Assembly (NCBI GenBank): GCA_964369115.1
Contig: CAYJED010000003.1
Coordinates: forward strand, 28,458-92,457
Length of the DNA: 64,000 nt
Direction: 5' to 3'
Origin: an uncultured Candidatus Saccharibacteria bacterium
GTDB taxonomy: Bacteria; Patescibacteriota; Minisyncoccia; Phycocordibacterales; UBA5272
The stretch's first letter is position 1. Each line of letters opens with the position of its first letter. Of this stretch, positions 1 through 64,000 are shown piece by piece. The notes under the pieces are model-generated. The model did not search any database. It saw only the letters and a list, made by a program, of their open reading frames with translations, and was not told where the DNA came from. The translations under genes were made by a program, and so were the position numbers.

Positions 1-295
1 CCTAGAGGATGATGTTTCCTAGAAATTGTTTCATATCCAAAGCACTGATACATTCCCAAAAAAACAAAAATGAACATTAACGAAACAATAAATTTACCAA
101 GGTGTTTTGCCACTTTTTCTCTCCTTTAAGGCGGTAAAATGATCTTAACACTTAAAAACTACATTAAATAATCCTTTATGTCAAAAAAATATTATTTAAT
201 CAAGCTAACAAAGGAACAATCTTAATCACTTTTCTATTCACTTCTTTTTCTTTTCTACCTTACCCAAAGTGATACACTGTAAGGCAAGATAATCT

Positions 296-586
296 ATGAG
301 TGAAACCCCTGAGGAACGTCTCGCAAAGTGGATGGCAATAGCCGAAAAACAAAAAGAACAAGAACATCTTGATGATCTTTACCTTCAAAATCAAACACTA
401 GATGCTCTTATTAAAGGTCTCACTGGGGATATTGAAATTTTTAAGAAAAATGAGGAGGGGGTATGGAAACCAGCAGACATCGTTCGCTTTACCATACAGC
501 TCAATATTATGAGAGATAAAAAGAAAAGAAATCTTGAAGCTGTTGAAGCTATTCTTAAAAAGCAGAAAGAGGGGATGGTTGCATAG
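296..586 (+). CDS. hypothetical protein (charged, coiled-coil-like)
   Basis: 96-aa ORF in intergenic context; no recognisable family. Confidence 0.4.
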   Translation: MSETPEERLAKWMAIAEKQKEQEHLDDLYLQNQTLDALIKGLTGDIEIFKKNEEGVWKPADIVRFTIQLNIMRDKKKRNLEAVEAILKKQKEGMVA

Positions 587-650
587 ACATTGACATACCG
601 AATAACAAGATGTAGTATCTAAAACATCTTCGTTCTTTAAGGGGTTTGCT

Positions 651-911
651 ATGGATGAGCTTACCCTTTTGGGGGTTCAAAAAATACAAGGAGCATGCGC
701 TTTTAGACTGAACCGAGCAGGAAGGAGTCTGGTGGGCAAGATTTCTCAGATTGAGGAGCTTCTCAAAAATAAAGACCTCCCTCCTCAGCTTCGATCTGAA
801 CTCGAGCTTGCACTTGAAATCATGGAAAAGACTAAGTCCACTCTTCATGTCGCTGCAGAAGATCTTTCTAAGCGAAGAGGTGCCATACCGCTTTTCCTCG
901 TCAGAACTTAA
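651..911 (+). CDS. hypothetical protein
   Basis: 86-aa ORF; overlapping opposite-strand ORF 555..923 judged less likely. Confidence 0.3.
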   Translation: MDELTLLGVQKIQGACAFRLNRAGRSLVGKISQIEELLKNKDLPPQLRSELELALEIMEKTKSTLHVAAEDLSKRRGAIPLFLVRT

Positions 912-973
912 GAGAACGAACAACTTTCGTTCTCTTTTCTTTTTATAATCATAAGGAGTATACTTTAGCTACT

Positions 974-1282
974 ATGGAATCAAGAGAAACATCACCTTAT
1001 CACGGAACAGAAAAAGATATTTATGAAAAATTTGAAGGAGTGCATTCATCTCTTTCAAAAGAACAGCTTGTAGAAAAACAAAACCTTCTCGAAGCTACAC
1101 TGCGTCGACTCTACGGAGATACAGAGGATACAGTTCTTGATCTTGGATCTGAAACATTTGAAGTCTCGGTTGAAAAAGAACATGAAATTGCTCAGACAGA
1201 AAGGTTTCTCGCTATAGTTAAACAGCTAATCAAAAAACAAGAAGAGGGGAATGAGCGCTACACAATAAAAAGAGCCGCTTAA
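974..1282 (+). CDS. hypothetical protein
   Basis: 102-aa ORF preceded by aaggag-like RBS (cataaggagtatac) and followed by hairpin terminator. Confidence 0.45.
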   Translation: MESRETSPYHGTEKDIYEKFEGVHSSLSKEQLVEKQNLLEATLRRLYGDTEDTVLDLGSETFEVSVEKEHEIAQTERFLAIVKQLIKKQEEGNERYTIKRAA

Positions 1283-1287
1283 ATAAA

Positions 1288-1322
1288 ACAAAAAAACACT
1301 TACATTGTAAGTGTTTTTTTGT
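1288..1322. terminator. bidirectional rho-independent terminator
   Basis: acacttacattgtaagtgt hairpin flanked by A-run and T-run between convergent genes. Confidence 0.6.
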
Positions 1323-1366
1323 TTGTGCGTGTAATGTTTTACACGAGAACAGTAAGGTATCGTTAA

Positions 1367-1639
1367 TTACTTAACTGCATCCTTAAGCGCCTTAGCAGCT
1401 GAAAACTTAGGAACTTTTGTCTTAGGAACTTTAACAGTTTCACCTGTCTTTGGGTTACGAGCCTCGCGAGCTTCGCGAGTCTTTACAGTGAACTTTCCGA
1501 GACCAGCAATTGCTACCTCATCACCCTTTGAAAGAGTTTTGATAATGGTAGAAAAAAGTGTATCTACTACTTCTTCTGCTTGTACCTTTGTTGAACCGAG
1601 TACCTGATGTACTGCTTCAACGAGACCTGCTTTGTTCAT
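1367..1639 (-). CDS. hup: DNA-binding protein HU
   Basis: MNKAGLVEAV...GDEVAIAGLGKFTV...RNPKTGE: canonical HU/IHF fold sequence, 90 aa. Confidence 0.9.
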   Translation of the reverse strand: MNKAGLVEAVHQVLGSTKVQAEEVVDTLFSTIIKTLSKGDEVAIAGLGKFTVKTREAREARNPKTGETVKVPKTKVPKFSAAKALKDAVK

Positions 1640-2127
1640 ATACGTGAGTGATTATGTTGCTATGTTTTCCTAGGATCACAGCAACAAAAAATAAATTTAT
1701 TAAATTACTCGCACGTGCCTGTTGCACGGACGGATAAAATAAGTATAGTACGCACAGGTTTTTTAGCAAGTCATATTACAATTATATTTTTATTTGTCAA
1801 AAAATATAATTATCGTATAGGATGTAGCAAGGCACCTTACAGGAGACATCATGTCGCATATTGGAAATCAAGAAAATGGCATAAAAGTATTTCGTATAAG
1901 CATGGAAGATCGAAGATACGCACAAGAATGCAGGGAACTAGTGACACACATTCTTGTGCTAAGAAAAGCGCGTAGGCTTCACGCTCTGCGAAAAGGAAAA
2001 AAGCTTACTCGACAATGGCTTTTGAAAAAAGCATCTATTTCAAACCATTTAGACGCGCTCTTTGCTAGACTCAAAGAACTTAATAAAATAAAAAGGTTTA
2101 AAAGATCTCTTTATTTAACAACAAACT

Positions 2128-2157
2128 AAAAGCACTCCCGTAGGGAGTGCTTTTCTT
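2128..2157. terminator. hairpin terminator downstream of rny
   Basis: gcactccc-gtag-ggagtgc followed by ttttctt. Confidence 0.55.
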
Positions 2158-2159
2158 AT

Positions 2160-3656
2160 CTATCGCGCAAACTCTATCGTACGCGACTCACGAATGACAT
2201 GTATTTTTATTTCTCCAGGAAAGCGAATCTCTTCCTCTACTCGAAGCGCAATAGCTCGAGCAAGGGTGCGCGCCTCTAGGTCATTAACTAAAGAAGGGGA
2301 AACAAACACTCGTATTTCTCGTCCTGCCTGAAGCGCATATACCCGTTCAATGCCCTTAAATGACATTGCAAGGGCCTCAAGATTTGAAAGTCGTTCAATA
2401 TAACGTTCTACCGTATCTCGCCGAGCTCCAGGGCGTCCACCGCTTACCGCATCTGCGACTTGAACGATGACACTCTCGAGGGTTTCATATGGGTACTCTT
2501 CATGATGTGCTTGCATGGCAAGAATAATACGTTCATCCACACCATACTTCATAAGAATTTTTCTTCCAATTTCTACGTGAGTACCTGGAATCTCATGATC
2601 CACAGCTTTTCCAATGTCATGAAGAAGTGCTCCACCTTTTGCTGTCTGCACATCTGCTCCAAGCTGAGTAGCAAGAAGCCCTGCGATGTGAGCCATTTCT
2701 ACAGAGTGATCAAGAACGTTTTGACCGTAACTTGTTCTAAAGTAGAGACGACCAATAATTGGGAAAAGTTCTTCTGGAATAGAGAGGAGCCCAAGCGCAA
2801 GCACTGCCTCTTCTCCTTTTTTTCGCATAAAGATACCGATATCTTTTTTTGCTTTATCGATACACTCTTCAATTTTTACTGGCTGAATTCGTCCATCTTT
2901 AATAAGGAGCTCTAGCGCATTTACTGCAATCGCACGCCTTACCGGATCAAAACAAGAAACAACAAGAGCGTTTGGCACCTCATCTACAAGAAGCTCAACT
3001 CCAGAAACCCTTTCAAAGGTTTTAATGTTTCTTCCTTCTTTTCCGATAATTTTTCCCTTAATATCTTCATCAGGAAGTTCAACTGTTGTGGTTGTAAAGG
3101 AAGAGACTTCTGTATTTGCAATTCGATAAATACAATTAACGAGAATGTCTTTTGCACGTTCTTGTAAACGTTTTTCTCCATCACGTGCAAGTTTAAGCAT
3201 ACGAGACATAAGATCCTCTTCATATTCCTTTTCTATCTTTTTGATGAGAAATGCTTTTGCTTCTTCTTTTGAAAGATTTGCAATACTTTGAAGTGCTGAA
3301 GTTACTTTGTAACCCTCTTCTTCAAGGTTCTTCTCTTTTTTCTCGAGAAAAAGTTCTTTTTGTTTAAGATCATCTTTAACAACAGAAAGATCTTTTTCTT
3401 TTTGATCAAGACGCTCTTCTTGTTTTTTAAGACGCTCTTCTTGACGGCGACCCTCTTCTTTATATTCCCCAATACGCTTAAGCGCTTCTTCTTCAAGAGC
3501 GTAAGCATCTCGTTTTGCTTGAATGAGGCGAGATTCTATTTCAGATTCCACTGAACCACGACGAGCTATTGCTACATAGTGACGAATAACGTATCCGAGG
3601 AGACCTCCTATAATAAAGATGACAACACCTTCAATGAGAAGTACTGTTGTTGACAT
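2160..3656 (-). CDS. rny: ribonuclease Y
   Basis: N-terminal TM helix, long coiled coil, KH domain (IIGKEGRNIK) and HD domain (HDIGK...H..G); 498 aa. Confidence 0.9.
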   Translation of the reverse strand: MSTTVLLIEGVVIFIIGGLLGYVIRHYVAIARRGSVESEIESRLIQAKRDAYALEEEALKRIGEYKEEGRRQEERLKKQEERLDQKEKDLSVVKDDLKQKELFLEKKEKNLEEEGYKVTSALQSIANLSKEEAKAFLIKKIEKEYEEDLMSRMLKLARDGEKRLQERAKDILVNCIYRIANTEVSSFTTTTVELPDEDIKGKIIGKEGRNIKTFERVSGVELLVDEVPNALVVSCFDPVRRAIAVNALELLIKDGRIQPVKIEECIDKAKKDIGIFMRKKGEEAVLALGLLSIPEELFPIIGRLYFRTSYGQNVLDHSVEMAHIAGLLATQLGADVQTAKGGALLHDIGKAVDHEIPGTHVEIGRKILMKYGVDERIILAMQAHHEEYPYETLESVIVQVADAVSGGRPGARRDTVERYIERLSNLEALAMSFKGIERVYALQAGREIRVFVSPSLVNDLEARTLARAIALRVEEEIRFPGEIKIHVIRESRTIEFAR

Positions 3657-3658
3657 GG

Positions 3659-4243
3659 TTATTTTGCTTTTGGTTTAAGGATGTGATCAACAATACCGTA
3701 CTTCTTTGCTTCGTCTGCGCTCATCCAGTAGTCACGATCGCTATCTTTTTCAATCTGCGCTTTTGTTTTACCTGTTGCATTTGAAAGCATTTCATAAAGA
3801 CGATCCTTGAGTCTAAGGATGTGCTTTGCAGTAATTTCGATATCAGAAGCTTGTCCCTCTACTCCAGTGAGTGGCTGATGAATCATCACTTCAGAATTTG
3901 GAAGCACGTAACGCTTTCCTTTGACTCCTTGAGAAAGGATCATCGCACCCATTGAAGCTGCCATACCAGTACACACCGTAGAAACATCAGGCTTAATGTG
4001 TTGCATGGTATCAATAATTGCCATTCCCGCCTGAATACTTCCTCCAGGAGAGTTGATATAGAGGGTGATATCTTTTTTTGGATCTTCTGCTTCAAGGAAA
4101 AGAAGCTGTGCCACCACAAGTGAAGCTGTGTGATGATTTACCTCATCATGAAGAAAAATAATACGTTCCTTAAGGAGGCGTGAGTAAATATCGTATGCAC
4201 GTTCACCAAATTGGCTTTTTTCAATAACTGTTGGAATAAGCAT
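3659..4243 (-). CDS. clpP: ATP-dependent Clp protease proteolytic subunit
   Basis: IIFL...INSPGGS...GMAASMGA...HQP motifs; 194 aa. Confidence 0.9.
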
Positions 4244-4805
4244 AAAAAATAAATGAATTACTATATCGTTACATTAGGAACAATATAGGGTGTTAAGTAA
4301 AAGTAAATCAATCGTTTCAGTCAATCAGACAAAGGGTGTGTTTCAGCCATTCTTCCTGCCTGCACTATACCATAGAAAGATACTCTTTCTAAGAAAAGTA
4401 AGGCTTGGTTTGACACTACCACAACTACCATGGTAGTACAAAGATACGTACACGTATTATTTACATATAAAACTATATTCCGTATGATTCCTATGATTGA
4501 AGTGCTTCCAGGTGGATTTTTACTCTCTGTAGAAAATATCTCATATTCTATGAGCTGGGTAGGGGATCTATTTAAAGTAGAAGGCCCTCAAGTGTGTTAC
4601 TACCTTAAAGAAGTGGCAGTTGGACTTGCACAGATCGACTGCATAACGCTCAAGGAGACAATTATTGTCCTCAATTAGCTTTATAATAAATGGTTTATAT
4701 TAAAAAGTACTATTGACAAATAGTACTTTTTATGCTATACTTATATTAAGAGCACCTTGTATTTCACACTGTGCACATCTCTCACTTTTGGCTAAGGAGG
4801 CCATC

Positions 4806-5243
4806 ATGAACAAGCTGTTTTCTGTCCTCGGTTTCCTTGGTGATGCGCTCTGGAAGGGGTTTGTCGCTTTTTGCGAGTGGCTCTGGCCCATCATCGAGAA
4901 GCATCCTGCTGGAACCGGTGTCATGGTTTCCTTGATCTGGATTGCTGGCTGCGTCATGGGGGTGTTCTCAAACATCCTCATACCAATCCTTACCTTGATC
5001 GGATGCATCATCACGATCGCAGGAAAATGGGGCGATGTAGGGAACTTTTTCTACAAGCTCTTCTTTTTCGGGTGGGGGTATGGAATTTCCATGCTTACCT
5101 GGTCTATCACCCTTGGGTCGTACGCCCTTGGTGGCACAGCAGCAAACGGCTATGCAGAGGATTCCCACGCAGTAGCACTTGCTCTTTCGCTCATCCTCCT
5201 TTTCTTTGCTCTCCCTGTGATTGCAAAAGAAAAGACGAAATGA
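4806..5243 (+). CDS. small polytopic membrane protein, hypothetical
   Basis: aaggagg RBS immediately 5' of ATG at 4806; 3-4 hydrophobic helices; longer ORF from 4713 judged 5' over-extension. Confidence 0.5.
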   Translation: MNKLFSVLGFLGDALWKGFVAFCEWLWPIIEKHPAGTGVMVSLIWIAGCVMGVFSNILIPILTLIGCIITIAGKWGDVGNFFYKLFFFGWGYGISMLTWSITLGSYALGGTAANGYAEDSHAVALALSLILLFFALPVIAKEKTK

Positions 5244-5325
5244 CCCAAAAACAATCGGCGCATACCCTAAGGGTAGGCGCCGATTTCTTTTTGTTATTAT
5301 TTTTATATATAAAAGACAAGAAATA

Positions 5326-5386
5326 AAAAAACCCCTTGCATTCTAGGCACGACCTCTACTCGTGCGCAGAATGCAAGGGGTTTTGA
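5326..5386. terminator. long hairpin terminator
   Basis: ccccttgcattct...agaatgcaagggg followed by ttttg. Confidence 0.55.
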
Positions 5387-5830
5387 GAAAATGTTTACCT
5401 GCTACATAGATTATCTCAATCCAAAAGCTGATAGAAAAAGAACATTGACTGGTGATAAGGACAAGATTACCCTACCACGACAATAAGAGAAACAAACTTT
5501 TCATGCAAACCAATTGTCTGGTTTTATTTATTGTGCGGAGATCTAATTATGATCTTAATGTTCCGCGTTGTGTAAAGAACAATTTTGGTAGATGTTGTGC
5601 GCAAACTTAGTTGCCCGATTAACGCACGGGTGAGCGTTTTTGCTAACGTCATCTACCCTGTCCTTAATAATAGCAAACTGTCTTTTACACGCAAGTGGAT
5701 AACTGGGGATAAGTTTGTCTCTTAGCAAAAACTCTCGCTTGTTTTGTCTTTAAAGCAAAAACATGTCTACACCATTATTGTCTTTTCCTTTAATTTGCAA
5801 TGTCTTTTTATATTCTGTAGGCTAGAGCTC

Positions 5831-6550
5831 ATGCGATTACATCGCTTTTATGTATCACAACCCCTTGGTGAAGAAGTTGTTACAACAGATGTTTCTTTGT
5901 TGAACCAGTGGACAAAAGTATTTAGATATACATTAAACGATACTGTTATTCTTTTTAACGGTGACGGTAGTGACTATCATTACTCATTTTCAGATATTAC
6001 AAAGAAGTCTTGTTCACTTACTCCGTTACAAAAAGAGAAAGCTTATATTCCTAAGCGAAAGTCTTTCCTTTTCCTTTCTCTTATCAAGAAAGATAACTTT
6101 GAACTTGTGGTACAAAAAGCAGTTGAATGTGGGGTTACGGATATTGTACCAATCATTGCAGAAAGAACAGAAAAGAAGAACCTTGATTTTAGGAGGTTGC
6201 ACACAATTTCTATAGAAGCATCTGAGCAGTCAGGAAGAGGTGACATCCTCACCATTCACGAAACTGTATCTCTACAAGAAGCTTTTACCTTCCTTAAAGA
6301 AAAAGCTATTCCTGAAAAAGGTACTTATATAACAACACTTGAAGGAACGCCTATTGCTTCTCTTTTTGAGTCCACAAGAGAAAGTAGCTCTAGTCCTGTT
6401 GCGTTTTTTGTTGGGCCAGAAGGAGGGTGGTCTACTGAAGAGGAAGCGTTTTTTAAAGAAACACCGTACTGTAAAATTTCTTTTGGTGAAACCGTGCTTC
6501 GCGCTGAAACTGCTGGCATAACATGTGGATTGTTATCCATGTTACTGTAG
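5831..6550 (+). CDS. rsmE: 16S rRNA (uracil1498-N3)-methyltransferase RsmE-like
   Basis: Starts MRLHRFYV, typical of RsmE; C-terminal SPOUT-like region (FVGPEGGW...E...LR.ETA); upstream extension from 5744 unlikely. Confidence 0.7.
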   Translation: MRLHRFYVSQPLGEEVVTTDVSLLNQWTKVFRYTLNDTVILFNGDGSDYHYSFSDITKKSCSLTPLQKEKAYIPKRKSFLFLSLIKKDNFELVVQKAVECGVTDIVPIIAERTEKKNLDFRRLHTISIEASEQSGRGDILTIHETVSLQEAFTFLKEKAIPEKGTYITTLEGTPIASLFESTRESSSSPVAFFVGPEGGWSTEEEAFFKETPYCKISFGETVLRAETAGITCGLLSMLL

Positions 6551-6578
6551 TTACTAAAAGGGTACACTGTACGAATAC

Positions 6579-8102
6579 ATGTTTTTTCCTCAAAAACCAA
6601 CGAACGAAAGAGTGGAGCCGTTTCTTAACGAAGAAGATAGCGGATTCGCTGTTACACAGCCTATTATTTTTCTGGAAGAAGATATAAATGTATCAGATAA
6701 TATACTGCTTCAAAAAAGGTATGAAAATACTCCTTCATCAATATCCGCACATCCAATAGCAAAAAAACCAACGGTTTTGCGGGCAATAGTAAAAAAACCT
6801 TTTGAATATCAACAAAGTATAAGCAACATAATTTCTTCTGAAATACCGGAAAAAGAAAATAGACACCTTTATACTGAAAATAAATTTATCTTACGCAATA
6901 AACTTAAACACCTCGCATCTGGTGCTAGTAGACTTATCGGAAAGACAAAAAGGGTGATTGGAAAAGGGTTAAAGGAGTGGGAAAACTTTAGTGAAAGAGA
7001 ATTTGAAATTGCACAAAGTGGTGGTGAAAAAAGGGACGCCTTAATGAACAAACATTACACTATATCAGTAATTCCAGAAAATACACACTCCGAGAAGAGT
7101 CCTCAAAAAAATCGTACACCAGACACCTTTAATTTTCAAGAAAAGTTAGGTAGAGTTGATCAAAACACAGAAAAACTTTCTAAGGGTGTCATAGAAAAAC
7201 TACAACCTTTTGGTAAAAAACTACTTACCTATTTAGAGAAAAGTAAGGGGATATTTTCAAATCTAGAAAAAGGAGCTTACTATCTCGATAAAAATGTAGA
7301 TAAGAAAGTAAAGATATTTGCTTCTGCTTCACTTATTGCAGCTGGAACGTTCGCCAGCTTTGCTGCACCAGCTGTTCTTACCGCAATTGGAGCTGCGGGT
7401 ATTGGGATGCGCATTGTTTCTGCTGCAGGCACGTACAAACTACTTAACGGTGCATACAAAAAATGGGAAGAGAACCATCAAGATGCAAGCCCTCTTAAGA
7501 GAATGTCACTTAAAACAGGCACTATAGTTGGAGCTGCTTTTATGGGACAGATTGCAGGTGCTGCAGTATCAAACCTAGGAGAACTCTTTGAAAAACTTTC
7601 TCCTCTAGAGGTATACGAAAAAGGGTTGCAGACAGTAAAAGATATACTCCCACCTTCATATGAACCAATAGAAGGTAGAGGTGACAACACTCCTTTTGAT
7701 CAAAGAGGGTCACTTGAAACTACTATAATAAAAGATATTACCAAGATGGAACTTCCCCAAACCCTCCCGCAAGAAGCGCTACCACCTTCAGAAGTTATAG
7801 ATGTAGTCAAAGCTCCAGAAACACATGAAGCCATCAAAGAGCCGACCGCAGAGACAGTGCAAACACCTGAACTTTTATATGAAATGAAACGAGGGGACAG
7901 TCTCTGGTCAGCTCTTCGAAAAACACTTACAGGAGTAAACTTTCAAGAATTTTCAACCCTTTCTTCAGGTGCACAAGAGCAGGTAATACGCTCACTCATC
8001 TCAAAAATAGAAGAAGATCCAGCGGCATACGGTATTAAAAGTGGAAATATCCACCTCATTAGGTCAGGGGATGTACTTGATTTTACAAAAGTAATTAATT
8101 AA
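6579..8102 (+). CDS. hypothetical membrane protein with C-terminal LysM-like domain
   Basis: 507 aa; central hydrophobic/Gly-Ala helices; C-terminus GDSLWSAL...IRSGDVLDF resembles LysM. Confidence 0.5.
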   Translation: MFFPQKPTNERVEPFLNEEDSGFAVTQPIIFLEEDINVSDNILLQKRYENTPSSISAHPIAKKPTVLRAIVKKPFEYQQSISNIISSEIPEKENRHLYTENKFILRNKLKHLASGASRLIGKTKRVIGKGLKEWENFSEREFEIAQSGGEKRDALMNKHYTISVIPENTHSEKSPQKNRTPDTFNFQEKLGRVDQNTEKLSKGVIEKLQPFGKKLLTYLEKSKGIFSNLEKGAYYLDKNVDKKVKIFASASLIAAGTFASFAAPAVLTAIGAAGIGMRIVSAAGTYKLLNGAYKKWEENHQDASPLKRMSLKTGTIVGAAFMGQIAGAAVSNLGELFEKLSPLEVYEKGLQTVKDILPPSYEPIEGRGDNTPFDQRGSLETTIIKDITKMELPQTLPQEALPPSEVIDVVKAPETHEAIKEPTAETVQTPELLYEMKRGDSLWSALRKTLTGVNFQEFSTLSSGAQEQVIRSLISKIEEDPAAYGIKSGNIHLIRSGDVLDFTKVIN

Positions 8103-8106
8103 AGCT

Positions 8107-8397
8107 ATGAACCAAGATTACATTATTAAAGAAGTTGAAAAAAGAATCCTTATAGAAAACCTCCCCGAAGAAGCTCGCAACGAGGTTGTTATTCGTTTGG
8201 GTGAGGCAATTATTGAAAGAACCATTCTTACATTAGTTACTTCACTTACAGAAGATGAGGCCCGTACAGTGATAGAACTACAGGAAAACGGATCGCTCGA
8301 AGAGCTGTTTAGCTATATTTCTGAAAAACACCCGGAGGTGGAAGGAAAAGTGCTCACCATTACTGATGACGTGATCACAGAGTTTTTAACTGCTTAA
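8107..8397 (+). CDS. hypothetical protein
   Basis: 96-aa acidic ORF, translationally coupled to upstream gene. Confidence 0.4.
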   Translation: MNQDYIIKEVEKRILIENLPEEARNEVVIRLGEAIIERTILTLVTSLTEDEARTVIELQENGSLEELFSYISEKHPEVEGKVLTITDDVITEFLTA

Positions 8398-8483
8398 ATA
8401 ACTTATTCTCTAGCGATTCTTGAAAAAGGAATGGTACACTAAAAATATCCCAGAAGGGAACTTAACCTTTTATACTTAACTTT

Positions 8484-8879
8484 ATGAAGAAAATAAATTA
8501 CTCAATGGTTGCACGTTCACTTATCGCACTTTTGTTCGTAGTTGCAGGAATTCAAAAACTCATGAATTTCCAAGAAGCATCAGCTTCTGTCGCTGCAATC
8601 GGCGTACCTTTTGCAACACTTGCTACAATTATCGTTATTATTATTGAAGTGCCGCTTGCTATTATGTTTGCTATTGGTAAGCACGTAAATAAGACAGGGT
8701 GGGCGCTTATCGGTTTCACCGTCCTTGCAACAGTGATTGTTCATGGAAAAATTGATCAGGGAATGAACCTTATTATGGCACTTAAGAATATCTCAATTAT
8801 TGGAGGTATCATGCTTGCTATGAAAGATTGTGGTTGTGTAAAATGTGGTAAAGCGTGTGAAGAATGTAAAGTTAGCTAA
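8484..8879 (+). CDS. small membrane protein with Cys-rich C-terminus (DoxX-like?)
   Basis: 3-4 TM helices; C-terminal CGCVKCGKACEECK. Confidence 0.45.
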   Translation: MKKINYSMVARSLIALLFVVAGIQKLMNFQEASASVAAIGVPFATLATIIVIIIEVPLAIMFAIGKHVNKTGWALIGFTVLATVIVHGKIDQGMNLIMALKNISIIGGIMLAMKDCGCVKCGKACEECKVS

Positions 8880-8894
8880 ATTCATTACCTACAA

Positions 8895-8930
8895 TAAAAA
8901 CACCTTCTCTGTGGGAAGGTGTTTTTATTT
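8895..8930. terminator. hairpin terminator
   Basis: acaccttc-tctgtggg-gaaggtgt then T-run. Confidence 0.55.
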
Positions 8931-8944
8931 TATCTCTCCCTTAA

Positions 8945-8981
8945 AAAAATAAACCACCCCGTGTGGGGTGGTTTATTTTTA
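8945..8981. terminator. hairpin terminator downstream of tig
   Basis: aaaccacccc-gtgt-ggggtggttt flanked by A/T runs. Confidence 0.55.
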
Positions 8982-10100
8982 CTACTTAGCTTCTTCGAGG
9001 AATCTAAGAACTTTGTCGTTAGTGAGTGCTTGGTAGAGATATGCCTTTGCTCGTTCTTCATTTGCATCCTGAACAGTTGCAAGGAGGCGAACAAGTTCTA
9101 CTTCTACTTCTTCTTCAGTTGCGGTAAGTTTTTCAGCTTGAGCAATTTTGTGAAGGAGAAGCTGAGAGAGGGCTCGCTTATGGGCATCATCTTTCCACGT
9201 TGCCTTGATCTCTTCTTCTGTCTTCTGTGAGTGAGTAAGGTAGTCTTCCCATGTTCCACCGAAACGAGTGATGTCTGCTTTCATTTGGTTAAGCATATTT
9301 GAAAGCTCACCTTCAATGATCACTTCAGGAAGATCAGCTTTTGTCTCGGCGACGAGCTTTTCCATAATTGCAGTGCGACGCTTTTCACGAAGCTTCTGCT
9401 CTTTTTCAAGTTTAAGATTTTCACCAATCTTACTCTTAAGGTCAGCAACAGTTTTGAACTCTCCTCCAAAACTTTGCGCAAACTCATCGTTTACTTCTGG
9501 AAGAACAATATCTTTCTTTGTCTCTTCTTTTGCTTCGCCGTCTTTTGTTTCAACTTCTTCCTTTACTTCTTCATGATCATGATCACAGTCTTCACCGTGT
9601 ACATGGTCGTCATGATGATGTTCATGATCATGCTGAGTAGCGCGACCTTTACGAAGTTCTTCCACAACATCTTCGATGTCCTTGTCAGTCACTTCAATTT
9701 TTTCATCATCCTTTACAGCTTCTTTTGCAAGCTTCTTGTAATCTGGAAGTGTCACCTCTGGCATAATAGGGACGGTGATAATGAGCTCAAGAGGGTTACC
9801 TTTTGCAATCTTAGTGATAGTAATTTGTGGATCTGAAATTGGGTTAAGCTTGTGCTCATCAACAGCCTTAATGTATGCATCACGAAGTGCAAGGTTCGCC
9901 ATTTCTTCTAAGATGATCATGTCACCGTACTGCTTCACCACAAGATTCTCAGGTGCGCTTCCTTTTCTAAAACCATCAATTTCAACTGACTGCTGAACGC
10001 GAGCAAATGCCTTTGCGTGATAGCTCTCAAATGTTTCTGTAGGAACAACAACAGTAAGCTCTACTAATCCTTTTGGTAAATCTTTCTTTTCAATCTTCAT
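8982..10100 (-). CDS. tig: trigger factor (short form with His/Asp-rich insert)
   Basis: N-terminal ribosome-binding domain MKIEKKDLPKGLVELTV...GFRKG; 372 aa; contains HDHEHHHDDHVHGEDCDHDHEE segment. Confidence 0.85.
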   Translation of the reverse strand: MKIEKKDLPKGLVELTVVVPTETFESYHAKAFARVQQSVEIDGFRKGSAPENLVVKQYGDMIILEEMANLALRDAYIKAVDEHKLNPISDPQITITKIAKGNPLELIITVPIMPEVTLPDYKKLAKEAVKDDEKIEVTDKDIEDVVEELRKGRATQHDHEHHHDDHVHGEDCDHDHEEVKEEVETKDGEAKEETKKDIVLPEVNDEFAQSFGGEFKTVADLKSKIGENLKLEKEQKLREKRRTAIMEKLVAETKADLPEVIIEGELSNMLNQMKADITRFGGTWEDYLTHSQKTEEEIKATWKDDAHKRALSQLLLHKIAQAEKLTATEEEVEVELVRLLATVQDANEERAKAYLYQALTNDKVLRFLEEAK

Positions 10101-10111
10101 ATTATAGATAG

Positions 10112-10144
10112 TAATTAGTTGTTAGTAATTGGTAATTAGTTGTG
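10112..10144 (-). promoter_or_regulatory. tandem AACTAATTA-type motif block directly upstream of tig start codon
   Basis: Minus strand reads cacaactaattaccaattactaacaactaattactatctataatATG; related blocks at 10809-10848 (ppa), 12191-12228 (nusA), 17484-17496 (ABC permease), 14531-14590 and 15408-15465. Confidence 0.3.
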
Positions 10145-10275
10145 CACACAAATATAAGAAAATTGTTTTAGCTACGCGAAGCCTAAAGATTTTTTGAAGG
10201 AGATGTAGATAGACCTACAACGACTTCAAAAAATTTTGTAGCGACAAAGTAGAAAAAATGATTTTGTTATGTTTG

Positions 10276-10806
10276 TTACTTTTGAAACTTTTCTTTATAG
10301 AGTGCAACCGCTTCAAGAATTACTTCCTTCGCAGCTTTTGCATCACGAATAGTTGGGATAGTAACTGTCTTTTTCTGAATCTGCTTATAGGTTTCAAAGA
10401 AGTGTTTAATCTCTTCGATAGTATGAGGGTTCACATCACTAAGATCTTTAACATCTGCAAAGCGTGGATCCTTTACTGGAACAGCAATTACCTTTGCATC
10501 ACTTTCACCGTCGTCGATCATATCAAGCACCCCAACAGGACGAGCAGCAAGTAAGATTCCTGGGAGAAGTGGACTTGTAGTTAAGAGCACAACATCAAGC
10601 GGATCACCATCATGCCAGTGAGTCTGTGGCACAAATCCGTAATCAAATGGATAGTCCTGACTTGTATACATCGCACGATCAAGCATGATCATACCGGTCT
10701 CTTTATCAAGCTCGTACTTGTTCTTTGACCCCTTGTTAATTTCAACAATAACATTAAGCTCTTCTGGAACATTTTTTCCTGGAGTGATATCGTGAAGTAA
10801 ATTCAT
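10276..10806 (-). CDS. ppa: inorganic pyrophosphatase
   Basis: DGDPLDVVLL and DDGESD...KVIAVP signature; 176 aa. Confidence 0.9.
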   Translation of the reverse strand: MNLLHDITPGKNVPEELNVIVEINKGSKNKYELDKETGMIMLDRAMYTSQDYPFDYGFVPQTHWHDGDPLDVVLLTTSPLLPGILLAARPVGVLDMIDDGESDAKVIAVPVKDPRFADVKDLSDVNPHTIEEIKHFFETYKQIQKKTVTIPTIRDAKAAKEVILEAVALYKEKFQK

Positions 10807-10855
10807 AAGATAGTTAATAGTTAATGGTAGCTAGTTAATAGTAAATACAAATACG

Positions 10856-12190
10856 TTACTTAGTTTCTTCCGTTTCAGCTTTTGCTTCTTCAGTAGTTTC
10901 TTCTGTAGCTTCTACTTCATTTTCTACTTCAGTATTTTTTGGTGCATCACCTTCAGTTACATGAAGCGCTTCGATAACTTCAGAAACTTCTTCTTCAATT
11001 GTTTCATCAGTAAGAACTCCTTCATTTGTAAGAGCACCTTCTTCGTCTGCTTCAGCCAGCATTTCACCACCTGAAACGATATCAATTTTCCATCCAGTAA
11101 GTTTTGCAGCGAGACGAACATTCTGTCCTCCTTTACCGATAGCAAGAGACTGCTCTGCCTGAGTCACTGTTACGACAGCCTTTTTCTCTGTTTCATCAAG
11201 TTCGATAGAAACAGCCTTTGCAGGGGAGAGCGCTGTTGCGATGAAACGACGAGCGTCGTCTGACCATTCGATAACATCAATCTTCTCACCTGAAAGTTCT
11301 TCAGTGATAGCTGATACACGAGCACCGCGCTGACCAACACATGCTCCGATTGGATCAATGCGTTCATCAGTTGAACGCACCGCAATCTTAGAACGTGACC
11401 CTGGCTCACGAGCAACCGCCACGATTTCTACAACACCTTGAGCGATTTCCTGACTTTCATTTTTGAAAAGTTCAATTAAGAATTTTGGATGTGAACGTGA
11501 AAGACGAATTGAAAGCCCGCGGAATCCTTCTTCAATAGAGAAGAGGTACGCACGAATACGCTCACCAGGACGAAGACGTTCTGACTGAATCTGTTCTTCA
11601 AAAGGTAGGATCGCAGTAGTACGACCAAGATCGATAAATGCAGTACCACGCTCAACACGCTGCACAACACCAGAAACAATAGTGTGTTCCTTGTCGGTAA
11701 ATTCACCAACAATACTTTCACGCTCTGCTTCACGAAGCTTCTGTACAATCACTTGCTTTGCAGTTTGTGCAGCGATACGACCGAAGTCATCCTGATTATC
11801 AAGTGGGAAAACGATCTCTTCACCGAGTTCTGCATTCTTCTTAAGAAGCTTTGCAGATGAGAGGAGAATGTGACGCTCTTCATTGTAACGAGGAAGAAGC
11901 TCTTCTGCTTCCTGTAGCGCTTCTTCTTTTGGTGAAAGGATCACTTCCTCTTCACCTTCTACTGGCATACGAACTGTCGTTTCATCAACAACAATTTTTA
12001 CTTGTTCAAAAGATGTTTCACCAGTATCAAAATTGATCTGACAACGCACGATCTGTCCACGCTTTCCGTATTCTTTCTGATATGCTGCTGCGAGAGACTT
12101 TTCTACTGCATCCACCACTTTTTCGTGAGGGATTTTCTTTTCTTCTTCGAGTTGAAGAAGGGCTGTTTTAAGGGCTTTGATGTCTAACAT
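10856..12190 (-). CDS. nusA: transcription termination/antitermination factor NusA
   Basis: N-terminal domain, S1 and tandem KH regions (GACVGQRGARV; GKGGQNVRLA), acidic C-terminal tail; 444 aa. Confidence 0.9.
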   Translation of the reverse strand: MLDIKALKTALLQLEEEKKIPHEKVVDAVEKSLAAAYQKEYGKRGQIVRCQINFDTGETSFEQVKIVVDETTVRMPVEGEEEVILSPKEEALQEAEELLPRYNEERHILLSSAKLLKKNAELGEEIVFPLDNQDDFGRIAAQTAKQVIVQKLREAERESIVGEFTDKEHTIVSGVVQRVERGTAFIDLGRTTAILPFEEQIQSERLRPGERIRAYLFSIEEGFRGLSIRLSRSHPKFLIELFKNESQEIAQGVVEIVAVAREPGSRSKIAVRSTDERIDPIGACVGQRGARVSAITEELSGEKIDVIEWSDDARRFIATALSPAKAVSIELDETEKKAVVTVTQAEQSLAIGKGGQNVRLAAKLTGWKIDIVSGGEMLAEADEEGALTNEGVLTDETIEEEVSEVIEALHVTEGDAPKNTEVENEVEATEETTEEAKAETEETK

Positions 12191-12474
12191 AATAGTTATT
12201 CGTAATTAGTTATTCGTAATTAGTTTTTATACACACAAATTTCATAAAAACTATACAAAATAAGGCTATTTTTATAATTTTTTAACAAAAGTGATTACAC
12301 TTTTTTAAAAATGCGTTCGGACAATATGAAAATATTTCGCATTGTCACTCACTTTTTTCAATAAAAATGGCCGGACCACTGGTCCGACTCACAACTTCAC
12401 ACACATCCAAACTAACTATTTTAGTATACCATACACTCTAAAAAAAGCAAGTATATGTACTATCTCAAGTTTAT

Positions 12475-14502
12475 GTGAATATACCTCACTTTTACAAGGT
12501 ATACTCGTTTGTAATGGGCCATCTATCTCAAGAAGAACAGAAGAAGGGAAACTCTTTAGAAAAAGAGACTTCTTCTCATTTCAAAGAAGAGCTTGATGCA
12601 ATTCTTTCTCTTCATATCACCCCAGAAACAATTGCAACATTTTATGATGAAGCACTTTCAAAGACCATTCTTCTTATTGCAAAAACAGTACAACACTACA
12701 AAGAGGAAGGACTGGGGGCGAATCTTTCTGGTAAAGCACTTGAAGATGCTGCAGCTGCCCACTACGGCATTCCTTCTGTTACAGATCTGCTCACTCGTAT
12801 CGAGGAACGGGAGCGCTATATTCAAGAACTTAAAGATGATCTTATTACAAAAACAGGATACAGTAGCGAGGTCTTTGTGCCACCAACAGCAGATGAAAGA
12901 TTTATCGTAACAGGAAGTGGCAACGGTTTTGAAGAGAAGAGACTCATTCCTCGACTACTTACTCTTTCCTATATTCTTGAGCATGATCTTGGTATTAACA
13001 TGCAAGACGTAGACATTGTACAAGGCACAACAACTGATAACATGATGCGCAAACATCCGTATGTACGACTTAGTGTTCCACTTGAAAGCGGTGATCGCAT
13101 CGTCTACATTTGCGAAGAAGAAGGTAATGCAACTTTTGTTTTTGATAAAGTGAAAATTTTGGAAAAAGTTGGAGACATTCGGCTCCTTGATGTAACTGAT
13201 AAGGTTCGCTACAAAGAACATATTCATGCTGATAGAAGTGTTGGCACCATCGTTCGCCAAAGCCCTACATGGAGGGAGGATGTAACAGAAGCACTAACAG
13301 AATCTTTTGCTGAACCTTTTGTAGAAAAAAGTGGTGTAAAAAAAGAACGAATACCGCAAACAAAAAAAGTATCACCGTCTGATTTTGAAAAATTAATTCC
13401 AAAGAAAAAAGAGGGGTGGGAGAGTGCGAGCTCAATTAATAAACAAGGTTTTGGTAACAGTGAAACAATAGCAAAATTTGCTGAAACATTCCGTATAGAA
13501 CATTCAAAGTGGTTTGAGGAGCAGAAACCGAGCAAAGGCCACCCCGCTACACACTATCACCCGGAATTAGTTACAAAGATTAAAGAACATTTTAAGAAAC
13601 AAAAAGAAAAAAGAGATACGGCTCATGAGAGAAAAGAAGGGTGGGAGAGTGCAAACTCATTAAAGCAACAAGGTTTTGGTAAAAGGGAAACGTTAACAGC
13701 ATTTACTGAAACATTCAGGGCACAGCATCCAGAATGGTTTGAGGAACAGAAGACAGGTGGAGGCAAAGTCGCTGAACACTATCACCCAGAATTGGTTGCG
13801 AAGCTTGTAGAGCGTTTAACTAAAATACCGAAGAAAAAAGAGGGGTGGGAGAGTGCGAGCTCATTAAAAAAGCAAAAAGATTTTGGTGACAGTAGAACAA
13901 TAGCAGCATTTGCTGAAACATTCAGGGTACAGCATCCAGAATGGTTTGAGGAACAGAAGGCAGATAAAGGTGCTGCAGCTGAACACTATCACCCAGAATT
14001 GGTTGCGAAGCTTATAGAGCATTTAACTAAAATACTGAAGAAAAAAGAGGGGTGGGAAAGTGCGAGCTCTATAAAAGAAATTGTTGGTTATAGTTCATAT
14101 TATACAATAAATAAGTTTGCTGAAACATTCAGAGCACAGCATCCAGAATGGTTTGAGGAACAGAAAAATAAAAGCAATTCATCAATACACTATCATCCAG
14201 AGTTAGTTAGAAAGATTGTAGAACATTTTACAAATGCAAAAAAGACACTAGAAAAAAAGCAAGAGAAAAGATGGGGATGGGGGAGCGCGCGATCACTAAT
14301 GAGAGGAGGTATGCTTGGCGGATATAAACAGATAACTAAATTTGCTGAAACATTCAGGGCACAGCATCCAGAATGGTTTGAGGAACAGAAGACAAGTGGA
14401 GGCAAAGTCGCTGAACACTATCACCCAGAATTGGTTACAAAAATTGTTGAACGTTTTGGAAGAAGGGGGATGATTGGAGATGAAAGTGAAAAAGAAAACT
14501 AA
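12475..14502 (+). CDS. hypothetical protein with five tandem ~70-aa repeats
   Basis: Repeat unit KKKEGWESASSL..FG...TIA.FAETFR.QHPEWFEEQK.....EHYHPELV.K..E x5; unique ~300-aa N-terminal region. Confidence 0.6.
   Translation: MNIPHFYKVYSFVMGHLSQEEQKKGNSLEKETSSHFKEELDAILSLHITPETIATFYDEALSKTILLIAKTVQHYKEEGLGANLSGKALEDAAAAHYGIPSVTDLLTRIEERERYIQELKDDLITKTGYSSEVFVPPTADERFIVTGSGNGFEEKRLIPRLLTLSYILEHDLGINMQDVDIVQGTTTDNMMRKHPYVRLSVPLESGDRIVYICEEEGNATFVFDKVKILEKVGDIRLLDVTDKVRYKEHIHADRSVGTIVRQSPTWREDVTEALTESFAEPFVEKSGVKKERIPQTKKVSPSDFEKLIPKKKEGWESASSINKQGFGNSETIAKFAETFRIEHSKWFEEQKPSKGHPATHYHPELVTKIKEHFKKQKEKRDTAHERKEGWESANSLKQQGFGKRETLTAFTETFRAQHPEWFEEQKTGGGKVAEHYHPELVAKLVERLTKIPKKKEGWESASSLKKQKDFGDSRTIAAFAETFRVQHPEWFEEQKADKGAAAEHYHPELVAKLIEHLTKILKKKEGWESASSIKEIVGYSSYYTINKFAETFRAQHPEWFEEQKNKSNSSIHYHPELVRKIVEHFTNAKKTLEKKQEKRWGWGSARSLMRGGMLGGYKQITKFAETFRAQHPEWFEEQKTSGGKVAEHYHPELVTKIVERFGRRGMIGDESEKEN
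13401..14460 (+). repeat. in-frame tandem DNA repeats (~210 bp x5, imperfect) inside CDS 12475..14502
   Basis: Recurring aagaaaaaagaggggtgggagagtgcgagctc... and cagcatccagaatggtttgaggaacagaa... blocks. Confidence 0.7.
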
Positions 14503-14535
14503 AAGAGCGGCGCCGTAGGCGCCGCTCTTTTTCTC
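14503..14535. terminator. GC-rich hairpin terminator
   Basis: agagcggcgcc-gtag-gcgccgctct followed by ttttctc; near-identical copy at 15375..15408. Confidence 0.6.
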
Positions 14536-14613
14536 TTGTATTTTACTAATTACTCATTACTAAAAACTAATTACTGTCTCTTACTTCACCACCGGCCCAT
14601 CAGGCTGTTTCAC

Positions 14614-14652
14614 TAAACAAAAACCTCGTCTTTTGACGAGGTTTTTGTTTAG
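14614..14652. terminator. hairpin terminator
   Basis: aaacaaaaacctcgtc-ttttg-acgaggtttttgttt. Confidence 0.55.
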
Positions 14653-14655
14653 TAT

Positions 14656-15300
14656 TTAATACTTGCTTTGCGAATACGTATAACTAGAGGAATTTCCGTA
14701 ATATGATCTACTGTACTTATTTTGTATATCATACCCTTGATTGTTTGGCTGAGAAAAAGTTGATGGGGCTTCATAAGAATATATCGACGGGGTATTTTGA
14801 CCTATAAAAGAAGGCTGATTTATATTGTTACTGGAAGATCCAGGGACTATTTGCGAGTACTGATATGGCAATGGTTCTGCCGACCACGCAGGTCCATATT
14901 CTGTTCTAAGTTCTGGTGTAAATGTTGTTTCATAGCGAGTAACATAACATCCTCCATACATGTCTACCCCTACACATCGATGATTCCTTGGGTTTTGTAT
15001 ATTTGAATAATTGAAAGATTCCCCCGTTATACTAACGCAAGTTGGCGTAACACCAACCATGTACATTATTTCTCCTGGGCGACCTCTTGGATTATTGTCG
15101 ATACATTCAATAGTAATAGTGTAAGGTTTATCAGAAACCCTATTAGAAGAACCATAATAAGTAGTTCCGTAAACAGAAAAATTATATGGGAGATAATTTC
15201 CATACCCATACGCAAAAACACCTTGAGAAAAGAGGCTAAACAGTCCGAGCGCAAAAATACCTACTTTAAACTTATTTTTCATAATTTTAATATTATACAT
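14656..15300 (-). CDS. secreted Tyr/Asn/Ser-rich low-complexity protein
   Basis: Signal peptide MKNKFKVGIFALGLFSLFSQGVFA; Y/N/S/G-rich mature region; 214 aa. Confidence 0.5.
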   Translation of the reverse strand: MYNIKIMKNKFKVGIFALGLFSLFSQGVFAYGYGNYLPYNFSVYGTTYYGSSNRVSDKPYTITIECIDNNPRGRPGEIMYMVGVTPTCVSITGESFNYSNIQNPRNHRCVGVDMYGGCYVTRYETTFTPELRTEYGPAWSAEPLPYQYSQIVPGSSSNNINQPSFIGQNTPSIYSYEAPSTFSQPNNQGYDIQNKYSRSYYGNSSSYTYSQSKY

Positions 15301-15374
15301 TACTTTTATTAAAATGTCAAATAATACACTCTTACAGCTTCGGATTTACACTTCATCACTTTCTTTAATTAGTT

Positions 15375-15408
15375 AAAAGAGCGGCGCCTACGGCGCCGCT
15401 CTTTTTAT
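15375..15408. terminator. GC-rich hairpin (copy of 14503..14535 element)
   Basis: agagcggcgcc-tac-ggcgccgctct followed by ttttatc. Confidence 0.5.
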
Positions 15409-15444
15409 CTTGTATTTTACTAATTACGAATTACTAACAACTAA

Positions 15445-16137
15445 TTACTCTCTCTTCACTACCAATCCATCCGATAATCTCACTATTCTGTCTGCCATTT
15501 TACCGTACTCTTCTTCATGCGTTACCATTACCACCGTAAGGCCGTCTTCTTTATTTAACTTTTTAAAAATATCCATCACCAGACGAGATGATGCGGAGTC
15601 GAGGTTTGCAGTTGGTTCATCAGCAAATAAAATTTTTGGTTTGTGAATCATGGCGCGAGCAATGGACACTCGTTGCTGCTCTCCACCAGAAAGTTCTGAT
15701 GGAAGGTTGCCGGTTCTGTGTCCTAAGTTCACACTTGTGAGCACCTCTTGTGCACGGCGCTCCGCAGAAGCTTTACTTACACCTTGCATAAGAAGGGGGA
15801 TCATGACATTTTCAAGTGCGGTAAGCTCAGGTAAAAGTGAGTAATCCTGAAACACGTACCCGAGGAATCGAAGTCTAAAGTCAGTCTTCTCACTCATAGA
15901 AAGAGTGTCAACTCTTTTTCCGACAAGACTAATAGTTCCGCTTGTTGGGGTGTCGAGAAGTGAGAGTTGATAGAGAAAAGTAGACTTACCTGCTCCTGAG
16001 CGCCCCATAATAGCAACGAACTCTCCTTCTTGTACTTCAAAATCAATTCCTTTAAGTACTTGGATTTCTTTATCCCCGTCAATAAAATGTCTTGTAACCG
16101 CTTTTGTGGTAACGATTGATGTGTGTGAATGTGACAT
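15445..16137 (-). CDS. ABC transporter ATP-binding protein (MacB/LolD/FtsE-like)
   Basis: Walker A GRSGAGKST, signature LSGGEQQRVSIARA, Walker B ILFADEPT; 230 aa. Confidence 0.85.
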   Translation of the reverse strand: MSHSHTSIVTTKAVTRHFIDGDKEIQVLKGIDFEVQEGEFVAIMGRSGAGKSTFLYQLSLLDTPTSGTISLVGKRVDTLSMSEKTDFRLRFLGYVFQDYSLLPELTALENVMIPLLMQGVSKASAERRAQEVLTSVNLGHRTGNLPSELSGGEQQRVSIARAMIHKPKILFADEPTANLDSASSRLVMDIFKKLNKEDGLTVVMVTHEEEYGKMADRIVRLSDGLVVKRE

Positions 16138-16160
16138 GGTGGTAAAATTTATTTTTCTTA

Positions 16161-17483
16161 CTACTTTCTTCCTAGGATAGCGTTAAGCGTGTTAGTACTT
16201 ACAATAATACGAGCAGGGAGGTAGCCCGCGAACACTGACACAATCATCACAAGAATAAATCGAAATGCTACAGATACCGGCTCCGCCACAAGCACGATAG
16301 TTGCAAATGGTGTATCGATTGGGTTTGCATCGATGTATGGCTTAAGTCCAAGGAAGATAATAGCGAGTGCAACTCCTGAACCAACAAGCACATAAAAGAG
16401 TGCCTGACAGATGTAACTAAACTCAATAGCAAATTCGTTAACACCAATTGCTTTCATAATACCGATCTGGCGACGACGAGTAAGAGCATTAATGTAGATG
16501 ATAATAAAGATAGTGATAAGCGCTACCACTACTGACACTGATCCCAAGATAGTACCGATAATACTAAAGAATAATTTAATATTAACGAGAAATTCTGGCG
16601 CACCTTCATCTGCGGTATTTATTTTTGCATATTCACCAAAGCCGTTATTGAGGAAAGGGGTTTTTACAACATACGGATCAATGTTGTCATTCATGATGAT
16701 AGAAATTTCTGACATATTACCGTCTGTTTTCCCAAGCATTTTTCGTAGCTCAGAATCTAAGATGTACCCACGAGAAGAAACAAAGGCAACTTTTGAATCA
16801 ACAATTCCGCGCACAATAAAATCTTTAGTAACAGCACCTGTTCCGCTAATTTCCGTAGAGAGTTCTTGGCCTTCATTTTGAGGATTAATCACAAGTCGTT
16901 CGCCGGATACCGTAACACGCACCGTGTCTCCAATTTCTACATCACGAAGAAGTGACACAAGATCAGCAACACGACTGTATTTCGTAAAGTATGCTGAACC
17001 AAGCACAATTCCTTGTGCATCTCCTTCTTGTAGCCACTCACCTTCAACAACAGCATCTGAAAGATTTGTAGTTGCATCTTCTTTTACGGGATCAATTCCT
17101 GCGATTTGATTTGAGACAGAGTTTTCATCATCTTCAGTTCTTTTTTCCCACCAATTTGCTTCCACTTTTGCTCCAGCCACTAAGCGAGAGGAGTAGCTCT
17201 TTACTTGAGGAAACGAAGAAACAAAACTAAGAATTTCATTTGTTCTTTCGATGTACTGATTCTCATTACGATTGGTGATCATGAGATCACCTGTCCACTG
17301 TGTTTTAAAAGCACGAGACGCTCCTTCTACAATTCCTACAAGAAATCCACTTGTTGCAACAAGGTTAAGAAACGTAAGCATCATGATAAACACGATGAGT
17401 CCTGTTGCCCACTTACTTGTTCGTGTCACTTGGCGAATCGCGAGAAAGAATCCAAGTGAAAGCGTGTTAAGAAAATGTTTCAT
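16161..17483 (-). CDS. ABC transporter permease, FtsX/MacB family
   Basis: N-terminal TM, large periplasmic domain, C-terminal 3-TM FtsX-like region; 440 aa; operonic with ATPase. Confidence 0.8.
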   Translation of the reverse strand: MKHFLNTLSLGFFLAIRQVTRTSKWATGLIVFIMMLTFLNLVATSGFLVGIVEGASRAFKTQWTGDLMITNRNENQYIERTNEILSFVSSFPQVKSYSSRLVAGAKVEANWWEKRTEDDENSVSNQIAGIDPVKEDATTNLSDAVVEGEWLQEGDAQGIVLGSAYFTKYSRVADLVSLLRDVEIGDTVRVTVSGERLVINPQNEGQELSTEISGTGAVTKDFIVRGIVDSKVAFVSSRGYILDSELRKMLGKTDGNMSEISIIMNDNIDPYVVKTPFLNNGFGEYAKINTADEGAPEFLVNIKLFFSIIGTILGSVSVVVALITIFIIIYINALTRRRQIGIMKAIGVNEFAIEFSYICQALFYVLVGSGVALAIIFLGLKPYIDANPIDTPFATIVLVAEPVSVAFRFILVMIVSVFAGYLPARIIVSTNTLNAILGRK

Positions 17484-17488
17484 AACAA

Positions 17489-19117
17489 CTAATTAGAGGT
17501 GGTTTGTTTTTGTGCACCACGATCCTTCGTAACAGGAGGCAGAAGCATTTCTCCTTCAGTAAGACCTCCCATAATTTCGATAAGACCATCTTCTCCACGC
17601 AACCCAAGTGCAACTTCTTTTGAAACACCTTTACTATCTTTAAAAATAGTTACCGTTCCTTTCTTTGGATTATCGATAGTAACAAAACGTGAAGGGATAA
17701 CGATGCTGTTTGTTTTTTTGCTCGTAACAATTTTTACATTTGCTGTCATACCTTCTTTTACACGGTCATCCTTTCCAACAAAAGTAACAATTGCAGTGTA
17801 CACAGGGACAGTTCCTTCTGTTGTTGCAACAGGGTTAATACGAGTAACAACTCCAGGGAAAATAACAGAGCGACCATATGCATCAAGAGTAATTTCTACT
17901 TCAGCTCCAGGGGAAACTTTTACAATATCAATTTCTGGAATCTTTGCTTCCACCTCAAAACCATCTGTTGCAATCATAGAAATCACCGTTCTTCCAACCG
18001 TAACATTTTCACCAATAGAAAGATCAACCTTACTTACCGTTCCGCTAAATGGAGCAACAATCATAGTCTTAAGGAGTCCTGATCTTGCTTGAGCTACCGT
18101 TGCTTCTGCTTGAGAAACAAGAGCAGCTTGAGCTTTAATCTTAAAAGGATCAGTGCCTGCTTTTGTAAGCTCAAGATCTCGAGACGCTTGATTAAATGTA
18201 TTCTTTGCAATATTAAGAGCGCTTCGCTTTGACGTAATATCAGCAAAGAGCGCTGTCATCGAAGACTTAACTGAAGAGAGGAGGGTTCTGTATCCATCAA
18301 GAGATGTATTACTAATACTACAAGGAGCAAGGAGGAGTGCCGAGATAGTATTAACAAGATCATTAGTCTTAAGTGCCGCAAGGTACGCTTTTTCAAAAGC
18401 TTTATCAATTGCCTCTTCAGAAGAAATTGCTGTTATTACCCCAGAATGTTTTTGGAAGTCAGCCAAAACATCTTCAATTTCTGTACGCTTATTTTCAAGA
18501 TCACCTAAAAGACGCTGATCACACGGGGAAAAAGAAAGCATGTAGCGTCCACTTGAAAGGATAAACAGGTTTGAAAACTTATTCTTCACTGTGTCTGCCG
18601 TAACCGAGTCGGTATTTTGAATTGAATCAGGAAGAGCGCCGTATGCTTGGTTGAGAGAATTTTTTGCATTAATCACAAGCTGTTCTTTGAGTGCAACCTC
18701 TTCCTTTCGAGCACCTTGCTTTAACTGTTCAAGTGTTGCTTCTGCGCTTACAAGAGATGCTTGTGCTTGAAGAAGTGCCGATTGAGCATCAGCTGAGGAG
18801 AGGGTAGCTAAGGTACGCCCTTGTTCTACTTTGTCACCCGCACGCACCCCAACATACGACACCGCTCCTCCAGTTTGAAATGAGAGATTTGCGTCACGAG
18901 AAGAAGAAACTGACCCAGAAACTTTTACGTACTGAGTGATATCGCCGTAGGTAACAATATGTGTTTCAGAGGTTACTTTTGGTTCTGAAAACATAAAAAA
19001 CCCGAGTATTGCAACCATCATCACAAAGAGAAAAGCTGTATATGTTTTATGGTGAGCAAAAAACTTAATAATAAGGTGATAAATTGTTCCTAAAAAAGAA
19101 AATGTACGTGTGACCAT
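17489..19117 (-). CDS. HlyD/MacA-family periplasmic adaptor (membrane fusion protein)
   Basis: N-terminal TM, long coiled-coil (LLQAQASLVSAEATLEQLKQG...), beta-barrel/lipoyl-like C-terminal; start moved to MVTRTF to avoid overlap with tpiA. Confidence 0.7.
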   Translation of the reverse strand: MVTRTFSFLGTIYHLIIKFFAHHKTYTAFLFVMMVAILGFFMFSEPKVTSETHIVTYGDITQYVKVSGSVSSSRDANLSFQTGGAVSYVGVRAGDKVEQGRTLATLSSADAQSALLQAQASLVSAEATLEQLKQGARKEEVALKEQLVINAKNSLNQAYGALPDSIQNTDSVTADTVKNKFSNLFILSSGRYMLSFSPCDQRLLGDLENKRTEIEDVLADFQKHSGVITAISSEEAIDKAFEKAYLAALKTNDLVNTISALLLAPCSISNTSLDGYRTLLSSVKSSMTALFADITSKRSALNIAKNTFNQASRDLELTKAGTDPFKIKAQAALVSQAEATVAQARSGLLKTMIVAPFSGTVSKVDLSIGENVTVGRTVISMIATDGFEVEAKIPEIDIVKVSPGAEVEITLDAYGRSVIFPGVVTRINPVATTEGTVPVYTAIVTFVGKDDRVKEGMTANVKIVTSKKTNSIVIPSRFVTIDNPKKGTVTIFKDSKGVSKEVALGLRGEDGLIEIMGGLTEGEMLLPPVTKDRGAQKQTTSN

Positions 19118-19193
19118 ATAGTCTCGAGTATACCAAGGAACCTTATAAATAAAGGGGGATACCGTCTCCTTATGACATGATATACTCTTTGGT

Positions 19194-19964
19194 ATGTCAA
19201 AAAATAGAGCTCCACTTATTGTTGGTAACTGGAAGGCTACACCAAAAACCTTAGATGAAGGAATTAAGTTTATTAAGTCACTTGAAAAAAAAGTTGCTTC
19301 ACCCAAATATAAGCTTCCAAAAAAAACATATCACATTGCAGCACCGTCAGTATTCATCTCTTCACTTACTCCACACACTAAAAGAGGTGAGATCGGAGCT
19401 CAAACCTTTGATGGTGTAGTTCTCGGTCAACATACAGGACAGGTAACTCCAGAACAAATAAAATCAACAGGTGCCACATTTACTATTATCGGACACAGTG
19501 AGGTGCGTAAACGCGGAGAAACCCAAGCAGAACGAAAAGAAAAAGTACTTGCTGCACTCAAAAATAAACTCACCACCATTGTGTGCTTTGGTGAAGCAAC
19601 ACGAGATAAAGAAGGAAAATACCTTGGTGAACTTGAAGGAGATATCAAAGAAACACTTCATGATGTTCCTCGTGAACTCTTTAATAACCTCGTTATTGCC
19701 TATGAGCCACTTTGGGCAATCGGAAGCAAAGAGCCGGCAACACCTTCTGAATGTTTTGAGGTAGTCATTGCTATTCGTCGTGCTCTTGCTTCACTTTCAG
19801 GTATTGATTATGCAAAAAAGGTAAACATTCTTTATGGTGGATCAGTGACCAAAGAAAGCTCGAAAGCATTTTTAGAAGAAGGTGGGGTGGACGGTCTTTT
19901 AATTGGTAGAGCCTCTCAGGATGTAACTTCTTTCTTTGAAATTATTACTTCTTGCCACAATTAG
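19194..19964 (+). CDS. tpiA: triosephosphate isomerase
   Basis: VGNWK, IIGHSE.R, AYEPLWAIG, GGS motifs; 256 aa. Confidence 0.9.
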   Translation: MSKNRAPLIVGNWKATPKTLDEGIKFIKSLEKKVASPKYKLPKKTYHIAAPSVFISSLTPHTKRGEIGAQTFDGVVLGQHTGQVTPEQIKSTGATFTIIGHSEVRKRGETQAERKEKVLAALKNKLTTIVCFGEATRDKEGKYLGELEGDIKETLHDVPRELFNNLVIAYEPLWAIGSKEPATPSECFEVVIAIRRALASLSGIDYAKKVNILYGGSVTKESSKAFLEEGGVDGLLIGRASQDVTSFFEIITSCHN

Positions 19965-20015
19965 TAGTAACAATGACTTACATACGTTTATTGTGTAGTA
20001 CACTTAGATACACTT

Positions 20016-21149
20016 ATGCTAAACACCACACAATGGAAAGATCACTGCCTTCCTGATCTTCGCACATTACAAGGAAAGCGAGTTATTGTACGTCTCGACT
20101 GGAATCTTCCAGTAAATGAGGGAAAGATTAGCGATACCAGTCGTTTTGATGTTACTGTTCCATTCCTTAAACAACTTTCACAGTCTGGTGCAAAAATAAT
20201 TCTCCTTACCCATATTGGAGAAAAAGGGGAAAGTCTTTCTCCTGTCGCTCATCATGCAACAGAAACACTTCCTTTTATTAGCTTTACTGAAAGTAAAGAG
20301 TTTAATGAGCTTCAAGAAAAAATAAGCACACTTCAAAATGGAGACGCCCTTCTTCTAGAAAACGTACGTCTCTTTGAAGGGGAAACAGATGGGAGCGACT
20401 CGCTTGCTGAAGCGTTTGCTTCTCTCGGGGATGTTTTTATTAATAATGCTTTTTCTGTAGCACACCGAAAACATTCTTCTGTTACAGGAATTCCGAAGTA
20501 TCGTATTTCGTATTTTGGACCAACTTTTGAACACGAACTCAAACACTTAACGGAGGCACTTACACCAAAAGCACCGGCGCTTCTCGTGGTTGGTGGAGCA
20601 AAAATTGCTACCAAGCTCACCCTTATTAAGCATTATCTTGATCAAGGTGTAAAAGTGTTTGTTGGTGGCGCCATGGTACACAACATTTGGAAAGAGAGAG
20701 GTTTAGAAATCGGAGAAAGTTTGTATGACCCAGAATATCATTTACCTGAAACATTTTATCGTCACCCGCTTTTACTCACTCCAATTGATGTTGTCCTTGA
20801 ATCTGGAGAACCAGTAGCCGTTGATCAGATTCCTAAAAACGGAAAAGTTGTCGACTGTGGTGAAAAAACTGTTGAAATGTTAAAAAATGAACTCACTCTC
20901 ATTAATACCATTATTGCAAACGGCCCTCTTGGGTTGTATGAAAAAGGCTGGATGAAGGGGAGTGAAGGGATACTTTTGGCTATTGCACAAAGTAACGCAA
21001 CAACCTACATAGGAGGAGGGGATACTGTTTCTGTAGCAAATGCTCTTCATATGCTTGATAAATTCACCTTTGTTTCTTTAGGGGGAGGGGCTATGCTTGA
21101 TTTCCTTTCATCTGGTACACTACCTGGTATTGATGCTGTCACACAATAA
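20016..21149 (+). CDS. pgk: phosphoglycerate kinase
   Basis: RLDWNLP, N-domain and C-domain (GGGDT...GGGA) motifs; 377 aa. Confidence 0.9.
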   Translation: MLNTTQWKDHCLPDLRTLQGKRVIVRLDWNLPVNEGKISDTSRFDVTVPFLKQLSQSGAKIILLTHIGEKGESLSPVAHHATETLPFISFTESKEFNELQEKISTLQNGDALLLENVRLFEGETDGSDSLAEAFASLGDVFINNAFSVAHRKHSSVTGIPKYRISYFGPTFEHELKHLTEALTPKAPALLVVGGAKIATKLTLIKHYLDQGVKVFVGGAMVHNIWKERGLEIGESLYDPEYHLPETFYRHPLLLTPIDVVLESGEPVAVDQIPKNGKVVDCGEKTVEMLKNELTLINTIIANGPLGLYEKGWMKGSEGILLAIAQSNATTYIGGGDTVSVANALHMLDKFTFVSLGGGAMLDFLSSGTLPGIDAVTQ

Positions 21150-28363: not shown

Positions 28364-28551
28364 TTTTTGTTTTACAAGATAGAGTTACGTTTATTGCTGG
28401 ACAGAGATGATCTTCGATCACCTCTGTCCATTTCAATTTTGTTTATTAAAATACTATAAACGACTCCACAAAACCCCATATAGAAGGGGCTTGCATTATT
28501 GACAAAAGTGTGATACAATATCTTTATATAGTTAAAAAACCTTTAAATACC

Positions 28552-28815
28552 ATGCTTTCAGCAAGAAAAAAGGCAACCGCCATCAAAAACGTTCAGATTC
28601 ACGGTACAGATACAGGATCACCTGAAGTTCAGGTATCTATTCTTACTAAGAAGATCACTGAGCTTACAGGACACCTCAAGGTGCACGCAAAGGATAATCA
28701 CTCACGTCGTGGGCTTATCCAAATGGTAGCGGATCGCCGCACCCACCTTAAGTATCTCGAAGGTAAAGATAAGAAGCGTTACAACGCACTTGTATCTAAG
28801 CTTGGACTTAAGTAA
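28552..28815 (+). CDS. rpsO: 30S ribosomal protein S15
   Basis: [55 protein letters not shown]...: canonical S15; start set at MLSARKK. Confidence 0.9.
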
Positions 28816-29013
28816 GTAAGAGGAAAATGGTACCTAGGTGGTACTGTTTTCTTTTATCCCCAAAGATTTTCTGATTCTGGTTATAAAAGGTGTGTATACT
28901 TAACTATAGGGTACATTATTTTTAATAAACAAAAGAGTGTAGTTGCGGTGTTTTCTTTTTTTATATCTACCACACACATCGCTACCTCTTCCAATTTTAC
29001 ATAACAATTATAT

Positions 29014-29670
29014 ATGTCAGTGATAAAACACAGCGACCAGCGTGTCGCAATTTTTATTGATACACAGAATCTCTATCACAGTGCAAAAAACCTCTACAAC
29101 GCAAAGGTAAACTTTGGCGCAATTATGGAAAGTGCTCTTGTTAAACGTAAACTCATTCGTGCTCTTGCTTATGTGATTACAACAGAAGCAGGAGATGAGA
29201 CTCAGTTTTTTGAAGCACTTACCAAGCTCGGTATTGAAACAAAAACAAAAGATCTTCAAATCTTTTACGGTGGAGCAAAAAAGGCGGACTGGGATGTTGG
29301 ACTTGCGGTGGACGCTATTCGTCTTGCTCCAAAAGTAGACACCATTGTACTTGCAACGGGGGATGGGGATTTTGTTCCGCTTGTTACTTTTCTAAAAGAA
29401 CATTTTGGTGTCCAGGTCGAGGTTGTTTCTTTTGGAAGATCATCCTCTACAAAACTTCGCGAAGCCTGTGAAGACTTTATTGATATGTGCGACCATCCAG
29501 AAAAATATCTTATCGGCTACAGAGTAAGACGCCCTGTTTCAAAGAAAGCAAAAGTACGTACTCAAACACAAAAACCAAAAAAAGTATCTGAGAAGAAGGA
29601 GTACAGTAATTTTTCTGATGAAGATTTTGGTATTTTTAGTGGAGACACCCCACCAGAAAAAAATTCTTAA
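29014..29670 (+). CDS. NYN/LabA-like (PIN-fold) domain protein
   Basis: VAIFIDTQNLYHS...IVLATGDGDFVPLV pattern typical of NYN/LabA nucleases; 218 aa. Confidence 0.7.
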   Translation: MSVIKHSDQRVAIFIDTQNLYHSAKNLYNAKVNFGAIMESALVKRKLIRALAYVITTEAGDETQFFEALTKLGIETKTKDLQIFYGGAKKADWDVGLAVDAIRLAPKVDTIVLATGDGDFVPLVTFLKEHFGVQVEVVSFGRSSSTKLREACEDFIDMCDHPEKYLIGYRVRRPVSKKAKVRTQTQKPKKVSEKKEYSNFSDEDFGIFSGDTPPEKNS

Positions 29671-29695
29671 AAAGATCTGATACACTAGAGCACAT

Positions 29696-30553
29696 ATGAT
29701 GCCTAAAGTTGAAACGTTTGAGCAAAATATCGTTGAAGAAATAAAAAGAAAAGATGCTTCACTTACAGAAATTTCTGCCGCAGGAAATAATGTAGGAAAC
29801 GATCCAGTCGAACTCCCAAAACAAAAACCTATTTTCCTTATTGTTATTGGGGTGCTTTTTGTTGTGTTTCTTGCAGCTCTTATTGGGGTCTGGTACTTTT
29901 ACTTTAGCGACCCAAGTGTTACAACACCTCCACTCACCGAACAAAATGCCGCGAATGTTATACCAAAAACAACAACAGAACTAGGTAAACTTTCGTCAGC
30001 ACTTGGTATAAACATTGGAAGGTTTGTTACAAGTGTTGAAAAAAGAGATCGTGGGTACATTTTGACACTTAGCGAATATACTCCGGTATTTGCATATATG
30101 ACAAGAAATGAAAAAGATTTTATAGAAGATCTTGCACTTCTTTTTCCTAAAGTAAACAACTCTGTTGGGCAAGCAGCAACCACAACTACAGCAACTACCA
30201 CAACTTCTACATCTACCACACCAGCAAGTGCTACAAGCACAGCCTCATCTTCTGCACCAAAAAAAGTAGCCACAAGCACTAAAGAAGTAAAAGCAACAAC
30301 GACACAGCCTAAAGCAACTTCGACAGAAGAGGATGGTGTCTCTATTCCTGTTACTTCAAGTTTTGCGACACTTGTTTCTCAAGATGAACTTTTAGGAAAA
30401 GCGTTTTCTGACGTCACTATGAATAATCAAAATATGCGCGTGTTTAAAAAAGATGGGATGCGTGTCGTGTATGCCTTTGTAGGTAATAATACTGTACTTA
30501 TTTCTGATAGCCCTGAAGGCGTTCTTACACTTAAGAGTGGTATACTCAAATAA
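29696..30553 (+). CDS. membrane-anchored protein with Thr/Ser-rich linker, hypothetical
   Basis: One TM (IFLIVIGVLFVVFLAALIGVWYF); T/S-rich low-complexity stretch; 285 aa. Confidence 0.5.
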   Translation: MMPKVETFEQNIVEEIKRKDASLTEISAAGNNVGNDPVELPKQKPIFLIVIGVLFVVFLAALIGVWYFYFSDPSVTTPPLTEQNAANVIPKTTTELGKLSSALGINIGRFVTSVEKRDRGYILTLSEYTPVFAYMTRNEKDFIEDLALLFPKVNNSVGQAATTTTATTTTSTSTTPASATSTASSSAPKKVATSTKEVKATTTQPKATSTEEDGVSIPVTSSFATLVSQDELLGKAFSDVTMNNQNMRVFKKDGMRVVYAFVGNNTVLISDSPEGVLTLKSGILK

Positions 30554-32112
30554 TGAGTATTGCAACAGTTGGGAGCGCCCACATTGTTGGTTTACATGGA
30601 GAACCCATAACCGTAGAGGTTGATGTTGGACGGGGGCTCTATTCTTTTTCCATTATAGGTCTTCCTGACAAAGCGATTGACGAAAGCAAAGACCGTGTTG
30701 TTACCGCACTTAAAAACACCGGACTACAAACCCCTAAAACAGAAAATCAAAAAGTTGTTGTCTCTCTTTCCCCAGCAGGAACAAAAAAAGAGGGTTCTCA
30801 CTTTGATCTTCCTATTGCTCTTGGATACCTTAACGCCTCAGGGCAAATAAAAACTATTCCAAAAGATGCTTGGTTTTTTGGAGAACTTTCTCTCAAAGGA
30901 GACATACTTCCTCTTAAGGGGATGCTTGCCCTCGCAGAAAAAGCAAAAGCTTCTGGTATAACCACACTTTATATTCCAGAAGAAAATAAACGTGAAGCTG
31001 GCCTTGTAAGCGATGTAACGATTTATCCATGTCGCACACTTTTAGATATTGTTCAACACCTAGGAGGAGAACCTGCTTCTCAAAAAGAAATATATACACT
31101 TACACCTTATGAACACAGGGATGCTGACGTAACTGTTGGGTCACCACACGTAGATATGAGCAGTGTGCGCGGCCAAGCACATGTAAAACGCGCACTTGAA
31201 ATTGCCGCAACAGGTGGACACAACATTGCACTCTACGGACCACCAGGAACAGGGAAAACCATGCTTGCAAAAGCTTTTACAGGAATACTTCCTCTACTCA
31301 CAGAAGAGGAGTCGCTTGAGGTGACGAGAATTTATTCTACTGTAAAAGAAATTAAAGGGCGTATTCAAACACCTCAACTAAGAAGCCCTCATCACACCTC
31401 GTCTCATGTTGCTCTTGTTGGAGGTGGCGCAAACATAAAAGCAGGGGAGATAACCCTTGCTCACCATGGCGTTCTTTTTTTAGATGAGTTTCCTGAGTTT
31501 GAAAAACGTGTTATTGAATCACTACGCGAACCTCTTGAAGAAGGGGTGATTACTATCTCAAGAGCAAAAGGGAGCGTAACTTTTCCAGCAAATATTACTC
31601 TCATTGCATCAATGAACCCTTGTCCGTGCGGATACTACGGAAGTACCCATAAACGCTGCACATGTTCACCGTCTGACATTGACCGTTATGTGCGCAAACT
31701 TTCAGGTCCTATTATGGATCGTATTGATATGTGGGTCCCTGTACCTCACATTAGTTACGAAACATTAACCAATACAGAAAATAAAGAAGAAGACTCAGCA
31801 ACAATTCGTACAAAAGTTTTTACAGGAAGATCTTTTACGGAGAAAAGATCAAAAAATCTTGGGCTTCTTTTTATAAAGAAAAATAAAGATATTCCTGCAA
31901 AAGATATAGAGAAAGCTGTCTCACTCACCAAAAACGCAGACGTATTAATGAAAAAAATGTCGACACTTCACACACTTTCTCCACGAGCATATCATCGAGT
32001 ACTTCGTGTAGCGCGCACAATTGCAGATTATAGACTTTCAAAAGATGTTGAGGAGAAAGATATTCTTGAAGCGTTTCAGTATAGACCAAAACTCTATCAA
32101 GATAAACTATAA
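30553..32112 (+). CDS. yifB: Mg-chelatase-like AAA+ ATPase YifB/ComM family
   Basis: Lon-like N-terminal domain, Walker A GPPGTGKT, Walker B FLDEF, C-terminal Cys cluster (CPCGYYG...C.C); 519 aa. Confidence 0.85.
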   Translation: MSIATVGSAHIVGLHGEPITVEVDVGRGLYSFSIIGLPDKAIDESKDRVVTALKNTGLQTPKTENQKVVVSLSPAGTKKEGSHFDLPIALGYLNASGQIKTIPKDAWFFGELSLKGDILPLKGMLALAEKAKASGITTLYIPEENKREAGLVSDVTIYPCRTLLDIVQHLGGEPASQKEIYTLTPYEHRDADVTVGSPHVDMSSVRGQAHVKRALEIAATGGHNIALYGPPGTGKTMLAKAFTGILPLLTEEESLEVTRIYSTVKEIKGRIQTPQLRSPHHTSSHVALVGGGANIKAGEITLAHHGVLFLDEFPEFEKRVIESLREPLEEGVITISRAKGSVTFPANITLIASMNPCPCGYYGSTHKRCTCSPSDIDRYVRKLSGPIMDRIDMWVPVPHISYETLTNTENKEEDSATIRTKVFTGRSFTEKRSKNLGLLFIKKNKDIPAKDIEKAVSLTKNADVLMKKMSTLHTLSPRAYHRVLRVARTIADYRLSKDVEEKDILEAFQYRPKLYQDKL

Positions 32113-32170
32113 TAAAAGCAACACCTGCTACCGGTGTCGCTTTTATTACGTAGTATTCTTAGCTACAGGA

Positions 32171-33226
32171 TTAGAAAGGATTTTTTGCTCCACGAACTTC
32201 AAAGTGAAGATGGGGTCCGGTAGATCGTCCAGTATTACCAACTTCACCGATTACTTGCCCCTGGGTAACAGTTTGACCCTGTGTAATGTAAATATCACGA
32301 AGGTGAGCATAAACCGTCTGCACACCTTTTTCGTGAGTAATAATAATAAGATTTCCATATCCTCCGTTATAACCTCCCATCTTAGCAAGAATTGCACGAC
32401 CGCTTGCTGATGCAACCACAGGGGTACCCTGATTTGCAGCAATATCAATAGCATTGTTACCGTGAATACCCTGAGTCTTACGACCTCCCACCATAGGACG
32501 AACAAGAAATCCAGACGGTGTGGTGGCAAGAGTTTTTGGTTTCTTTGCGGCAACTTGTGGTTTCTTTACTGCTACGGCTTCAATTTCACCATCAGGAACA
32601 ATGACCGTATCGCCAACCGCAAGTGAGGCATCGAGAGAGAGTCCGTTATACGTAGAAACATCTCCAACGTCTGCTTTATATTTTTTTGCAATGGTACTAA
32701 TAGTCTCACCTTTTTTTACCGTATGTTTAATTCCTGTAATTGGAAGAATAAGAAGAGTTGTTCCAGGAACAAGTGTTCTTGATTTAAGATCGTTACCCCA
32801 AATAATAGTGTTCACAGAAACATTAAACAACTTGGCAACATCTTGTAACGTGTCACCCTTTTTTACCTCGTAGACACTGATTGTGTCATCTTGAGGAAAA
32901 ACAATTTCTTCTGTAGAAACACGAAGTGGTCCAGATACAGCAGACAGAGACTCTTGATCTTTTGTAAGAAGATCGTCCGAAACATCTGCCGAAGAAGCAT
33001 CCATAACAACAGGCTTAAACAAAGTCATTGTTTGAGAGGTAGCCACCACAGCTTCTTCTTTTTCGTCTTGATTATTAATAAAAATAGACTTTACTTTACC
33101 AGTTAATGAAGCAAGAACAGAAGCATGAAGAGGGGAAACAGTAAGAAGCACACCCCCTATAGTAAAAGCGAAAATAACCCCATAGGAGCGTTTACCGTCG
33201 TTGTCTCTATTACTTTCTAATTGCAT
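32171..33226 (-). CDS. peptidoglycan DD-metalloendopeptidase, M23 family, with two LysM domains
   Basis: Two LysM motifs (YEVKKGDTLQDVAKLFNVSVNTI; HTVKKGETISTIAKKYKADVGDV) and C-terminal M23 (H...D, GNLIIITH, HLHFEV); N-terminal TM. Confidence 0.85.
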   Translation of the reverse strand: MQLESNRDNDGKRSYGVIFAFTIGGVLLTVSPLHASVLASLTGKVKSIFINNQDEKEEAVVATSQTMTLFKPVVMDASSADVSDDLLTKDQESLSAVSGPLRVSTEEIVFPQDDTISVYEVKKGDTLQDVAKLFNVSVNTIIWGNDLKSRTLVPGTTLLILPITGIKHTVKKGETISTIAKKYKADVGDVSTYNGLSLDASLAVGDTVIVPDGEIEAVAVKKPQVAAKKPKTLATTPSGFLVRPMVGGRKTQGIHGNNAIDIAANQGTPVVASASGRAILAKMGGYNGGYGNLIIITHEKGVQTVYAHLRDIYITQGQTVTQGQVIGEVGNTGRSTGPHLHFEVRGAKNPF

Positions 33227-33448
33227 TTGAGGAATTTAGCTTTTAAGTTATGTTTAAAGGCCAAAAGTGGGAGGGGCGACATCGGTGAGCTATGCTTTAC
33301 AATGTCTACGTGAACTCTTTACACAAAGGTAAGGAGATTGTCTTATTATTATAGCAAATTTTTAACTCTTTTTCAAAGCACATTTCTTCACCATCGTGTG
33401 GAGAACATACTAAAAAGTCTTGCACTATAAGCTATACTAGAAATATCT

Positions 33449-36400
33449 ATGAGCGACAACAATCGTGGTCGTAAGGACTTTTCATCACTTCCAGATGGTT
33501 TTTCTGCGGAACCTAACCTTGGTCAAAAAAAACCTGGCACATTTTCTCGTTTTGGAGCAACGGCTGAGCCTGGAACTTTTGTTGTTGCTCAAAAAAATAG
33601 AGAAAATCTCGTCACCTCTTCGGTTCAAAAAAACACAGAAATATCTTCTTCTTTTAAAAATACACTACAAGGGACAAGACCGGGGATGGAAATTGGGCCA
33701 AACAGTAAAGCGCTAAAAGCATTAGAAAGCATAACAGAAGGTTTAGATAAGGCTGGAATTACTGTTGAATCTGATGGTCAAATAAGTTTCAATGAAGACA
33801 GTTGGGTGTTTAAGCAGCTTGAGGAAGAGAAAAAGGCGTACGCCGAGCGTGTAGCTCATCTTGTTAGAAGATTTGCACTTCTTAAAAGATCTTTTGATGC
33901 TGTCTCTTCTTTTGCGACAGAAGAACAACGTAAAGAGATTGAAACTCTATTGTCTGGCCCACTTGCCTGGCTTAAAAATGACGATCTTCCAGAAAAAATC
34001 TCTGATGAGGAGGAGAAAGTTCTAGGGGTAGCTCTCAGCTCTTTAAGTAAAATCACTTCCCGAATAGAAGATGAGCAAGATGATGCTTTAAGAAAAACAC
34101 AAGAAGCTGAACGTTTAGCGCAAGAAGCGAAACTTTTAGCACAAAGGCAAGAACTTATCGCCAGAAAAGCTTTAGGCGACCTTTATGTTACTTTTGGAAC
34201 ACTGCAAGCAAAGGCTATTCTTTTAGGGAAAGGTTATGAGGATAGGCTTTTACCTTTTTTGGATCACAGCATCAACACAAGACTAATTGCTGAAACAACA
34301 CCAAACGACGAAACTGTCGCCGGGTTTAAAGCAGCACTCAATGAGCTTGATGAAGAGATCGGAAACATAGAAAAAGAGAAGCAGGATGAAGAAACAAAAA
34401 CCAAAGCAGAGCCTACCCCTGTCACTCCAGTAAGTGCCGCTCCAACACCAGAAAAAGCTCCTGCAAATATTTACGGTGGATGGCCAACCTCAATTAAGCA
34501 AGTAACAAAAAAAGAAGACCCAAAGAATCCTAAAAGTAGGCAAGTTACGTTTTGGCAGCTCACCGACAGAAATAATCAAACAAAGGCTCTCGATCATGGA
34601 GAAACATGGTCTTCACTTAAGACTAACTTTGACGAGGAATTTAAACACTACCTCGCTTTTATTCAAGAAGGAGATCGAGTAAGAAAGATAAAAGAGTGTG
34701 GGAATCTTATTGCCCACAAGGAAGCGGTTATTAAAGCAATTCTTGATCTTGATATAGATACAGCATTTTCACTTATCGCAGTATTTCGTGATCTTATAGC
34801 AGAAACAAAAACTTCTTGGACAGAAAAGATGAAGAAGGAAGGGGAAGTAGGGGCAAAAGATAAAGAAGGTCTAGAAAAAAAGAAAGCTATCGTAAAAAGC
34901 TTTGAAGAAGTGAGTAAGCGTTACGCCAAAGAAAAGGAACGTTACCAGAATGAAGCTCTTCCGTTTATTACTTCAGAACTTGAACGTCAAATGTTTGACC
35001 GATCAATGAAAACAATTGATGGTTACACTAAAGAGCTTGAGGAGGAGGAACTTGAGGAGTACGTGAGCAACGTTGCTACATTTACCGCTCTTGTTGAAAC
35101 AACAAAACAAAGACTTGAAAAAATGTACGGAAAAGGGAATGCTCCTCTTCGAACGCGTTTTGGTAAAAAAGGTGTTGGACATGTATTTCTTCGCGGCGGA
35201 AAAAGTATAACCGAAGACGAATGGAATAAAAAACAGGAACAAGATGAAGCCGAAAAAGAAATAACAATCGAAAAACAAAAGCGAGCAACTCGAGAAGAAC
35301 TTGAACGTATTCATAGAAAAATGCTCGAACGAGACAAAGCTTCGTATATTTCTTTTTATAAAAATAAACCGAGAATTGCAGGCGATCAAAACAAAGACAT
35401 TGCACAGACTGTTCTTGAAGAAGAAAGGGCTCGTTTAGGGGAAGAACAGCTTGGACTCGCTGTTGACCGTGCAGAGCTTGTGGCAACAGGAGCATATGAT
35501 GAAACCACCCAAAAAGAAATCGAAGAAATCACAAAATCTATACATGATTTAGATGTGGCAATTGATGATGCAACACCAAAGACTGACGAAGAGCTTCAGA
35601 GAGATGAACTTAGAGCTTTAACAAAAAATGAAACAACAATCAAAAACACCAAACAAACATTTAATCCTTCTCGTAGCACTCTTTTAAGAAATACAGGAAA
35701 AGAAAAGCCTAACTTTAGTTTACTCAGGCCATTTAAAAGCTGGAGTGACATTGTGAAGTATCAAGAAGGGGAAAAAGCCTACACAGCAAATAAAGAGAAG
35801 GTAACCAGTGTTTACGAAGAAGACGCAAATAAAGCTCAAGTAACTGTTGGCCCAAGAAAAGAAGAAGCTAGCATTGTAAGGGAAGTTGGGTCTACTCCAA
35901 TAACCATCGTACCACCAAAGGGTAGCGACACTGTGCCGTACACAAGCAGCCTAGGCGCAGACGGAATGGTGCATCAATTTACAGCAAAAAAAGAGGAGGC
36001 AGGGGTACAGCCAGAACCTATGGCAACAGAAACACCTACTATAAAAAATAAAATAGAGCCAACCTTTTCTCTGGCCGATCTTGACACAACTGTATTAGAA
36101 GCCCGTAGCGGTCGGCAAGAAATTAACGACTCACTAGATGCACAAAGACTAGAAAAAGAAGCTCATGAAAAAAAGAAATTTGCGACTGTTGAAAAAACAC
36201 TTCAATCATTTTCTGGAGAAAGCTGGTTACGCATGCTTGCACTTTTTACTGCTTTACGAAAGCCGCTTCCAAAAATAAATGAATACGAGGTCGCTCAGAA
36301 ATTTACTCAAAGCCAAAAAACTGCTGAAAGTCTTGCTGATATTAATTGGAAACGATTTTTAACAGCAGAAGAACTTGCTTTTACTGAAAAACTTGTAGGT

Positions 36401-36697
36401 AAAATGGCGGTTTCATTTAATGATCTTATACGAGAAGAAGCTCCTTCTGTGCTTGAAAAGAGATTGTTCGATATTCCTTCAATGAATATTAAAAAGCTCA
36501 CAGGCGGGGAAGAGGTTGTGTACGGTCTTTTAAGCGAAGAACGTCGTGCGCTCTGTCTCTTTGCTGAGAAACTAAAGAACATCATTACAAAAACAAAAGG
36601 ACTGAAGACATCTTACGTTTACGAAGAAACTGAAACACTTCAGTCACTTTACGATACAGCACGAAATGCAATAGGTACTACAGATAATAAAAAATAA
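33449..36697 (+). CDS. large coiled-coil protein, hypothetical
   Basis: 1082 aa, K/E-rich, long predicted helices; no recognisable enzymatic motif. Confidence 0.55.
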   Translation: MSDNNRGRKDFSSLPDGFSAEPNLGQKKPGTFSRFGATAEPGTFVVAQKNRENLVTSSVQKNTEISSSFKNTLQGTRPGMEIGPNSKALKALESITEGLDKAGITVESDGQISFNEDSWVFKQLEEEKKAYAERVAHLVRRFALLKRSFDAVSSFATEEQRKEIETLLSGPLAWLKNDDLPEKISDEEEKVLGVALSSLSKITSRIEDEQDDALRKTQEAERLAQEAKLLAQRQELIARKALGDLYVTFGTLQAKAILLGKGYEDRLLPFLDHSINTRLIAETTPNDETVAGFKAALNELDEEIGNIEKEKQDEETKTKAEPTPVTPVSAAPTPEKAPANIYGGWPTSIKQVTKKEDPKNPKSRQVTFWQLTDRNNQTKALDHGETWSSLKTNFDEEFKHYLAFIQEGDRVRKIKECGNLIAHKEAVIKAILDLDIDTAFSLIAVFRDLIAETKTSWTEKMKKEGEVGAKDKEGLEKKKAIVKSFEEVSKRYAKEKERYQNEALPFITSELERQMFDRSMKTIDGYTKELEEEELEEYVSNVATFTALVETTKQRLEKMYGKGNAPLRTRFGKKGVGHVFLRGGKSITEDEWNKKQEQDEAEKEITIEKQKRATREELERIHRKMLERDKASYISFYKNKPRIAGDQNKDIAQTVLEEERARLGEEQLGLAVDRAELVATGAYDETTQKEIEEITKSIHDLDVAIDDATPKTDEELQRDELRALTKNETTIKNTKQTFNPSRSTLLRNTGKEKPNFSLLRPFKSWSDIVKYQEGEKAYTANKEKVTSVYEEDANKAQVTVGPRKEEASIVREVGSTPITIVPPKGSDTVPYTSSLGADGMVHQFTAKKEEAGVQPEPMATETPTIKNKIEPTFSLADLDTTVLEARSGRQEINDSLDAQRLEKEAHEKKKFATVEKTLQSFSGESWLRMLALFTALRKPLPKINEYEVAQKFTQSQKTAESLADINWKRFLTAEELAFTEKLVGKMAVSFNDLIREEAPSVLEKRLFDIPSMNIKKLTGGEEVVYGLLSEERRALCLFAEKLKNIITKTKGLKTSYVYEETETLQSLYDTARNAIGTTDNKK

Positions 36698-36698
36698 T

Positions 36699-36986
36699 AT
36701 GAACTTTGAAGAACTGTATAGTCAACTCATAGAAGACTTCGAGCTAGAAAATCTACCAAAAGAAGAACAAAAAGAGATGCTTGAAGCTGTAGCAAAAACA
36801 CTACAAAAGCAATTTCTCTTAGATATTTATGATGAAATAGGTGAGAAGCAATTTGAAGCGTTGCAAGCCTCTGCTCAAATGGGGGAAGATTTCTACGCAA
36901 CCACACTTAAACATATTGTTCCAAACTACGAAGAAGTCTTTCAAAAATCAAGAAGAAAAGTGGTTGAAACATTCAAAAGAAAGTAA
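36699..36986 (+). CDS. hypothetical protein
   Basis: 95 aa; start overlaps the stop of the upstream gene (taATATG), suggesting translational coupling. Confidence 0.45.
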   Translation: MNFEELYSQLIEDFELENLPKEEQKEMLEAVAKTLQKQFLLDIYDEIGEKQFEALQASAQMGEDFYATTLKHIVPNYEEVFQKSRRKVVETFKRK

Positions 36987-37046
36987 CCATACCATCACAG
37001 AAGAAATCTCTTCTGTGATTTTTACATGTGCTACACTTCTTCTACT

Positions 37047-38996
37047 ATGGAAATAACCTCTTCTACAAAAAACACTTTAAATCAAGAGCAAATGGAAGCG
37101 GTAGCTGTAACTGAAGGACCTCTTCTTATTATCGCTGGAGCAGGTGCTGGTAAAACAAAAACCTTAACTGAACGCATTGTACATATCATTAAAAACGGCA
37201 CGGACCCGAGAAATATTCTTGCGGTAACCTTTACCAACAAGGCCGCAAAAGAGATGCGCGAAAGAATTGTAGGACGCCTCGAAGAGGAGCGTATCATCGA
37301 AAAAGAAAATCCTTACCACCATACCCCACTTATTAAAACATTTCACTCGCTTGGTCTTCTTATGCTTTCTGAACAGTCACACAGAGTGGGACTCCTTAAA
37401 CATCCGACCATTTTAGATAGCAGTGACTCGTTGTCTATCATTAAACGTGCCGTTGAACAACTATCTCTTGATCCAAAAATAAATGACCCTTCAAAGATAC
37501 GGTCTATCATCAGTAAAGAAAAGGGGGATTTTGTTAGCCAACAAGACTATTCAAAAAAAGTGGCCACCGCTCAGATGGATATCATCTCAACTGTGTGGAG
37601 AATCTACGAGGAAGAACTTCTACGACAAAAAGCGGTGGACTTTGATGACCTTATTGTAAAAGCAGTGCGCATGCTTGAGAATAATGCCGACATTAGAGAG
37701 TGCTATCAAAAACGTTTTAGCTATATTCACATTGATGAGTATCAAGATACAAATGCCGCTCAGTACGCTTTTGTAAAACTTCTTGTTGCCCATCCTGCAA
37801 ATAATATTTGTGTTGTAGGAGATACTGATCAAAATATTTACAGTTGGCGTGGAGCAAACATTAGAAATATTTTGAACTTTGAGAAAGATTTTCCAGGCGG
37901 AAAAACAGTACTCCTTGAAGAAAACTATCGTTCGACGGGAAATATTTTGACGCTTGCAAATACTGCAATCAAAAAAAATACAGTGCGCACCGAAAAAAAT
38001 CTTTTTACTAAAAAAGGCTTCGGTGACCCTATTTTTATTTGGCCATGTTTTGACGAAGAAGGAGAAGCGGAAAAGATTGCTAAAGAATGTAACATTTTAC
38101 TCAACGAAGGGGTAACCCCTTCTTCGATCGCGGTACTCTATAGAGCAAACTTTCAATCACGAGTACTCGAAGAAGGTTTTCTAAAACAAAATGTTCCTTA
38201 CAATCTCCTTGGGACAAAATTCTTTGAGCGAAAGGAAGTTAAAGATGTTATGAGCTATCTCCGTGCAGCATTAAACAGAGACTCACAGCAAGATCTTAGA
38301 CGTGTTTTTGAAACACCAAAGAGGGGGATAGGTAAAGTAACAGTTGCAAAACTTTTTGCAGGAGAAGAGCTTTCTTCTAAGGTCTCACAAAAAATTAACG
38401 AGGTGTACACATTTTTAGATAGCATCATGGAAAGACTTGAAACAGAGCCACTTTCTCATATTATCTCCATGATTATTGTTGATTCTGGTATGGAAAAAGA
38501 ACTTCTTGAAGGAAGCTCTGAAGACAAGGAGCGCCTAGAAAACGCAAGAGAGCTTGTATCGCTCACCATAAAGTATGACCATCTTAAAGGGTCTGAAATC
38601 CTTACTCAGTTCTTAGAAGAAACAGCACTACAATCTGATCAAGACAACGACACCAAAGATAAAGAGGGGGTGCGCCTCATGACCATTCATGCAAGTAAAG
38701 GACTTGAATTTGATTATGTATTTGTTGTTGGTCTTGAACAAGATCTCTTTCCTCATAAAAATATCGGCAACCGCAAACGAAGCAAGGAAGAGGAGGAAGA
38801 GGAGAGGAGACTTTTTTATGTGGCAGTTACAAGAGCAAGATCGCGTCTTACGCTTTCTTATGCAGAGCTTCGCACCATCTTTGGACAAAAACAGATTAAT
38901 GCTCCGAGTGAATTTTTAGGAGACGTAGAAGAATCGATAGCAGAGTGGGACGAGATTTATTACAAAGAAAGCGGAGGAAGGATAGTCTATATATAA
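37047..38996 (+). CDS. pcrA: ATP-dependent DNA helicase, UvrD/PcrA/Rep family
   Basis: Motif I AGAGAGKT, II DEYQDT, III GDTDQNIYSWRGA, IV..VI (VTRAR); start moved to MEITSS. Confidence 0.85.
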   Translation: MEITSSTKNTLNQEQMEAVAVTEGPLLIIAGAGAGKTKTLTERIVHIIKNGTDPRNILAVTFTNKAAKEMRERIVGRLEEERIIEKENPYHHTPLIKTFHSLGLLMLSEQSHRVGLLKHPTILDSSDSLSIIKRAVEQLSLDPKINDPSKIRSIISKEKGDFVSQQDYSKKVATAQMDIISTVWRIYEEELLRQKAVDFDDLIVKAVRMLENNADIRECYQKRFSYIHIDEYQDTNAAQYAFVKLLVAHPANNICVVGDTDQNIYSWRGANIRNILNFEKDFPGGKTVLLEENYRSTGNILTLANTAIKKNTVRTEKNLFTKKGFGDPIFIWPCFDEEGEAEKIAKECNILLNEGVTPSSIAVLYRANFQSRVLEEGFLKQNVPYNLLGTKFFERKEVKDVMSYLRAALNRDSQQDLRRVFETPKRGIGKVTVAKLFAGEELSSKVSQKINEVYTFLDSIMERLETEPLSHIISMIIVDSGMEKELLEGSSEDKERLENARELVSLTIKYDHLKGSEILTQFLEETALQSDQDNDTKDKEGVRLMTIHASKGLEFDYVFVVGLEQDLFPHKNIGNRKRSKEEEEEERRLFYVAVTRARSRLTLSYAELRTIFGQKQINAPSEFLGDVEESIAEWDEIYYKESGGRIVYI

Positions 38997-39002
38997 AAAA
39001 AT

Positions 39003-39033
39003 ATGGGCGAGTGCGCGAAGCGCACTCGCCCAA
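39003..39033. terminator. GC-rich hairpin downstream of helicase gene
   Basis: gggcgagtgcgc-gaa-gcgcactcgccc; no clear U-tail. Confidence 0.4.
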
Positions 39034-39362
39034 CTCTGGTAAGACAAGGACAAACCTTTACTTACACTCTCTTTGACACACCCGGAAAGGTAAAGTGATT
39101 TTTCATAGTGAGGCACCGTTCCTTAGTACCGCGCCTTGGGGACCACAAAGTGGTTTGTCCTGCCCGCAAGATCTCCAGCCACCAAGAGGTGATTCATCAC
39201 AACGGTCAAAGTGTTTTCTTTCGCTTTATTGCGCCACCAGTCAAAAACGCAAGGATTCTTCATCCGTGAAGCAAAAGATTAAACTACAGAGCACTATTAA
39301 TTATACAATATATTAACAAAAAATCAAGTATATGGTAGTATGTTTACCGTATACACATCTCT

Positions 39363-40166
39363 ATGTCGCTTCGACCAAAAAAATCTCTCGGGCAAAATTT
39401 CCTCACTTCTATTCCTGCACGTCTTGCAATTATTAAAGCAGGGGAAGTTACTCCTCTAGATTTTGTTTTAGAAATTGGACCAGGAAAAGGCTTTCTTACT
39501 GAAGAGCTTCTTAAGAGTGGTGCAACTGTAGTTGCTCTTGAAAAAGACAGAGAGCTTATTCCGTATCTCACAGAAAAATTTACTTCTTACATACAGGAAG
39601 GGAGGTGTATTCTTCTTGAAGGAGACGTTCTTCAATTTGACCCATCAGCAACCATTCTAAAAGAAAAGAACTATAAACTGATTGCAAATATTCCTTACTA
39701 TATTACCGGAGCCATTCTTTCGCGCTTTTTATCTGAAGTGAAGCAACCGTCTAAAATGGTTGTACTTGTGCAAAAAGAAGTTGCTGTTCGTGTATGTGCA
39801 CAAGATAAAAAAGAATCTCTTCTTTCTCTTTCTGTGAAAGCGTATGGCTCACCTCTACTTTCATACAAGGTAAACAAAGGAAGTTTTCATCCTATTCCAA
39901 AAGTAGACTCTGCTGTACTTTCTATTTCTTCTATCTCAAGAAATCACTTTATTTCAAAAAAACACGAAGAGGTGTTTTTTGAGCTCATTCATTTAGGATT
40001 TGCGCACAAAAGAAAAATGATGTTTTCAAATATGAAAGAGAAATACAGTGCAACCATTCTCGAAAAAAAATTTACTGAATGTAATCTCCCTCTTTCTGTG
40101 CGAGCGGAAGACGTTCCACTTAACTCCTGGTTTCTTCTTTCACAAAAAATAGCGGACGCAGTTTAG
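39363..40166 (+). CDS. rsmA: 16S rRNA (adenine1518/1519-N6)-dimethyltransferase
   Basis: KSLGQNFL hallmark, SAM-binding VLEIGPGKG; 267 aa. Confidence 0.9.
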   Translation: MSLRPKKSLGQNFLTSIPARLAIIKAGEVTPLDFVLEIGPGKGFLTEELLKSGATVVALEKDRELIPYLTEKFTSYIQEGRCILLEGDVLQFDPSATILKEKNYKLIANIPYYITGAILSRFLSEVKQPSKMVVLVQKEVAVRVCAQDKKESLLSLSVKAYGSPLLSYKVNKGSFHPIPKVDSAVLSISSISRNHFISKKHEEVFFELIHLGFAHKRKMMFSNMKEKYSATILEKKFTECNLPLSVRAEDVPLNSWFLLSQKIADAV

Positions 40167-40173
40167 TTACCTG

Positions 40174-41163
40174 TTGATAAAAAAGAGGGTAAATAAAAGA
40201 GACTTCACATATACTGAAGGGTATATGGATGAAGAAAATAAAAAACCTCTTGGAAGGGTGGCTCTCGTTGGGGCTTTGTTTTTAAGCTTACTCCTTCTCA
40301 CTGCTTTTATACCAGCACGATGGGTAGGTTTAGAGCCTAAGGTTTCTGGCTATACACCAATCGATTTTAGTAGCATAAAACCAGCAGAAGAAGTTCTAAA
40401 AGAATCTGATAGAGATAATAACGGTACAGTAACCTGGAGAGAGCTTTTTGAAGCAAACCTTCCAGAAGGGGAGACGCTTCAACTTGAGGCTACAACCCCT
40501 GATCCAAAAATACAAAAAGCTCTTGATGACCCAAACAACTTAACGACCTCTTTCGCTAAAAACTTAATAGTAAGTTCAACCTACATAAAAAATAATAATA
40601 TTACTGACCCAGCGGCTCAGGAGGTTATTTTTAACGGAATTACCCAAGAAGAACTTAATAAGACGGCTTCTAAAAAATATACACTTGGCGACATTAAGGT
40701 TGCGAAAAAAGAAAGCAAAGAATCTATTCGCGTTTATGGCAATCAGATGGCAGTCATTCTTAAAAATATCATTACTGTAAAAGATCTTGAAACCGACCTC
40801 CCTGGTGTTATAGATTACTTAAACACTAAAAATGAAAAAAGTGTCGACCCTATAAAAAAGACTGCAACCTACATGGAAAACGTTGTAGGAAAACTTCTTT
40901 TGGTGGAAGTTCCTCCGTCTGCCGCTTTATATCATATCTCAGTACTTAACCAGGCGGTGGTGTATAGGGATGTAGTGAGCAATATTTCAAAAATCATTGA
41001 TGACCCTGTGCGAGCTTCTATAAGCGTAGAGAAGTACCCGAAAACAAGTCTTGATACACTTCGCATTTTTATTACACTCAAAAACTACTTTTCGGTTCAA
41101 AAAATCACCTTCACTTCAAGTGAAGCAGGGTATGTCTTTATTACTGGCTATACTCTAAAATAA
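40174..41163 (+). CDS. membrane-anchored protein, first gene of T4SS-like cluster, hypothetical
   Basis: N-terminal TM (VALVGALFLSLLLLTAFIPA); 329 aa. Confidence 0.45.
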   Translation: MIKKRVNKRDFTYTEGYMDEENKKPLGRVALVGALFLSLLLLTAFIPARWVGLEPKVSGYTPIDFSSIKPAEEVLKESDRDNNGTVTWRELFEANLPEGETLQLEATTPDPKIQKALDDPNNLTTSFAKNLIVSSTYIKNNNITDPAAQEVIFNGITQEELNKTASKKYTLGDIKVAKKESKESIRVYGNQMAVILKNIITVKDLETDLPGVIDYLNTKNEKSVDPIKKTATYMENVVGKLLLVEVPPSAALYHISVLNQAVVYRDVVSNISKIIDDPVRASISVEKYPKTSLDTLRIFITLKNYFSVQKITFTSSEAGYVFITGYTLK

Positions 41164-41167
41164 TAGT

Positions 41168-42964
41168 ATGAAAAAAACCTTTATCGCTTTATCACTTTTT
41201 ACTCTCCTCTTTAGCGGATCAGCAAAGCCTTCCCATGCACTTTTTGGGGTAGGGGATATTGTTTTTGACCCAGCATCTCTCGGTCAGTCACTTATTGATT
41301 ACGTTATACAAGGTTATCAATATGTTGAAGATGCTGCGACAAAAAAATCCACTTTTATAAATACCGCAACTGAAGTGGCAGAAAAAGTAGACACCGTAAT
41401 GAAAGACGTTCAAACTGCTGCAACTATGGCCTCAATAATAAGCTCAAGCCGGGCAGTGGGAAATTTAATTCTTGGCGATCTTGGTGTGGACCCGCTCTTA
41501 GTGCGTAAACCAGAGCAATATCTTGAAAATGAAGGCAAAAAAGTGCTTCGAGGTGTTATAGAGGACCCAGAAATACAAGCAACGCTTTATGATGTAAGTG
41601 TTATGCGTTCACTCATAGGTCAAGCAAGATATGATGCACAAAATCTTAACACCAAAATAAAACAAATCAACACTTCTGATATTGAAGCAATTGTGCAACA
41701 AAGCTACTGTACAGACGAAGCACTTTCTGCTCAAGCAAGAAAAGATGTAGCAGCAAGCGGAAATACTTCTGAAGAAGCTTACAATGATCGCAAGCGAGCA
41801 CTTAACCAAGCTCTTTGTGTAGGAGATGCAAAAAGCGATCCGCAAACAAAAGCAAACCTCCGTGAATGGAATAGACAAAATCCGACATGGGACAGTTTTC
41901 TAGCTACTACGGGCGGAGATAATGGTTGGACAAAGCAGCAGCTTACTGAACAAGCTATTGCTGAACGTCAAAAAGCTGTACAAGATGCGAAAAAAGCAGA
42001 CTTAGCTCAAGGAGGAGGAATAAAGAGCGAGGTTGAGTGTCTTGAGTATGTTGTTCCGGGAAACAAAGCAACCGGATGTAAAAAAGGGAAGGAGCGTATT
42101 AGAAAAACATCTTCAGCTCTTGAACAGCGTTACCAAGACGCACTCTCAGGTCCTCTTAAGGCACAGTTAGCAAGTTTTGGTAATGCGGCAGGAGGTCTTT
42201 TATCAAGAGTTGCGTCAATAGCAGGGAGCGCTTACACAACTAAATCTCTTCTTGAGAATATGAGCGGAAATTTTGGTGGAGGGAGACCAGAAGAAGGAGA
42301 TGATACGTTTGGGGAAGGAGGGGTTACTAATGTAGCTCAAACAGTTTCTTATCGTAGCGACTTAGCTTCTAGTCAAGACCTTAAGAGAGCTATCACATCG
42401 GCTCCGATGGAACAGATTTCTAGTCATAAATCTTCGCTACAAAAACTAGCAACGATTAATAATTCGTACATTTTGAGTGTTAACCAAGAGAAATCATCTC
42501 TTGATAACATGCAAGCATGTTATGGGAACTTAATTGCTACGGAGCCAATGCTAGCAGATGACAATAGAGTACAAAGTGCAAATGAATTTTATGGTAACAA
42601 GATTGGAGAAAATAGAGACTTGTACGAAAACCTTATGGGTGAAAAAGAAAAGGTGGCTACTGGTATTCAAATACTTTCTGAAACAGAAAGAAAGATAGAA
42701 TCCTCGCAATCCTCCGAAGAGATTGTTTCCGACTTCAACAAATATAATGAAAATTTCTCTAAGGAAAATATTCCCGGTATGGCTGCACACATACAAAAGG
42801 AAGCAGACTATACTTTGTTTAAACAGGATCTCGAAACTTCACTTAGAGAAAACGGTGAAATATGGACATATAACAATACCTGTTCTCAGATTCGCCAAGA
42901 GCAAGCATCTAGAAATGGAAATCCTTGGAACAATGGCGGTGACGGAGATGGGGGAGGTATCTAA
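41168..42964 (+). CDS. secreted protein, hypothetical (T4SS-associated)
   Basis: Signal peptide MKKTFIALSLFTLLFSGSAKPSHA; 598 aa; Gly-rich C-terminus. Confidence 0.5.
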   Translation: MKKTFIALSLFTLLFSGSAKPSHALFGVGDIVFDPASLGQSLIDYVIQGYQYVEDAATKKSTFINTATEVAEKVDTVMKDVQTAATMASIISSSRAVGNLILGDLGVDPLLVRKPEQYLENEGKKVLRGVIEDPEIQATLYDVSVMRSLIGQARYDAQNLNTKIKQINTSDIEAIVQQSYCTDEALSAQARKDVAASGNTSEEAYNDRKRALNQALCVGDAKSDPQTKANLREWNRQNPTWDSFLATTGGDNGWTKQQLTEQAIAERQKAVQDAKKADLAQGGGIKSEVECLEYVVPGNKATGCKKGKERIRKTSSALEQRYQDALSGPLKAQLASFGNAAGGLLSRVASIAGSAYTTKSLLENMSGNFGGGRPEEGDDTFGEGGVTNVAQTVSYRSDLASSQDLKRAITSAPMEQISSHKSSLQKLATINNSYILSVNQEKSSLDNMQACYGNLIATEPMLADDNRVQSANEFYGNKIGENRDLYENLMGEKEKVATGIQILSETERKIESSQSSEEIVSDFNKYNENFSKENIPGMAAHIQKEADYTLFKQDLETSLRENGEIWTYNNTCSQIRQEQASRNGNPWNNGGDGDGGGI

Positions 42965-43057
42965 TAGATATGAGCTGACAAAAACTCTGCAAAATGCAGA
43001 GTTTTTACTTTTTAACAAACACACACCTAAAAAGAACCTTATGGTACACTAGAAACT

Positions 43058-45910
43058 ATGAAAAAACTCCGTGCCTTGTTTCAAAGCATAATTTTTCTGT
43101 TTGTTTTGTCTTTGTTTTTACCCACTGTTTTTGTTAATGCTCAAAGCCCTGAGGAACCAACAACAGTAACACAAACAAGCTCAAATGACTCTGATTATCA
43201 AGCATATCAAAGCAGAACCGTTGTTCTCTTTAACACTGCAAGAGATGGAATAAACAACTTAATTACAACAACAAGAAACTTACCCATTTCTCAACAAGAG
43301 AAAGATACCGCCATATCAGCATATAACAGTTACCTAGCTGTTATAGGCACAGCCTCAAGAACTTACACATCTCAGATAGGTGGATATATTGGATCTTCAA
43401 CACTACCACCACAAGGACAAAGACTAGCTCTTGATGAAGCCTTGCGAATTCTTGCGCAGGGAAAAGGTTCTCTGCCACAAAATACTAATGCGCTTAATAT
43501 TTATAACTCATTAGAGTCAGCCCTCCAGACTGCAAAAACCTCAGCAGCTCAGTTTGCTGCAGGATCAAGCGGTGGGGACGCTCTTACAAATGCAGCAAAC
43601 GACCAAATAGCAGGCGCTGCTTCTGCTGCCAAAAAAAACATAACGAAAGGTATCTGTTCTATTGGTGTTTTGTCTGACATGAACCTTGGTGCTTGTGTGT
43701 CTGAATTCTTTTCTTGGGTAATTAAAAATACCTTAATGGAGCTTGCTGGGTGGTTTTTTTGGGCTTCAGCAAATCTTTTTAATTTTGCAATGAGTGTTGC
43801 TGTTCTTGATTTTAAGTCGTGGGCACCAGACGCTCTTTATCCGCTTTGGATTGTTATACGACAAATTGTATCTCTACTCATTGTTTTTGCGGGTCTTTAT
43901 CTTGGGTTTATGTACATCTTAGGAAGGGAAGATAAGTTTGAAAAGTATATTCCTTGGGTGGTAATTTTTGCTCTTTTTGTAAACTTCTCTTACCCTCTTG
44001 TAAGAACCGCAGTAGATATTTCAAATATTGTTTCACTTAAACTGTACTCGGTTGCTGTTGGACCGGAAGCTTTAAGTGGAGGTCTCACAGGGTTACAAAC
44101 TCCTGGCGGAAGAATACTAAAACACTTAGGTCTACAAGACTTGGCAGCAAGCGCAACAGCAGAAGAAAGCGACAAAAATAATCTGAAGGGTATTAATACT
44201 ATTTCTGGGGCGCTTTTGGTTGTTGTGTTTTTAGGATACGCCGCATACATCTTCTTTGTTGCAACAGGAATTATTGTTATGAGAACTTTAGCTTTAGTTT
44301 TTCTCATCATCGCCTCACCAATTCTTTTTATAGATAGTGTGATACCAATGCTTGGTGACCAGGCGATGAGGCTACGTAAAATATTTTTTGAACAACTTGC
44401 AGTTGCTCCCATTTTTACCATCATGCTAGCGATTACCCTTAACTTTCTTTCTATTTTTAGTACATCAACCATTACCAGCAATCCTTCTGGTGGAGACGCA
44501 ACAATCACAACCATCTTTACTATGGTGATCATGCTTGGGTTGCTACACCTAACACTTACGGTAACAAAAGAGGTTGCTGGAAAAGTGGGTAATTTTGCAG
44601 GAGAAGCTCTTGGTAAGGTGGGGGGATTTGCAGGAGGTGTTCCTCTTGGTGCAGCTACAGGTGGTGTCGGACTTCTCGCACGTAAAAGTATTGGGGGGCT
44701 TGCAGTGAAAGCTCGCGACAGTGCATGGGTACAAAAAAATCAAGATACTGCTGGAGGCAGGTTTGCACACAGTATAAGCAACTCTCTTGCAAAGAGCTCT
44801 TTTGATTTAAGAAATACTTCTGTTGCGCAGAGAGGGGCATCTAAGCTCGGTATTAATATGGGAATGGGGTCAAAGATGAACTATGAGGATATGCAAAAGG
44901 CTAAACTTCAAAAAGCTCGTGAGGTTGGTGAAAGAATAAAATTAAGACATGAACGAGACATCATCAAAGATGGAAAACTTGTTGCGAGAGCAGGAGATCT
45001 TAACGAAGAAATGGTTGAAGCTAAGCGACGTTATGACGAAAGAAACGGTGGAGCCCTTTTCTTAACCAAGGGTGACAAACAAGCTTTTGCTGCTCAATAT
45101 GCCGACACAACAGGTGGTGAGCTCGTAGCAAAATATAAAAGTACACCAAAAGGAGAGAGGGGTCTTTTTTCTGATCAGCTTAAAAAAGAATTTGAGGAAC
45201 TTAAGAAGACCGATCCTCAACTTAAAAGTAACAGAGGGCAGGCGTTTGCTCGTGCTGTGTATGATATAGAAAAAGAGGAAACAGCAACAAAGAAGGCTCT
45301 TGATGAGGAATTTGAGAAAGTGTCAGGAGAAATAAATGACATGACAGCAGATAAAAAACAAAATTATTATGCACGTCAAAGTGAAGAAATAAAAAAGCTT
45401 TTAAGGGTAAATAACATTTACACACCCTCTTCCACATCAATACCAACCGCAGCACAAACTGTCGCTCAAAATAAGCCAACCCCGCCTGCCGCAGGACCCC
45501 CTACAGCAACAACGGCTCCTGTCGCGGCAATAAACACCCCACCATCAACAGCAGCACAAGACTGGTCGCAGTATGATACTCCAACGTACCAAAGAAAACA
45601 AAAAGAAGGGGGTGCACCGACTCAACAAACAATATCAAGCAGCGCAGATGAATCTGCTCCACAAGGAGGAAAACCAGGATTTCTTAAAACCGCTGAAGAA
45701 AAAATCCAAGAGCGTGAAGAAAACAAACAAGTAGCAACTTCTGGATCAGCTGAATTTGGCGATTTCGCAAAGAGAAGAGAAGCGGCTGCCCAAGCTGTGC
45801 AAAAAAACATGGCAAATAATGCTGCTGAAGCTTCTGCTCAGCAAATCGCAAATGACGCCATTAAAAATGCTCAGGAAGACTCCAAAAAAACCCAAGAAAC
45901 TGCTTCTTAA
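43058..45910 (+). CDS. large polytopic membrane protein, VirB6/TrbL-like candidate
   Basis: Signal peptide, then 6+ hydrophobic helices between aa ~200-520, Pro/Ala-rich and coiled-coil C-terminal tail; 950 aa. Confidence 0.5.
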   Translation: MKKLRALFQSIIFLFVLSLFLPTVFVNAQSPEEPTTVTQTSSNDSDYQAYQSRTVVLFNTARDGINNLITTTRNLPISQQEKDTAISAYNSYLAVIGTASRTYTSQIGGYIGSSTLPPQGQRLALDEALRILAQGKGSLPQNTNALNIYNSLESALQTAKTSAAQFAAGSSGGDALTNAANDQIAGAASAAKKNITKGICSIGVLSDMNLGACVSEFFSWVIKNTLMELAGWFFWASANLFNFAMSVAVLDFKSWAPDALYPLWIVIRQIVSLLIVFAGLYLGFMYILGREDKFEKYIPWVVIFALFVNFSYPLVRTAVDISNIVSLKLYSVAVGPEALSGGLTGLQTPGGRILKHLGLQDLAASATAEESDKNNLKGINTISGALLVVVFLGYAAYIFFVATGIIVMRTLALVFLIIASPILFIDSVIPMLGDQAMRLRKIFFEQLAVAPIFTIMLAITLNFLSIFSTSTITSNPSGGDATITTIFTMVIMLGLLHLTLTVTKEVAGKVGNFAGEALGKVGGFAGGVPLGAATGGVGLLARKSIGGLAVKARDSAWVQKNQDTAGGRFAHSISNSLAKSSFDLRNTSVAQRGASKLGINMGMGSKMNYEDMQKAKLQKAREVGERIKLRHERDIIKDGKLVARAGDLNEEMVEAKRRYDERNGGALFLTKGDKQAFAAQYADTTGGELVAKYKSTPKGERGLFSDQLKKEFEELKKTDPQLKSNRGQAFARAVYDIEKEETATKKALDEEFEKVSGEINDMTADKKQNYYARQSEEIKKLLRVNNIYTPSSTSIPTAAQTVAQNKPTPPAAGPPTATTAPVAAINTPPSTAAQDWSQYDTPTYQRKQKEGGAPTQQTISSSADESAPQGGKPGFLKTAEEKIQEREENKQVATSGSAEFGDFAKRREAAAQAVQKNMANNAAEASAQQIANDAIKNAQEDSKKTQETAS

Positions 45911-45943
45911 GAAAGCGTCCACCGCTTATACTATAATCATTAC

Positions 45944-46693
45944 ATGTATCCTTCATATATCGCAGAAAATAGAGGGGAGTTATTCGATCAGGTATCTGAC
46001 TACGTACAGGGGTTAATTCTTGATGGCGAATTAAATCAAACAACTCTTGTTCTTGCTGAAAAATATAAAATACCTGTTGGAAAATATGTTCCACTTTCTG
46101 AACTTATTTCTTTTATTTTAATCGGGGCGTTACAGCCCGACGATGTCCTTCAGGCACTTGAAGATATGGTGGGGGTAGACAATGCAACCGCTCTTCATGT
46201 TGCGGAAGACTTAGAGCATTCAATCTTAGAAAAAGCTCGTATGAGCTTGTTTAAAAAGGGGGATCCAACCAAAGTTGCAAAACTTGAATTTCAAGGAACA
46301 CGATCAAAGGAAGAACTTCGAAAAGAAATTCTCGATACAACAAAACGTGAGTCAGCTCTTGTGAAAAATCCTGTTGCTGCTAGCGCCCAAGGTATCAAAA
46401 AAACATCCGTCTTAAACCCTGGATCTCGTTCACAACTAATGGAACAGCTACAAATTCTAAGTACAATACCAGATGATGAAGAGATAATAGCAAGACTTGC
46501 TCATATTCAGGAGCAAATTAATAGTATTAAAAAACAAGAAGAAGATAATAGTCTTAAGTCAAATATTGCTCTTAAAAGCTTTATGTTCGGAGAAAAAGGG
46601 CAGGAGGTAGCTGAAACAAAAACTCGCCCCGCAACATATAGTATTGCCCCAAAAGAGTATAATGTTGACCCTTATAAAGAAATAGTGGGGTAA
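45944..46693 (+). CDS. hypothetical protein (T4SS cluster)
   Basis: 249 aa, soluble. Confidence 0.45.
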   Translation: MYPSYIAENRGELFDQVSDYVQGLILDGELNQTTLVLAEKYKIPVGKYVPLSELISFILIGALQPDDVLQALEDMVGVDNATALHVAEDLEHSILEKARMSLFKKGDPTKVAKLEFQGTRSKEELRKEILDTTKRESALVKNPVAASAQGIKKTSVLNPGSRSQLMEQLQILSTIPDDEEIIARLAHIQEQINSIKKQEEDNSLKSNIALKSFMFGEKGQEVAETKTRPATYSIAPKEYNVDPYKEIVG

Positions 46694-46734
46694 GTTTGTA
46701 CTCTTTACTTCTTTTCTTTTGATATACTAAGACT

Positions 46735-47172
46735 ATGCAGTTTAGAGTACCTCAATTTATTGATATTGAAGATAAAGTTTTTGGCCCTTTTACCTTAAAG
46801 CAATTTGGGTATATTGTGGGTGCGGGGGGTATTTCTTTTCTTATCTGGACACTTATTCCTATTAAATTTATTGCTATTTTAATTATAGTTCCTATTGCAG
46901 GCCTTTTTCTTGCTCTTGCTTTTGTTAAGTACAACAACAGATCTTTTGGTGAAATTCTTGAAAGCGCTTTTACTTACTACACAAATACTCGTATCTATAC
47001 ATGGAAACAACCGGAACTAAAAAAAGACGAGTCTTCTGTTGATCAAATTGTAGCAAATACACAAAAAGATATTATTATCGCAAAAACAAATAGTAATAAA
47101 ATTCACGACCTTGCTCTTGGTCTTGATGTTTTTGATAGGTCAACAGAGATCAATAAAGAAGACGATAAATAG
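46735..47172 (+). CDS. small two-TM membrane protein, VirB3-like candidate
   Basis: Two adjacent hydrophobic helices (GAGGISFLIWTLIPIKFIAILIIVPIAGLFLALAFV), positioned just upstream of the VirB4-like gene. Confidence 0.4.
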   Translation: MQFRVPQFIDIEDKVFGPFTLKQFGYIVGAGGISFLIWTLIPIKFIAILIIVPIAGLFLALAFVKYNNRSFGEILESAFTYYTNTRIYTWKQPELKKDESSVDQIVANTQKDIIIAKTNSNKIHDLALGLDVFDRSTEINKEDDK

Positions 47173-47237
47173 TATCAAAGTATTCGTGTGTAAAAAATAA
47201 AAACGATAACCTCTTTATAAGGTATACTCATCTTTAT

Positions 47238-47873
47238 ATGGCAACAAAAGGAGTAGCAACACAGGAGTTTGTACCGATTGAGAGAGTTCGTGACGGTATT
47301 ATCATTTTAAAGACAGGGGAACTTCGAACTATTCTTATTACAAACTCTCTCAATCTTGGACTTAAAAGTGAAGATGAGCAACAGGCTATTCTTTCACAGT
47401 TCCAAAACTTTCTTAACTCTCTTGATTTTCCTGTTGAGTTTTTTATTCAATCCAGACGCCTTAACATAGGACCATATATGGACATGCTTCAGGAAAGAAG
47501 TAAGCAGGTGAAAGAAGACCTTCTTAAAATTCAAATTCACGAATACATGGGATTCATTAAGCGCTTTACCGATGAGAGCAACATTATGACAAAGCACTTC
47601 TTTATAACCATTCCTTACTTTAATCAGAAAAAAGAGGAAATTAACACTTCTTCACTTCTCTCTTTTAGTAGTGACGGTAAAAGTAGAACAAAAGATGACA
47701 GCTTTGAAACCGCCCGCATACAACTTGAACAGCGAACAGCGACTGTTATGCAAGGAATCTCTCGTTTTGGGTTGCGTGCAGAACGACTTGGAACAGAAGA
47801 GGTGATTGAACTTTTTTATAAACTTTTTAATCCGAGCGAGGCTAATCGTGACACCCCAAAGGTTGGACAATAA
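47238..47873 (+). CDS. VirB4 N-terminal-domain-like protein (possibly a split-off or frameshifted 5' part of virB4)
   Basis: EFVPIERVRDGIIILKTGELRTILITNSLNLGLKSEDEQQAILSQFQNFLNSLDFPVEFFIQS resembles the N-termini of Gram-positive-type VirB4 ATPases; ends 11 nt before the next ORF, in a different frame. Confidence 0.45.
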   Translation: MATKGVATQEFVPIERVRDGIIILKTGELRTILITNSLNLGLKSEDEQQAILSQFQNFLNSLDFPVEFFIQSRRLNIGPYMDMLQERSKQVKEDLLKIQIHEYMGFIKRFTDESNIMTKHFFITIPYFNQKKEEINTSSLLSFSSDGKSRTKDDSFETARIQLEQRTATVMQGISRFGLRAERLGTEEVIELFYKLFNPSEANRDTPKVGQ

Positions 47874-47883
47874 CTATACACAT

Positions 47884-49719
47884 ATGGGACTTTTTGACTT
47901 TCTCAATAAAAATAAACCGGTAGAAACTACGACACCAAGCTCTCCTATTAGCCCTGTACTTCCAGAGCAAGTATATAAGATTGCAGAGATGCAACTAAAG
48001 GACATTATTGCCCCGAGTGCTCTTGAAATTCAACCTAAAGGAATTAATCTTGGGACAACTGTGGTTCGTTCTTTCTTTGTTATCTCTTATCCAAGATATC
48101 TTACCGACAACTGGCTTAGCCCCATTGTTAACCTTGATAAGGTGTTTGATGTTTCAATTCATGTAACACCACTTAACACAGGTGAAGTAATGAAAACCTT
48201 TCAACGTAAAGTTGCTGAGGTGCAAAGTCAAATCATGGTAAGAGAAGAGAAGGGGTTGGTGCGAGATCCTTCACTTGATGTTGCTTATCAAGATCTTGAA
48301 GATCTTCGTGATGGACTTACCCAGGCTCAAGAGAAAATGTTTGAGGTTGGTCTTTACATTACTATCTACGGGGAAACATCTGAGGAGGTTGATAAAACTG
48401 AAAATGAAATTAAAAATATTCTTGAAAGTAAGCTTGTTTATGTAAAGCCAGCACTGTTTCAGCAAGATGCGGGTTTTATCTCAACACTTCCTGTGGGAAC
48501 AGACTTGCTTCAGATTAAAAATAAAATTAATACCTCTCCACTTTCTTCATTTTTCCCGTTCGTTTCATTTGACCTTTCGTCTGATAAAGGAATTCTTTAT
48601 GGACTTAACCGTCACAATGGAAGCCTTATTCTTTTTGATCGTTTTTCTCTTGAAAACTACAATTCAATTGTTTTTGCAAAATCAGGTTCTGGTAAAAGTT
48701 ATATTACTAAGCTTGAAATTCTTCGTACTCTTATGTTTGATACGGAGGTTATTATTATTGACCCAGAACGAGAATATGAATTCCTTGCTGAATCGGTAGG
48801 GGGACGTTACTTCGATATCTCTCTTGTAAGTGATCACCACATTAATCCTTTCGATCTTCCTCACCCAACAGAAGACGAGTCACCATCTGAAGTGCTTCGA
48901 GCAAACATTGTTAATCTCGTTGGACTTTTCCGTGTAATGCTTGGTGGTCTTACTCCAGAGGAAGACGCCATTATTGACCAGGCAATTACTGAAACATATG
49001 CACTTAAAGATATTAACGGGGATACTGACTTTACACAGTTAGAGCCTCCACTTCTTTCTGATTTTGAAACTGTTCTTGCGGGAATTGACGGGTCAGAGAG
49101 CATTTTGCAACGTCTCTCAAAATACACAAAAGGAACATGGGCTGGTTTTATTAACCAACCTTCAAATGTTGATATCAATAAAAAACTTGTTTGTTTCTCT
49201 ATTCGTGACATGGAAGACGAACTTAAGCCTGTTGCAATGTATATTGTTACCCACTTTATCTGGAACGCTGTTCGTAAAAACCTAAAAAAGAGACTTCTTG
49301 TTGTTGATGAGGCGTGGATTATGATGAAAAATGATGACACAGCATCATTCTTGTTTGGTCTTGCAAAACGTGGACGTAAATACTACCTCGGACTTGCGAC
49401 TATTACCCAAGATGTTGGGGACTTCCTTAAGTCACCATACGGTCTCCCGATTATTACAAACTCTTCAATTCAAATACTTCTTAAACAGTCTCCGACGTCG
49501 ATTGACCTTGTTCAAAAAACATTTAATCTTACCAACGAAGAGAAGTTCTTACTTCTTGAATCAGGGGTAGGGGAAGGGATATTTTTTGCAGGACTAAAGC
49601 ATGTTGCTATCAAAGTAGTTGCTTCGTATACAGAAGATCAAATTATTACAAGTGATCCGTCTCAGCTTCTAAAAATTGAAGAAATGAAAAAAGAAGTTGC
49701 TGAATCAAAAGCCGTATGA
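47884..49719 (+). CDS. virB4: type IV secretion system ATPase VirB4/TrbE/TraC-like
   Basis: Conserved N-region IIAPSALEI...GTTVVRSFFVISYPRYL..WLSPI, Walker A AKSGSGKSY, Walker B LLVVDEAWIMM (DEAW hallmark); contains protospacer 49077..49108. Confidence 0.8.
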   Translation: MGLFDFLNKNKPVETTTPSSPISPVLPEQVYKIAEMQLKDIIAPSALEIQPKGINLGTTVVRSFFVISYPRYLTDNWLSPIVNLDKVFDVSIHVTPLNTGEVMKTFQRKVAEVQSQIMVREEKGLVRDPSLDVAYQDLEDLRDGLTQAQEKMFEVGLYITIYGETSEEVDKTENEIKNILESKLVYVKPALFQQDAGFISTLPVGTDLLQIKNKINTSPLSSFFPFVSFDLSSDKGILYGLNRHNGSLILFDRFSLENYNSIVFAKSGSGKSYITKLEILRTLMFDTEVIIIDPEREYEFLAESVGGRYFDISLVSDHHINPFDLPHPTEDESPSEVLRANIVNLVGLFRVMLGGLTPEEDAIIDQAITETYALKDINGDTDFTQLEPPLLSDFETVLAGIDGSESILQRLSKYTKGTWAGFINQPSNVDINKKLVCFSIRDMEDELKPVAMYIVTHFIWNAVRKNLKKRLLVVDEAWIMMKNDDTASFLFGLAKRGRKYYLGLATITQDVGDFLKSPYGLPIITNSSIQILLKQSPTSIDLVQKTFNLTNEEKFLLLESGVGEGIFFAGLKHVAIKVVASYTEDQIITSDPSQLLKIEEMKKEVAESKAV

Positions 49720-50678
49720 TGTTTATACGTTATTTCTTTTTCTTCTGTTTTTTTATTCAAGCAACAGCAGTATCTGCTGAAGACTTGGCAAGCATTCGTC
49801 TCAACCCAGAAAACCCCGCACCTTACAGTAGTGTGGAAGTAAAACTTGAGAGCTTTTATTTTGATGTCAATGTTGCTCGTATTACATGGGAGGTAAATGG
49901 TCGTGTCATCTTAACTGGTGTAGGGGAAAAGAAAATCTCTATAATAACTGGTGCAATAGGTCAGCCAACAACCGTTAAAGTTACAGCGGAAGCAAGTGAC
50001 GGATCAAAGGTAGAACAGGTTATACCAATACGTCCGTCTTCAATAACCCTTTTGTACGAAGCACCAAAAAGTTACATTCCTCTTCTTTATAAAGGAAGAT
50101 CTCTTCCTGCTGACGGGGCAGAGGTTAAAGTAACAGCATTTCCTCAAATAAGTGAAAAAGGTGCCCCTGTGTCACCTTCAAATGTTTCTTACAGTTGGTA
50201 TATTAATGATGAATTTTATGAAGATATTTCTGGGTATGGTAAACAATCTGCTTCAATAAAAATGGATTACCTGAGTCCTTATACTGAAGTAAGAGTTCTT
50301 GCAAGAACAACATCAGGAACTGTTGCAGAAAAATCAATTGATATTTATCATCATGCAGTCACACCTCTTGTTTACCTTTATGACCCAGTGCTTGGCACAC
50401 GATTTTCCAAGCTTTTAGAGCGTCGTTTTGAAACAACGGAAGACTTCACTCTCATGCTTGAACCTTTATATGTGACACACAAAGAATCAAAAGCACCAAC
50501 CTACACATGGACATTAAATGGTTCACCTTCTACTCCACTCGATGGAAGATCTCTCTCATTCCAACCAAAAAAGAACTCCTACGGATCACAGCGTCTACAA
50601 ATTTCAGTGATTGGACCAAATGCTTATCTTGAAGAAGGGGAGGTTGCTCTTGATCTTGTTTTTGATACAAGAAGGTAA
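49716..50678 (+). CDS. secreted beta-rich protein, hypothetical (T4SS cluster)
   Basis: Signal peptide MMFIRYFFFFCFFIQATAVSA; 320 aa. Confidence 0.5.
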   Translation: MMFIRYFFFFCFFIQATAVSAEDLASIRLNPENPAPYSSVEVKLESFYFDVNVARITWEVNGRVILTGVGEKKISIITGAIGQPTTVKVTAEASDGSKVEQVIPIRPSSITLLYEAPKSYIPLLYKGRSLPADGAEVKVTAFPQISEKGAPVSPSNVSYSWYINDEFYEDISGYGKQSASIKMDYLSPYTEVRVLARTTSGTVAEKSIDIYHHAVTPLVYLYDPVLGTRFSKLLERRFETTEDFTLMLEPLYVTHKESKAPTYTWTLNGSPSTPLDGRSLSFQPKKNSYGSQRLQISVIGPNAYLEEGEVALDLVFDTRR

Positions 50679-50706
50679 ATCAGCTGTTATACTTATATGA
50701 TTAAGT

Positions 50707-51519
50707 ATGGCAACACCTTATACACCTCTCGAACCCTCCTCAATAACAGCTCTTTCTAGTGTAGGAGCTTCAACAAATGTAAGTGACGCTTCTTTTGCAG
50801 GGATAACTACGTTTGTTTACTCACTCTTTTTTATAGGAATAATTGGTGCAGCTTTTTATAGATACACTCTTGCTGGAATGTTTAGAATGGAAGCTTCTGA
50901 ATCAGGTATTCGTAAGTCTAATGAAATATTTAAAAGGGTTACTCTTGGATTACTTGGAGTATTTTCTCTTTTTATTCTTTTGTTTACTGTTAACAAAGGA
51001 TTAGTTACAGGAGATGTTCCTCTTGGAAATTTAAAATCAGGTGGACAAACTTCAGGTGGACAAGTTGTACAGCCTCCTTCTCCTGCTGTAGGGGCTCCGG
51101 GGACGGGGGACGGGAGAGCAGAAGCAATACAGCAAGATGCGGCCGTTCGCCAGCAATTAACATCTCAAGGAATAACCGTAAATAAACCAGTCTGCCCAAA
51201 TCCATCTGCCACAGATTGCACCACAATTGGAGGTGTTCACCCTGATACGATTTCAATGCTTCTTCGGTTACGTACAACATGTAATACGCCTTACACGGTA
51301 ACAGGAGGTACAGAAAAAGGTCATGTTGAGAACGGAACACATGGACCGGGACGACCAGCTGTTGACCTTAGTTTTGGAAATCAAACCCTTAATACATGTA
51401 TTACTACTTCAGAAAAAGCCACACCTAACCCAATCCCTGGATATTGTGTTAATGCTTATAAAAAGCTTGGTTATATTTTTTGCCAAACATCAAAACCACA
51501 TTGGCACGTATATAAGTAA
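50707..51519 (+). CDS. two-TM pilin-like N-terminal module fused to M15-family zinc peptidase (cell-wall hydrolase) domain
   Basis: N-terminal 127 aa identical to paralog 52893..53882; C-terminus has ENGTHGPGRPAVDL (SxHxxGxAxD-like) and HWH, consistent with the VanY/M15 fold. Confidence 0.55.
   Translation: MATPYTPLEPSSITALSSVGASTNVSDASFAGITTFVYSLFFIGIIGAAFYRYTLAGMFRMEASESGIRKSNEIFKRVTLGLLGVFSLFILLFTVNKGLVTGDVPLGNLKSGGQTSGGQVVQPPSPAVGAPGTGDGRAEAIQQDAAVRQQLTSQGITVNKPVCPNPSATDCTTIGGVHPDTISMLLRLRTTCNTPYTVTGGTEKGHVENGTHGPGRPAVDLSFGNQTLNTCITTSEKATPNPIPGYCVNAYKKLGYIFCQTSKPHWHVYK
50727..51108 (+). repeat. 382-bp direct repeat, copy 1 (identical to 52907..53288)
   Basis: Identical by eye across the whole length; encodes the shared N-terminal module. 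Confidence 0.85.
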
Positions 51520-51563
51520 GACGTTCACAGGAACTTATTTTACTAAGCTGATATACTTCTTTT

Positions 51564-52889
51564 ATGGAAAGCTCTGGAAATAAAAGACTCCTTATTGCTG
51601 TTGGTCTCGTCCTCCTTTTGGTTATTGTTGCGCTTGTTTGGTATTTCGTTTATGCAAAACCACTTGTTGCCCCATCACTTGGAGGAACAAATGACCCTAT
51701 TGCAGAAAGACAATTTCGTCCACGTTTTCAATTCCTTAATTGGGGAGAAAATGCTCAGTCTCGCGAAATAAGTAACGAAACAAAAGATCCACGAAAAGAA
51801 GTTCTCACCCAGATTTGGGACAAGCCAGCTTCTGGTCATAGATTTTTTAATGCTTCTATTTTGAAAGAAGTCACAGCAACTACAACCCAAGGGACATCCA
51901 CCACTGTTATTGAGGTAAAAAGAACTGTACGCGCAACCTCTACTATTCTTCTTTTTATCGACAAAACAACCGGATACATTTACCGTTATTCATTTGAAAC
52001 AGGAAAAACTTCACAAATATCAAACACCCTTATCCCGGGGGTTTCTGATGCTTACTTTTTTAATAATGGAGAAAGGGTTATTATTCGTTACCCAGAAAAA
52101 GAAAAAAATACTGTTTCAGGTATTATTGCAACATTACCTAATGTTACAGAAAACGGGGAAGCTCTTCCTCTTATAGATGCTCAATATCTTACCCAAGAAG
52201 TAATGTCTGTTGCTGTAAACAAAAAAGGAGATTTGGCTGCTTATGTTGTTGCAACAACTAACGGAAGTTCTCTTTATCTTATTTCAGGTAAAACAGTACC
52301 TCGACTTGTTACATCGTCTCCATTTAGGGAATTTACTGTTTCATTTGGTGGTAATTCTCTTTATCTCACATCAAAACCATCTGCTTATGTGGAAGGGTCT
52401 ACATTTTTAATACGACCATCAGGAAATACTCAAGGTGGAGTATTTGAAGTTGTAACGGATGGAAAAACGGGACTTATAACAAACCCTGGCGAAATTGCTC
52501 ACCTCAATAGTATGTGGGGTAAAAATGGCCTTGTTACCTTTTTATCAAACAATGGACAAACTAAAACTCTTTCCATTCAAACAATTGCATCTAAGTGTGT
52601 TTGGGGTACAAATAATTTTCTTGTTTGTGCTGTTCCTCGTCTTATTTTAAGAGGTAAAGAAGGTCTTCCGGACGACTGGTTCCAAGGAAGAACAACTTTT
52701 GAGGACGATCTGGTTACGGTTGATCCACTTTCTGGTGAACATTTTTCTCTGTATTCATTTAAAAATGAGGATGATATTTTTGATATTGAATCTCTTTCAA
52801 TTGATGATGAAAATGGTGTAGTTAGTTTTGTAGAAAAAGAAGAAGAAACGTTATGGCTTCTTAATACAAATAACTTTCAGCAAGAATAG
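51564..52889 (+). CDS. membrane-anchored beta-rich protein, hypothetical
   Basis: N-terminal TM (LLIAVGLVLLLVIVALVWYFVYA); 441 aa. Confidence 0.5.
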   Translation: MESSGNKRLLIAVGLVLLLVIVALVWYFVYAKPLVAPSLGGTNDPIAERQFRPRFQFLNWGENAQSREISNETKDPRKEVLTQIWDKPASGHRFFNASILKEVTATTTQGTSTTVIEVKRTVRATSTILLFIDKTTGYIYRYSFETGKTSQISNTLIPGVSDAYFFNNGERVIIRYPEKEKNTVSGIIATLPNVTENGEALPLIDAQYLTQEVMSVAVNKKGDLAAYVVATTNGSSLYLISGKTVPRLVTSSPFREFTVSFGGNSLYLTSKPSAYVEGSTFLIRPSGNTQGGVFEVVTDGKTGLITNPGEIAHLNSMWGKNGLVTFLSNNGQTKTLSIQTIASKCVWGTNNFLVCAVPRLILRGKEGLPDDWFQGRTTFEDDLVTVDPLSGEHFSLYSFKNEDDIFDIESLSIDDENGVVSFVEKEEETLWLLNTNNFQQE

Positions 52890-52892
52890 TGT

Positions 52893-53882
52893 ATGGAGTA
52901 CAAAGCTCTCGAACCCTCCTCAATAACAGCTCTTTCTAGTGTAGGAGCTTCAACAAATGTAAGTGACGCTTCTTTTGCAGGGATAACTACGTTTGTTTAC
53001 TCACTCTTTTTTATAGGAATAATTGGTGCAGCTTTTTATAGATACACTCTTGCTGGAATGTTTAGAATGGAAGCTTCTGAATCAGGTATTCGTAAGTCTA
53101 ATGAAATATTTAAAAGGGTTACTCTTGGATTACTTGGAGTATTTTCTCTTTTTATTCTTTTGTTTACTGTTAACAAAGGATTAGTTACAGGAGATGTTCC
53201 TCTTGGAAATTTAAAATCAGGTGGACAAACTTCAGGTGGACAAGTTGTACAGCCTCCTTCTCCTGCTGTAGGGGCTCCGGGGACGGGGAGTGGTTCAAGC
53301 GGAGGTTCTGCATCTTGTGTAACTGTTGCATCAGTAAACCAAAATCTTCAGTCCGGTAATATTTGTAGACAAGCTTCTTGTACCGTACTTAGTGGATGTA
53401 ATTACAGACAATATGAAGATGTTATTAAGAAAGAAACTGGTAATGATGCTAAGCTTACAAAAATGATTATTGTCACCATGTGTAAAGAATCTCGAGCACA
53501 AGTAAATGAGGAAAATAGAAATCCAAACGGAACTTATGATTGCGGTTTGATGCAAATCAACCAAACAACTCCGTGCACAGCCCAGATTCTTGATGTAACA
53601 CAAAATATTAAACAAGGAGTAGCTCTTATGAAAGAAAAAATAAGGTACGCTAGTCGTGTTTATTCAAACATCCCTTCAGAAGCAAATGTGTTTGCGTCTT
53701 ATAACTGTTGTGCAAATGGAGATAATCCAGCAAGTGAAAGTAGGGACTGCAACACTTCCTCAGGATTTTCTCAAAGTATCCCTAAGTGGGCATGTCCAAT
53801 AAACCCTGGGTCAGGACAATTTAACATGTGTGCAGTAAGTAATTATGCATGTGAATTAACAGCCTGTTTAAACCAATTATAA
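52893..53882 (+). CDS. two-TM pilin-like N-terminal module fused to SLT-family lytic transglycosylase domain (VirB1-like)
   Basis: MCKESRAQV...NPNGTYDCGLMQIN matches the ES-GLMQ motif of family 1 lytic transglycosylases; Cys-rich C-terminus; 329 aa. Confidence 0.7.
   Translation: MEYKALEPSSITALSSVGASTNVSDASFAGITTFVYSLFFIGIIGAAFYRYTLAGMFRMEASESGIRKSNEIFKRVTLGLLGVFSLFILLFTVNKGLVTGDVPLGNLKSGGQTSGGQVVQPPSPAVGAPGTGSGSSGGSASCVTVASVNQNLQSGNICRQASCTVLSGCNYRQYEDVIKKETGNDAKLTKMIIVTMCKESRAQVNEENRNPNGTYDCGLMQINQTTPCTAQILDVTQNIKQGVALMKEKIRYASRVYSNIPSEANVFASYNCCANGDNPASESRDCNTSSGFSQSIPKWACPINPGSGQFNMCAVSNYACELTACLNQL
52907..53288 (+). repeat. 382-bp direct repeat, copy 2
   Basis: See copy 1. Confidence 0.85.
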
Positions 53883-53909
53883 ATCCCGCACGAAGCGAGA
53901 TTTATAATT

Positions 53910-54623
53910 TTACTTAAGATGAGCAAGTTTTTGCTTCATATACACATCAAGACCATAACTAATCACATTACTTACAAACCAGTAGAGGGCGAGGGCTGCT
54001 GGAAGTATTGCTGCTGAAAATGTAATAATAACAGGAAGAACATAGATAAGCTGTATCTTCATAGACTTCATGAAGTGATCTTGGAAAGATTCTTCACGTG
54101 ACTCTTTCTTTGTTACCATGGTTTCAGTTTGCTTTTTAGCTAACATGTATGAAGAAAACCCAGCAAGAATTGCTACAAAAATATTTTTTTCTGTTACATC
54201 AAAAAGACCAAAAGCTACTGTATGGAGAGTGTCTGGAAATGTAACAAATGAATAAAGATTATCTGGATCATTAAAAAGCCCTTTTGCAAAAACGAAGTAC
54301 AAAGCAAAAAAGATAGGGATTTGGATAAGCATTGCAAAAATACTTGAGAATGGGTTAATTTTTTCATCTCTATAAAGAGATACCATTCTTTTTGAAGCTT
54401 CTTGAGGGTCTTTTTTCTGAAGTTCTTTAATTTTCTGCATTTCTGGCTCAAGTTTTTTCATCATATACTGAGTACGTAGAGCAGAAAGGTTAAGTGGAAC
54501 AAGAAGTCCTTTTATAATGAGCGTTACAATAACAATAGCAGCACCTATATCGTGGAGAGGAACAAAGGTGAGAACAACTGCAATAAGGTTATATACTGGT
54601 TCGTAAAAAAATGTATTAAACAT
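53910..54623 (-). CDS. yidC: membrane protein insertase YidC (short form)
   Basis: Five-TM YidC/Oxa1 core; located in the conserved rpmH-rnpA-yidC block; 237 aa. Confidence 0.85.
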   Translation of the reverse strand: MFNTFFYEPVYNLIAVVLTFVPLHDIGAAIVIVTLIIKGLLVPLNLSALRTQYMMKKLEPEMQKIKELQKKDPQEASKRMVSLYRDEKINPFSSIFAMLIQIPIFFALYFVFAKGLFNDPDNLYSFVTFPDTLHTVAFGLFDVTEKNIFVAILAGFSSYMLAKKQTETMVTKKESREESFQDHFMKSMKIQLIYVLPVIITFSAAILPAALALYWFVSNVISYGLDVYMKQKLAHLK

Positions 54624-54641
54624 AAATAATAGTAAGTGAGG

Positions 54642-54959
54642 TTATTGTAACTTTTCTAGAGCTTCTTTAATTTTTTCCTGAAGAGTAAAGTATGACGTAG
54701 TGTAACTTTCTTTTTTCGGGTAAAAAATAATTGAATACTGCTTAGTATACTCTAAAGATTTTAAACAATTAAAAAATTGTCTTTTTACTTTATTTCTTTT
54801 TACAGATTCTTTTAATGTTTTTTTTGATATAACACAAGCAAATTTTGTTGCGTTTGGTATTTGTATATATGCAACATCAAATAACTCGCCACGGAAAAAA
54901 AATTTCGGGCGAGCTATAGAAAAATCTTCTTTTGTAAAACGCTTCGATTTTTGAAGCAT
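54642..54959 (-). CDS. rnpA: ribonuclease P protein component
   Basis: Basic 105-aa protein between rpmH and yidC; the conserved synteny is the main evidence. Confidence 0.6.
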   Translation of the reverse strand: MLQKSKRFTKEDFSIARPKFFFRGELFDVAYIQIPNATKFACVISKKTLKESVKRNKVKRQFFNCLKSLEYTKQYSIIFYPKKESYTTSYFTLQEKIKEALEKLQ

Positions 54960-54980
54960 AAATATGGTAAAGAAAGGGGA

Positions 54981-55115
54981 TTATACAGAAAGTTTCTTTC
55001 GTCCCATACTTCGACGACGAGCAATCACCTTCTTTCCTCCTTTTGTAGACATACGAACAAGGAATCCGTGTGTTGTACCTCGCTTCTTTCTTTTTGGATT
55101 ATATGTTACTGACAT
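54981..55115 (-). CDS. rpmH: 50S ribosomal protein L34
   Basis: Manual translation of minus strand: [44 protein letters not shown] (44 aa); below the 60-aa cutoff of the ORF track. Confidence 0.8.
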
Positions 55116-55249
55116 TTTACGATTCTACAACAGAATTCATTAAAAATCAAGATGTCTTTCTTTGTCTTATATAAAGTAAACTAAGGTAAGAAATCTATCT
55201 TTTCGTCAAGTTGTAATAGTTATATGTGCGTGTATACTTATACACATCT

Positions 55250-56587
55250 ATGGACTATCAACAACTTTGGAACAGTGCACTATCCCAAATTGAGATAGAA
55301 CTTTCTCGGGTTAATTTTAATACTTGGTTTAAAAATACACGCATTATCGATTACAAAGACGGCGAAGTAACTATTGGTGTTCCTAATGAATTCGTAAAAG
55401 ATTGGCTTAACCAAAAGTATCATAAATTTATTTTACGTATTCTTCGCACTATTCATGAGGGAGTACGTTCCGTTGTTTTTAATGTAGTTAAACCAGAAAC
55501 ACTTCAAAAGAAAGCTCAACATATCACCATTACCGGTCAAACCCTTCCTCTTCAAGATCTTTACATTAATAAAGATGATGGACTCAACCCTAGGTACACT
55601 TTTGAAAACTTCATTGTAGGGTCTTTTAATGAAGTTGCTTACGCTTGTACTCAAGCTGTTATTAACGGTCTTGGTATTGTTTATAACCCTCTCTTTATTT
55701 ATGGAAATACAGGTCTTGGAAAAACACACCTTCTTCAAGCAGTAGGGAATACTATTAAAAAGAAATATCCTGAAAGAAAAATCTTTTATACTTCTCTTGA
55801 GAAGTACTATATGGATTACGTTAACGCTACTAATCTTAATAAGATTAACAGTTTTAAAGAAAAGTATCGTAAGTTTGATGTTTTTATTATGGACGACATT
55901 CAGTTTATTAATGGAAAAGAACGTACTCAAGATGAACTCTTCCATCTTTTTAACTCTCTCTATGAGATGAATAAACAAATCATCTTTTCTTCAGATAAAC
56001 ACCCTAATCTTATTGCAGGATTAGAAGACAGACTACGTTCTCGTTTTAACCATGGAATGATTGTTGATGTTAATGTTCCTCAAGTAGAGTCTCGTCTTGC
56101 TATTTTGCAAATAAAAACAAAAGAATACAGAGATAAAATCCCTCAAGAGGTACTTCAATACATAGCAGAAACAATTCAAGGAAATATCCGAGAACTAGAA
56201 GGTGTTATGACTTCTATTTTAGGTCACATTCAAGTTAAACAACAAGCTGTAACTCTTCCTGATGTTAAAAATCTTCTTAAAAATAGTGTTAGAGCTAAAA
56301 AAACTATCTCTATTCCAGAAATAGTAAAACTTATTTCTGATTATTATCATATTCCTGATGTTTATATCTACAACAAGACCCGTCGTAAAGATGTTGTAAA
56401 ACCTCGTCAAATTGTTATGTATATCCTTCGAGAAGATTTTGATATTTCTTACCCAATGATAGGGGACAGACTAGGGGGAAGAGACCATACTACAGTTATT
56501 CACTCTTATGAAAAAATTAAAGGTCTCCTAAAAGATAACCCTCAATTAAGTAGAGAAATAGAAGATATTAGAGCAATGCTTGTATAA
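55250..56587 (+). CDS. dnaA: chromosomal replication initiator protein DnaA
   Basis: AAA+ Walker A GNTGLGKTHL, Walker B IMDDIQF, sensor and box VIII, C-terminal DNA-binding HTH (GGRDHTTVIHSYEKI); start at MDYQQLW. Confidence 0.9.
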   Translation: MDYQQLWNSALSQIEIELSRVNFNTWFKNTRIIDYKDGEVTIGVPNEFVKDWLNQKYHKFILRILRTIHEGVRSVVFNVVKPETLQKKAQHITITGQTLPLQDLYINKDDGLNPRYTFENFIVGSFNEVAYACTQAVINGLGIVYNPLFIYGNTGLGKTHLLQAVGNTIKKKYPERKIFYTSLEKYYMDYVNATNLNKINSFKEKYRKFDVFIMDDIQFINGKERTQDELFHLFNSLYEMNKQIIFSSDKHPNLIAGLEDRLRSRFNHGMIVDVNVPQVESRLAILQIKTKEYRDKIPQEVLQYIAETIQGNIRELEGVMTSILGHIQVKQQAVTLPDVKNLLKNSVRAKKTISIPEIVKLISDYYHIPDVYIYNKTRRKDVVKPRQIVMYILREDFDISYPMIGDRLGGRDHTTVIHSYEKIKGLLKDNPQLSREIEDIRAMLV

Positions 56588-56865
56588 AAAAATAATAAAA
56601 ACTACACAATATTTGTGTAGTTTTTATTATTTAAGACCAGCTGTTTATAAGTATGTTGATAACATAATAATAACATTATAATAAATGTTGAGTTATTAAA
56701 TATACTTTTATAAAAACAGTAAGTAGTGCACAATTAAACTTTTTTCTTTCGCTATCTTTAAGTACTTTTAATTTCTAAAAACAGATATAAAATAAGACTT
56801 TTTTAACATCTCCACACCATCCACATAGCTATACTTAATATTATATTTTATATATACTAATAACT
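56588..56865. promoter_or_regulatory. candidate oriC (dnaA-dnaN intergenic, AT-rich with DnaA-box-like 9-mers)
   Basis: 278-bp AT-rich spacer; near-consensus TTATNCACA-like elements (ccatccaca, ttataaaca, tgttgataa), plus ttatacaca at 55239-55247 just upstream of dnaA. Confidence 0.5.
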
Positions 56866-57957
56866 ATGAAATTCGAATGCAAAGGAGATGTTTTTATAAA
56901 AGCAGTACAACAAGTAGCCCGTGCACGCAGTAAAGTGCAGACACATTCATCTCTGCAAGATATTCACTTAGAAGTAAATAATCATCTACTTACTCTCCGT
57001 GCAACAAACCTAGAACTCTTTTGTGAAAAAAGTGTACCAGTAAAAGGTATTGCAAATGGAGCTTGTCTTCTTCAAGGTGAAACTCTTCTTCGTATTTTAT
57101 CTACCTTTAGTTCTAAAGATATAACACTTACATCTGAGATTGTTGATGGAGTCTTTTCTATTACAACTGAAAAAGGTGTAATAGAAATTAAAACGACTCC
57201 ATATGAAGACTTTCCGACACTTCCTCCTCAAGGTGATCAGCTGGGAACTCTTTCAAAAGAAAATATAAGTACTCTCTTAAAAGAAGTTTCTTTTTGTTCA
57301 GCTCAAACAGATATTAAACCAGAGATTTCTTCTGTGTACGTATATACAAAAGATAATGCTATTTACTCTGTAGCAACAGACTCTTATCGTCTTGCAGAAA
57401 AAACAATCACTAACGATAAAGAACTGGATTTCTCTTTTCTTATTCCAGAAAAACATATTGGAGATATTCTTCAAATCCTTAATGATGAAAATGGTGAAAT
57501 TCTCCTTTCTAAGAGTCAGAATATTATCTCTTTTACAGGGGAAACAGTAACTCTTTCTGTTCATACTATTACTGGTAATTTTCCAGACTATAAGCAACTT
57601 TTTCCTAAAGAATTTACTACGACGGTAACGCTTTCAAAAGAAGAGTTACAAAAAGCTCTCCTTCTTACAACTTTCTTTAATGATCAGTACTCTCAAGTAG
57701 AATGTATATTCTCTAATAATGTATGTACTCTTCATAGTAAAAGTGAAAAAGTAGGACAAGTAACACATACGATAAAAACTTCTCAAGAAGGGGAAGATAT
57801 TGAAGTAAAATATAACAATAAGTTTTTCCTTGAAGTTCTTCCTTTTATAGAAGGGGATACACTTGTGTGTACTTTTACTACACCAAACAGACCTGTATTT
57901 ATTCAAAGTAAACAAGATATTACGTTTACCTATCTTCTAATGCCTCTTAACAGATAG
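56866..57957 (+). CDS. dnaN: DNA polymerase III beta subunit (sliding clamp)
   Basis: Three-domain beta-clamp pattern, 363 aa, immediately downstream of dnaA. Confidence 0.9.
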   Translation: MKFECKGDVFIKAVQQVARARSKVQTHSSLQDIHLEVNNHLLTLRATNLELFCEKSVPVKGIANGACLLQGETLLRILSTFSSKDITLTSEIVDGVFSITTEKGVIEIKTTPYEDFPTLPPQGDQLGTLSKENISTLLKEVSFCSAQTDIKPEISSVYVYTKDNAIYSVATDSYRLAEKTITNDKELDFSFLIPEKHIGDILQILNDENGEILLSKSQNIISFTGETVTLSVHTITGNFPDYKQLFPKEFTTTVTLSKEELQKALLLTTFFNDQYSQVECIFSNNVCTLHSKSEKVGQVTHTIKTSQEGEDIEVKYNNKFFLEVLPFIEGDTLVCTFTTPNRPVFIQSKQDITFTYLLMPLNR

Positions 57958-57959
57958 TT

Positions 57960-58184
57960 ATGGACAATAATCTTTTCTTAAAATATACAAAAGCTATAAC
58001 AAAAAGAGAAGATGATAAAAGTATAATTATCGCTCTTATAAAAGAATCTTCAGGAATTATTTTAGAAAAAGAAGATTTTATTTTAGAAGGTAAAAAAATT
58101 ACTTTCACTACAACTTCTACAAAGAAAATGTTTTTAAAAAAAATATTTAAACAATTAGAAGAAAAAGGGTATATGTGTAAATAA
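57960..58184 (+). CDS. small hypothetical protein
   Basis: 74-aa ORF abutting dnaN, K/I-rich; weak support. Confidence 0.3.
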   Translation: MDNNLFLKYTKAITKREDDKSIIIALIKESSGIILEKEDFILEGKKITFTTTSTKKMFLKKIFKQLEEKGYMCK

Positions 58185-58220
58185 AAACTTCCACAAGATT
58201 ATTGTGGAAGTTTTTATTTT
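58183..58220. terminator. bidirectional hairpin terminator
   Basis: aaaaacttccacaa-gattatt-gtggaagttttt. Confidence 0.6.
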
Positions 58221-60413
58221 TTAATTAACAATTGTTGGTGGAATTTCTATGGTACCTGTTCCATTTAATATTTGTTCTTGTGGGTTTGGTTGAACAAATG
58301 AACAATTTGTAGGGTTTTTACTTACCCAATCAGTAATTCCTTGTTGCCAAAGGTTGTACTGAGAGTCATTTTCTGGAGATGAAGGATAAGGTCCATCTGG
58401 ATTATTTTTAATAATTGAACGAAGGATTGTAAATACTCCATCATTTGAACAGTAGTTTCCTCTTAAAATCGGCTTAGATGAGGTATTTGGAAGCATGTCA
58501 GGGAAATACTCAACTTGGCTGCCAGAGAGGAGTACATCCATAGATTTACGCCAAATAGGAGCAAGTACAAACCCTGCTGCCTTTTTGTTGATAGGGGTAT
58601 TATCATTATTTCCTGCCCACATACCAAGTGAAATAGATGGAGTGTACCCTACAACCCAAACATCACGATAATCATTTGTGGTACCTGTTTTAACAGCAAC
58701 AGGGCGGTCTGTAAAATTAAGAGGAGAACTTACTCCAAAGGTAGGAATTCTTGCTTGATTATCAGATAACATGTTTGAAATAATTGTAGCCACTGACTCA
58801 GGAAGAACTTCTTTTTCAGAAAGAGTGAATTTCTCAAGAATACTATCGTCTCTATCTCTTATCTCTAGTATTCCTGTTGGTTTTGTATAAATTCCATTAT
58901 TAGCAAAAACTCCATAAGCATTAGTAAGCTCAAGAAGAGTAACTTCCCCACCTCCAAGAACAAGAGAAAGTCCGTAACGATCAGGATCATCAATAGTAGA
59001 AAGCCCAAACGATTGAGCAAGTGTGATGGCATTACTCATTCCTACAAGGTAAAGAAGTTTTACAGCGGGGATGTTAAGAGACTGAGCAAGAGCATCTCGT
59101 AATGAAATAGGCCCACGGAAGGTATTGTCATAGTTTTCTGGCATATAACAAACCGAATCATCTGTTCCTGCGCGTAACGGTTTTCCATAAGCGTCACACA
59201 AGGTACTGAATTGAGTAGGGACATCAAAAAGAACTGTTTCAGGGGTATATCCAAGTGAAATAGCTGCAGCGTAGATAAATGGTTTAAAAGAAGAACCTGG
59301 TTGTCGTGGCGCAAGAGCGATATTGTATTGACCAGGGATTTCGGTATCAAAAAAATCTCTTGAACCAACCATTGAAATGATTTGTCCAGTTCGTGGATCT
59401 GTTGCTACAAGCGCTGAGTTAGTAGCTCCAAACTTCTTTTCGTTTTCAAGAGCACCTTCCTTTACTATTTCTTCTAGTTTTTTTTGATAATCATAATTAA
59501 TAGTACTAATTACCTTAAGTCCTCCATTTTGAACCATATCAACCCCGTACTTCTCTTCAAGGTATTCACGTATATACATTACAAAGTGAAGCGCTTTACC
59601 GCTATTTGTTAAATCTTTTTCAAAAACAATAGATTCTTTTTGAGCTGTTTCTTTTTGTTCTTGTGTGATATGACCAAGTTCATACATTCTTTCAAGTACA
59701 AGGTTCTTTCTTTTCTCAAGTGCTTCTCGATGTTTTCCATAAGGGGAGTAGTATGTAGGAGCTTGAGGGAGAGCCGCAAGGTATGCTGCTTCAGTAAGAT
59801 TTACGTCACGAGCTTTTTTATTAAAGTATGTAAGAGAAGCCTCCTCTACTCCATAGATAGTTCCTCCATACGGACTTTCATTAAGATAAATTTGTAAGAT
59901 AGTGTCTTTAGGAAGCTCACTATCTAATTTTATGGAGAGGATAATTTCTTTAAGTTTACGAGAGATAGTTTTATCTCGTGTGAGAAGTGCATTTTTAATC
60001 ACTTGCTGATTAATAGTAGAACCACCTTGTGAGTATCCACCAGATTGAATGTTTGCTATTATTGCACGAATAAATGAAGTTGGACGGAAACCAAAATGTT
60101 CATAGAAGTATGCATCCTCAATAGAAATTGTAGCCTTTTGAATGTAAGGACTAATTTCATCAATAGAAACTGCTGTACGTCTCACATTGTCATGAATATT
60201 GTAGAGGATAATTTTTCCTGTCCTATCATAAATTTTTGTTGAGTTTGCAATATTTCTGTTTTCAAAATTATCAAAATCAGGAAGTTGAATGGTTGCAATA
60301 AAAGCAATTACAACAGCAATACAAACGACACAGAAAGCACAAATAAGCAAAAATAACTCCCTAAAAACTTTTGTTTTAAAGCTTTTTTTGCGAGGATGAT
60401 GAGAATGCTCCAT
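58221..60413 (-). CDS. class A penicillin-binding protein (bifunctional glycosyltransferase/transpeptidase, PBP1A-like)
   Basis: N-terminal TM, GT51 motifs (EDAYFYEH, GGSTINQQV), transpeptidase SxxK (GSSFKP), SxN and KTG (VAVKTGTT); 730 aa. Confidence 0.85.
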   Translation of the reverse strand: MEHSHHPRKKSFKTKVFRELFLLICAFCVVCIAVVIAFIATIQLPDFDNFENRNIANSTKIYDRTGKIILYNIHDNVRRTAVSIDEISPYIQKATISIEDAYFYEHFGFRPTSFIRAIIANIQSGGYSQGGSTINQQVIKNALLTRDKTISRKLKEIILSIKLDSELPKDTILQIYLNESPYGGTIYGVEEASLTYFNKKARDVNLTEAAYLAALPQAPTYYSPYGKHREALEKRKNLVLERMYELGHITQEQKETAQKESIVFEKDLTNSGKALHFVMYIREYLEEKYGVDMVQNGGLKVISTINYDYQKKLEEIVKEGALENEKKFGATNSALVATDPRTGQIISMVGSRDFFDTEIPGQYNIALAPRQPGSSFKPFIYAAAISLGYTPETVLFDVPTQFSTLCDAYGKPLRAGTDDSVCYMPENYDNTFRGPISLRDALAQSLNIPAVKLLYLVGMSNAITLAQSFGLSTIDDPDRYGLSLVLGGGEVTLLELTNAYGVFANNGIYTKPTGILEIRDRDDSILEKFTLSEKEVLPESVATIISNMLSDNQARIPTFGVSSPLNFTDRPVAVKTGTTNDYRDVWVVGYTPSISLGMWAGNNDNTPINKKAAGFVLAPIWRKSMDVLLSGSQVEYFPDMLPNTSSKPILRGNYCSNDGVFTILRSIIKNNPDGPYPSSPENDSQYNLWQQGITDWVSKNPTNCSFVQPNPQEQILNGTGTIEIPPTIVN

Positions 60414-60470
60414 GTCTCGTATAGTACCATAAACTTACGTAAAAAGGAGAGGTTATGATAGGATAGTGCT

Positions 60471-61664
60471 ATGGATAAAGTTATTATAGATGAAAATAAA
60501 ATCGATGAAATTTTAACGAGAGGAGTTGAAGATATTATTGTGAAGGAAGAGTTGCGAAACCTTCTTCTTTCAGGAAAACAACTTCGTATCAAACTTGGTG
60601 TTGATCCAACTGGACCAAAAATTCACCTCGGGCGTGCAATACCTCTTCGTAAACTCCGTGAATTTCAGAAACTCGGACATCAGGTTGTTTTTATTGTTGG
60701 AGATTTTACTGCAACTGTTGGTGATGCGTCAGATAAAAGTGATAAGCGTCCAATGCTTACACGTATGCAAATTGACGAAAACCTTAGAGACTATAAAAGT
60801 CAGGTTTCAAAAATTATCGATATTTCAAAAACAGAATTTGTCTATAATAATGACTGGCTTTCAAAACTTTCTTTTGAAGAGGTAACAAAGCTCGCAGAGT
60901 GTTTTTCTGTACAACAAATGCTCGCTCGTCGTAACTTTAAAGAACGTTATGAAAATGGGGTAGAAATTTCTCTACGAGAGTTCCTTTATCCAATGATGCA
61001 GGGATACGATTCAGTTGCTGTAAAGTCGGATGTTGAGCTTGGTGGTTTTGATCAACTTTTTAACCTTAAAGCAGGGCGTATTATGCAGGATTATTTTGGC
61101 CAACCCCCTCAGCACCTTATTACTTGTCAGATGCTTGAAGGAATTGATGGAAGAAAAATGTCGAGCTCATGGGGGAATATTATTGCAATTGTGGATGATC
61201 CTCACACTATGTTTGGTAAAGTGATGGCCCTTCATGATGATTTAATTATTAAATACTTTGTTCTCTGTACAGATGTTACTTTAGAAGAAATTCAAGGATT
61301 TGAAAAAGCGTTACAGGAAGGAACTAATCCGCGTGATATTAAAATGCGTCTTGGAACAGAACTTGTTACTCAATATCACAACGAAAAAGATGCAACACTT
61401 GCAAAAAATTCTTGGATCGAAACCTTCTCAAAAGGTGGTCTTCCAGCAGAAATACCAGTTCTTCAAGTAGAGAAAGACACTCTCCTTGCTGACGCTCTTG
61501 TGTCTTCGGGTATTGTTGTATCAAAAACCGACTGGAGAAGACTTCTTGAAGAAGGTGCTGTAACAGATACAGAAAAAGGACCTCTCGTTGATCCAAAAAT
61601 AGTAGCGTATAACGCAACGTTTAAAATTGGTAAAAAACGTTTTGTGAAGATAGAGATTAAATAA
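60471..61664 (+). CDS. tyrS: tyrosine--tRNA ligase
   Basis: Class I synthetase: HIGH-like KIHLGRAIPL, GDFTATVGDASDKS, KMSSS (KMSKS variant); 397 aa. Confidence 0.8.
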   Translation: MDKVIIDENKIDEILTRGVEDIIVKEELRNLLLSGKQLRIKLGVDPTGPKIHLGRAIPLRKLREFQKLGHQVVFIVGDFTATVGDASDKSDKRPMLTRMQIDENLRDYKSQVSKIIDISKTEFVYNNDWLSKLSFEEVTKLAECFSVQQMLARRNFKERYENGVEISLREFLYPMMQGYDSVAVKSDVELGGFDQLFNLKAGRIMQDYFGQPPQHLITCQMLEGIDGRKMSSSWGNIIAIVDDPHTMFGKVMALHDDLIIKYFVLCTDVTLEEIQGFEKALQEGTNPRDIKMRLGTELVTQYHNEKDATLAKNSWIETFSKGGLPAEIPVLQVEKDTLLADALVSSGIVVSKTDWRRLLEEGAVTDTEKGPLVDPKIVAYNATFKIGKKRFVKIEIK

Positions 61665-61676
61665 TTGTAGAGTAAA

Positions 61677-61716
61677 AGTAAAGGAGGGGCACCCGTAGGG
61701 TGCCCCTCCTTTACTT
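61677..61716. terminator. bidirectional GC-rich hairpin terminator
   Basis: gtaaaggaggggcaccc-gtag-ggtgcccctcctttac. Confidence 0.6.
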
Positions 61717-61729
61717 TATATAGAACTAC

Positions 61730-61924
61730 TTACCAATACCCTTCGTCATTTGCGGCAAAAGCAATATCAATCTCATCTGCTTCCTCGTCGTCACCGCCAA
61801 CAAAAGTAATTTCTTCCTCTTCAACGATGATTTCTTCATCAAAAACAGCCTCTAAGGCGTCAGGGTTAAAGTCACTCACTTCACCAGCTGATTTTGGTTC
61901 TTCTTCTTCGATAAGCATATGCAA
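61730..61924 (-). CDS. small acidic hypothetical protein
   Basis: 64 aa, D/E-rich; weak. Confidence 0.3.
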   Translation of the reverse strand: MHMLIEEEEPKSAGEVSDFNPDALEAVFDEEIIVEEEEITFVGGDDEEADEIDIAFAANDEGYW

Positions 61925-61989
61925 ATAAATTTAATGTAATTGACAAGATACCATGTAACAAATTCCTATGCAAGCCTTTATGTTGATGA

Positions 61990-62499
61990 TTATAAAAAGG
62001 CTTTTGAAATAAGCTTACTATTTCTATTTGCACTATGAGTAAGAGCTATAGCTATGGCGTCCACCTCATCATCTTTACTTTTAAGTAAAAGAGGTTGTTT
62101 AAGGATTCTTTCTACCATTATTTTAATGTCTTCTTTAGTTGCTCCGCCATATCCTGCTATGGCTGATTTAATTTGAGGAGGCGAGTATTCAAAAACCTGA
62201 AGCCCGTATTTATATCCAAGAAAAATACAAATACCACGCATTTCAGCAACCGTAATTACTGTTTTTTGATTCTTTGTAAAAAAAAGAGTTTCAATAGCAA
62301 GTTCATGAGGAGAATAGTTTTCTATAATTTTTTCAAGAGCAGTTGCTCCATCAAAGAGACGTTTTTCGAACGCATCTTTTTTTGATGTCTGAATACATGT
62401 AGAAAAAATAAGTGTTTCTTTTTGCTCTTCTTTTTCTATTATTGCTACACCTAATCTATCAAACCCAGGATCTATTCCTACTATACGAACAGTCGCCAT
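61990..62499 (-). CDS. ruvC: crossover junction endodeoxyribonuclease RuvC
   Basis: MATVRIVGIDPGFDRLGVAIIE RNase H-like fold; 169 aa; adjacent to ruvB. Confidence 0.85.
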   Translation of the reverse strand: MATVRIVGIDPGFDRLGVAIIEKEEQKETLIFSTCIQTSKKDAFEKRLFDGATALEKIIENYSPHELAIETLFFTKNQKTVITVAEMRGICIFLGYKYGLQVFEYSPPQIKSAIAGYGGATKEDIKIMVERILKQPLLLKSKDDEVDAIAIALTHSANRNSKLISKAFL

Positions 62500-62500
62500 A

Positions 62501-63502
62501 TTATTTCTTAAAATGAAGTAATGCTTTTTCCGTTGCTTTTCTTCCGCGCGCTGTGCGCTCTATCATTCCTATCTGAAGAAGGTATGGCTCCACCACATCT
62601 TCAATGGTTGCTTCTTCCTCTCCTGTAGCAGCAGCAAGAGTCCCAACACCCACAGGTCCGCCATTAAAGGTGTTAATAAGACAATCAAGCACAATGCGTT
62701 CCGAAGTACCAATACCAAACTCATCAATTTCAAGAAGTGATAGTGCATTATCAACCACATCTTTATCAAGCACCGCCTTGTGGACTTGAGCATAGTCACG
62801 CGCACGTTTAAGATAGTAGTTTGCAATACGTGGAGTAAAACGTGCACGTCTAGCAATAGCCTCCGCCGCGTCGTCTGAAACAGATGCCCCTAAAATGGTT
62901 CCACTATGTTTAACAATCGTAGCAATTTCATCTTCATTATAATATTGGAGTCGGTACACTCCACCAGAAAATCGTGAACGAAGAGGGGATGAGAGAAGTG
63001 AGATACGAGTTGTTGCTCCTATTAATGTAAAAGGAGGAAGGTCAAGCTGAATAGTGCGAGCGCTTGGTCCTTTTCCAATAACAATATCAAGTTTCCCTGA
63101 TTCCATAGCAGGGTACAGCACCTCCTCGATAAGTTTATTCAAGCGATGAATTTCATCAATAAACAAAACGTCTCCTGGGGTAAGGTTTGTTAGAATGGCC
63201 GCCAAGTCTCCCACCTTCATAATAGCTGGACCACTTGAAAGTTTTAAGTTTGAACCAAGCTCTTTTGCTATAAGATGAGCAAGAGTAGTTTTACCAAGTC
63301 CTGGTGGGCCATACAAAAGGATATGTTCAGGAGGGGTGCCACGCTCTTTTGCAGCAGTTAAGAGGATGTGAAGATTCTTTTTTATGACTTCCTGACCAAC
63401 ATAGTCCGAAAAACGATCAGGACGAAGCGTACTGTCCAAATGCCTTGTTTCTTCTAGTTCTATTGGCTGTTGTGGTAATGTCATGGTAGGGGGTTGTGTC
63501 AA
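62501..63502 (-). CDS. ruvB: Holliday junction branch migration ATPase RuvB
   Basis: Walker A GPPGLGKTTLA, Walker B FIDEIHRL, C-terminal winged helix; 333 aa. Confidence 0.9.
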   Translation of the reverse strand: MTQPPTMTLPQQPIELEETRHLDSTLRPDRFSDYVGQEVIKKNLHILLTAAKERGTPPEHILLYGPPGLGKTTLAHLIAKELGSNLKLSSGPAIMKVGDLAAILTNLTPGDVLFIDEIHRLNKLIEEVLYPAMESGKLDIVIGKGPSARTIQLDLPPFTLIGATTRISLLSSPLRSRFSGGVYRLQYYNEDEIATIVKHSGTILGASVSDDAAEAIARRARFTPRIANYYLKRARDYAQVHKAVLDKDVVDNALSLLEIDEFGIGTSERIVLDCLINTFNGGPVGVGTLAAATGEEEATIEDVVEPYLLQIGMIERTARGRKATEKALLHFKK

Positions 63503-63726
63503 GATTTGACAAAAGTTTTATATATGATATAATGTACTCATCGTACTAAAAATAGTACAACGTTCATTTCAAGAATCTCTCTATCTCTAAACAACTGAGT
63601 TTATCTCACTTTCTAATTCGAAGGACGATCTGGTTGCATTTATTGCCTCTGTGTCTATCCTTACGAAGGAATTTTCTTCACCAAGGGGTTGCTTAGAGGT
63701 AGAGGGTTTTTTGTTTTCTACAAAAA

Positions 63727-64000
63727 CTATTCTTCTCCGTAAAGATCGACGGTTTTACCAATTTCCTCAAATGAAGTAATTCCTTCAAGCATTTTTAGTA
63801 TAGCATCTTCGCGAAGGCTAGGGATTTTTTGATTTTTGGCAGCATTCCTCACTTCTCGTTCTGTTGGGTTAGTGATAAGTATCGCTTCCATATCTTTATT
63901 CATAATAATGCCTTCGAAGATACCAATACGTCCCTTGTACCCGCTCCCGCTACACTCCTCACACCCAACTGCTTTATGTAGCACATATGCTGTAGCGGGG
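63727..64000 (-). CDS. GspE/PilB-family secretion ATPase, C-terminal part (gene continues beyond window edge)
   Basis: C-terminal zinc-binding CxxC...CxxC region (GCEECSGSGYKGRIGIFE) typical of T2SS/T4P assembly ATPases; reading frame is open to position 64000. Confidence 0.65.
   Translation of the reverse strand, partial: PATAYVLHKAVGCEECSGSGYKGRIGIFEGIIMNKDMEAILITNPTEREVRNAAKNQKIPSLREDAILKMLEGITSFEEIGKTVDLYGEE

Follow-up and report, generated by a model that had tools for sequence, protein, structure and literature searches.

What kind of system do 11 contiguous + strand genes (about 40225–53882) beside a replication origin encode: a mobile element, a device for DNA uptake, a surface structure or a secretion system? 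The genes lie in a stretch of 64,000 nucleotides, here called the window. The block is a chromosomal type IV secretion system (T4SS) typical of the ultra-small Patescibacteria (CPR). Very probably, the system is descended from monoderm (MPF_FATA) conjugation machinery and has been uncoupled from DNA-transfer functions. This T4SS is real and biologically important, but it was already described in 2023–2025, and the arrangement is published (PMC12102498). New here are the side observations alone, i.e., the 383-nt hydrolase module, the virB4 spacer, and the Cas12f-like effector.

Layout of the block and its neighbourhood

A VirB4 ATPase, a TrsD-like protein, PrgI/VirB3, a weakly matching extended VirB6, and an SLT hydrolase were assigned, and 6 of the 11 block proteins are without family assignment (Table 1). 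The block is flanked by ksgA on one side and by yidC-rnpA-rpmH/dnaA-dnaN on the other. Its placement is origin-proximal, as supported by the divergence of rpmH-rnpA-yidC from dnaA-dnaN near the block. DnaA boxes of the E. coli-type consensus were not enriched (17 vs. 15.8 expected) and so do not map oriC itself. As the genes are separated by gaps of 3–93 nt, plus one 4-nt overlap, an operon organisation is suggested. The hairpin upstream of virB6 is possibly an attenuator that would separate ksgA-g329-g598 from the remaining genes. The GC content of the block (0.36–0.42) is the same as in the remaining window.

The preliminary description had placed a contiguous + strand T4SS-like cluster beside the origin, which is borne out by the ORFs and by VirB4, PrgI, and SLT profiles above cut-off; the Pfam and NCBIfam searches returned a Gram-positive-type T4SS core, not a lone AAA ATPase. 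Its signal-peptide protein (g598), two-TM VirB3-like protein, VirB4 with a DEAW Walker B motif, secreted and membrane-anchored beta-rich proteins (g320 and g441), and GspE/PilB gene at the window edge were likewise recovered.

Table 1 Features of the block and its surroundings, with positions in the window
Feature	Position	Strand	Basis or remark
Tyrosine recombinase	23841-24854		15 kb from block; adjoins CRISPR locus
Cas12f-like effector, outside block	25774..27003	+	PADLOC Cas12_x1 (V-F), E 1e-123
Self-matching spacer, outside block	28053..28084	+	CRISPR array 2 (28013-28338), first spacer, next to the leader
g329, extracellular all-alpha protein with one-TM anchor	40174..41163	+	TM residues 24-53; short Ca-binding-like DxDxDG motif
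g598, secreted	41168..42964	+	Sec-type signal peptide (sequence); 7 invariant Cys (alignment of 18 orthologues)
Terminator-like hairpin	42980..43006	+	12-bp stem and T-run in the 93-nt gap 5' of virB6; consensus scan only
Extended VirB6-like polytopic protein, 950 aa	43058..45910	+	TrbL sub-threshold; topology
g249, soluble, probably cytoplasmic	45944..46693	+	No TM; orthologues in 29 loci
PrgI/VirB3-like small membrane protein	46735..47172	+	Pfam PrgI, E 1.7e-11, 44.9 bits (cut-off 27)
TrsD-like protein	47238..47873	+	Directly upstream of virB4; homology to VirB4 N-terminus
VirB4-family ATPase, 611 aa	47884..49719	+	Start ATG 47884; longest ORF from TTG 47806
Protospacer in virB4	49077..49108	+	32/32 identical to spacer; codons ~398-409, LAGIDGSESILQ
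g320, secreted Ig/PKD-like beta-sandwich	49716..50678	+	Signal peptide; weak Pfam BiPBP_C, PKD, and Ig matches
g270	50707..51519	+	N-terminal two-helix membrane hairpin, disordered linker, small alpha/beta domain
Direct repeat copy 1, 383 nt	50726..51108	+	0 mismatches at offset 2180 to copy 2
g441, extracellular beta-rich, TM-anchored	51564..52889	+	N-terminal TM residues 3-37
VirB1-like lytic transglycosylase	52893..53882	+	N-terminal hairpin module as in g270, linker, SLT domain
Direct repeat copy 2, 383 nt	52906..53288	+	Perfect match to copy 1
GspE/PilB C-terminus	63727-64000	-	T2SSE match, E 4e-12

Core proteins, hydrolases, and proteins without family

VirB4 and TrsD: VirB4 matches NCBIfam NF045971 (‘VirB4-like conjugal transfer ATPase, CD1110 family’) with 373.5 bits (cut-off 325), as well as Pfam P-loop_TraG (E 8e-25) and AAA_10, and carries the motifs AKSGSGKS (Walker A) and LLVVDEAW (Walker B). 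The closest plasmid VirB4s are those of Firmicutes and Actinobacteria (29–36% identity). The TrsD-like protein aligns with NCBIfam VirB4 models at profile positions 2–128 of 752 (E 3e-7) and 104–240 of 894 (E 1.6e-10). Its match to NF041427 TrsD/TraD is below cut-off (E 5e-6, 26.5 bits vs. 200), and the precomputed Pfam annotation is TraC-like. In 76 of the 80 loci compared, it is a separate gene of 202–240 aa. In sequence, TrsD followed by VirB4 is collinear with a single full-length VirB4; the TrsD-like protein corresponds to about the first 180 residues of the latter, i.e., VirB4 is split.

PrgI/VirB3 and VirB6: The PrgI/VirB3-like gene was found in 73 of the 80 loci, and its product has a single long hydrophobic stretch (residues 25–67) whose length would fit two TM helices. 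For the 950-aa protein, previously called VirB6/TrbL-like, the polytopic topology holds, but the TrbL family match is weak and stays under the Pfam threshold (E 3e-3, 17.6 bits, cut-off 25.9); 3 of 40 orthologues match TrbL at E ≤ 0.01 (best E 1.8e-4). A hydrophobicity scan predicts a signal peptide, an exodomain of ~200 aa, a hydrophobic region at ~258–504 (~6 TM), and a hydrophilic, low-complexity C-terminal tail of ~420 aa, which fits a VirB6-type channel protein. The gene is conserved in 60 of the 80 loci. The profiles support a Gram-positive-type (MPF_FATA-like) core with VirB4, VirB3/PrgI, a VirB1-like SLT protein, a weak VirB6, and TrsD.

Hydrolases: Two cell-wall hydrolase fusions had been proposed, one with an SLT and one with an M15 domain. 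The former stands (Pfam SLT, 23.4 bits, cut-off 21.3), with orthologues down to E 8e-9 and homologues carrying SLT/SLT_3. The latter, g270, could not be placed in M15: searches with 51 orthologues gave no Pfam match, PDB searches by sequence and by fold found nothing, and the three M15 peptidases among the top BFVD matches were sub-threshold (E 0.08–0.5). In g270 (structure model, pLDDT 82), H206, H212, D220, and H267 do not vary among up to 51 orthologues, and H265 hardly does. The spacing is H212-x7-D220, compared with H-x(3-6)-D ... H-x-H in the metal and catalytic motif of M15/LAS zinc peptidases. Hence, g270 is a candidate Zn peptidase whose M15/LAS identity is not established. The hairpin module at the N-terminus of both hydrolases consists of two ~30-residue helices with a basic loop, a pilin-like topology, and it does not match the Pfam pilin families TrbC and T4SS_pilin even at E ≤ 10.

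We also observed that this shared module is encoded by the perfect 383-nt repeat. Concerted evolution of the module is seen in 11 of the 12 other genomes carrying both genes, with an identity of 79–96% within a genome vs. 44–72% between species.

g329: The true start is more likely ATG 40225 (312 aa, the length given in public assemblies) than TTG 40174. The AlphaFold model consists of a TM segment and a helical bundle (pLDDT 85), distant homologues carry PF18884, and PDB searches by fold and by sequence gave no match. With an all-alpha model and neither kind of PDB match, its assignment as VirB8/NTF2-like was rejected. A VirB8-like (NTF2-fold) bitopic protein was not found in the block, g329 being the best topological candidate and the only one modelled. 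In a published survey, VirB8 occurs almost only in class ABY1 (PMC12102498), so membership in the Patescibacteria clade does not require it.

g598, g249, g320, and g441: No match was found for g598 in Pfam, NCBIfam, and PDB, for g249 in family profile searches including NCBIfam, or for g320 in a PDB sequence search. Present in 75 of the 80 loci, g320 is a core component of the system. g441 occurs in 56 of the 80 loci and is possibly a beta-propeller, as a weak profile match to TolB (E 0.003–0.02) suggests. A VirB2-like pilin gene was not recognised in the block.

Conservation, known relatives, and alternative explanations

The gene content, synteny, and conservation of the block were observed directly. 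The order ksgA-[11 genes]-yidC-rnpA-dnaA-dnaN is identical in nearly all of 80 Patescibacteria species loci. VirB4 identity across these species is 70–91%, a value inflated relative to the neighbours, as the loci were fetched by VirB4 similarity, a sampling in which absence in relatives is undetectable. Median identities in 50 more distant genomes, again in VirB4-selected loci, are 73% for VirB4, 55% for DnaA, 52% for KsgA, 36% for YidC, and 34% for DnaN. These values indicate strong purifying selection. Given the shared order and flanks in ~80 species and the VirB4 identity, the block is vertically inherited and not an integrative and conjugative element (ICE). A Pfam search of almost every ORF of 100 aa or more in the 64-kb window that is neither nested in nor overlapping a longer annotated ORF found neither a relaxase (MOB) nor a coupling protein (T4CP); either could be encoded elsewhere in the genome.

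Patescibacteria VirB4s form a clade nested in MPF_FATA, with TrsD, VirB3, VirB6, and VirB1 near virB4 and relaxase absent, and in Paceibacteria virB4 lies near dnaA, dnaN, rnpA, ksgA, and rpmH (PMC12102498). Indirectly, an identity of 70–91% to VirB4 of the 80 Patescibacteria genomes vs. 29–36% to plasmid VirB4s suggests that the VirB4 here belongs to that clade. The Paceibacteria T4SS (Quinonero-Coronel et al. 2025, Microb Genom) shares with our block a VirB4 related to those of MPF_FATA, a gene for TrsD (here TrsD-like) immediately 5' of virB4, PrgI/VirB3, VirB6 (here putative), and VirB1-like hydrolases adjoining virB4, the lack of a relaxase, and the neighbourhood of ksgA, rnpA, rpmH, dnaA, and dnaN; there is no essential difference. 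Beyond that study are the concerted hydrolase N-terminal module, the collinearity of TrsD and VirB4 with full-length VirB4, another four conserved extracellular proteins without family, and a block with no recognised VirB2-like gene.

The T4SS of Southlakia epibionticum ML1 (SEML1_0006-0019; Wang et al. 2023, Cell) is likewise origin-proximal, chromosomal, and of Gram-positive type, has no recognisable coupling protein or relaxase, and has peptidase and lysozyme-type genes downstream of virB4. It differs in belonging to the class Saccharimonadia and in having six VirB2-like pilins, an essential array without counterpart in the block. Its genes are essential for epibiotic growth, and neither a relaxase nor a coupling protein is part of the system (PMC10633639; PMC12857230). 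This essentiality was shown in ML1, the only genetically tested relative.

In monoderm MPF_FATA systems (pCF10 Prg, pIP501 Tra, pGO1 Trs, ICEBs1 Con, Clostridioides CTn2 CD1110), the shared parts are a CD1110-family VirB4, PrgI, a VirB1-like hydrolase anchored in the membrane and, less firmly matched in the block, TrsD and a polytopic protein of VirB6 type. In contrast, the block is chromosomal and vertically inherited, its VirB4 is just 29–36% identical, and it lacks a relaxase, T4CP, oriT, a VirB8-like (NTF2) protein, and a PrgB-type adhesin. In place of a single bifunctional SLT+CHAP enzyme, there are two distinct hydrolases of one domain each. The earlier analogy to ConG, ConE, and CwlT of ICEBs1 holds only at the level of a monoderm T4SS.

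From family knowledge, the motor would be a hexameric VirB4 ATPase, split into the TrsD-like N-terminal protein and the 611-aa ATPase, and docked to the membrane via PrgI/VirB3 and the extended VirB6 channel protein. Peptidoglycan would be opened by two membrane-tethered hydrolases, the SLT enzyme and the candidate His/Asp-motif enzyme, both on an identical helical hairpin (predicted N-out/loop-in/C-out). The lineage-specific g320 (Ig-like), g441 (beta-rich), g329 (helical), and g598 (Cys-rich) may form the host-contacting outer section. As to substrate and direction of transport, we infer by analogy to S. epibionticum that, where epibiont and host meet, the T4SS most likely serves protein export or the building of a surface structure and probably has no role in DNA conjugation. 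Ancestral synteny would explain the location beside dnaA/oriC, which may also increase gene dosage.

We consider it unlikely that the block is instead a DNA-import (competence-type) T4SS, like Helicobacter ComB or archaeal Ced, which takes in host or environmental DNA. Import systems also lack a relaxase and T4CP in cis, Patescibacteria are unable to make nucleotides (PMC10633639), a PilB/GspE gene is nearby, and the virB4-derived spacer shows that chromosomal-type DNA got to the adaptation machinery. VirB4 also has a weak, partial match to CedB (E 3.5e-10), but this spans only ~70 residues in the P-loop region, and the scores of conjugative VirB4 models are far better. The block has no ComEC or DNA-binding component. 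Moreover, competence of S. epibionticum needs T4P and ComEC: a comEC deletion ends transformation but leaves viability intact, whereas the T4SS remains essential (PMC12857230). The preliminary description had suggested that the block may be a chromosomal pilus or DNA-uptake apparatus rather than an ICE; its doubt about an ICE was right, and no evidence favours uptake.

It is also unlikely that the system mainly assembles a pilus or adhesin without a translocated substrate, VirB4 extracting membrane hairpin proteins into a fibre and the shared hydrolase hairpin module being a pilin-like anchor. The hairpin has the pilin-like form described above, T4SSs of Patescibacteria may build conjugative-type pili according to reviews (PMC12857230), and many Patescibacteria have VirB2-like genes close to virB4 (PMC12102498). 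However, the pilin profiles do not match the hairpin, a free-standing pilin gene is absent from the block, and the hairpin may be a mere membrane anchor, as in the VirB1 proteins of PrgK/TraG type from Gram-positive systems.

An ICE or decaying ICE remnant, inserted near the origin by chance, with the spacer reflecting immunity against it, is very hard to reconcile with the data despite core genes homologous to monoderm conjugation genes, the targeting of virB4, and a tyrosine recombinase in the window (overlooked previously, although the reported lack of relaxase and coupling protein was correct), since position and order are kept in ~80 species, which largely refutes it, relaxase and T4CP are absent from the window, flanks are fixed in the 80 species, composition is not deviant, VirB4 is at least as conserved as DnaA, unexpectedly for a decaying element, and the recombinase is no border integrase but sits 15 kb off beside the CRISPR locus, also in a second strain.

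The virB4 spacer and the Cas12f-like effector

The self-matching spacer noted previously indeed targets the cluster, within virB4. The same spacer-target pair is present in a second strain, whose distal spacers differ. The CRISPR locus has Cas1 and spacer turnover. In the alignment of the Cas12f-like effector, the RuvC-I Asp position holds Ala/Ser; read by eye, the RuvC-II Glu is unconserved and the C-terminal Zn-finger/RuvC-III is missing. The effector is thus probably without a RuvC active site, i.e., nuclease-dead.

For this side observation only, we compared the nuclease-dead Cas12f without sigma-E of a recent preprint (Hoffmann et al. 2025; PMC12259090). Both are short, with RuvC substitutions and C-terminal truncation, and lie beside CRISPR arrays with a guide matching a chromosomal gene. 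In that cluster, the guides reportedly match promoters of efflux cassettes, whereas the guide here matches the middle of virB4, and the locus here retains Cas1 and spacer turnover. Because the effector of the virB4 spacer appears nuclease-dead, one possible reading is that it represses the T4SS operon under RNA guidance.

Composition of the gene block

The block consists of eleven plus-strand ORFs over 40174–53882, which are separated by gaps of 3–93 nt, with one pair overlapping by 4 nt. PrgI/VirB3, VirB4 and the SLT domain all score above the Pfam or NCBIfam cut-offs. The cluster is real, and the preliminary description, which had read it as a T4SS-type system, was correct in the main. The ATPase reaches 373.5 bits (cut-off 325) against the NCBIfam model "VirB4-like conjugal transfer ATPase, CD1110 family" and carries the motifs AKSGSGKS (Walker A) and LLVVDEAW (Walker B), in agreement with the earlier VirB4 assignment and its DEAW motif. 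The SLT part of the proposed hydrolase pair was likewise confirmed.

The TrsD-like ORF had been left unnamed in the preliminary description. It matches full-length VirB4 models at positions 2–128 of 752 (E 3e-7) and 104–240 of 894 (E 1.6e-10), and the TrsD model at E 5e-6. VirB4 itself spans positions 183–733 of the model whose N-terminal part is matched by the smaller ORF. As the two products match successive regions, the gene pair is collinear with one canonical VirB4. Relatives keep this split, with a separate gene of 202–240 aa in 76 loci.

The 950-aa protein had been called VirB6/TrbL-like. Its predicted layout starts with a signal peptide and an exodomain, continues with roughly six TM helices and closes with a hydrophilic tail of some 420 residues, which fits an "extended VirB6". 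The profile match is sub-threshold, and only 3 of 40 orthologues match TrbL at E ≤ 0.01.

Features of the gene block and of the CRISPR locus in the window (g numbers designate individual proteins of the block)
Feature	Coordinates	Strand	Evidence or property
g329	40174/40225–41163	+	TM-anchored
g598	41168–42964	+	Secreted; seven invariant cysteines
g249	45944–46693	+	Soluble
PrgI/VirB3	46735–47172	+	44.9 bits, Pfam cut-off 27
TrsD-like ORF, 211 aa	47238–47873	+	VirB4 N-terminus and TrsD profile matches
VirB4 ATPase, 611 aa	47884–49719	+	Pfam P-loop_TraG, E 8e-25
g320	49716–50678	+	Secreted; Ig/PKD-like
g270, candidate M15 peptidase	50707–51519	+	
g441	51564–52889	+	TM-anchored; weak match to the TolB beta-propeller, E 0.003
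SLT lytic transglycosylase domain	in 52893–53882	+	23.4 bits, cut-off 21.3
VirB6-like protein, 950 aa		+	TrbL/VirB6 profile match below threshold, E 3e-3
Direct repeat, 383 nt	50726–51108 and 52906–53288		Perfect; sharp borders
CRISPR locus	24965–28370		
Cas12f-like effector gene	25774–27003		PADLOC Cas12_x1 (type V-F), E 1e-123
First spacer of array 2	28053–28084		Leader-proximal
Its match in virB4	49077–49108		32/32, coding-strand sense

Genomic position, inheritance and likely role

On its 3′ side, the block is followed by yidC(−), rnpA(−), rpmH(−), dnaA(+), dnaN(+) and a class A PBP gene; uvrD/pcrA and ksgA lie on its 5′ side. The arrangement yidC-rnpA-rpmH / dnaA-dnaN is canonical for origin regions, and the placement near the replication origin, as proposed before, is thereby borne out. 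E. coli-type DnaA boxes, counted in order to map oriC, occurred only at chance level. A promoter scan also stayed at chance (44 found, 44.9 expected) and was uninformative.

Scanning a single genome per species gave at least 370 VirB4 relatives, of which the best 80 were taken. These are 70–91% identical, all come from Patescibacteria MAGs, and are mostly labeled Paceibacterota, Nomurabacteria, Parcubacteria or (questionably) Saccharibacteria. Using tblastn with all window proteins, we found the order ksgA, block, yidC-rnpA-dnaA-dnaN in essentially every locus long enough to display it. Median identities over the 50 more distant genomes were 73% for VirB4, 55% for DnaA, 52% for KsgA, 36% for YidC and 34% for DnaN, values biased by the selection of the loci by VirB4 similarity; with the same bias, conservation of VirB4 is on a par with that of DnaA in this comparison. 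The block has the GC content of the window as a whole. A Pfam search, which took in almost every non-nested ORF of 100 aa or more in the window, returned no relaxase, coupling protein or adjacent integrase, as the sequence had suggested. Conserved gene order, window-like GC content and the lack of these three components indicate a core system that is inherited vertically. An ICE, doubted already in the preliminary description, is rejected because of the synteny. The nearest plasmid-borne VirB4s, from Firmicutes and Actinobacteria, are 29–36% identical.

Exactly this arrangement is published for Patescibacteria, whose VirB4 clade is nested in MPF_FATA (Quinonero-Coronel et al. 2025; PMC12102498). 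TrsD is the commonest VirB4 partner there, PrgI/VirB3 and VirB6 adjoin virB4, in Paceibacteria together with VirB1 homologues, VirB8 is almost absent, and a relaxase is absent. The proximity of virB4 to dnaA, dnaN, rnpA, ksgA and rpmH was read as a possible gene-dosage effect (PMC12102498). The block is an already known kind of T4SS, and the cluster itself leaves current understanding unchanged; what the window adds is a Paceibacteria case that is well resolved and has its parts listed in full.

In such a machine, the split VirB4 ATPase, held by PrgI and the extended VirB6, would drive a channel or fiber. The two membrane-tethered hydrolases would open the cell wall, and the lineage-specific extracellular proteins would form the distal, host-facing part. 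Conjugation is less likely than export of proteins or the building of a surface structure at the host interface. Tn-seq of the saccharibacterium Southlakia epibionticum showed its T4SS, in which coupling protein and relaxase are missing as they are from the block, to be essential for epibiotic growth (Wang et al. 2023; PMC10633639). The T4SS of the block may alternatively import DNA. Deletion of comEC abolishes competence and leaves viability unaffected (2025 review; PMC12857230), so the essential T4SS role is other than ComEC-dependent DNA uptake. Patescibacteria account for a large part of bacterial diversity, and attachment to other cells is their way of life. Few of their machines have been shown to be essential for this lifestyle, and the T4SS, in Saccharibacteria, is among them.

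Extracellular proteins and the shared hydrolase anchor

Pfam and NCBIfam profile searches gave no family assignment for g329, g598, g249, g320, g441 and g270, and PDB profile searches with g320, g329 and g598 returned nothing useful. For g329, the AlphaFold model (pLDDT 85) is an all-alpha bundle, to which Foldseek found no match in the PDB; a hidden VirB8 is ruled out by this confident model. Four extracellular proteins that are conserved and without a family are candidates for the host-contact part.

For g270, an M15 peptidase had been proposed. In the model (pLDDT 82), a disordered linker joins a helical membrane hairpin to a small alpha/beta domain, in which H206, H212, D220 and H267 are invariant and H265 nearly so. 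None of 51 orthologues matched a Pfam peptidase family, and neither the profile against PDB sequences nor the model in Foldseek against the PDB gave a match. Matches in BFVD were all sub-threshold, with M15 peptidases as three of the top four (E 0.08–0.5). An M15 peptidase is therefore a plausible candidate assignment.

Both hydrolase genes share the 383-nt direct repeat, which codes for the hairpin module (N-out, basic loop-in, C-out) and for the first part of the linker. Over residues 1–110, the paralogues are 79–96% identical within a genome in 11 of 12 other genomes with both genes; between species, identity is only 44–72%. Higher identity within than between genomes is the signature of recurrent gene conversion. 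As gene conversion would keep the membrane hairpins identical, we tentatively suggest that both hydrolases must dock to a single common T4SS site. A pilin (TrbC/T4SS_pilin) as the identity of the hairpin was rejected, as no Pfam match appeared at E ≤ 10. Hydrolases with a common, concertedly evolving anchor are a modestly novel and testable lead.

Public contigs of the window strain end at the repeat. Identical sequence is present in the ERR44054xx and SRR100360xx runs from the source samples. In the locus of one other species (L016, 12785–14500), there is only one hairpin-SLT gene, and the catalytic part of g270 as well as g441 are missing, about 2.2 kb less than window 50707–53882. Recombination between the 383-nt repeats would give such a deletion, and equally so would assembly collapse. 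In another locus (L021), the SLT gene is apparently absent.

A self-matching spacer in a Cas12f-like CRISPR locus

The CRISPR locus, 21 kb upstream, is an unusual twin of two array-plus-leader modules, inverted duplicates around the cas12f-like gene (product of 409 aa) and a short cas1, whose 230-aa product is without the N-terminal third of Cas1 models. A degenerate repeat and a terminator-like hairpin close both arrays at their distal ends; hence, the leaders adjoin the cas genes. The cassette neighbors rpsO (S15, 28510–28815).

As noted earlier from the sequence, one spacer matches the block itself, at full length inside virB4, where the 5′ flank is CTGTTCT. A crRNA in coding-strand sense would pair with the template strand. 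The independent assembly GCA_013558375.1, 99.7% identical across the T4SS region, has the same first spacer in array 2 and an intact target, and three distal array 2 spacers differ. As spacer and target are both kept in the second strain, the self-match is stably tolerated. In array 1, the two strains have distal spacers in common and differ in the newest.

The effector family appears to be nuclease-dead, judging from its alignment. The RuvC-I Asp is replaced by Ala or Ser in 25 of 25 homologues, and, as read by eye, the RuvC-II Glu is unconserved and the effector ends ahead of the Zn-finger/RuvC-III segment. Spacers turn over between strains in arrays with this apparently nuclease-dead effector. 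It resembles a CRISPR-associated nuclease-dead Cas12f cluster whose guides sometimes match host promoters (Hoffmann et al. 2025; PMC12259090).

A natural RNA-guided, CRISPRi-like brake on the T4SS operon is conceivable, and we regard it as rather unlikely. The effector complex bound inside virB4 would lower transcription of virB4 and of the downstream hydrolase and surface genes, acting on a machine otherwise at high dosage beside the origin. The stable retention of a self-targeting guide by a Cas12f that is probably nuclease-dead is a modestly novel, testable lead. Three exact scans of viral contigs for targets of the other spacers gave no matches, nor did these spacers match in the window or in 94 loci; since none of them found a target, a PAM could not be derived. 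Neither the repeat nor the spacer had a match in scans of metagenomes. The related cas12f-like loci L089–L092 show no self-targeting within ±10 kb, and their array polarity is ordinary.

The virB4 spacer (L081 6280–6311 in the homologous locus) is leader-proximal in two strains with unlike distal spacers, i.e., array 2 has reversed polarity; array 1 of the same strains has normal polarity. Recombination or selection for the virB4 spacer are possible causes. Array 1 spacer 25176–25207 (TTGTGGAGATGGGCGGGGTCGAACCGCCGTGT) resembles part of a tRNA gene (T-arm and 3′ acceptor) and may represent a second chromosomal (or phage tRNA) target; the window itself has no tRNA genes (ARAGORN) and, over its 64 kb, no RNA families at Rfam gathering thresholds. 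Array 1 spacers 25105–25135 and 25248–25279 have their first 12 nt in common (TGCTGCATCAAA) but differ beyond them, as though two related targets had each supplied a spacer from a homologous site.

In two other Paceibacteria lineages, a cas12f-like/cas1/array cassette lies in or beside the S10 ribosomal-protein operon (~10001–12600, L089–L094). It sits directly between rplB (L2) and rpsS (S19) in L089–L092 and, in L093, between the same genes, directly 3′ of rplJ/rplL and with further genes on both sides. L094 begins just upstream of cas12f, and only the rpsS side is visible. For many homologues, the contig measures about 2.2 kb, as though assemblies break at the CRISPR inverted repeats.

Over the window as a whole, genes are densely packed and proteins short (e.g., YidC, 237 aa), in line with expectation for a reduced Patescibacteria genome. 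A 675-aa ORF without a family (12475–14502) contains about five tandem repeats (13395–14507) of 207–225 nt (69–75 aa) with 63–86% identity. An 83-nt element, a GC-rich perfect hairpin terminator with an AT-rich "TTACTAA"-type stretch, occurs at 14500–14582 and 15374–15456 (90% identity) and flanks a 214-aa ORF (14656–15300). Motifs like TAGTAATTAGTAAT occur in several intergenic regions (10109, 12193, 15417). At 33449–36986, a protein of about 1100 aa without a family and with strong A-over-T skew precedes a DUF5663-like protein of about 95 aa, and this gene pair recurs in distant Paceibacteria (L089–L091, 129–3821).

Follow-up and report, generated by a model that had tools for sequence, protein, structure and literature searches.

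Two neighbouring genes of a type IV secretion system (T4SS) cluster, here termed A and B, open with the same 383-bp module, which by profile comparison represents a divergent VirB2-like T4SS_pilin domain without signal peptide, and continue into two different domains with predicted peptidoglycan-cleaving activity. Comparison between genomes shows the module DNA to be homogenised by long-lasting, domain-limited intrachromosomal gene conversion over a gap of ~2.2 kb, and the catalytic domain of A to be exchanged as a cassette between strains. We consider it probable that the locus as a whole is explained by paralogues combining pilin hairpins with hydrolase domains, subject to gene conversion and cassette exchange, and sharing, as we propose, one docking partner.

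Within the window (the whole stretch of 64,000 nucleotides analysed), pairwise comparison revealed a gapless direct repeat of 383 bp with 100% identity between positions 50726–51108 and 52906–53288, both on the forward strand, where copy 1 forms the pilin-like module of gene A and copy 2 that of gene B. The preliminary description had noted a block of 382 bp identical by eye, which the alignment bears out and extends by one base. The repeat spans 127 whole codons in both open reading frames (ORFs), in line with the common 127-aa module proposed there, and starts at the second base of codon 7 in gene A and of codon 5 in gene B. It leaves out the first 4–6 codons of each gene, as well as their start codons and ribosome-binding regions. 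The ungapped identity of the flanks (30–300 bp on each side) was 20–28%, which is the random level and thus defines sharp repeat edges. Neither a second long exact direct repeat nor a third module copy was found elsewhere within the 64-kb window, in which an exact repeat of 383 bp cannot occur by chance. A mobile element or an RNA element was rejected as the identity of the repeat, because in either gene it lies entirely within the coding sequence and in frame.

The identity of the copies in the window assembly is read from the consensus sequence, and it might reflect an assembly artefact, with either one copy duplicated or two diverged copies collapsed to one consensus. The 383-bp repeat exceeds the typical short-read length, and many metagenomic short-read contigs break inside the module, our metagenome scan having yielded mostly short contigs of this kind. 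Such breaks by themselves indicate a real repeat, and one sample contains a contig that terminates within the module and shares a 123-nt overlap of 100% identity with two others, leading into A and into B, respectively. Against an artefact, the structure recurs in three further assemblies, which come from the same strain or from sister strains. Two contigs (39.6 and 70 kb) from two JGI metagenomes (L001 and L002) include both copies, and this sister strain retains a difference between the A and B copies at one site out of 383. The A allele of the sister strain recurs on another JGI contig (L003) and the B allele of the window on a contig of an NCBI assembly (L004), where the B copy is 100% identical to repeat copy 2 of the window. 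Six strain-specific sites are located no more than 100 nt from a repeat edge, which links them to the unique flanks, and yet they are common to both copies. Finally, eight further species carry the pair on single contigs with 85–100% identity. Taken together, an artefact is extremely unlikely.

In the AF2 model, the module of A comprises helices at residues 30–61 and 65–95 with pLDDT values >90, followed by disorder at residues 108–133. Its architecture is that of a two-helix hairpin preceding a Gly/Pro/Ser linker, where the two hydrophobic helices are joined via a short basic loop, RMEASESGIRKSNEIFKR. The pilin/VirB2-like topology described earlier can now be stated more strongly, as homology to Pfam T4SS_pilin at the profile level. 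Neither PF18895 nor TrbC matched A, B or the module on its own, even with the threshold relaxed to E≤10. A module profile compared with 1.84e9 representatives retrieved 223 proteins; PF18895 (T4SS_pilin) was present in 55 of the 142 scanned proteins from these matches, and the short matches exceeded the PF18895 gathering score in all ten cases tested. Using hhalign, the module matched ten stand-alone PF18895 pilins with 99.1% probability (E 1.9e-18), a score to be read with the caveats that these pilins had themselves been picked by the module profile and that transmembrane composition can inflate profile scores. An HMM derived from the same ten pilins matched only A and B among the window ORFs (E ~4e-10), with no stand-alone or other pilin domain detected by it in the 64 kb around the T4SS. 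By inspection, a signal peptide is absent from A and B, whereas hydrophobic leaders are seen in the stand-alone pilins; A and B begin right at the Y..LEP motif, aligning with the mature pilin N-terminus, and the module retains conserved pilin motifs.

Gene A (50707–51519, forward strand) encodes 270 residues, for which the ORF, the orthologues and the fold model delineate the T4SS_pilin-like module, the linker and a C-terminal LAS/M15A-like domain at about residues 136–270 (window about 51112–51516). An exact-sequence look-up found neither the A nor the B protein of the window on record, and the sister-strain proteins were used in their place. Gene A has 57 full-length orthologues. The zinc-ligand signature His-x(3-7)-Asp ... 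His-x-His is present in the A domain, and across 25 orthologues H206, H212, D220, H267 and E203 are invariant, with H265 conserved in at least 90%. Foldseek matches of the full-length A model were discarded as polluted by histidine-kinase helical hairpins, for which reason the domain was remodelled alone. This model reached a pLDDT of 92 and its top fold matches were M15A/LAS peptidases, at E values of only 0.009–0.06. No Pfam or NCBIfam model matched the domain, including the M15 models VanY and Peptidase_M15_x, and searches of PDB sequences with phmmer and profile hmmsearch returned nothing. Of the M15-type peptidase originally proposed, the conserved motif and the M15A/LAS folds as best matches at modest significance thus remain, but not a match to any M15 HMM. 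Fold and motif point, with modest confidence, to a putative LAS/M15A-like zinc peptidase at the C-terminus of A.

Gene B (52893–53882, forward strand; 329 aa) consists of the pilin-like module, a linker, a GH23/SLT lysozyme-like domain and a Cys-rich tail. The Pfam SLT stretch covers residues 178–275 (window about 53424–53717) and scored 23.4 bits, compared to a gathering score of 21.3, with orthologues of B reaching down to E 8e-9. The catalytic Glu-Ser, GLMQ and (A/S)YN motifs are all present, and in 26 sequences E199, S200, G218, L219, M220 and Y270 are invariant and Q221 and N271 conserved in at least 90%. The B profile furthermore matched g-type lysozymes at 9e-10, as well as MltC, EtgA and EmtA. 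The SLT domain initially claimed for B is therefore upheld by the Pfam score above cut-off, the conserved motifs and the profile matches, and B is predicted to be a GH23/SLT enzyme cleaving glycan strands.

A and B are encoded together with homologues of VirB4, VirB3/PrgI and VirB6 in the order VirB6-like, 249-aa gene, PrgI, VirB4 (two ORFs), Ig-like gene, A, middle gene, B, yidC, rnpA and dnaA. This is the chromosomal patescibacterial T4SS cluster adjoining dnaA, near which the T4SS of Patescibacteria has been reported to lie (PMC12102498; PMC10633639). The genes given below with coordinates are on the forward strand. The VirB6/TrbL-like polytopic membrane protein (43058–45910) gave a weak Pfam TrbL match (E 0.0034) and is syntenic in relatives, whereas the VirB3-like PrgI (46735–47172) matched Pfam PrgI at E 1.7e-11 and the VirB4 ATPase (47238–49719) P-loop_TraG at E 8e-25. 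VirB4 is split into a TraC-like N-domain (47238–47873) and the ATPase (47806/47884–49719), a split that is conserved among relatives. The syntenic gene directly 5′ of gene A (49716–50678) encodes an Ig-like protein (sub-threshold Pfam matches to BiPBP_C, PKD_6 and Ig_3), which bears a hydrophobic leader at its N-terminus and is likely exported. The middle gene (51564–52889; 441 aa) encodes an N-terminal transmembrane helix and a further domain, its stop codon being located 3 nt ahead of the start of B. It is syntenic, separating A from B in every relative, with 40–53% amino-acid identity, and gave no family match and no PDB match. For the 249-aa gene and the upstream 329- and 598-aa genes no informative family match was obtained.

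To follow the module across relatives, we compared 10 genomes with conserved synteny, comprising the window, the strain of L001 and L002 and the eight further species. Inside one genome, the module DNA of A and B was 85–100% identical in the codon alignment, silent sites included, in agreement with self-BLAST, and at least 99.7% identical in six genomes. Between genomes the identity of the module DNA was 50–76%, compared to 90–94% for the DnaA protein and 84–91% for the VirB4 ATPase protein. Continual homogenisation thus leaves the module fast-evolving between species and (nearly) identical within each genome. The sister strain shows the same process at a finer scale, as its two copies depart from the window copies by one identical set of 6 substitutions, and 6 of the 7 variable sites are common to both copies. 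The first codons are gene-specific between genomes (A-type M..SYT.LEP and, in most, B-type MEYK.LEP), and synteny and orthology also hold for the catalytic domains and for the middle gene. The conversion tract is bounded by these first codons on the left and by the non-homologous linker/catalytic domains on the right.

Three mechanisms had been offered for the identity of the copies, of which gene conversion is demonstrated by the within- versus between-genome identity and by the sister-strain sites. Taken by itself, the complete identity seen in the window would also fit a recent strain-specific duplication or domain transfer without any ongoing process. This mechanism is excluded, because the A/middle gene/B order and the gene-specific first codons are orthologous despite 24–50% divergence of the module DNA. 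The paired, near-identical architecture recurs in these diverged genomes, the catalytic domains are likewise orthologous, and both sister-strain copies share derived changes, leaving a recent duplication with practically no probability. The divergence between the strains was 6 of 383 sites in the module versus 7 of 1737 in the A domain plus middle gene; with a Fisher p of 0.018, a claim of elevated strain divergence in the module was dropped as too weak.

The third mechanism, cassette-like shuffling, proved real at the catalytic domain of A but does not act on the repeat. Comparing the loci L023 and L024, the identity was 94% from VirB4 through the linker, became random from the exact linker end and was restored 3′ of the A stop codon, with the two A catalytic domains sharing 32% protein identity. 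In L015, the A position holds a putative papain-like (Cys/His) domain.

Direct repeats of such size can also mediate pop-out or amplification, and the segment of A domain and middle gene might accordingly be subject to programmed rearrangement, its reversible deletion or amplification serving as a phase-variation switch. One 2.3-kb contig (L009) has an identical 98-nt stretch of the module at both of its ends, but this structure equals the expected assembler output from a two-copy repeat. A fusion of module and SLT domain lacking A and the middle gene was observed in 0 of ~35 loci, and a recombinase gene is absent in or beside the cluster, the sole integrase-family gene of the window lying ~19 kb upstream. 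Such a switch is very unlikely.

In the explanation that we favour, A and B would be ancient tandem paralogues in the chromosomal T4SS locus of a Paceibacteria-type patescibacterium, each protein consisting of a VirB2-like hairpin, a flexible linker of 25–40 residues and an extracytoplasmic peptidoglycan-cleaving domain; which reactions they catalyse, how they sit in the membrane, that they associate with the T4SS and whether they act on the wall of the cell itself or of its host is in each case inferred. The shared hairpin may dock both enzymes onto one T4SS partner or assembly, which would bring peptide-cutting and glycan-cutting activities to one spot of the wall, either that of the bacterium itself or, more interestingly, that of its host. 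The identity of the modules would be tolerated or favoured since both proteins must fit one fast-evolving partner.

The module identity could also be selectively neutral, arising simply because direct repeats at short distance undergo conversion. Homogenisation would still be real, with repeats ~2.2 kb apart recombining often, but the hairpin would be a generic anchor and the pilin likeness vestigial. Consistent with this, the identity is lowest at the widest spacing (88% at 3.09 kb in L008, which has an inserted gene), amounts to 97.8% at 2.67 kb in L015 and to 95–100% at ~2.2 kb, and the L010 lineage lives without gene B. However, the tract has persisted through deep divergence and the intervening A domain and middle gene were never deleted. 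Persistence despite the deletions expected from direct-repeat recombination suggests that selection maintains the arrangement, and both the retained pilin motifs and the lack of any other pilin domain around the T4SS argue against a vestigial role. We regard a neutral origin as possible, though doubtful. A bolder and rather unlikely reading takes A and B themselves as T4SS pilus subunits, whose hairpins would co-polymerise into a filament or channel stalk with tethered enzymes aimed at the host. Conversion would then preserve an identical packing core so that both subunits fit one lattice, the exposed module would diversify between species and the peptidase would be swapped between strains to match the host peptidoglycan chemotype, amounting to a 'cell-wall-drilling' pilus against the host bacterium.

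The A/B arrangement can be compared with known systems. CwlT (ICEBs1), PrgK (pCF10) and TraG (pIP501) are two-domain peptidoglycan hydrolases of Gram-positive conjugative T4SSs. They are likewise membrane-anchored, located beside VirB4/VirB3/VirB6 homologues and combine glycan- and peptide-cleaving activities. In contrast to A and B, they hold both domains in one polypeptide, their peptidase is of the NlpC/P60 or CHAP type, that of gene A being LAS/M15A-like except possibly in L015, and their anchor is a single transmembrane helix instead of a pilin-type hairpin. The parallel to CwlT-type hydrolases drawn in the preliminary description is thus a fair functional analogy but does not extend to family membership.

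Ca. Southlakia epibionticum encodes two essential proteins downstream of virB4, one with a Hedgehog/DD-peptidase fold and the other lysozyme-like (PMC12102498; PMC10633639 supplement). The resemblance to the present locus extends to the VirB6-like protein, PrgI, VirB4 and an Ig/PEGA-like exported protein beside dnaA/dnaN/rnpA in an MPF-FATA-like arrangement, with the peptidase-fold and lysozyme-like enzymes (SEML1_0006/0007) following virB4 as A and B do here. These hydrolases are, however, large (1113 and 643 aa) and are listed without a pilin domain in the PMC10633639 supplement, whereas A and B are small and pilin-fused, and the S. epibionticum pilins are encoded apart from them in an array of small PF18895 genes, whereas no stand-alone pilin lies nearby here. 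Published PF18895 arrays of Patescibacteria show a mean amino-acid identity of 25% and a maximum of 54% (PMC12102498). Their pilins are divergent, stand-alone and equipped with signal peptides, in contrast to the module described here, which is 100% identical in DNA, enzyme-fused and devoid of a signal peptide, and which the Pfam model itself fails to detect. Purely by analogy with the essential SEML1_0006/0007, A and B may be required for T4SS function. In one large lineage, the sole pilin domains near the T4SS are fused to two hydrolases and kept identical while the peptidase is swapped between strains, which suggests that breaching a cell wall, possibly the host's, is a core task of the apparatus. 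The locus suggests concrete tests of the function of the essential, relaxase-less Patescibacteria T4SS, with experimental handles in the small size of both enzymes, the defined linker and the naturally occurring swaps of domains.

Gene conversion between paralogues has parallels in tufA/tufB and in the 5′ segments of H. pylori babA/babB. Long-lasting, domain-limited conversion between operon paralogues is described for mtrA-1/mtrA-2 of methanogens (PMC4632066). There, too, the operon duplication is old and one domain is homogenised while the other differs through domain shuffling. The homogenised part is, however, a conserved catalytic domain, as opposed to the fast-evolving surface/membrane module found here, which shows 100% DNA identity and sharp edges and adjoins a non-homogenised part that is also swapped between strains. 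Polymorphic toxins (CDI, Rhs) similarly join a constant N-terminal delivery domain to a swappable C-terminal warhead, as A joins its module to a domain replaced cleanly at the linker between close strains. The warheads here are cell-wall hydrolases, no adjacent immunity gene was identified, and the likeness is architectural only. In the literature, we found no published description of a pilin–hydrolase fusion or of its concerted evolution, and the locus offers an unusually clean prokaryotic case of long-lasting, domain-limited gene conversion acting on a fast-evolving module. On the practical side, the repeat systematically fragments short-read assemblies at the A/B locus.

Pairwise alignment with exact extension gave a gapless 383-bp identity between 50726-51108 and 52906-53288, one base more than the 382 bp that the preliminary description had stated for the two copies. 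Beyond both repeat edges, ungapped identity over 30-300 bp was 20-28%, equivalent to random sequence, and self-BLAST detected neither a further copy nor any other long exact direct repeat in the window. Both copies lie in frame, copy 1 in gene A (50707-51519; 270 aa), which continues into a C-terminal peptidase domain, and copy 2 in gene B (52893-53882; 329 aa), which continues into an SLT/GH23 domain. The two are separated by a middle gene (51564-52889; 441 aa), whose stop codon precedes the B start by 3 nt. The repeat starts within codon 7 in gene A and within codon 5 in gene B and covers 127 full codons, matching the module length proposed initially, so that the start codons and translation-initiation regions lie outside it. 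Its right edge (51085-51108, 53265-53288) consists of the G-rich tract GGGGCTCCGGGGACGGGG, directly after which the repeat stops, in a genome of 39% G+C.

The AlphaFold2 model of the encoded module is a helical hairpin (helices at residues 30-61 and 65-95; pLDDT >90) that leads into a disordered Gly/Pro/Ser linker (residues 108-133). Direct Pfam and NCBIfam searches yielded no match to the module. A profile built from 22 modules and run against 1.84 billion representative proteins (E<=1e-3) matched only 223 proteins, where the 142 top matches scanned contained PF18895 T4SS_pilin (55), TrbC/VirB2 (3), SLT (10) and VanY (1) domains. All ten short matches examined (112-145 aa) scored above the PF18895 gathering score. 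Profile-profile comparison of the module with ten short pilins resulted in 99.1% probability and an E-value of 1.9e-18, and an HMM derived from these ten stand-alone pilins matched no window ORF other than A and B (E ~4e-10), with the caveat that the ten were picked by the module profile and that transmembrane sequence can inflate such scores. The aligned regions comprise the mature N-terminal Y..L(E/P) motif, both helices and the LGLL...LIL.TINPDLL motif. Thus, as judged from these profiles, the module is a divergent VirB2-like type IV secretion system (T4SS) pilin domain with T4SS_pilin as its closest protein family, in agreement with the pilin/VirB2-like hairpin suggested beforehand. Whereas stand-alone T4SS pilins carry a signal peptide, the module of A and B does not, and no stand-alone pilin gene was found in the 64 kb.

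Related fusions occur in proteins from other metagenomes. P0146 (555 aa) and P0162 (544 aa) have an N-terminal extension of ~250 aa, the module at ~259-370 and the same LAS-type C-terminal domain ending in HWHV, an architecture indicating that the pilin-peptidase fusion is wider than the A/B lineage. P0147 (473 aa) contains two letter-identical tandem T4SS_pilin-like segments of ~110 aa in one polypeptide; behind them come a tail rich in Ser, Thr and Gly and a C-terminal part with SLT-like motifs by eye. Either pilin modules are identical here as well, or the assembly has duplicated one.

For B, Pfam SLT matched above its cut-off, as anticipated in the preliminary description, and in 26 orthologues the Glu-Ser, GLM and the Tyr of the SYN motif were invariant, the Q nearly so. 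The B family profile matched g-type lysozymes (9e-10), MltC, EmtA and the T3SS transglycosylase EtgA. Together, these matches and motifs identify B at the sequence level as a GH23 lysozyme-like enzyme, with a predicted chemistry of either a lytic transglycosylase or a hydrolytic lysozyme. The catalytic domain of A did not match any sequence model. Its orthologues all have H206, H212, D220 and H267, almost all have H265, and conservation extends to several cysteines. A domain-only model reached a pLDDT of 92 and a pTM of 0.86; its best PDB match was the zinc DD-peptidase of Streptomyces albus (1lbu, M15A; best E-value 0.06), and LAS enzymes made up 7/15 of the top matches. The top BFVD matches were 'Peptidase M15A, C-terminal' and other M15 entries, with probability up to 0.97 and E ~0.01. 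We call the modelled domain LAS/M15A-like by fold and motif; the M15 type initially proposed for A is supported in this sense, and not as an established membership of the M15 family.

Exact-sequence look-up showed that the A and B proteins of the window are absent from the record, where a 99%-identical A is present. The latter lies on two JGI metagenome contigs (39.6 and 70.3 kb), each of which covers the locus completely, including both copies of the repeat. Identity to the window across the locus was 98.2% for contig L002 and 94.6% for L001, the poorer contig. In this sister strain the A and B copies differ at one site, and six substitutions relative to both window copies are common to both of its copies, five at third and one at a second codon position. 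All seven variable sites are located at most 100 nt from a repeat edge, with positions 99-331 invariant; reads or k-mers hence tie them to the unique flanks, which is evidence against a collapsed consensus. The sister-strain A allele is also present on a third JGI contig (L003), and an NCBI contig 99.87% identical to the window (L004) carries the same B allele as the window. An assembly artefact was thus rejected, based on the sister-strain contigs containing both copies and the edge-linked variable sites. Derived changes common to both copies of one strain can only have arisen if sequence was copied from one to the other once the strains had diverged. Between the window and L002/L003, 6/383 positions differ in the module and 7/1737 in the A domain plus middle gene (~3.5-fold; Fisher p=0.018).

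Scanning the GTDB species, each represented by a single genome, recovered 18 loci; their MAGs carry the label Paceibacterota, Nomurabacteria or 'Saccharibacteria'. The gene order of VirB6-like gene, 249-aa gene, PrgI, VirB4-N, VirB4-ATPase, Ig-like gene, A, middle gene and B, followed by yidC(-), rnpA(-) and dnaA, was the same in every locus long enough to show it. Self-BLAST of each locus revealed A/B module DNA identities within genomes of 100% over 310 bp (L006) and 400 bp (L019), 99.7% over 327 bp (L005), 98.5% over 324 bp (L011), 97.8% over 321 bp (L015), 95% over 298 bp (L007) and 88% over 273 bp (L008, with a range of 85-88%). Between genomes, codon alignment gave a module DNA identity of only 50-76%; protein identity among the same genomes was 90-94% for DnaA and 84-91% for the VirB4 ATPase. 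The first four to six codons are gene-specific across genomes, reading M..SYT.LEP in A and, in most genomes, MEYK.LEP in B, and the catalytic domains are orthologous across genomes, indicating that the duplication is old and that homogenisation of the module has occurred repeatedly. This pattern is concerted evolution by gene conversion, one of the three options considered in the preliminary description. Another, a recent duplication, was rejected in view of the derived changes that the two sister-strain copies share and of the old, lineage-wide pair.

Where A/B differences have begun, they fall mostly within the first ~25 codons, the codon alignment showing a still identical hairpin core. The lowest A/B identity was that of L008, which has an extra gene between A and the middle gene and a spacing of 3.09 kb. 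The inserted gene (L008 903-1652, minus strand), which is oriented opposite to its neighbours, encodes a 249-aa membrane protein with histidine-box motifs, resembling a fatty-acid hydroxylase or desaturase. The L010 lineage is devoid of B. Numerous short-read contigs terminate within the module; in one sample, a module-ending contig shares 123 identical nt with two contigs, which continue into the peptidase and the SLT domain, respectively, and this overlap pattern is what a genuine repeat leaves behind when it collapses in an assembly graph.

Two strains, L023 (NCBI) and L024 (JGI), share 94% DNA identity over a stretch that starts at VirB4, includes the Ig-like gene and the module and ends with the linker; identity becomes random exactly where the linker stops and recovers to 93% past the A stop codon. 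Their catalytic domains adopt the same fold at 32% identity, one of the HFH and one of the HWH type. At the A position of L015, the same module precedes an unrelated domain with a Cys...His signature, whose sole match was a weak one to the papain fold (E 0.09). Thus, the module is the constant N-terminal carrier and the A peptidase the replaceable C-terminal unit: the cassette-like shuffling suggested earlier holds for the catalytic domain, swapped at the linker end, and not for the module, which stays constant. The GH23 domain is kept in all loci having B.

Many Patescibacteria harbour a phylogenetically distinct, relaxase-less T4SS near dnaA, with arrays of VirB2-like pilins in which identity between members does not exceed 54% (PMC12102498). 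In Ca. Southlakia epibionticum, T4SS genes are essential for epibiotic growth; among them are SEML1_0007 (Hedgehog/DD-peptidase fold) and SEML1_0006 (lysozyme-like), located downstream of virB4, and the PF18895 pilins, which form a separate array (PMC10633639, text and supplement). This T4SS with its peptidase/lysozyme pair is the closest system, but the A/B lineage fulfils the same two enzymatic roles with small proteins, each on a pilin domain. The closest functional analogues of A and B are the CwlT/PrgK/TraG hydrolases, and in evolutionary terms the nearest precedent is mtrA-1/mtrA-2, a pair with domain-limited, long-lasting conversion (PMC4632066). Full-text literature on PF18895 or CPR pilin-transglycosylase fusion contained no description of pilin-hydrolase fusions or identical pilin modules, within a limited coverage in which absence is not proof. 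The A/B finding is robust and reproducible across assemblies, the function being what we infer.

Beyond the homology, architecture, concerted evolution and domain swap demonstrated at the A/B locus, we propose a VirB2-like insertion of the hairpin, its two ends facing outwards and its basic loop inwards, a topology that would place the enzymes outside the membrane on tethers of ~30 residues. A and B may share one docking partner, a T4SS component or assembly, and jointly open peptidoglycan, the peptidase acting on stems or cross-links and B on glycan strands. Conversion between the direct repeats, which lie 2.2 kb apart and presumably recombine by a RecA-type route, could let both carriers jointly follow a fast-evolving partner or surface. 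We speculate that variability of the peptidase only would fit adaptation to host wall chemotypes.

Within the same cluster, VirB4 is encoded by two ORFs, a TraC-like N-domain (47238-47873; 211 aa) and a P-loop ATPase (47806-49719; ~611-637 aa), a split also called in the sister strains and kept in all related loci. Just upstream of PrgI, 43058-46693 forms a hypervariable patch, in which the VirB6-like gene and the 249-aa gene are ~83% and ~90% identical to L001/L002, compared with 98-99.7% for the rest of the locus.

Elsewhere in the window, two mutually inverted arrays (25066-25668 and 27805-28385), ~90% identical over 398 bp, contain repeats of ~36 nt with a period of 71-72 nt. They enclose a 409-aa protein with an IS605 OrfB/TnpB-type HTH domain (25774-27003) and a 230-aa Cas1 fragment (27080-27772; Pfam Cas_Cas1, E 6e-24), and the ensemble resembles a CRISPR locus of very compact form whose effector would be TnpB/Cas12-like. 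Next to this candidate locus lies a gene for a tyrosine recombinase (23841-24854). The ORF 12475-14502 (675 aa) comprises a tandem 207-bp repeat at 13628-14165 (2.6 copies, 82% matches), with related copies reaching over 13395-14457. Near-perfect palindromes of 41-45 nt at 22604-22647, 24805-24847, 56590-56632, 58179-58219 and 61675-61717 are located directly past gene ends, for example 3 nt beyond the dnaA stop codon, and are probably terminator hairpins.
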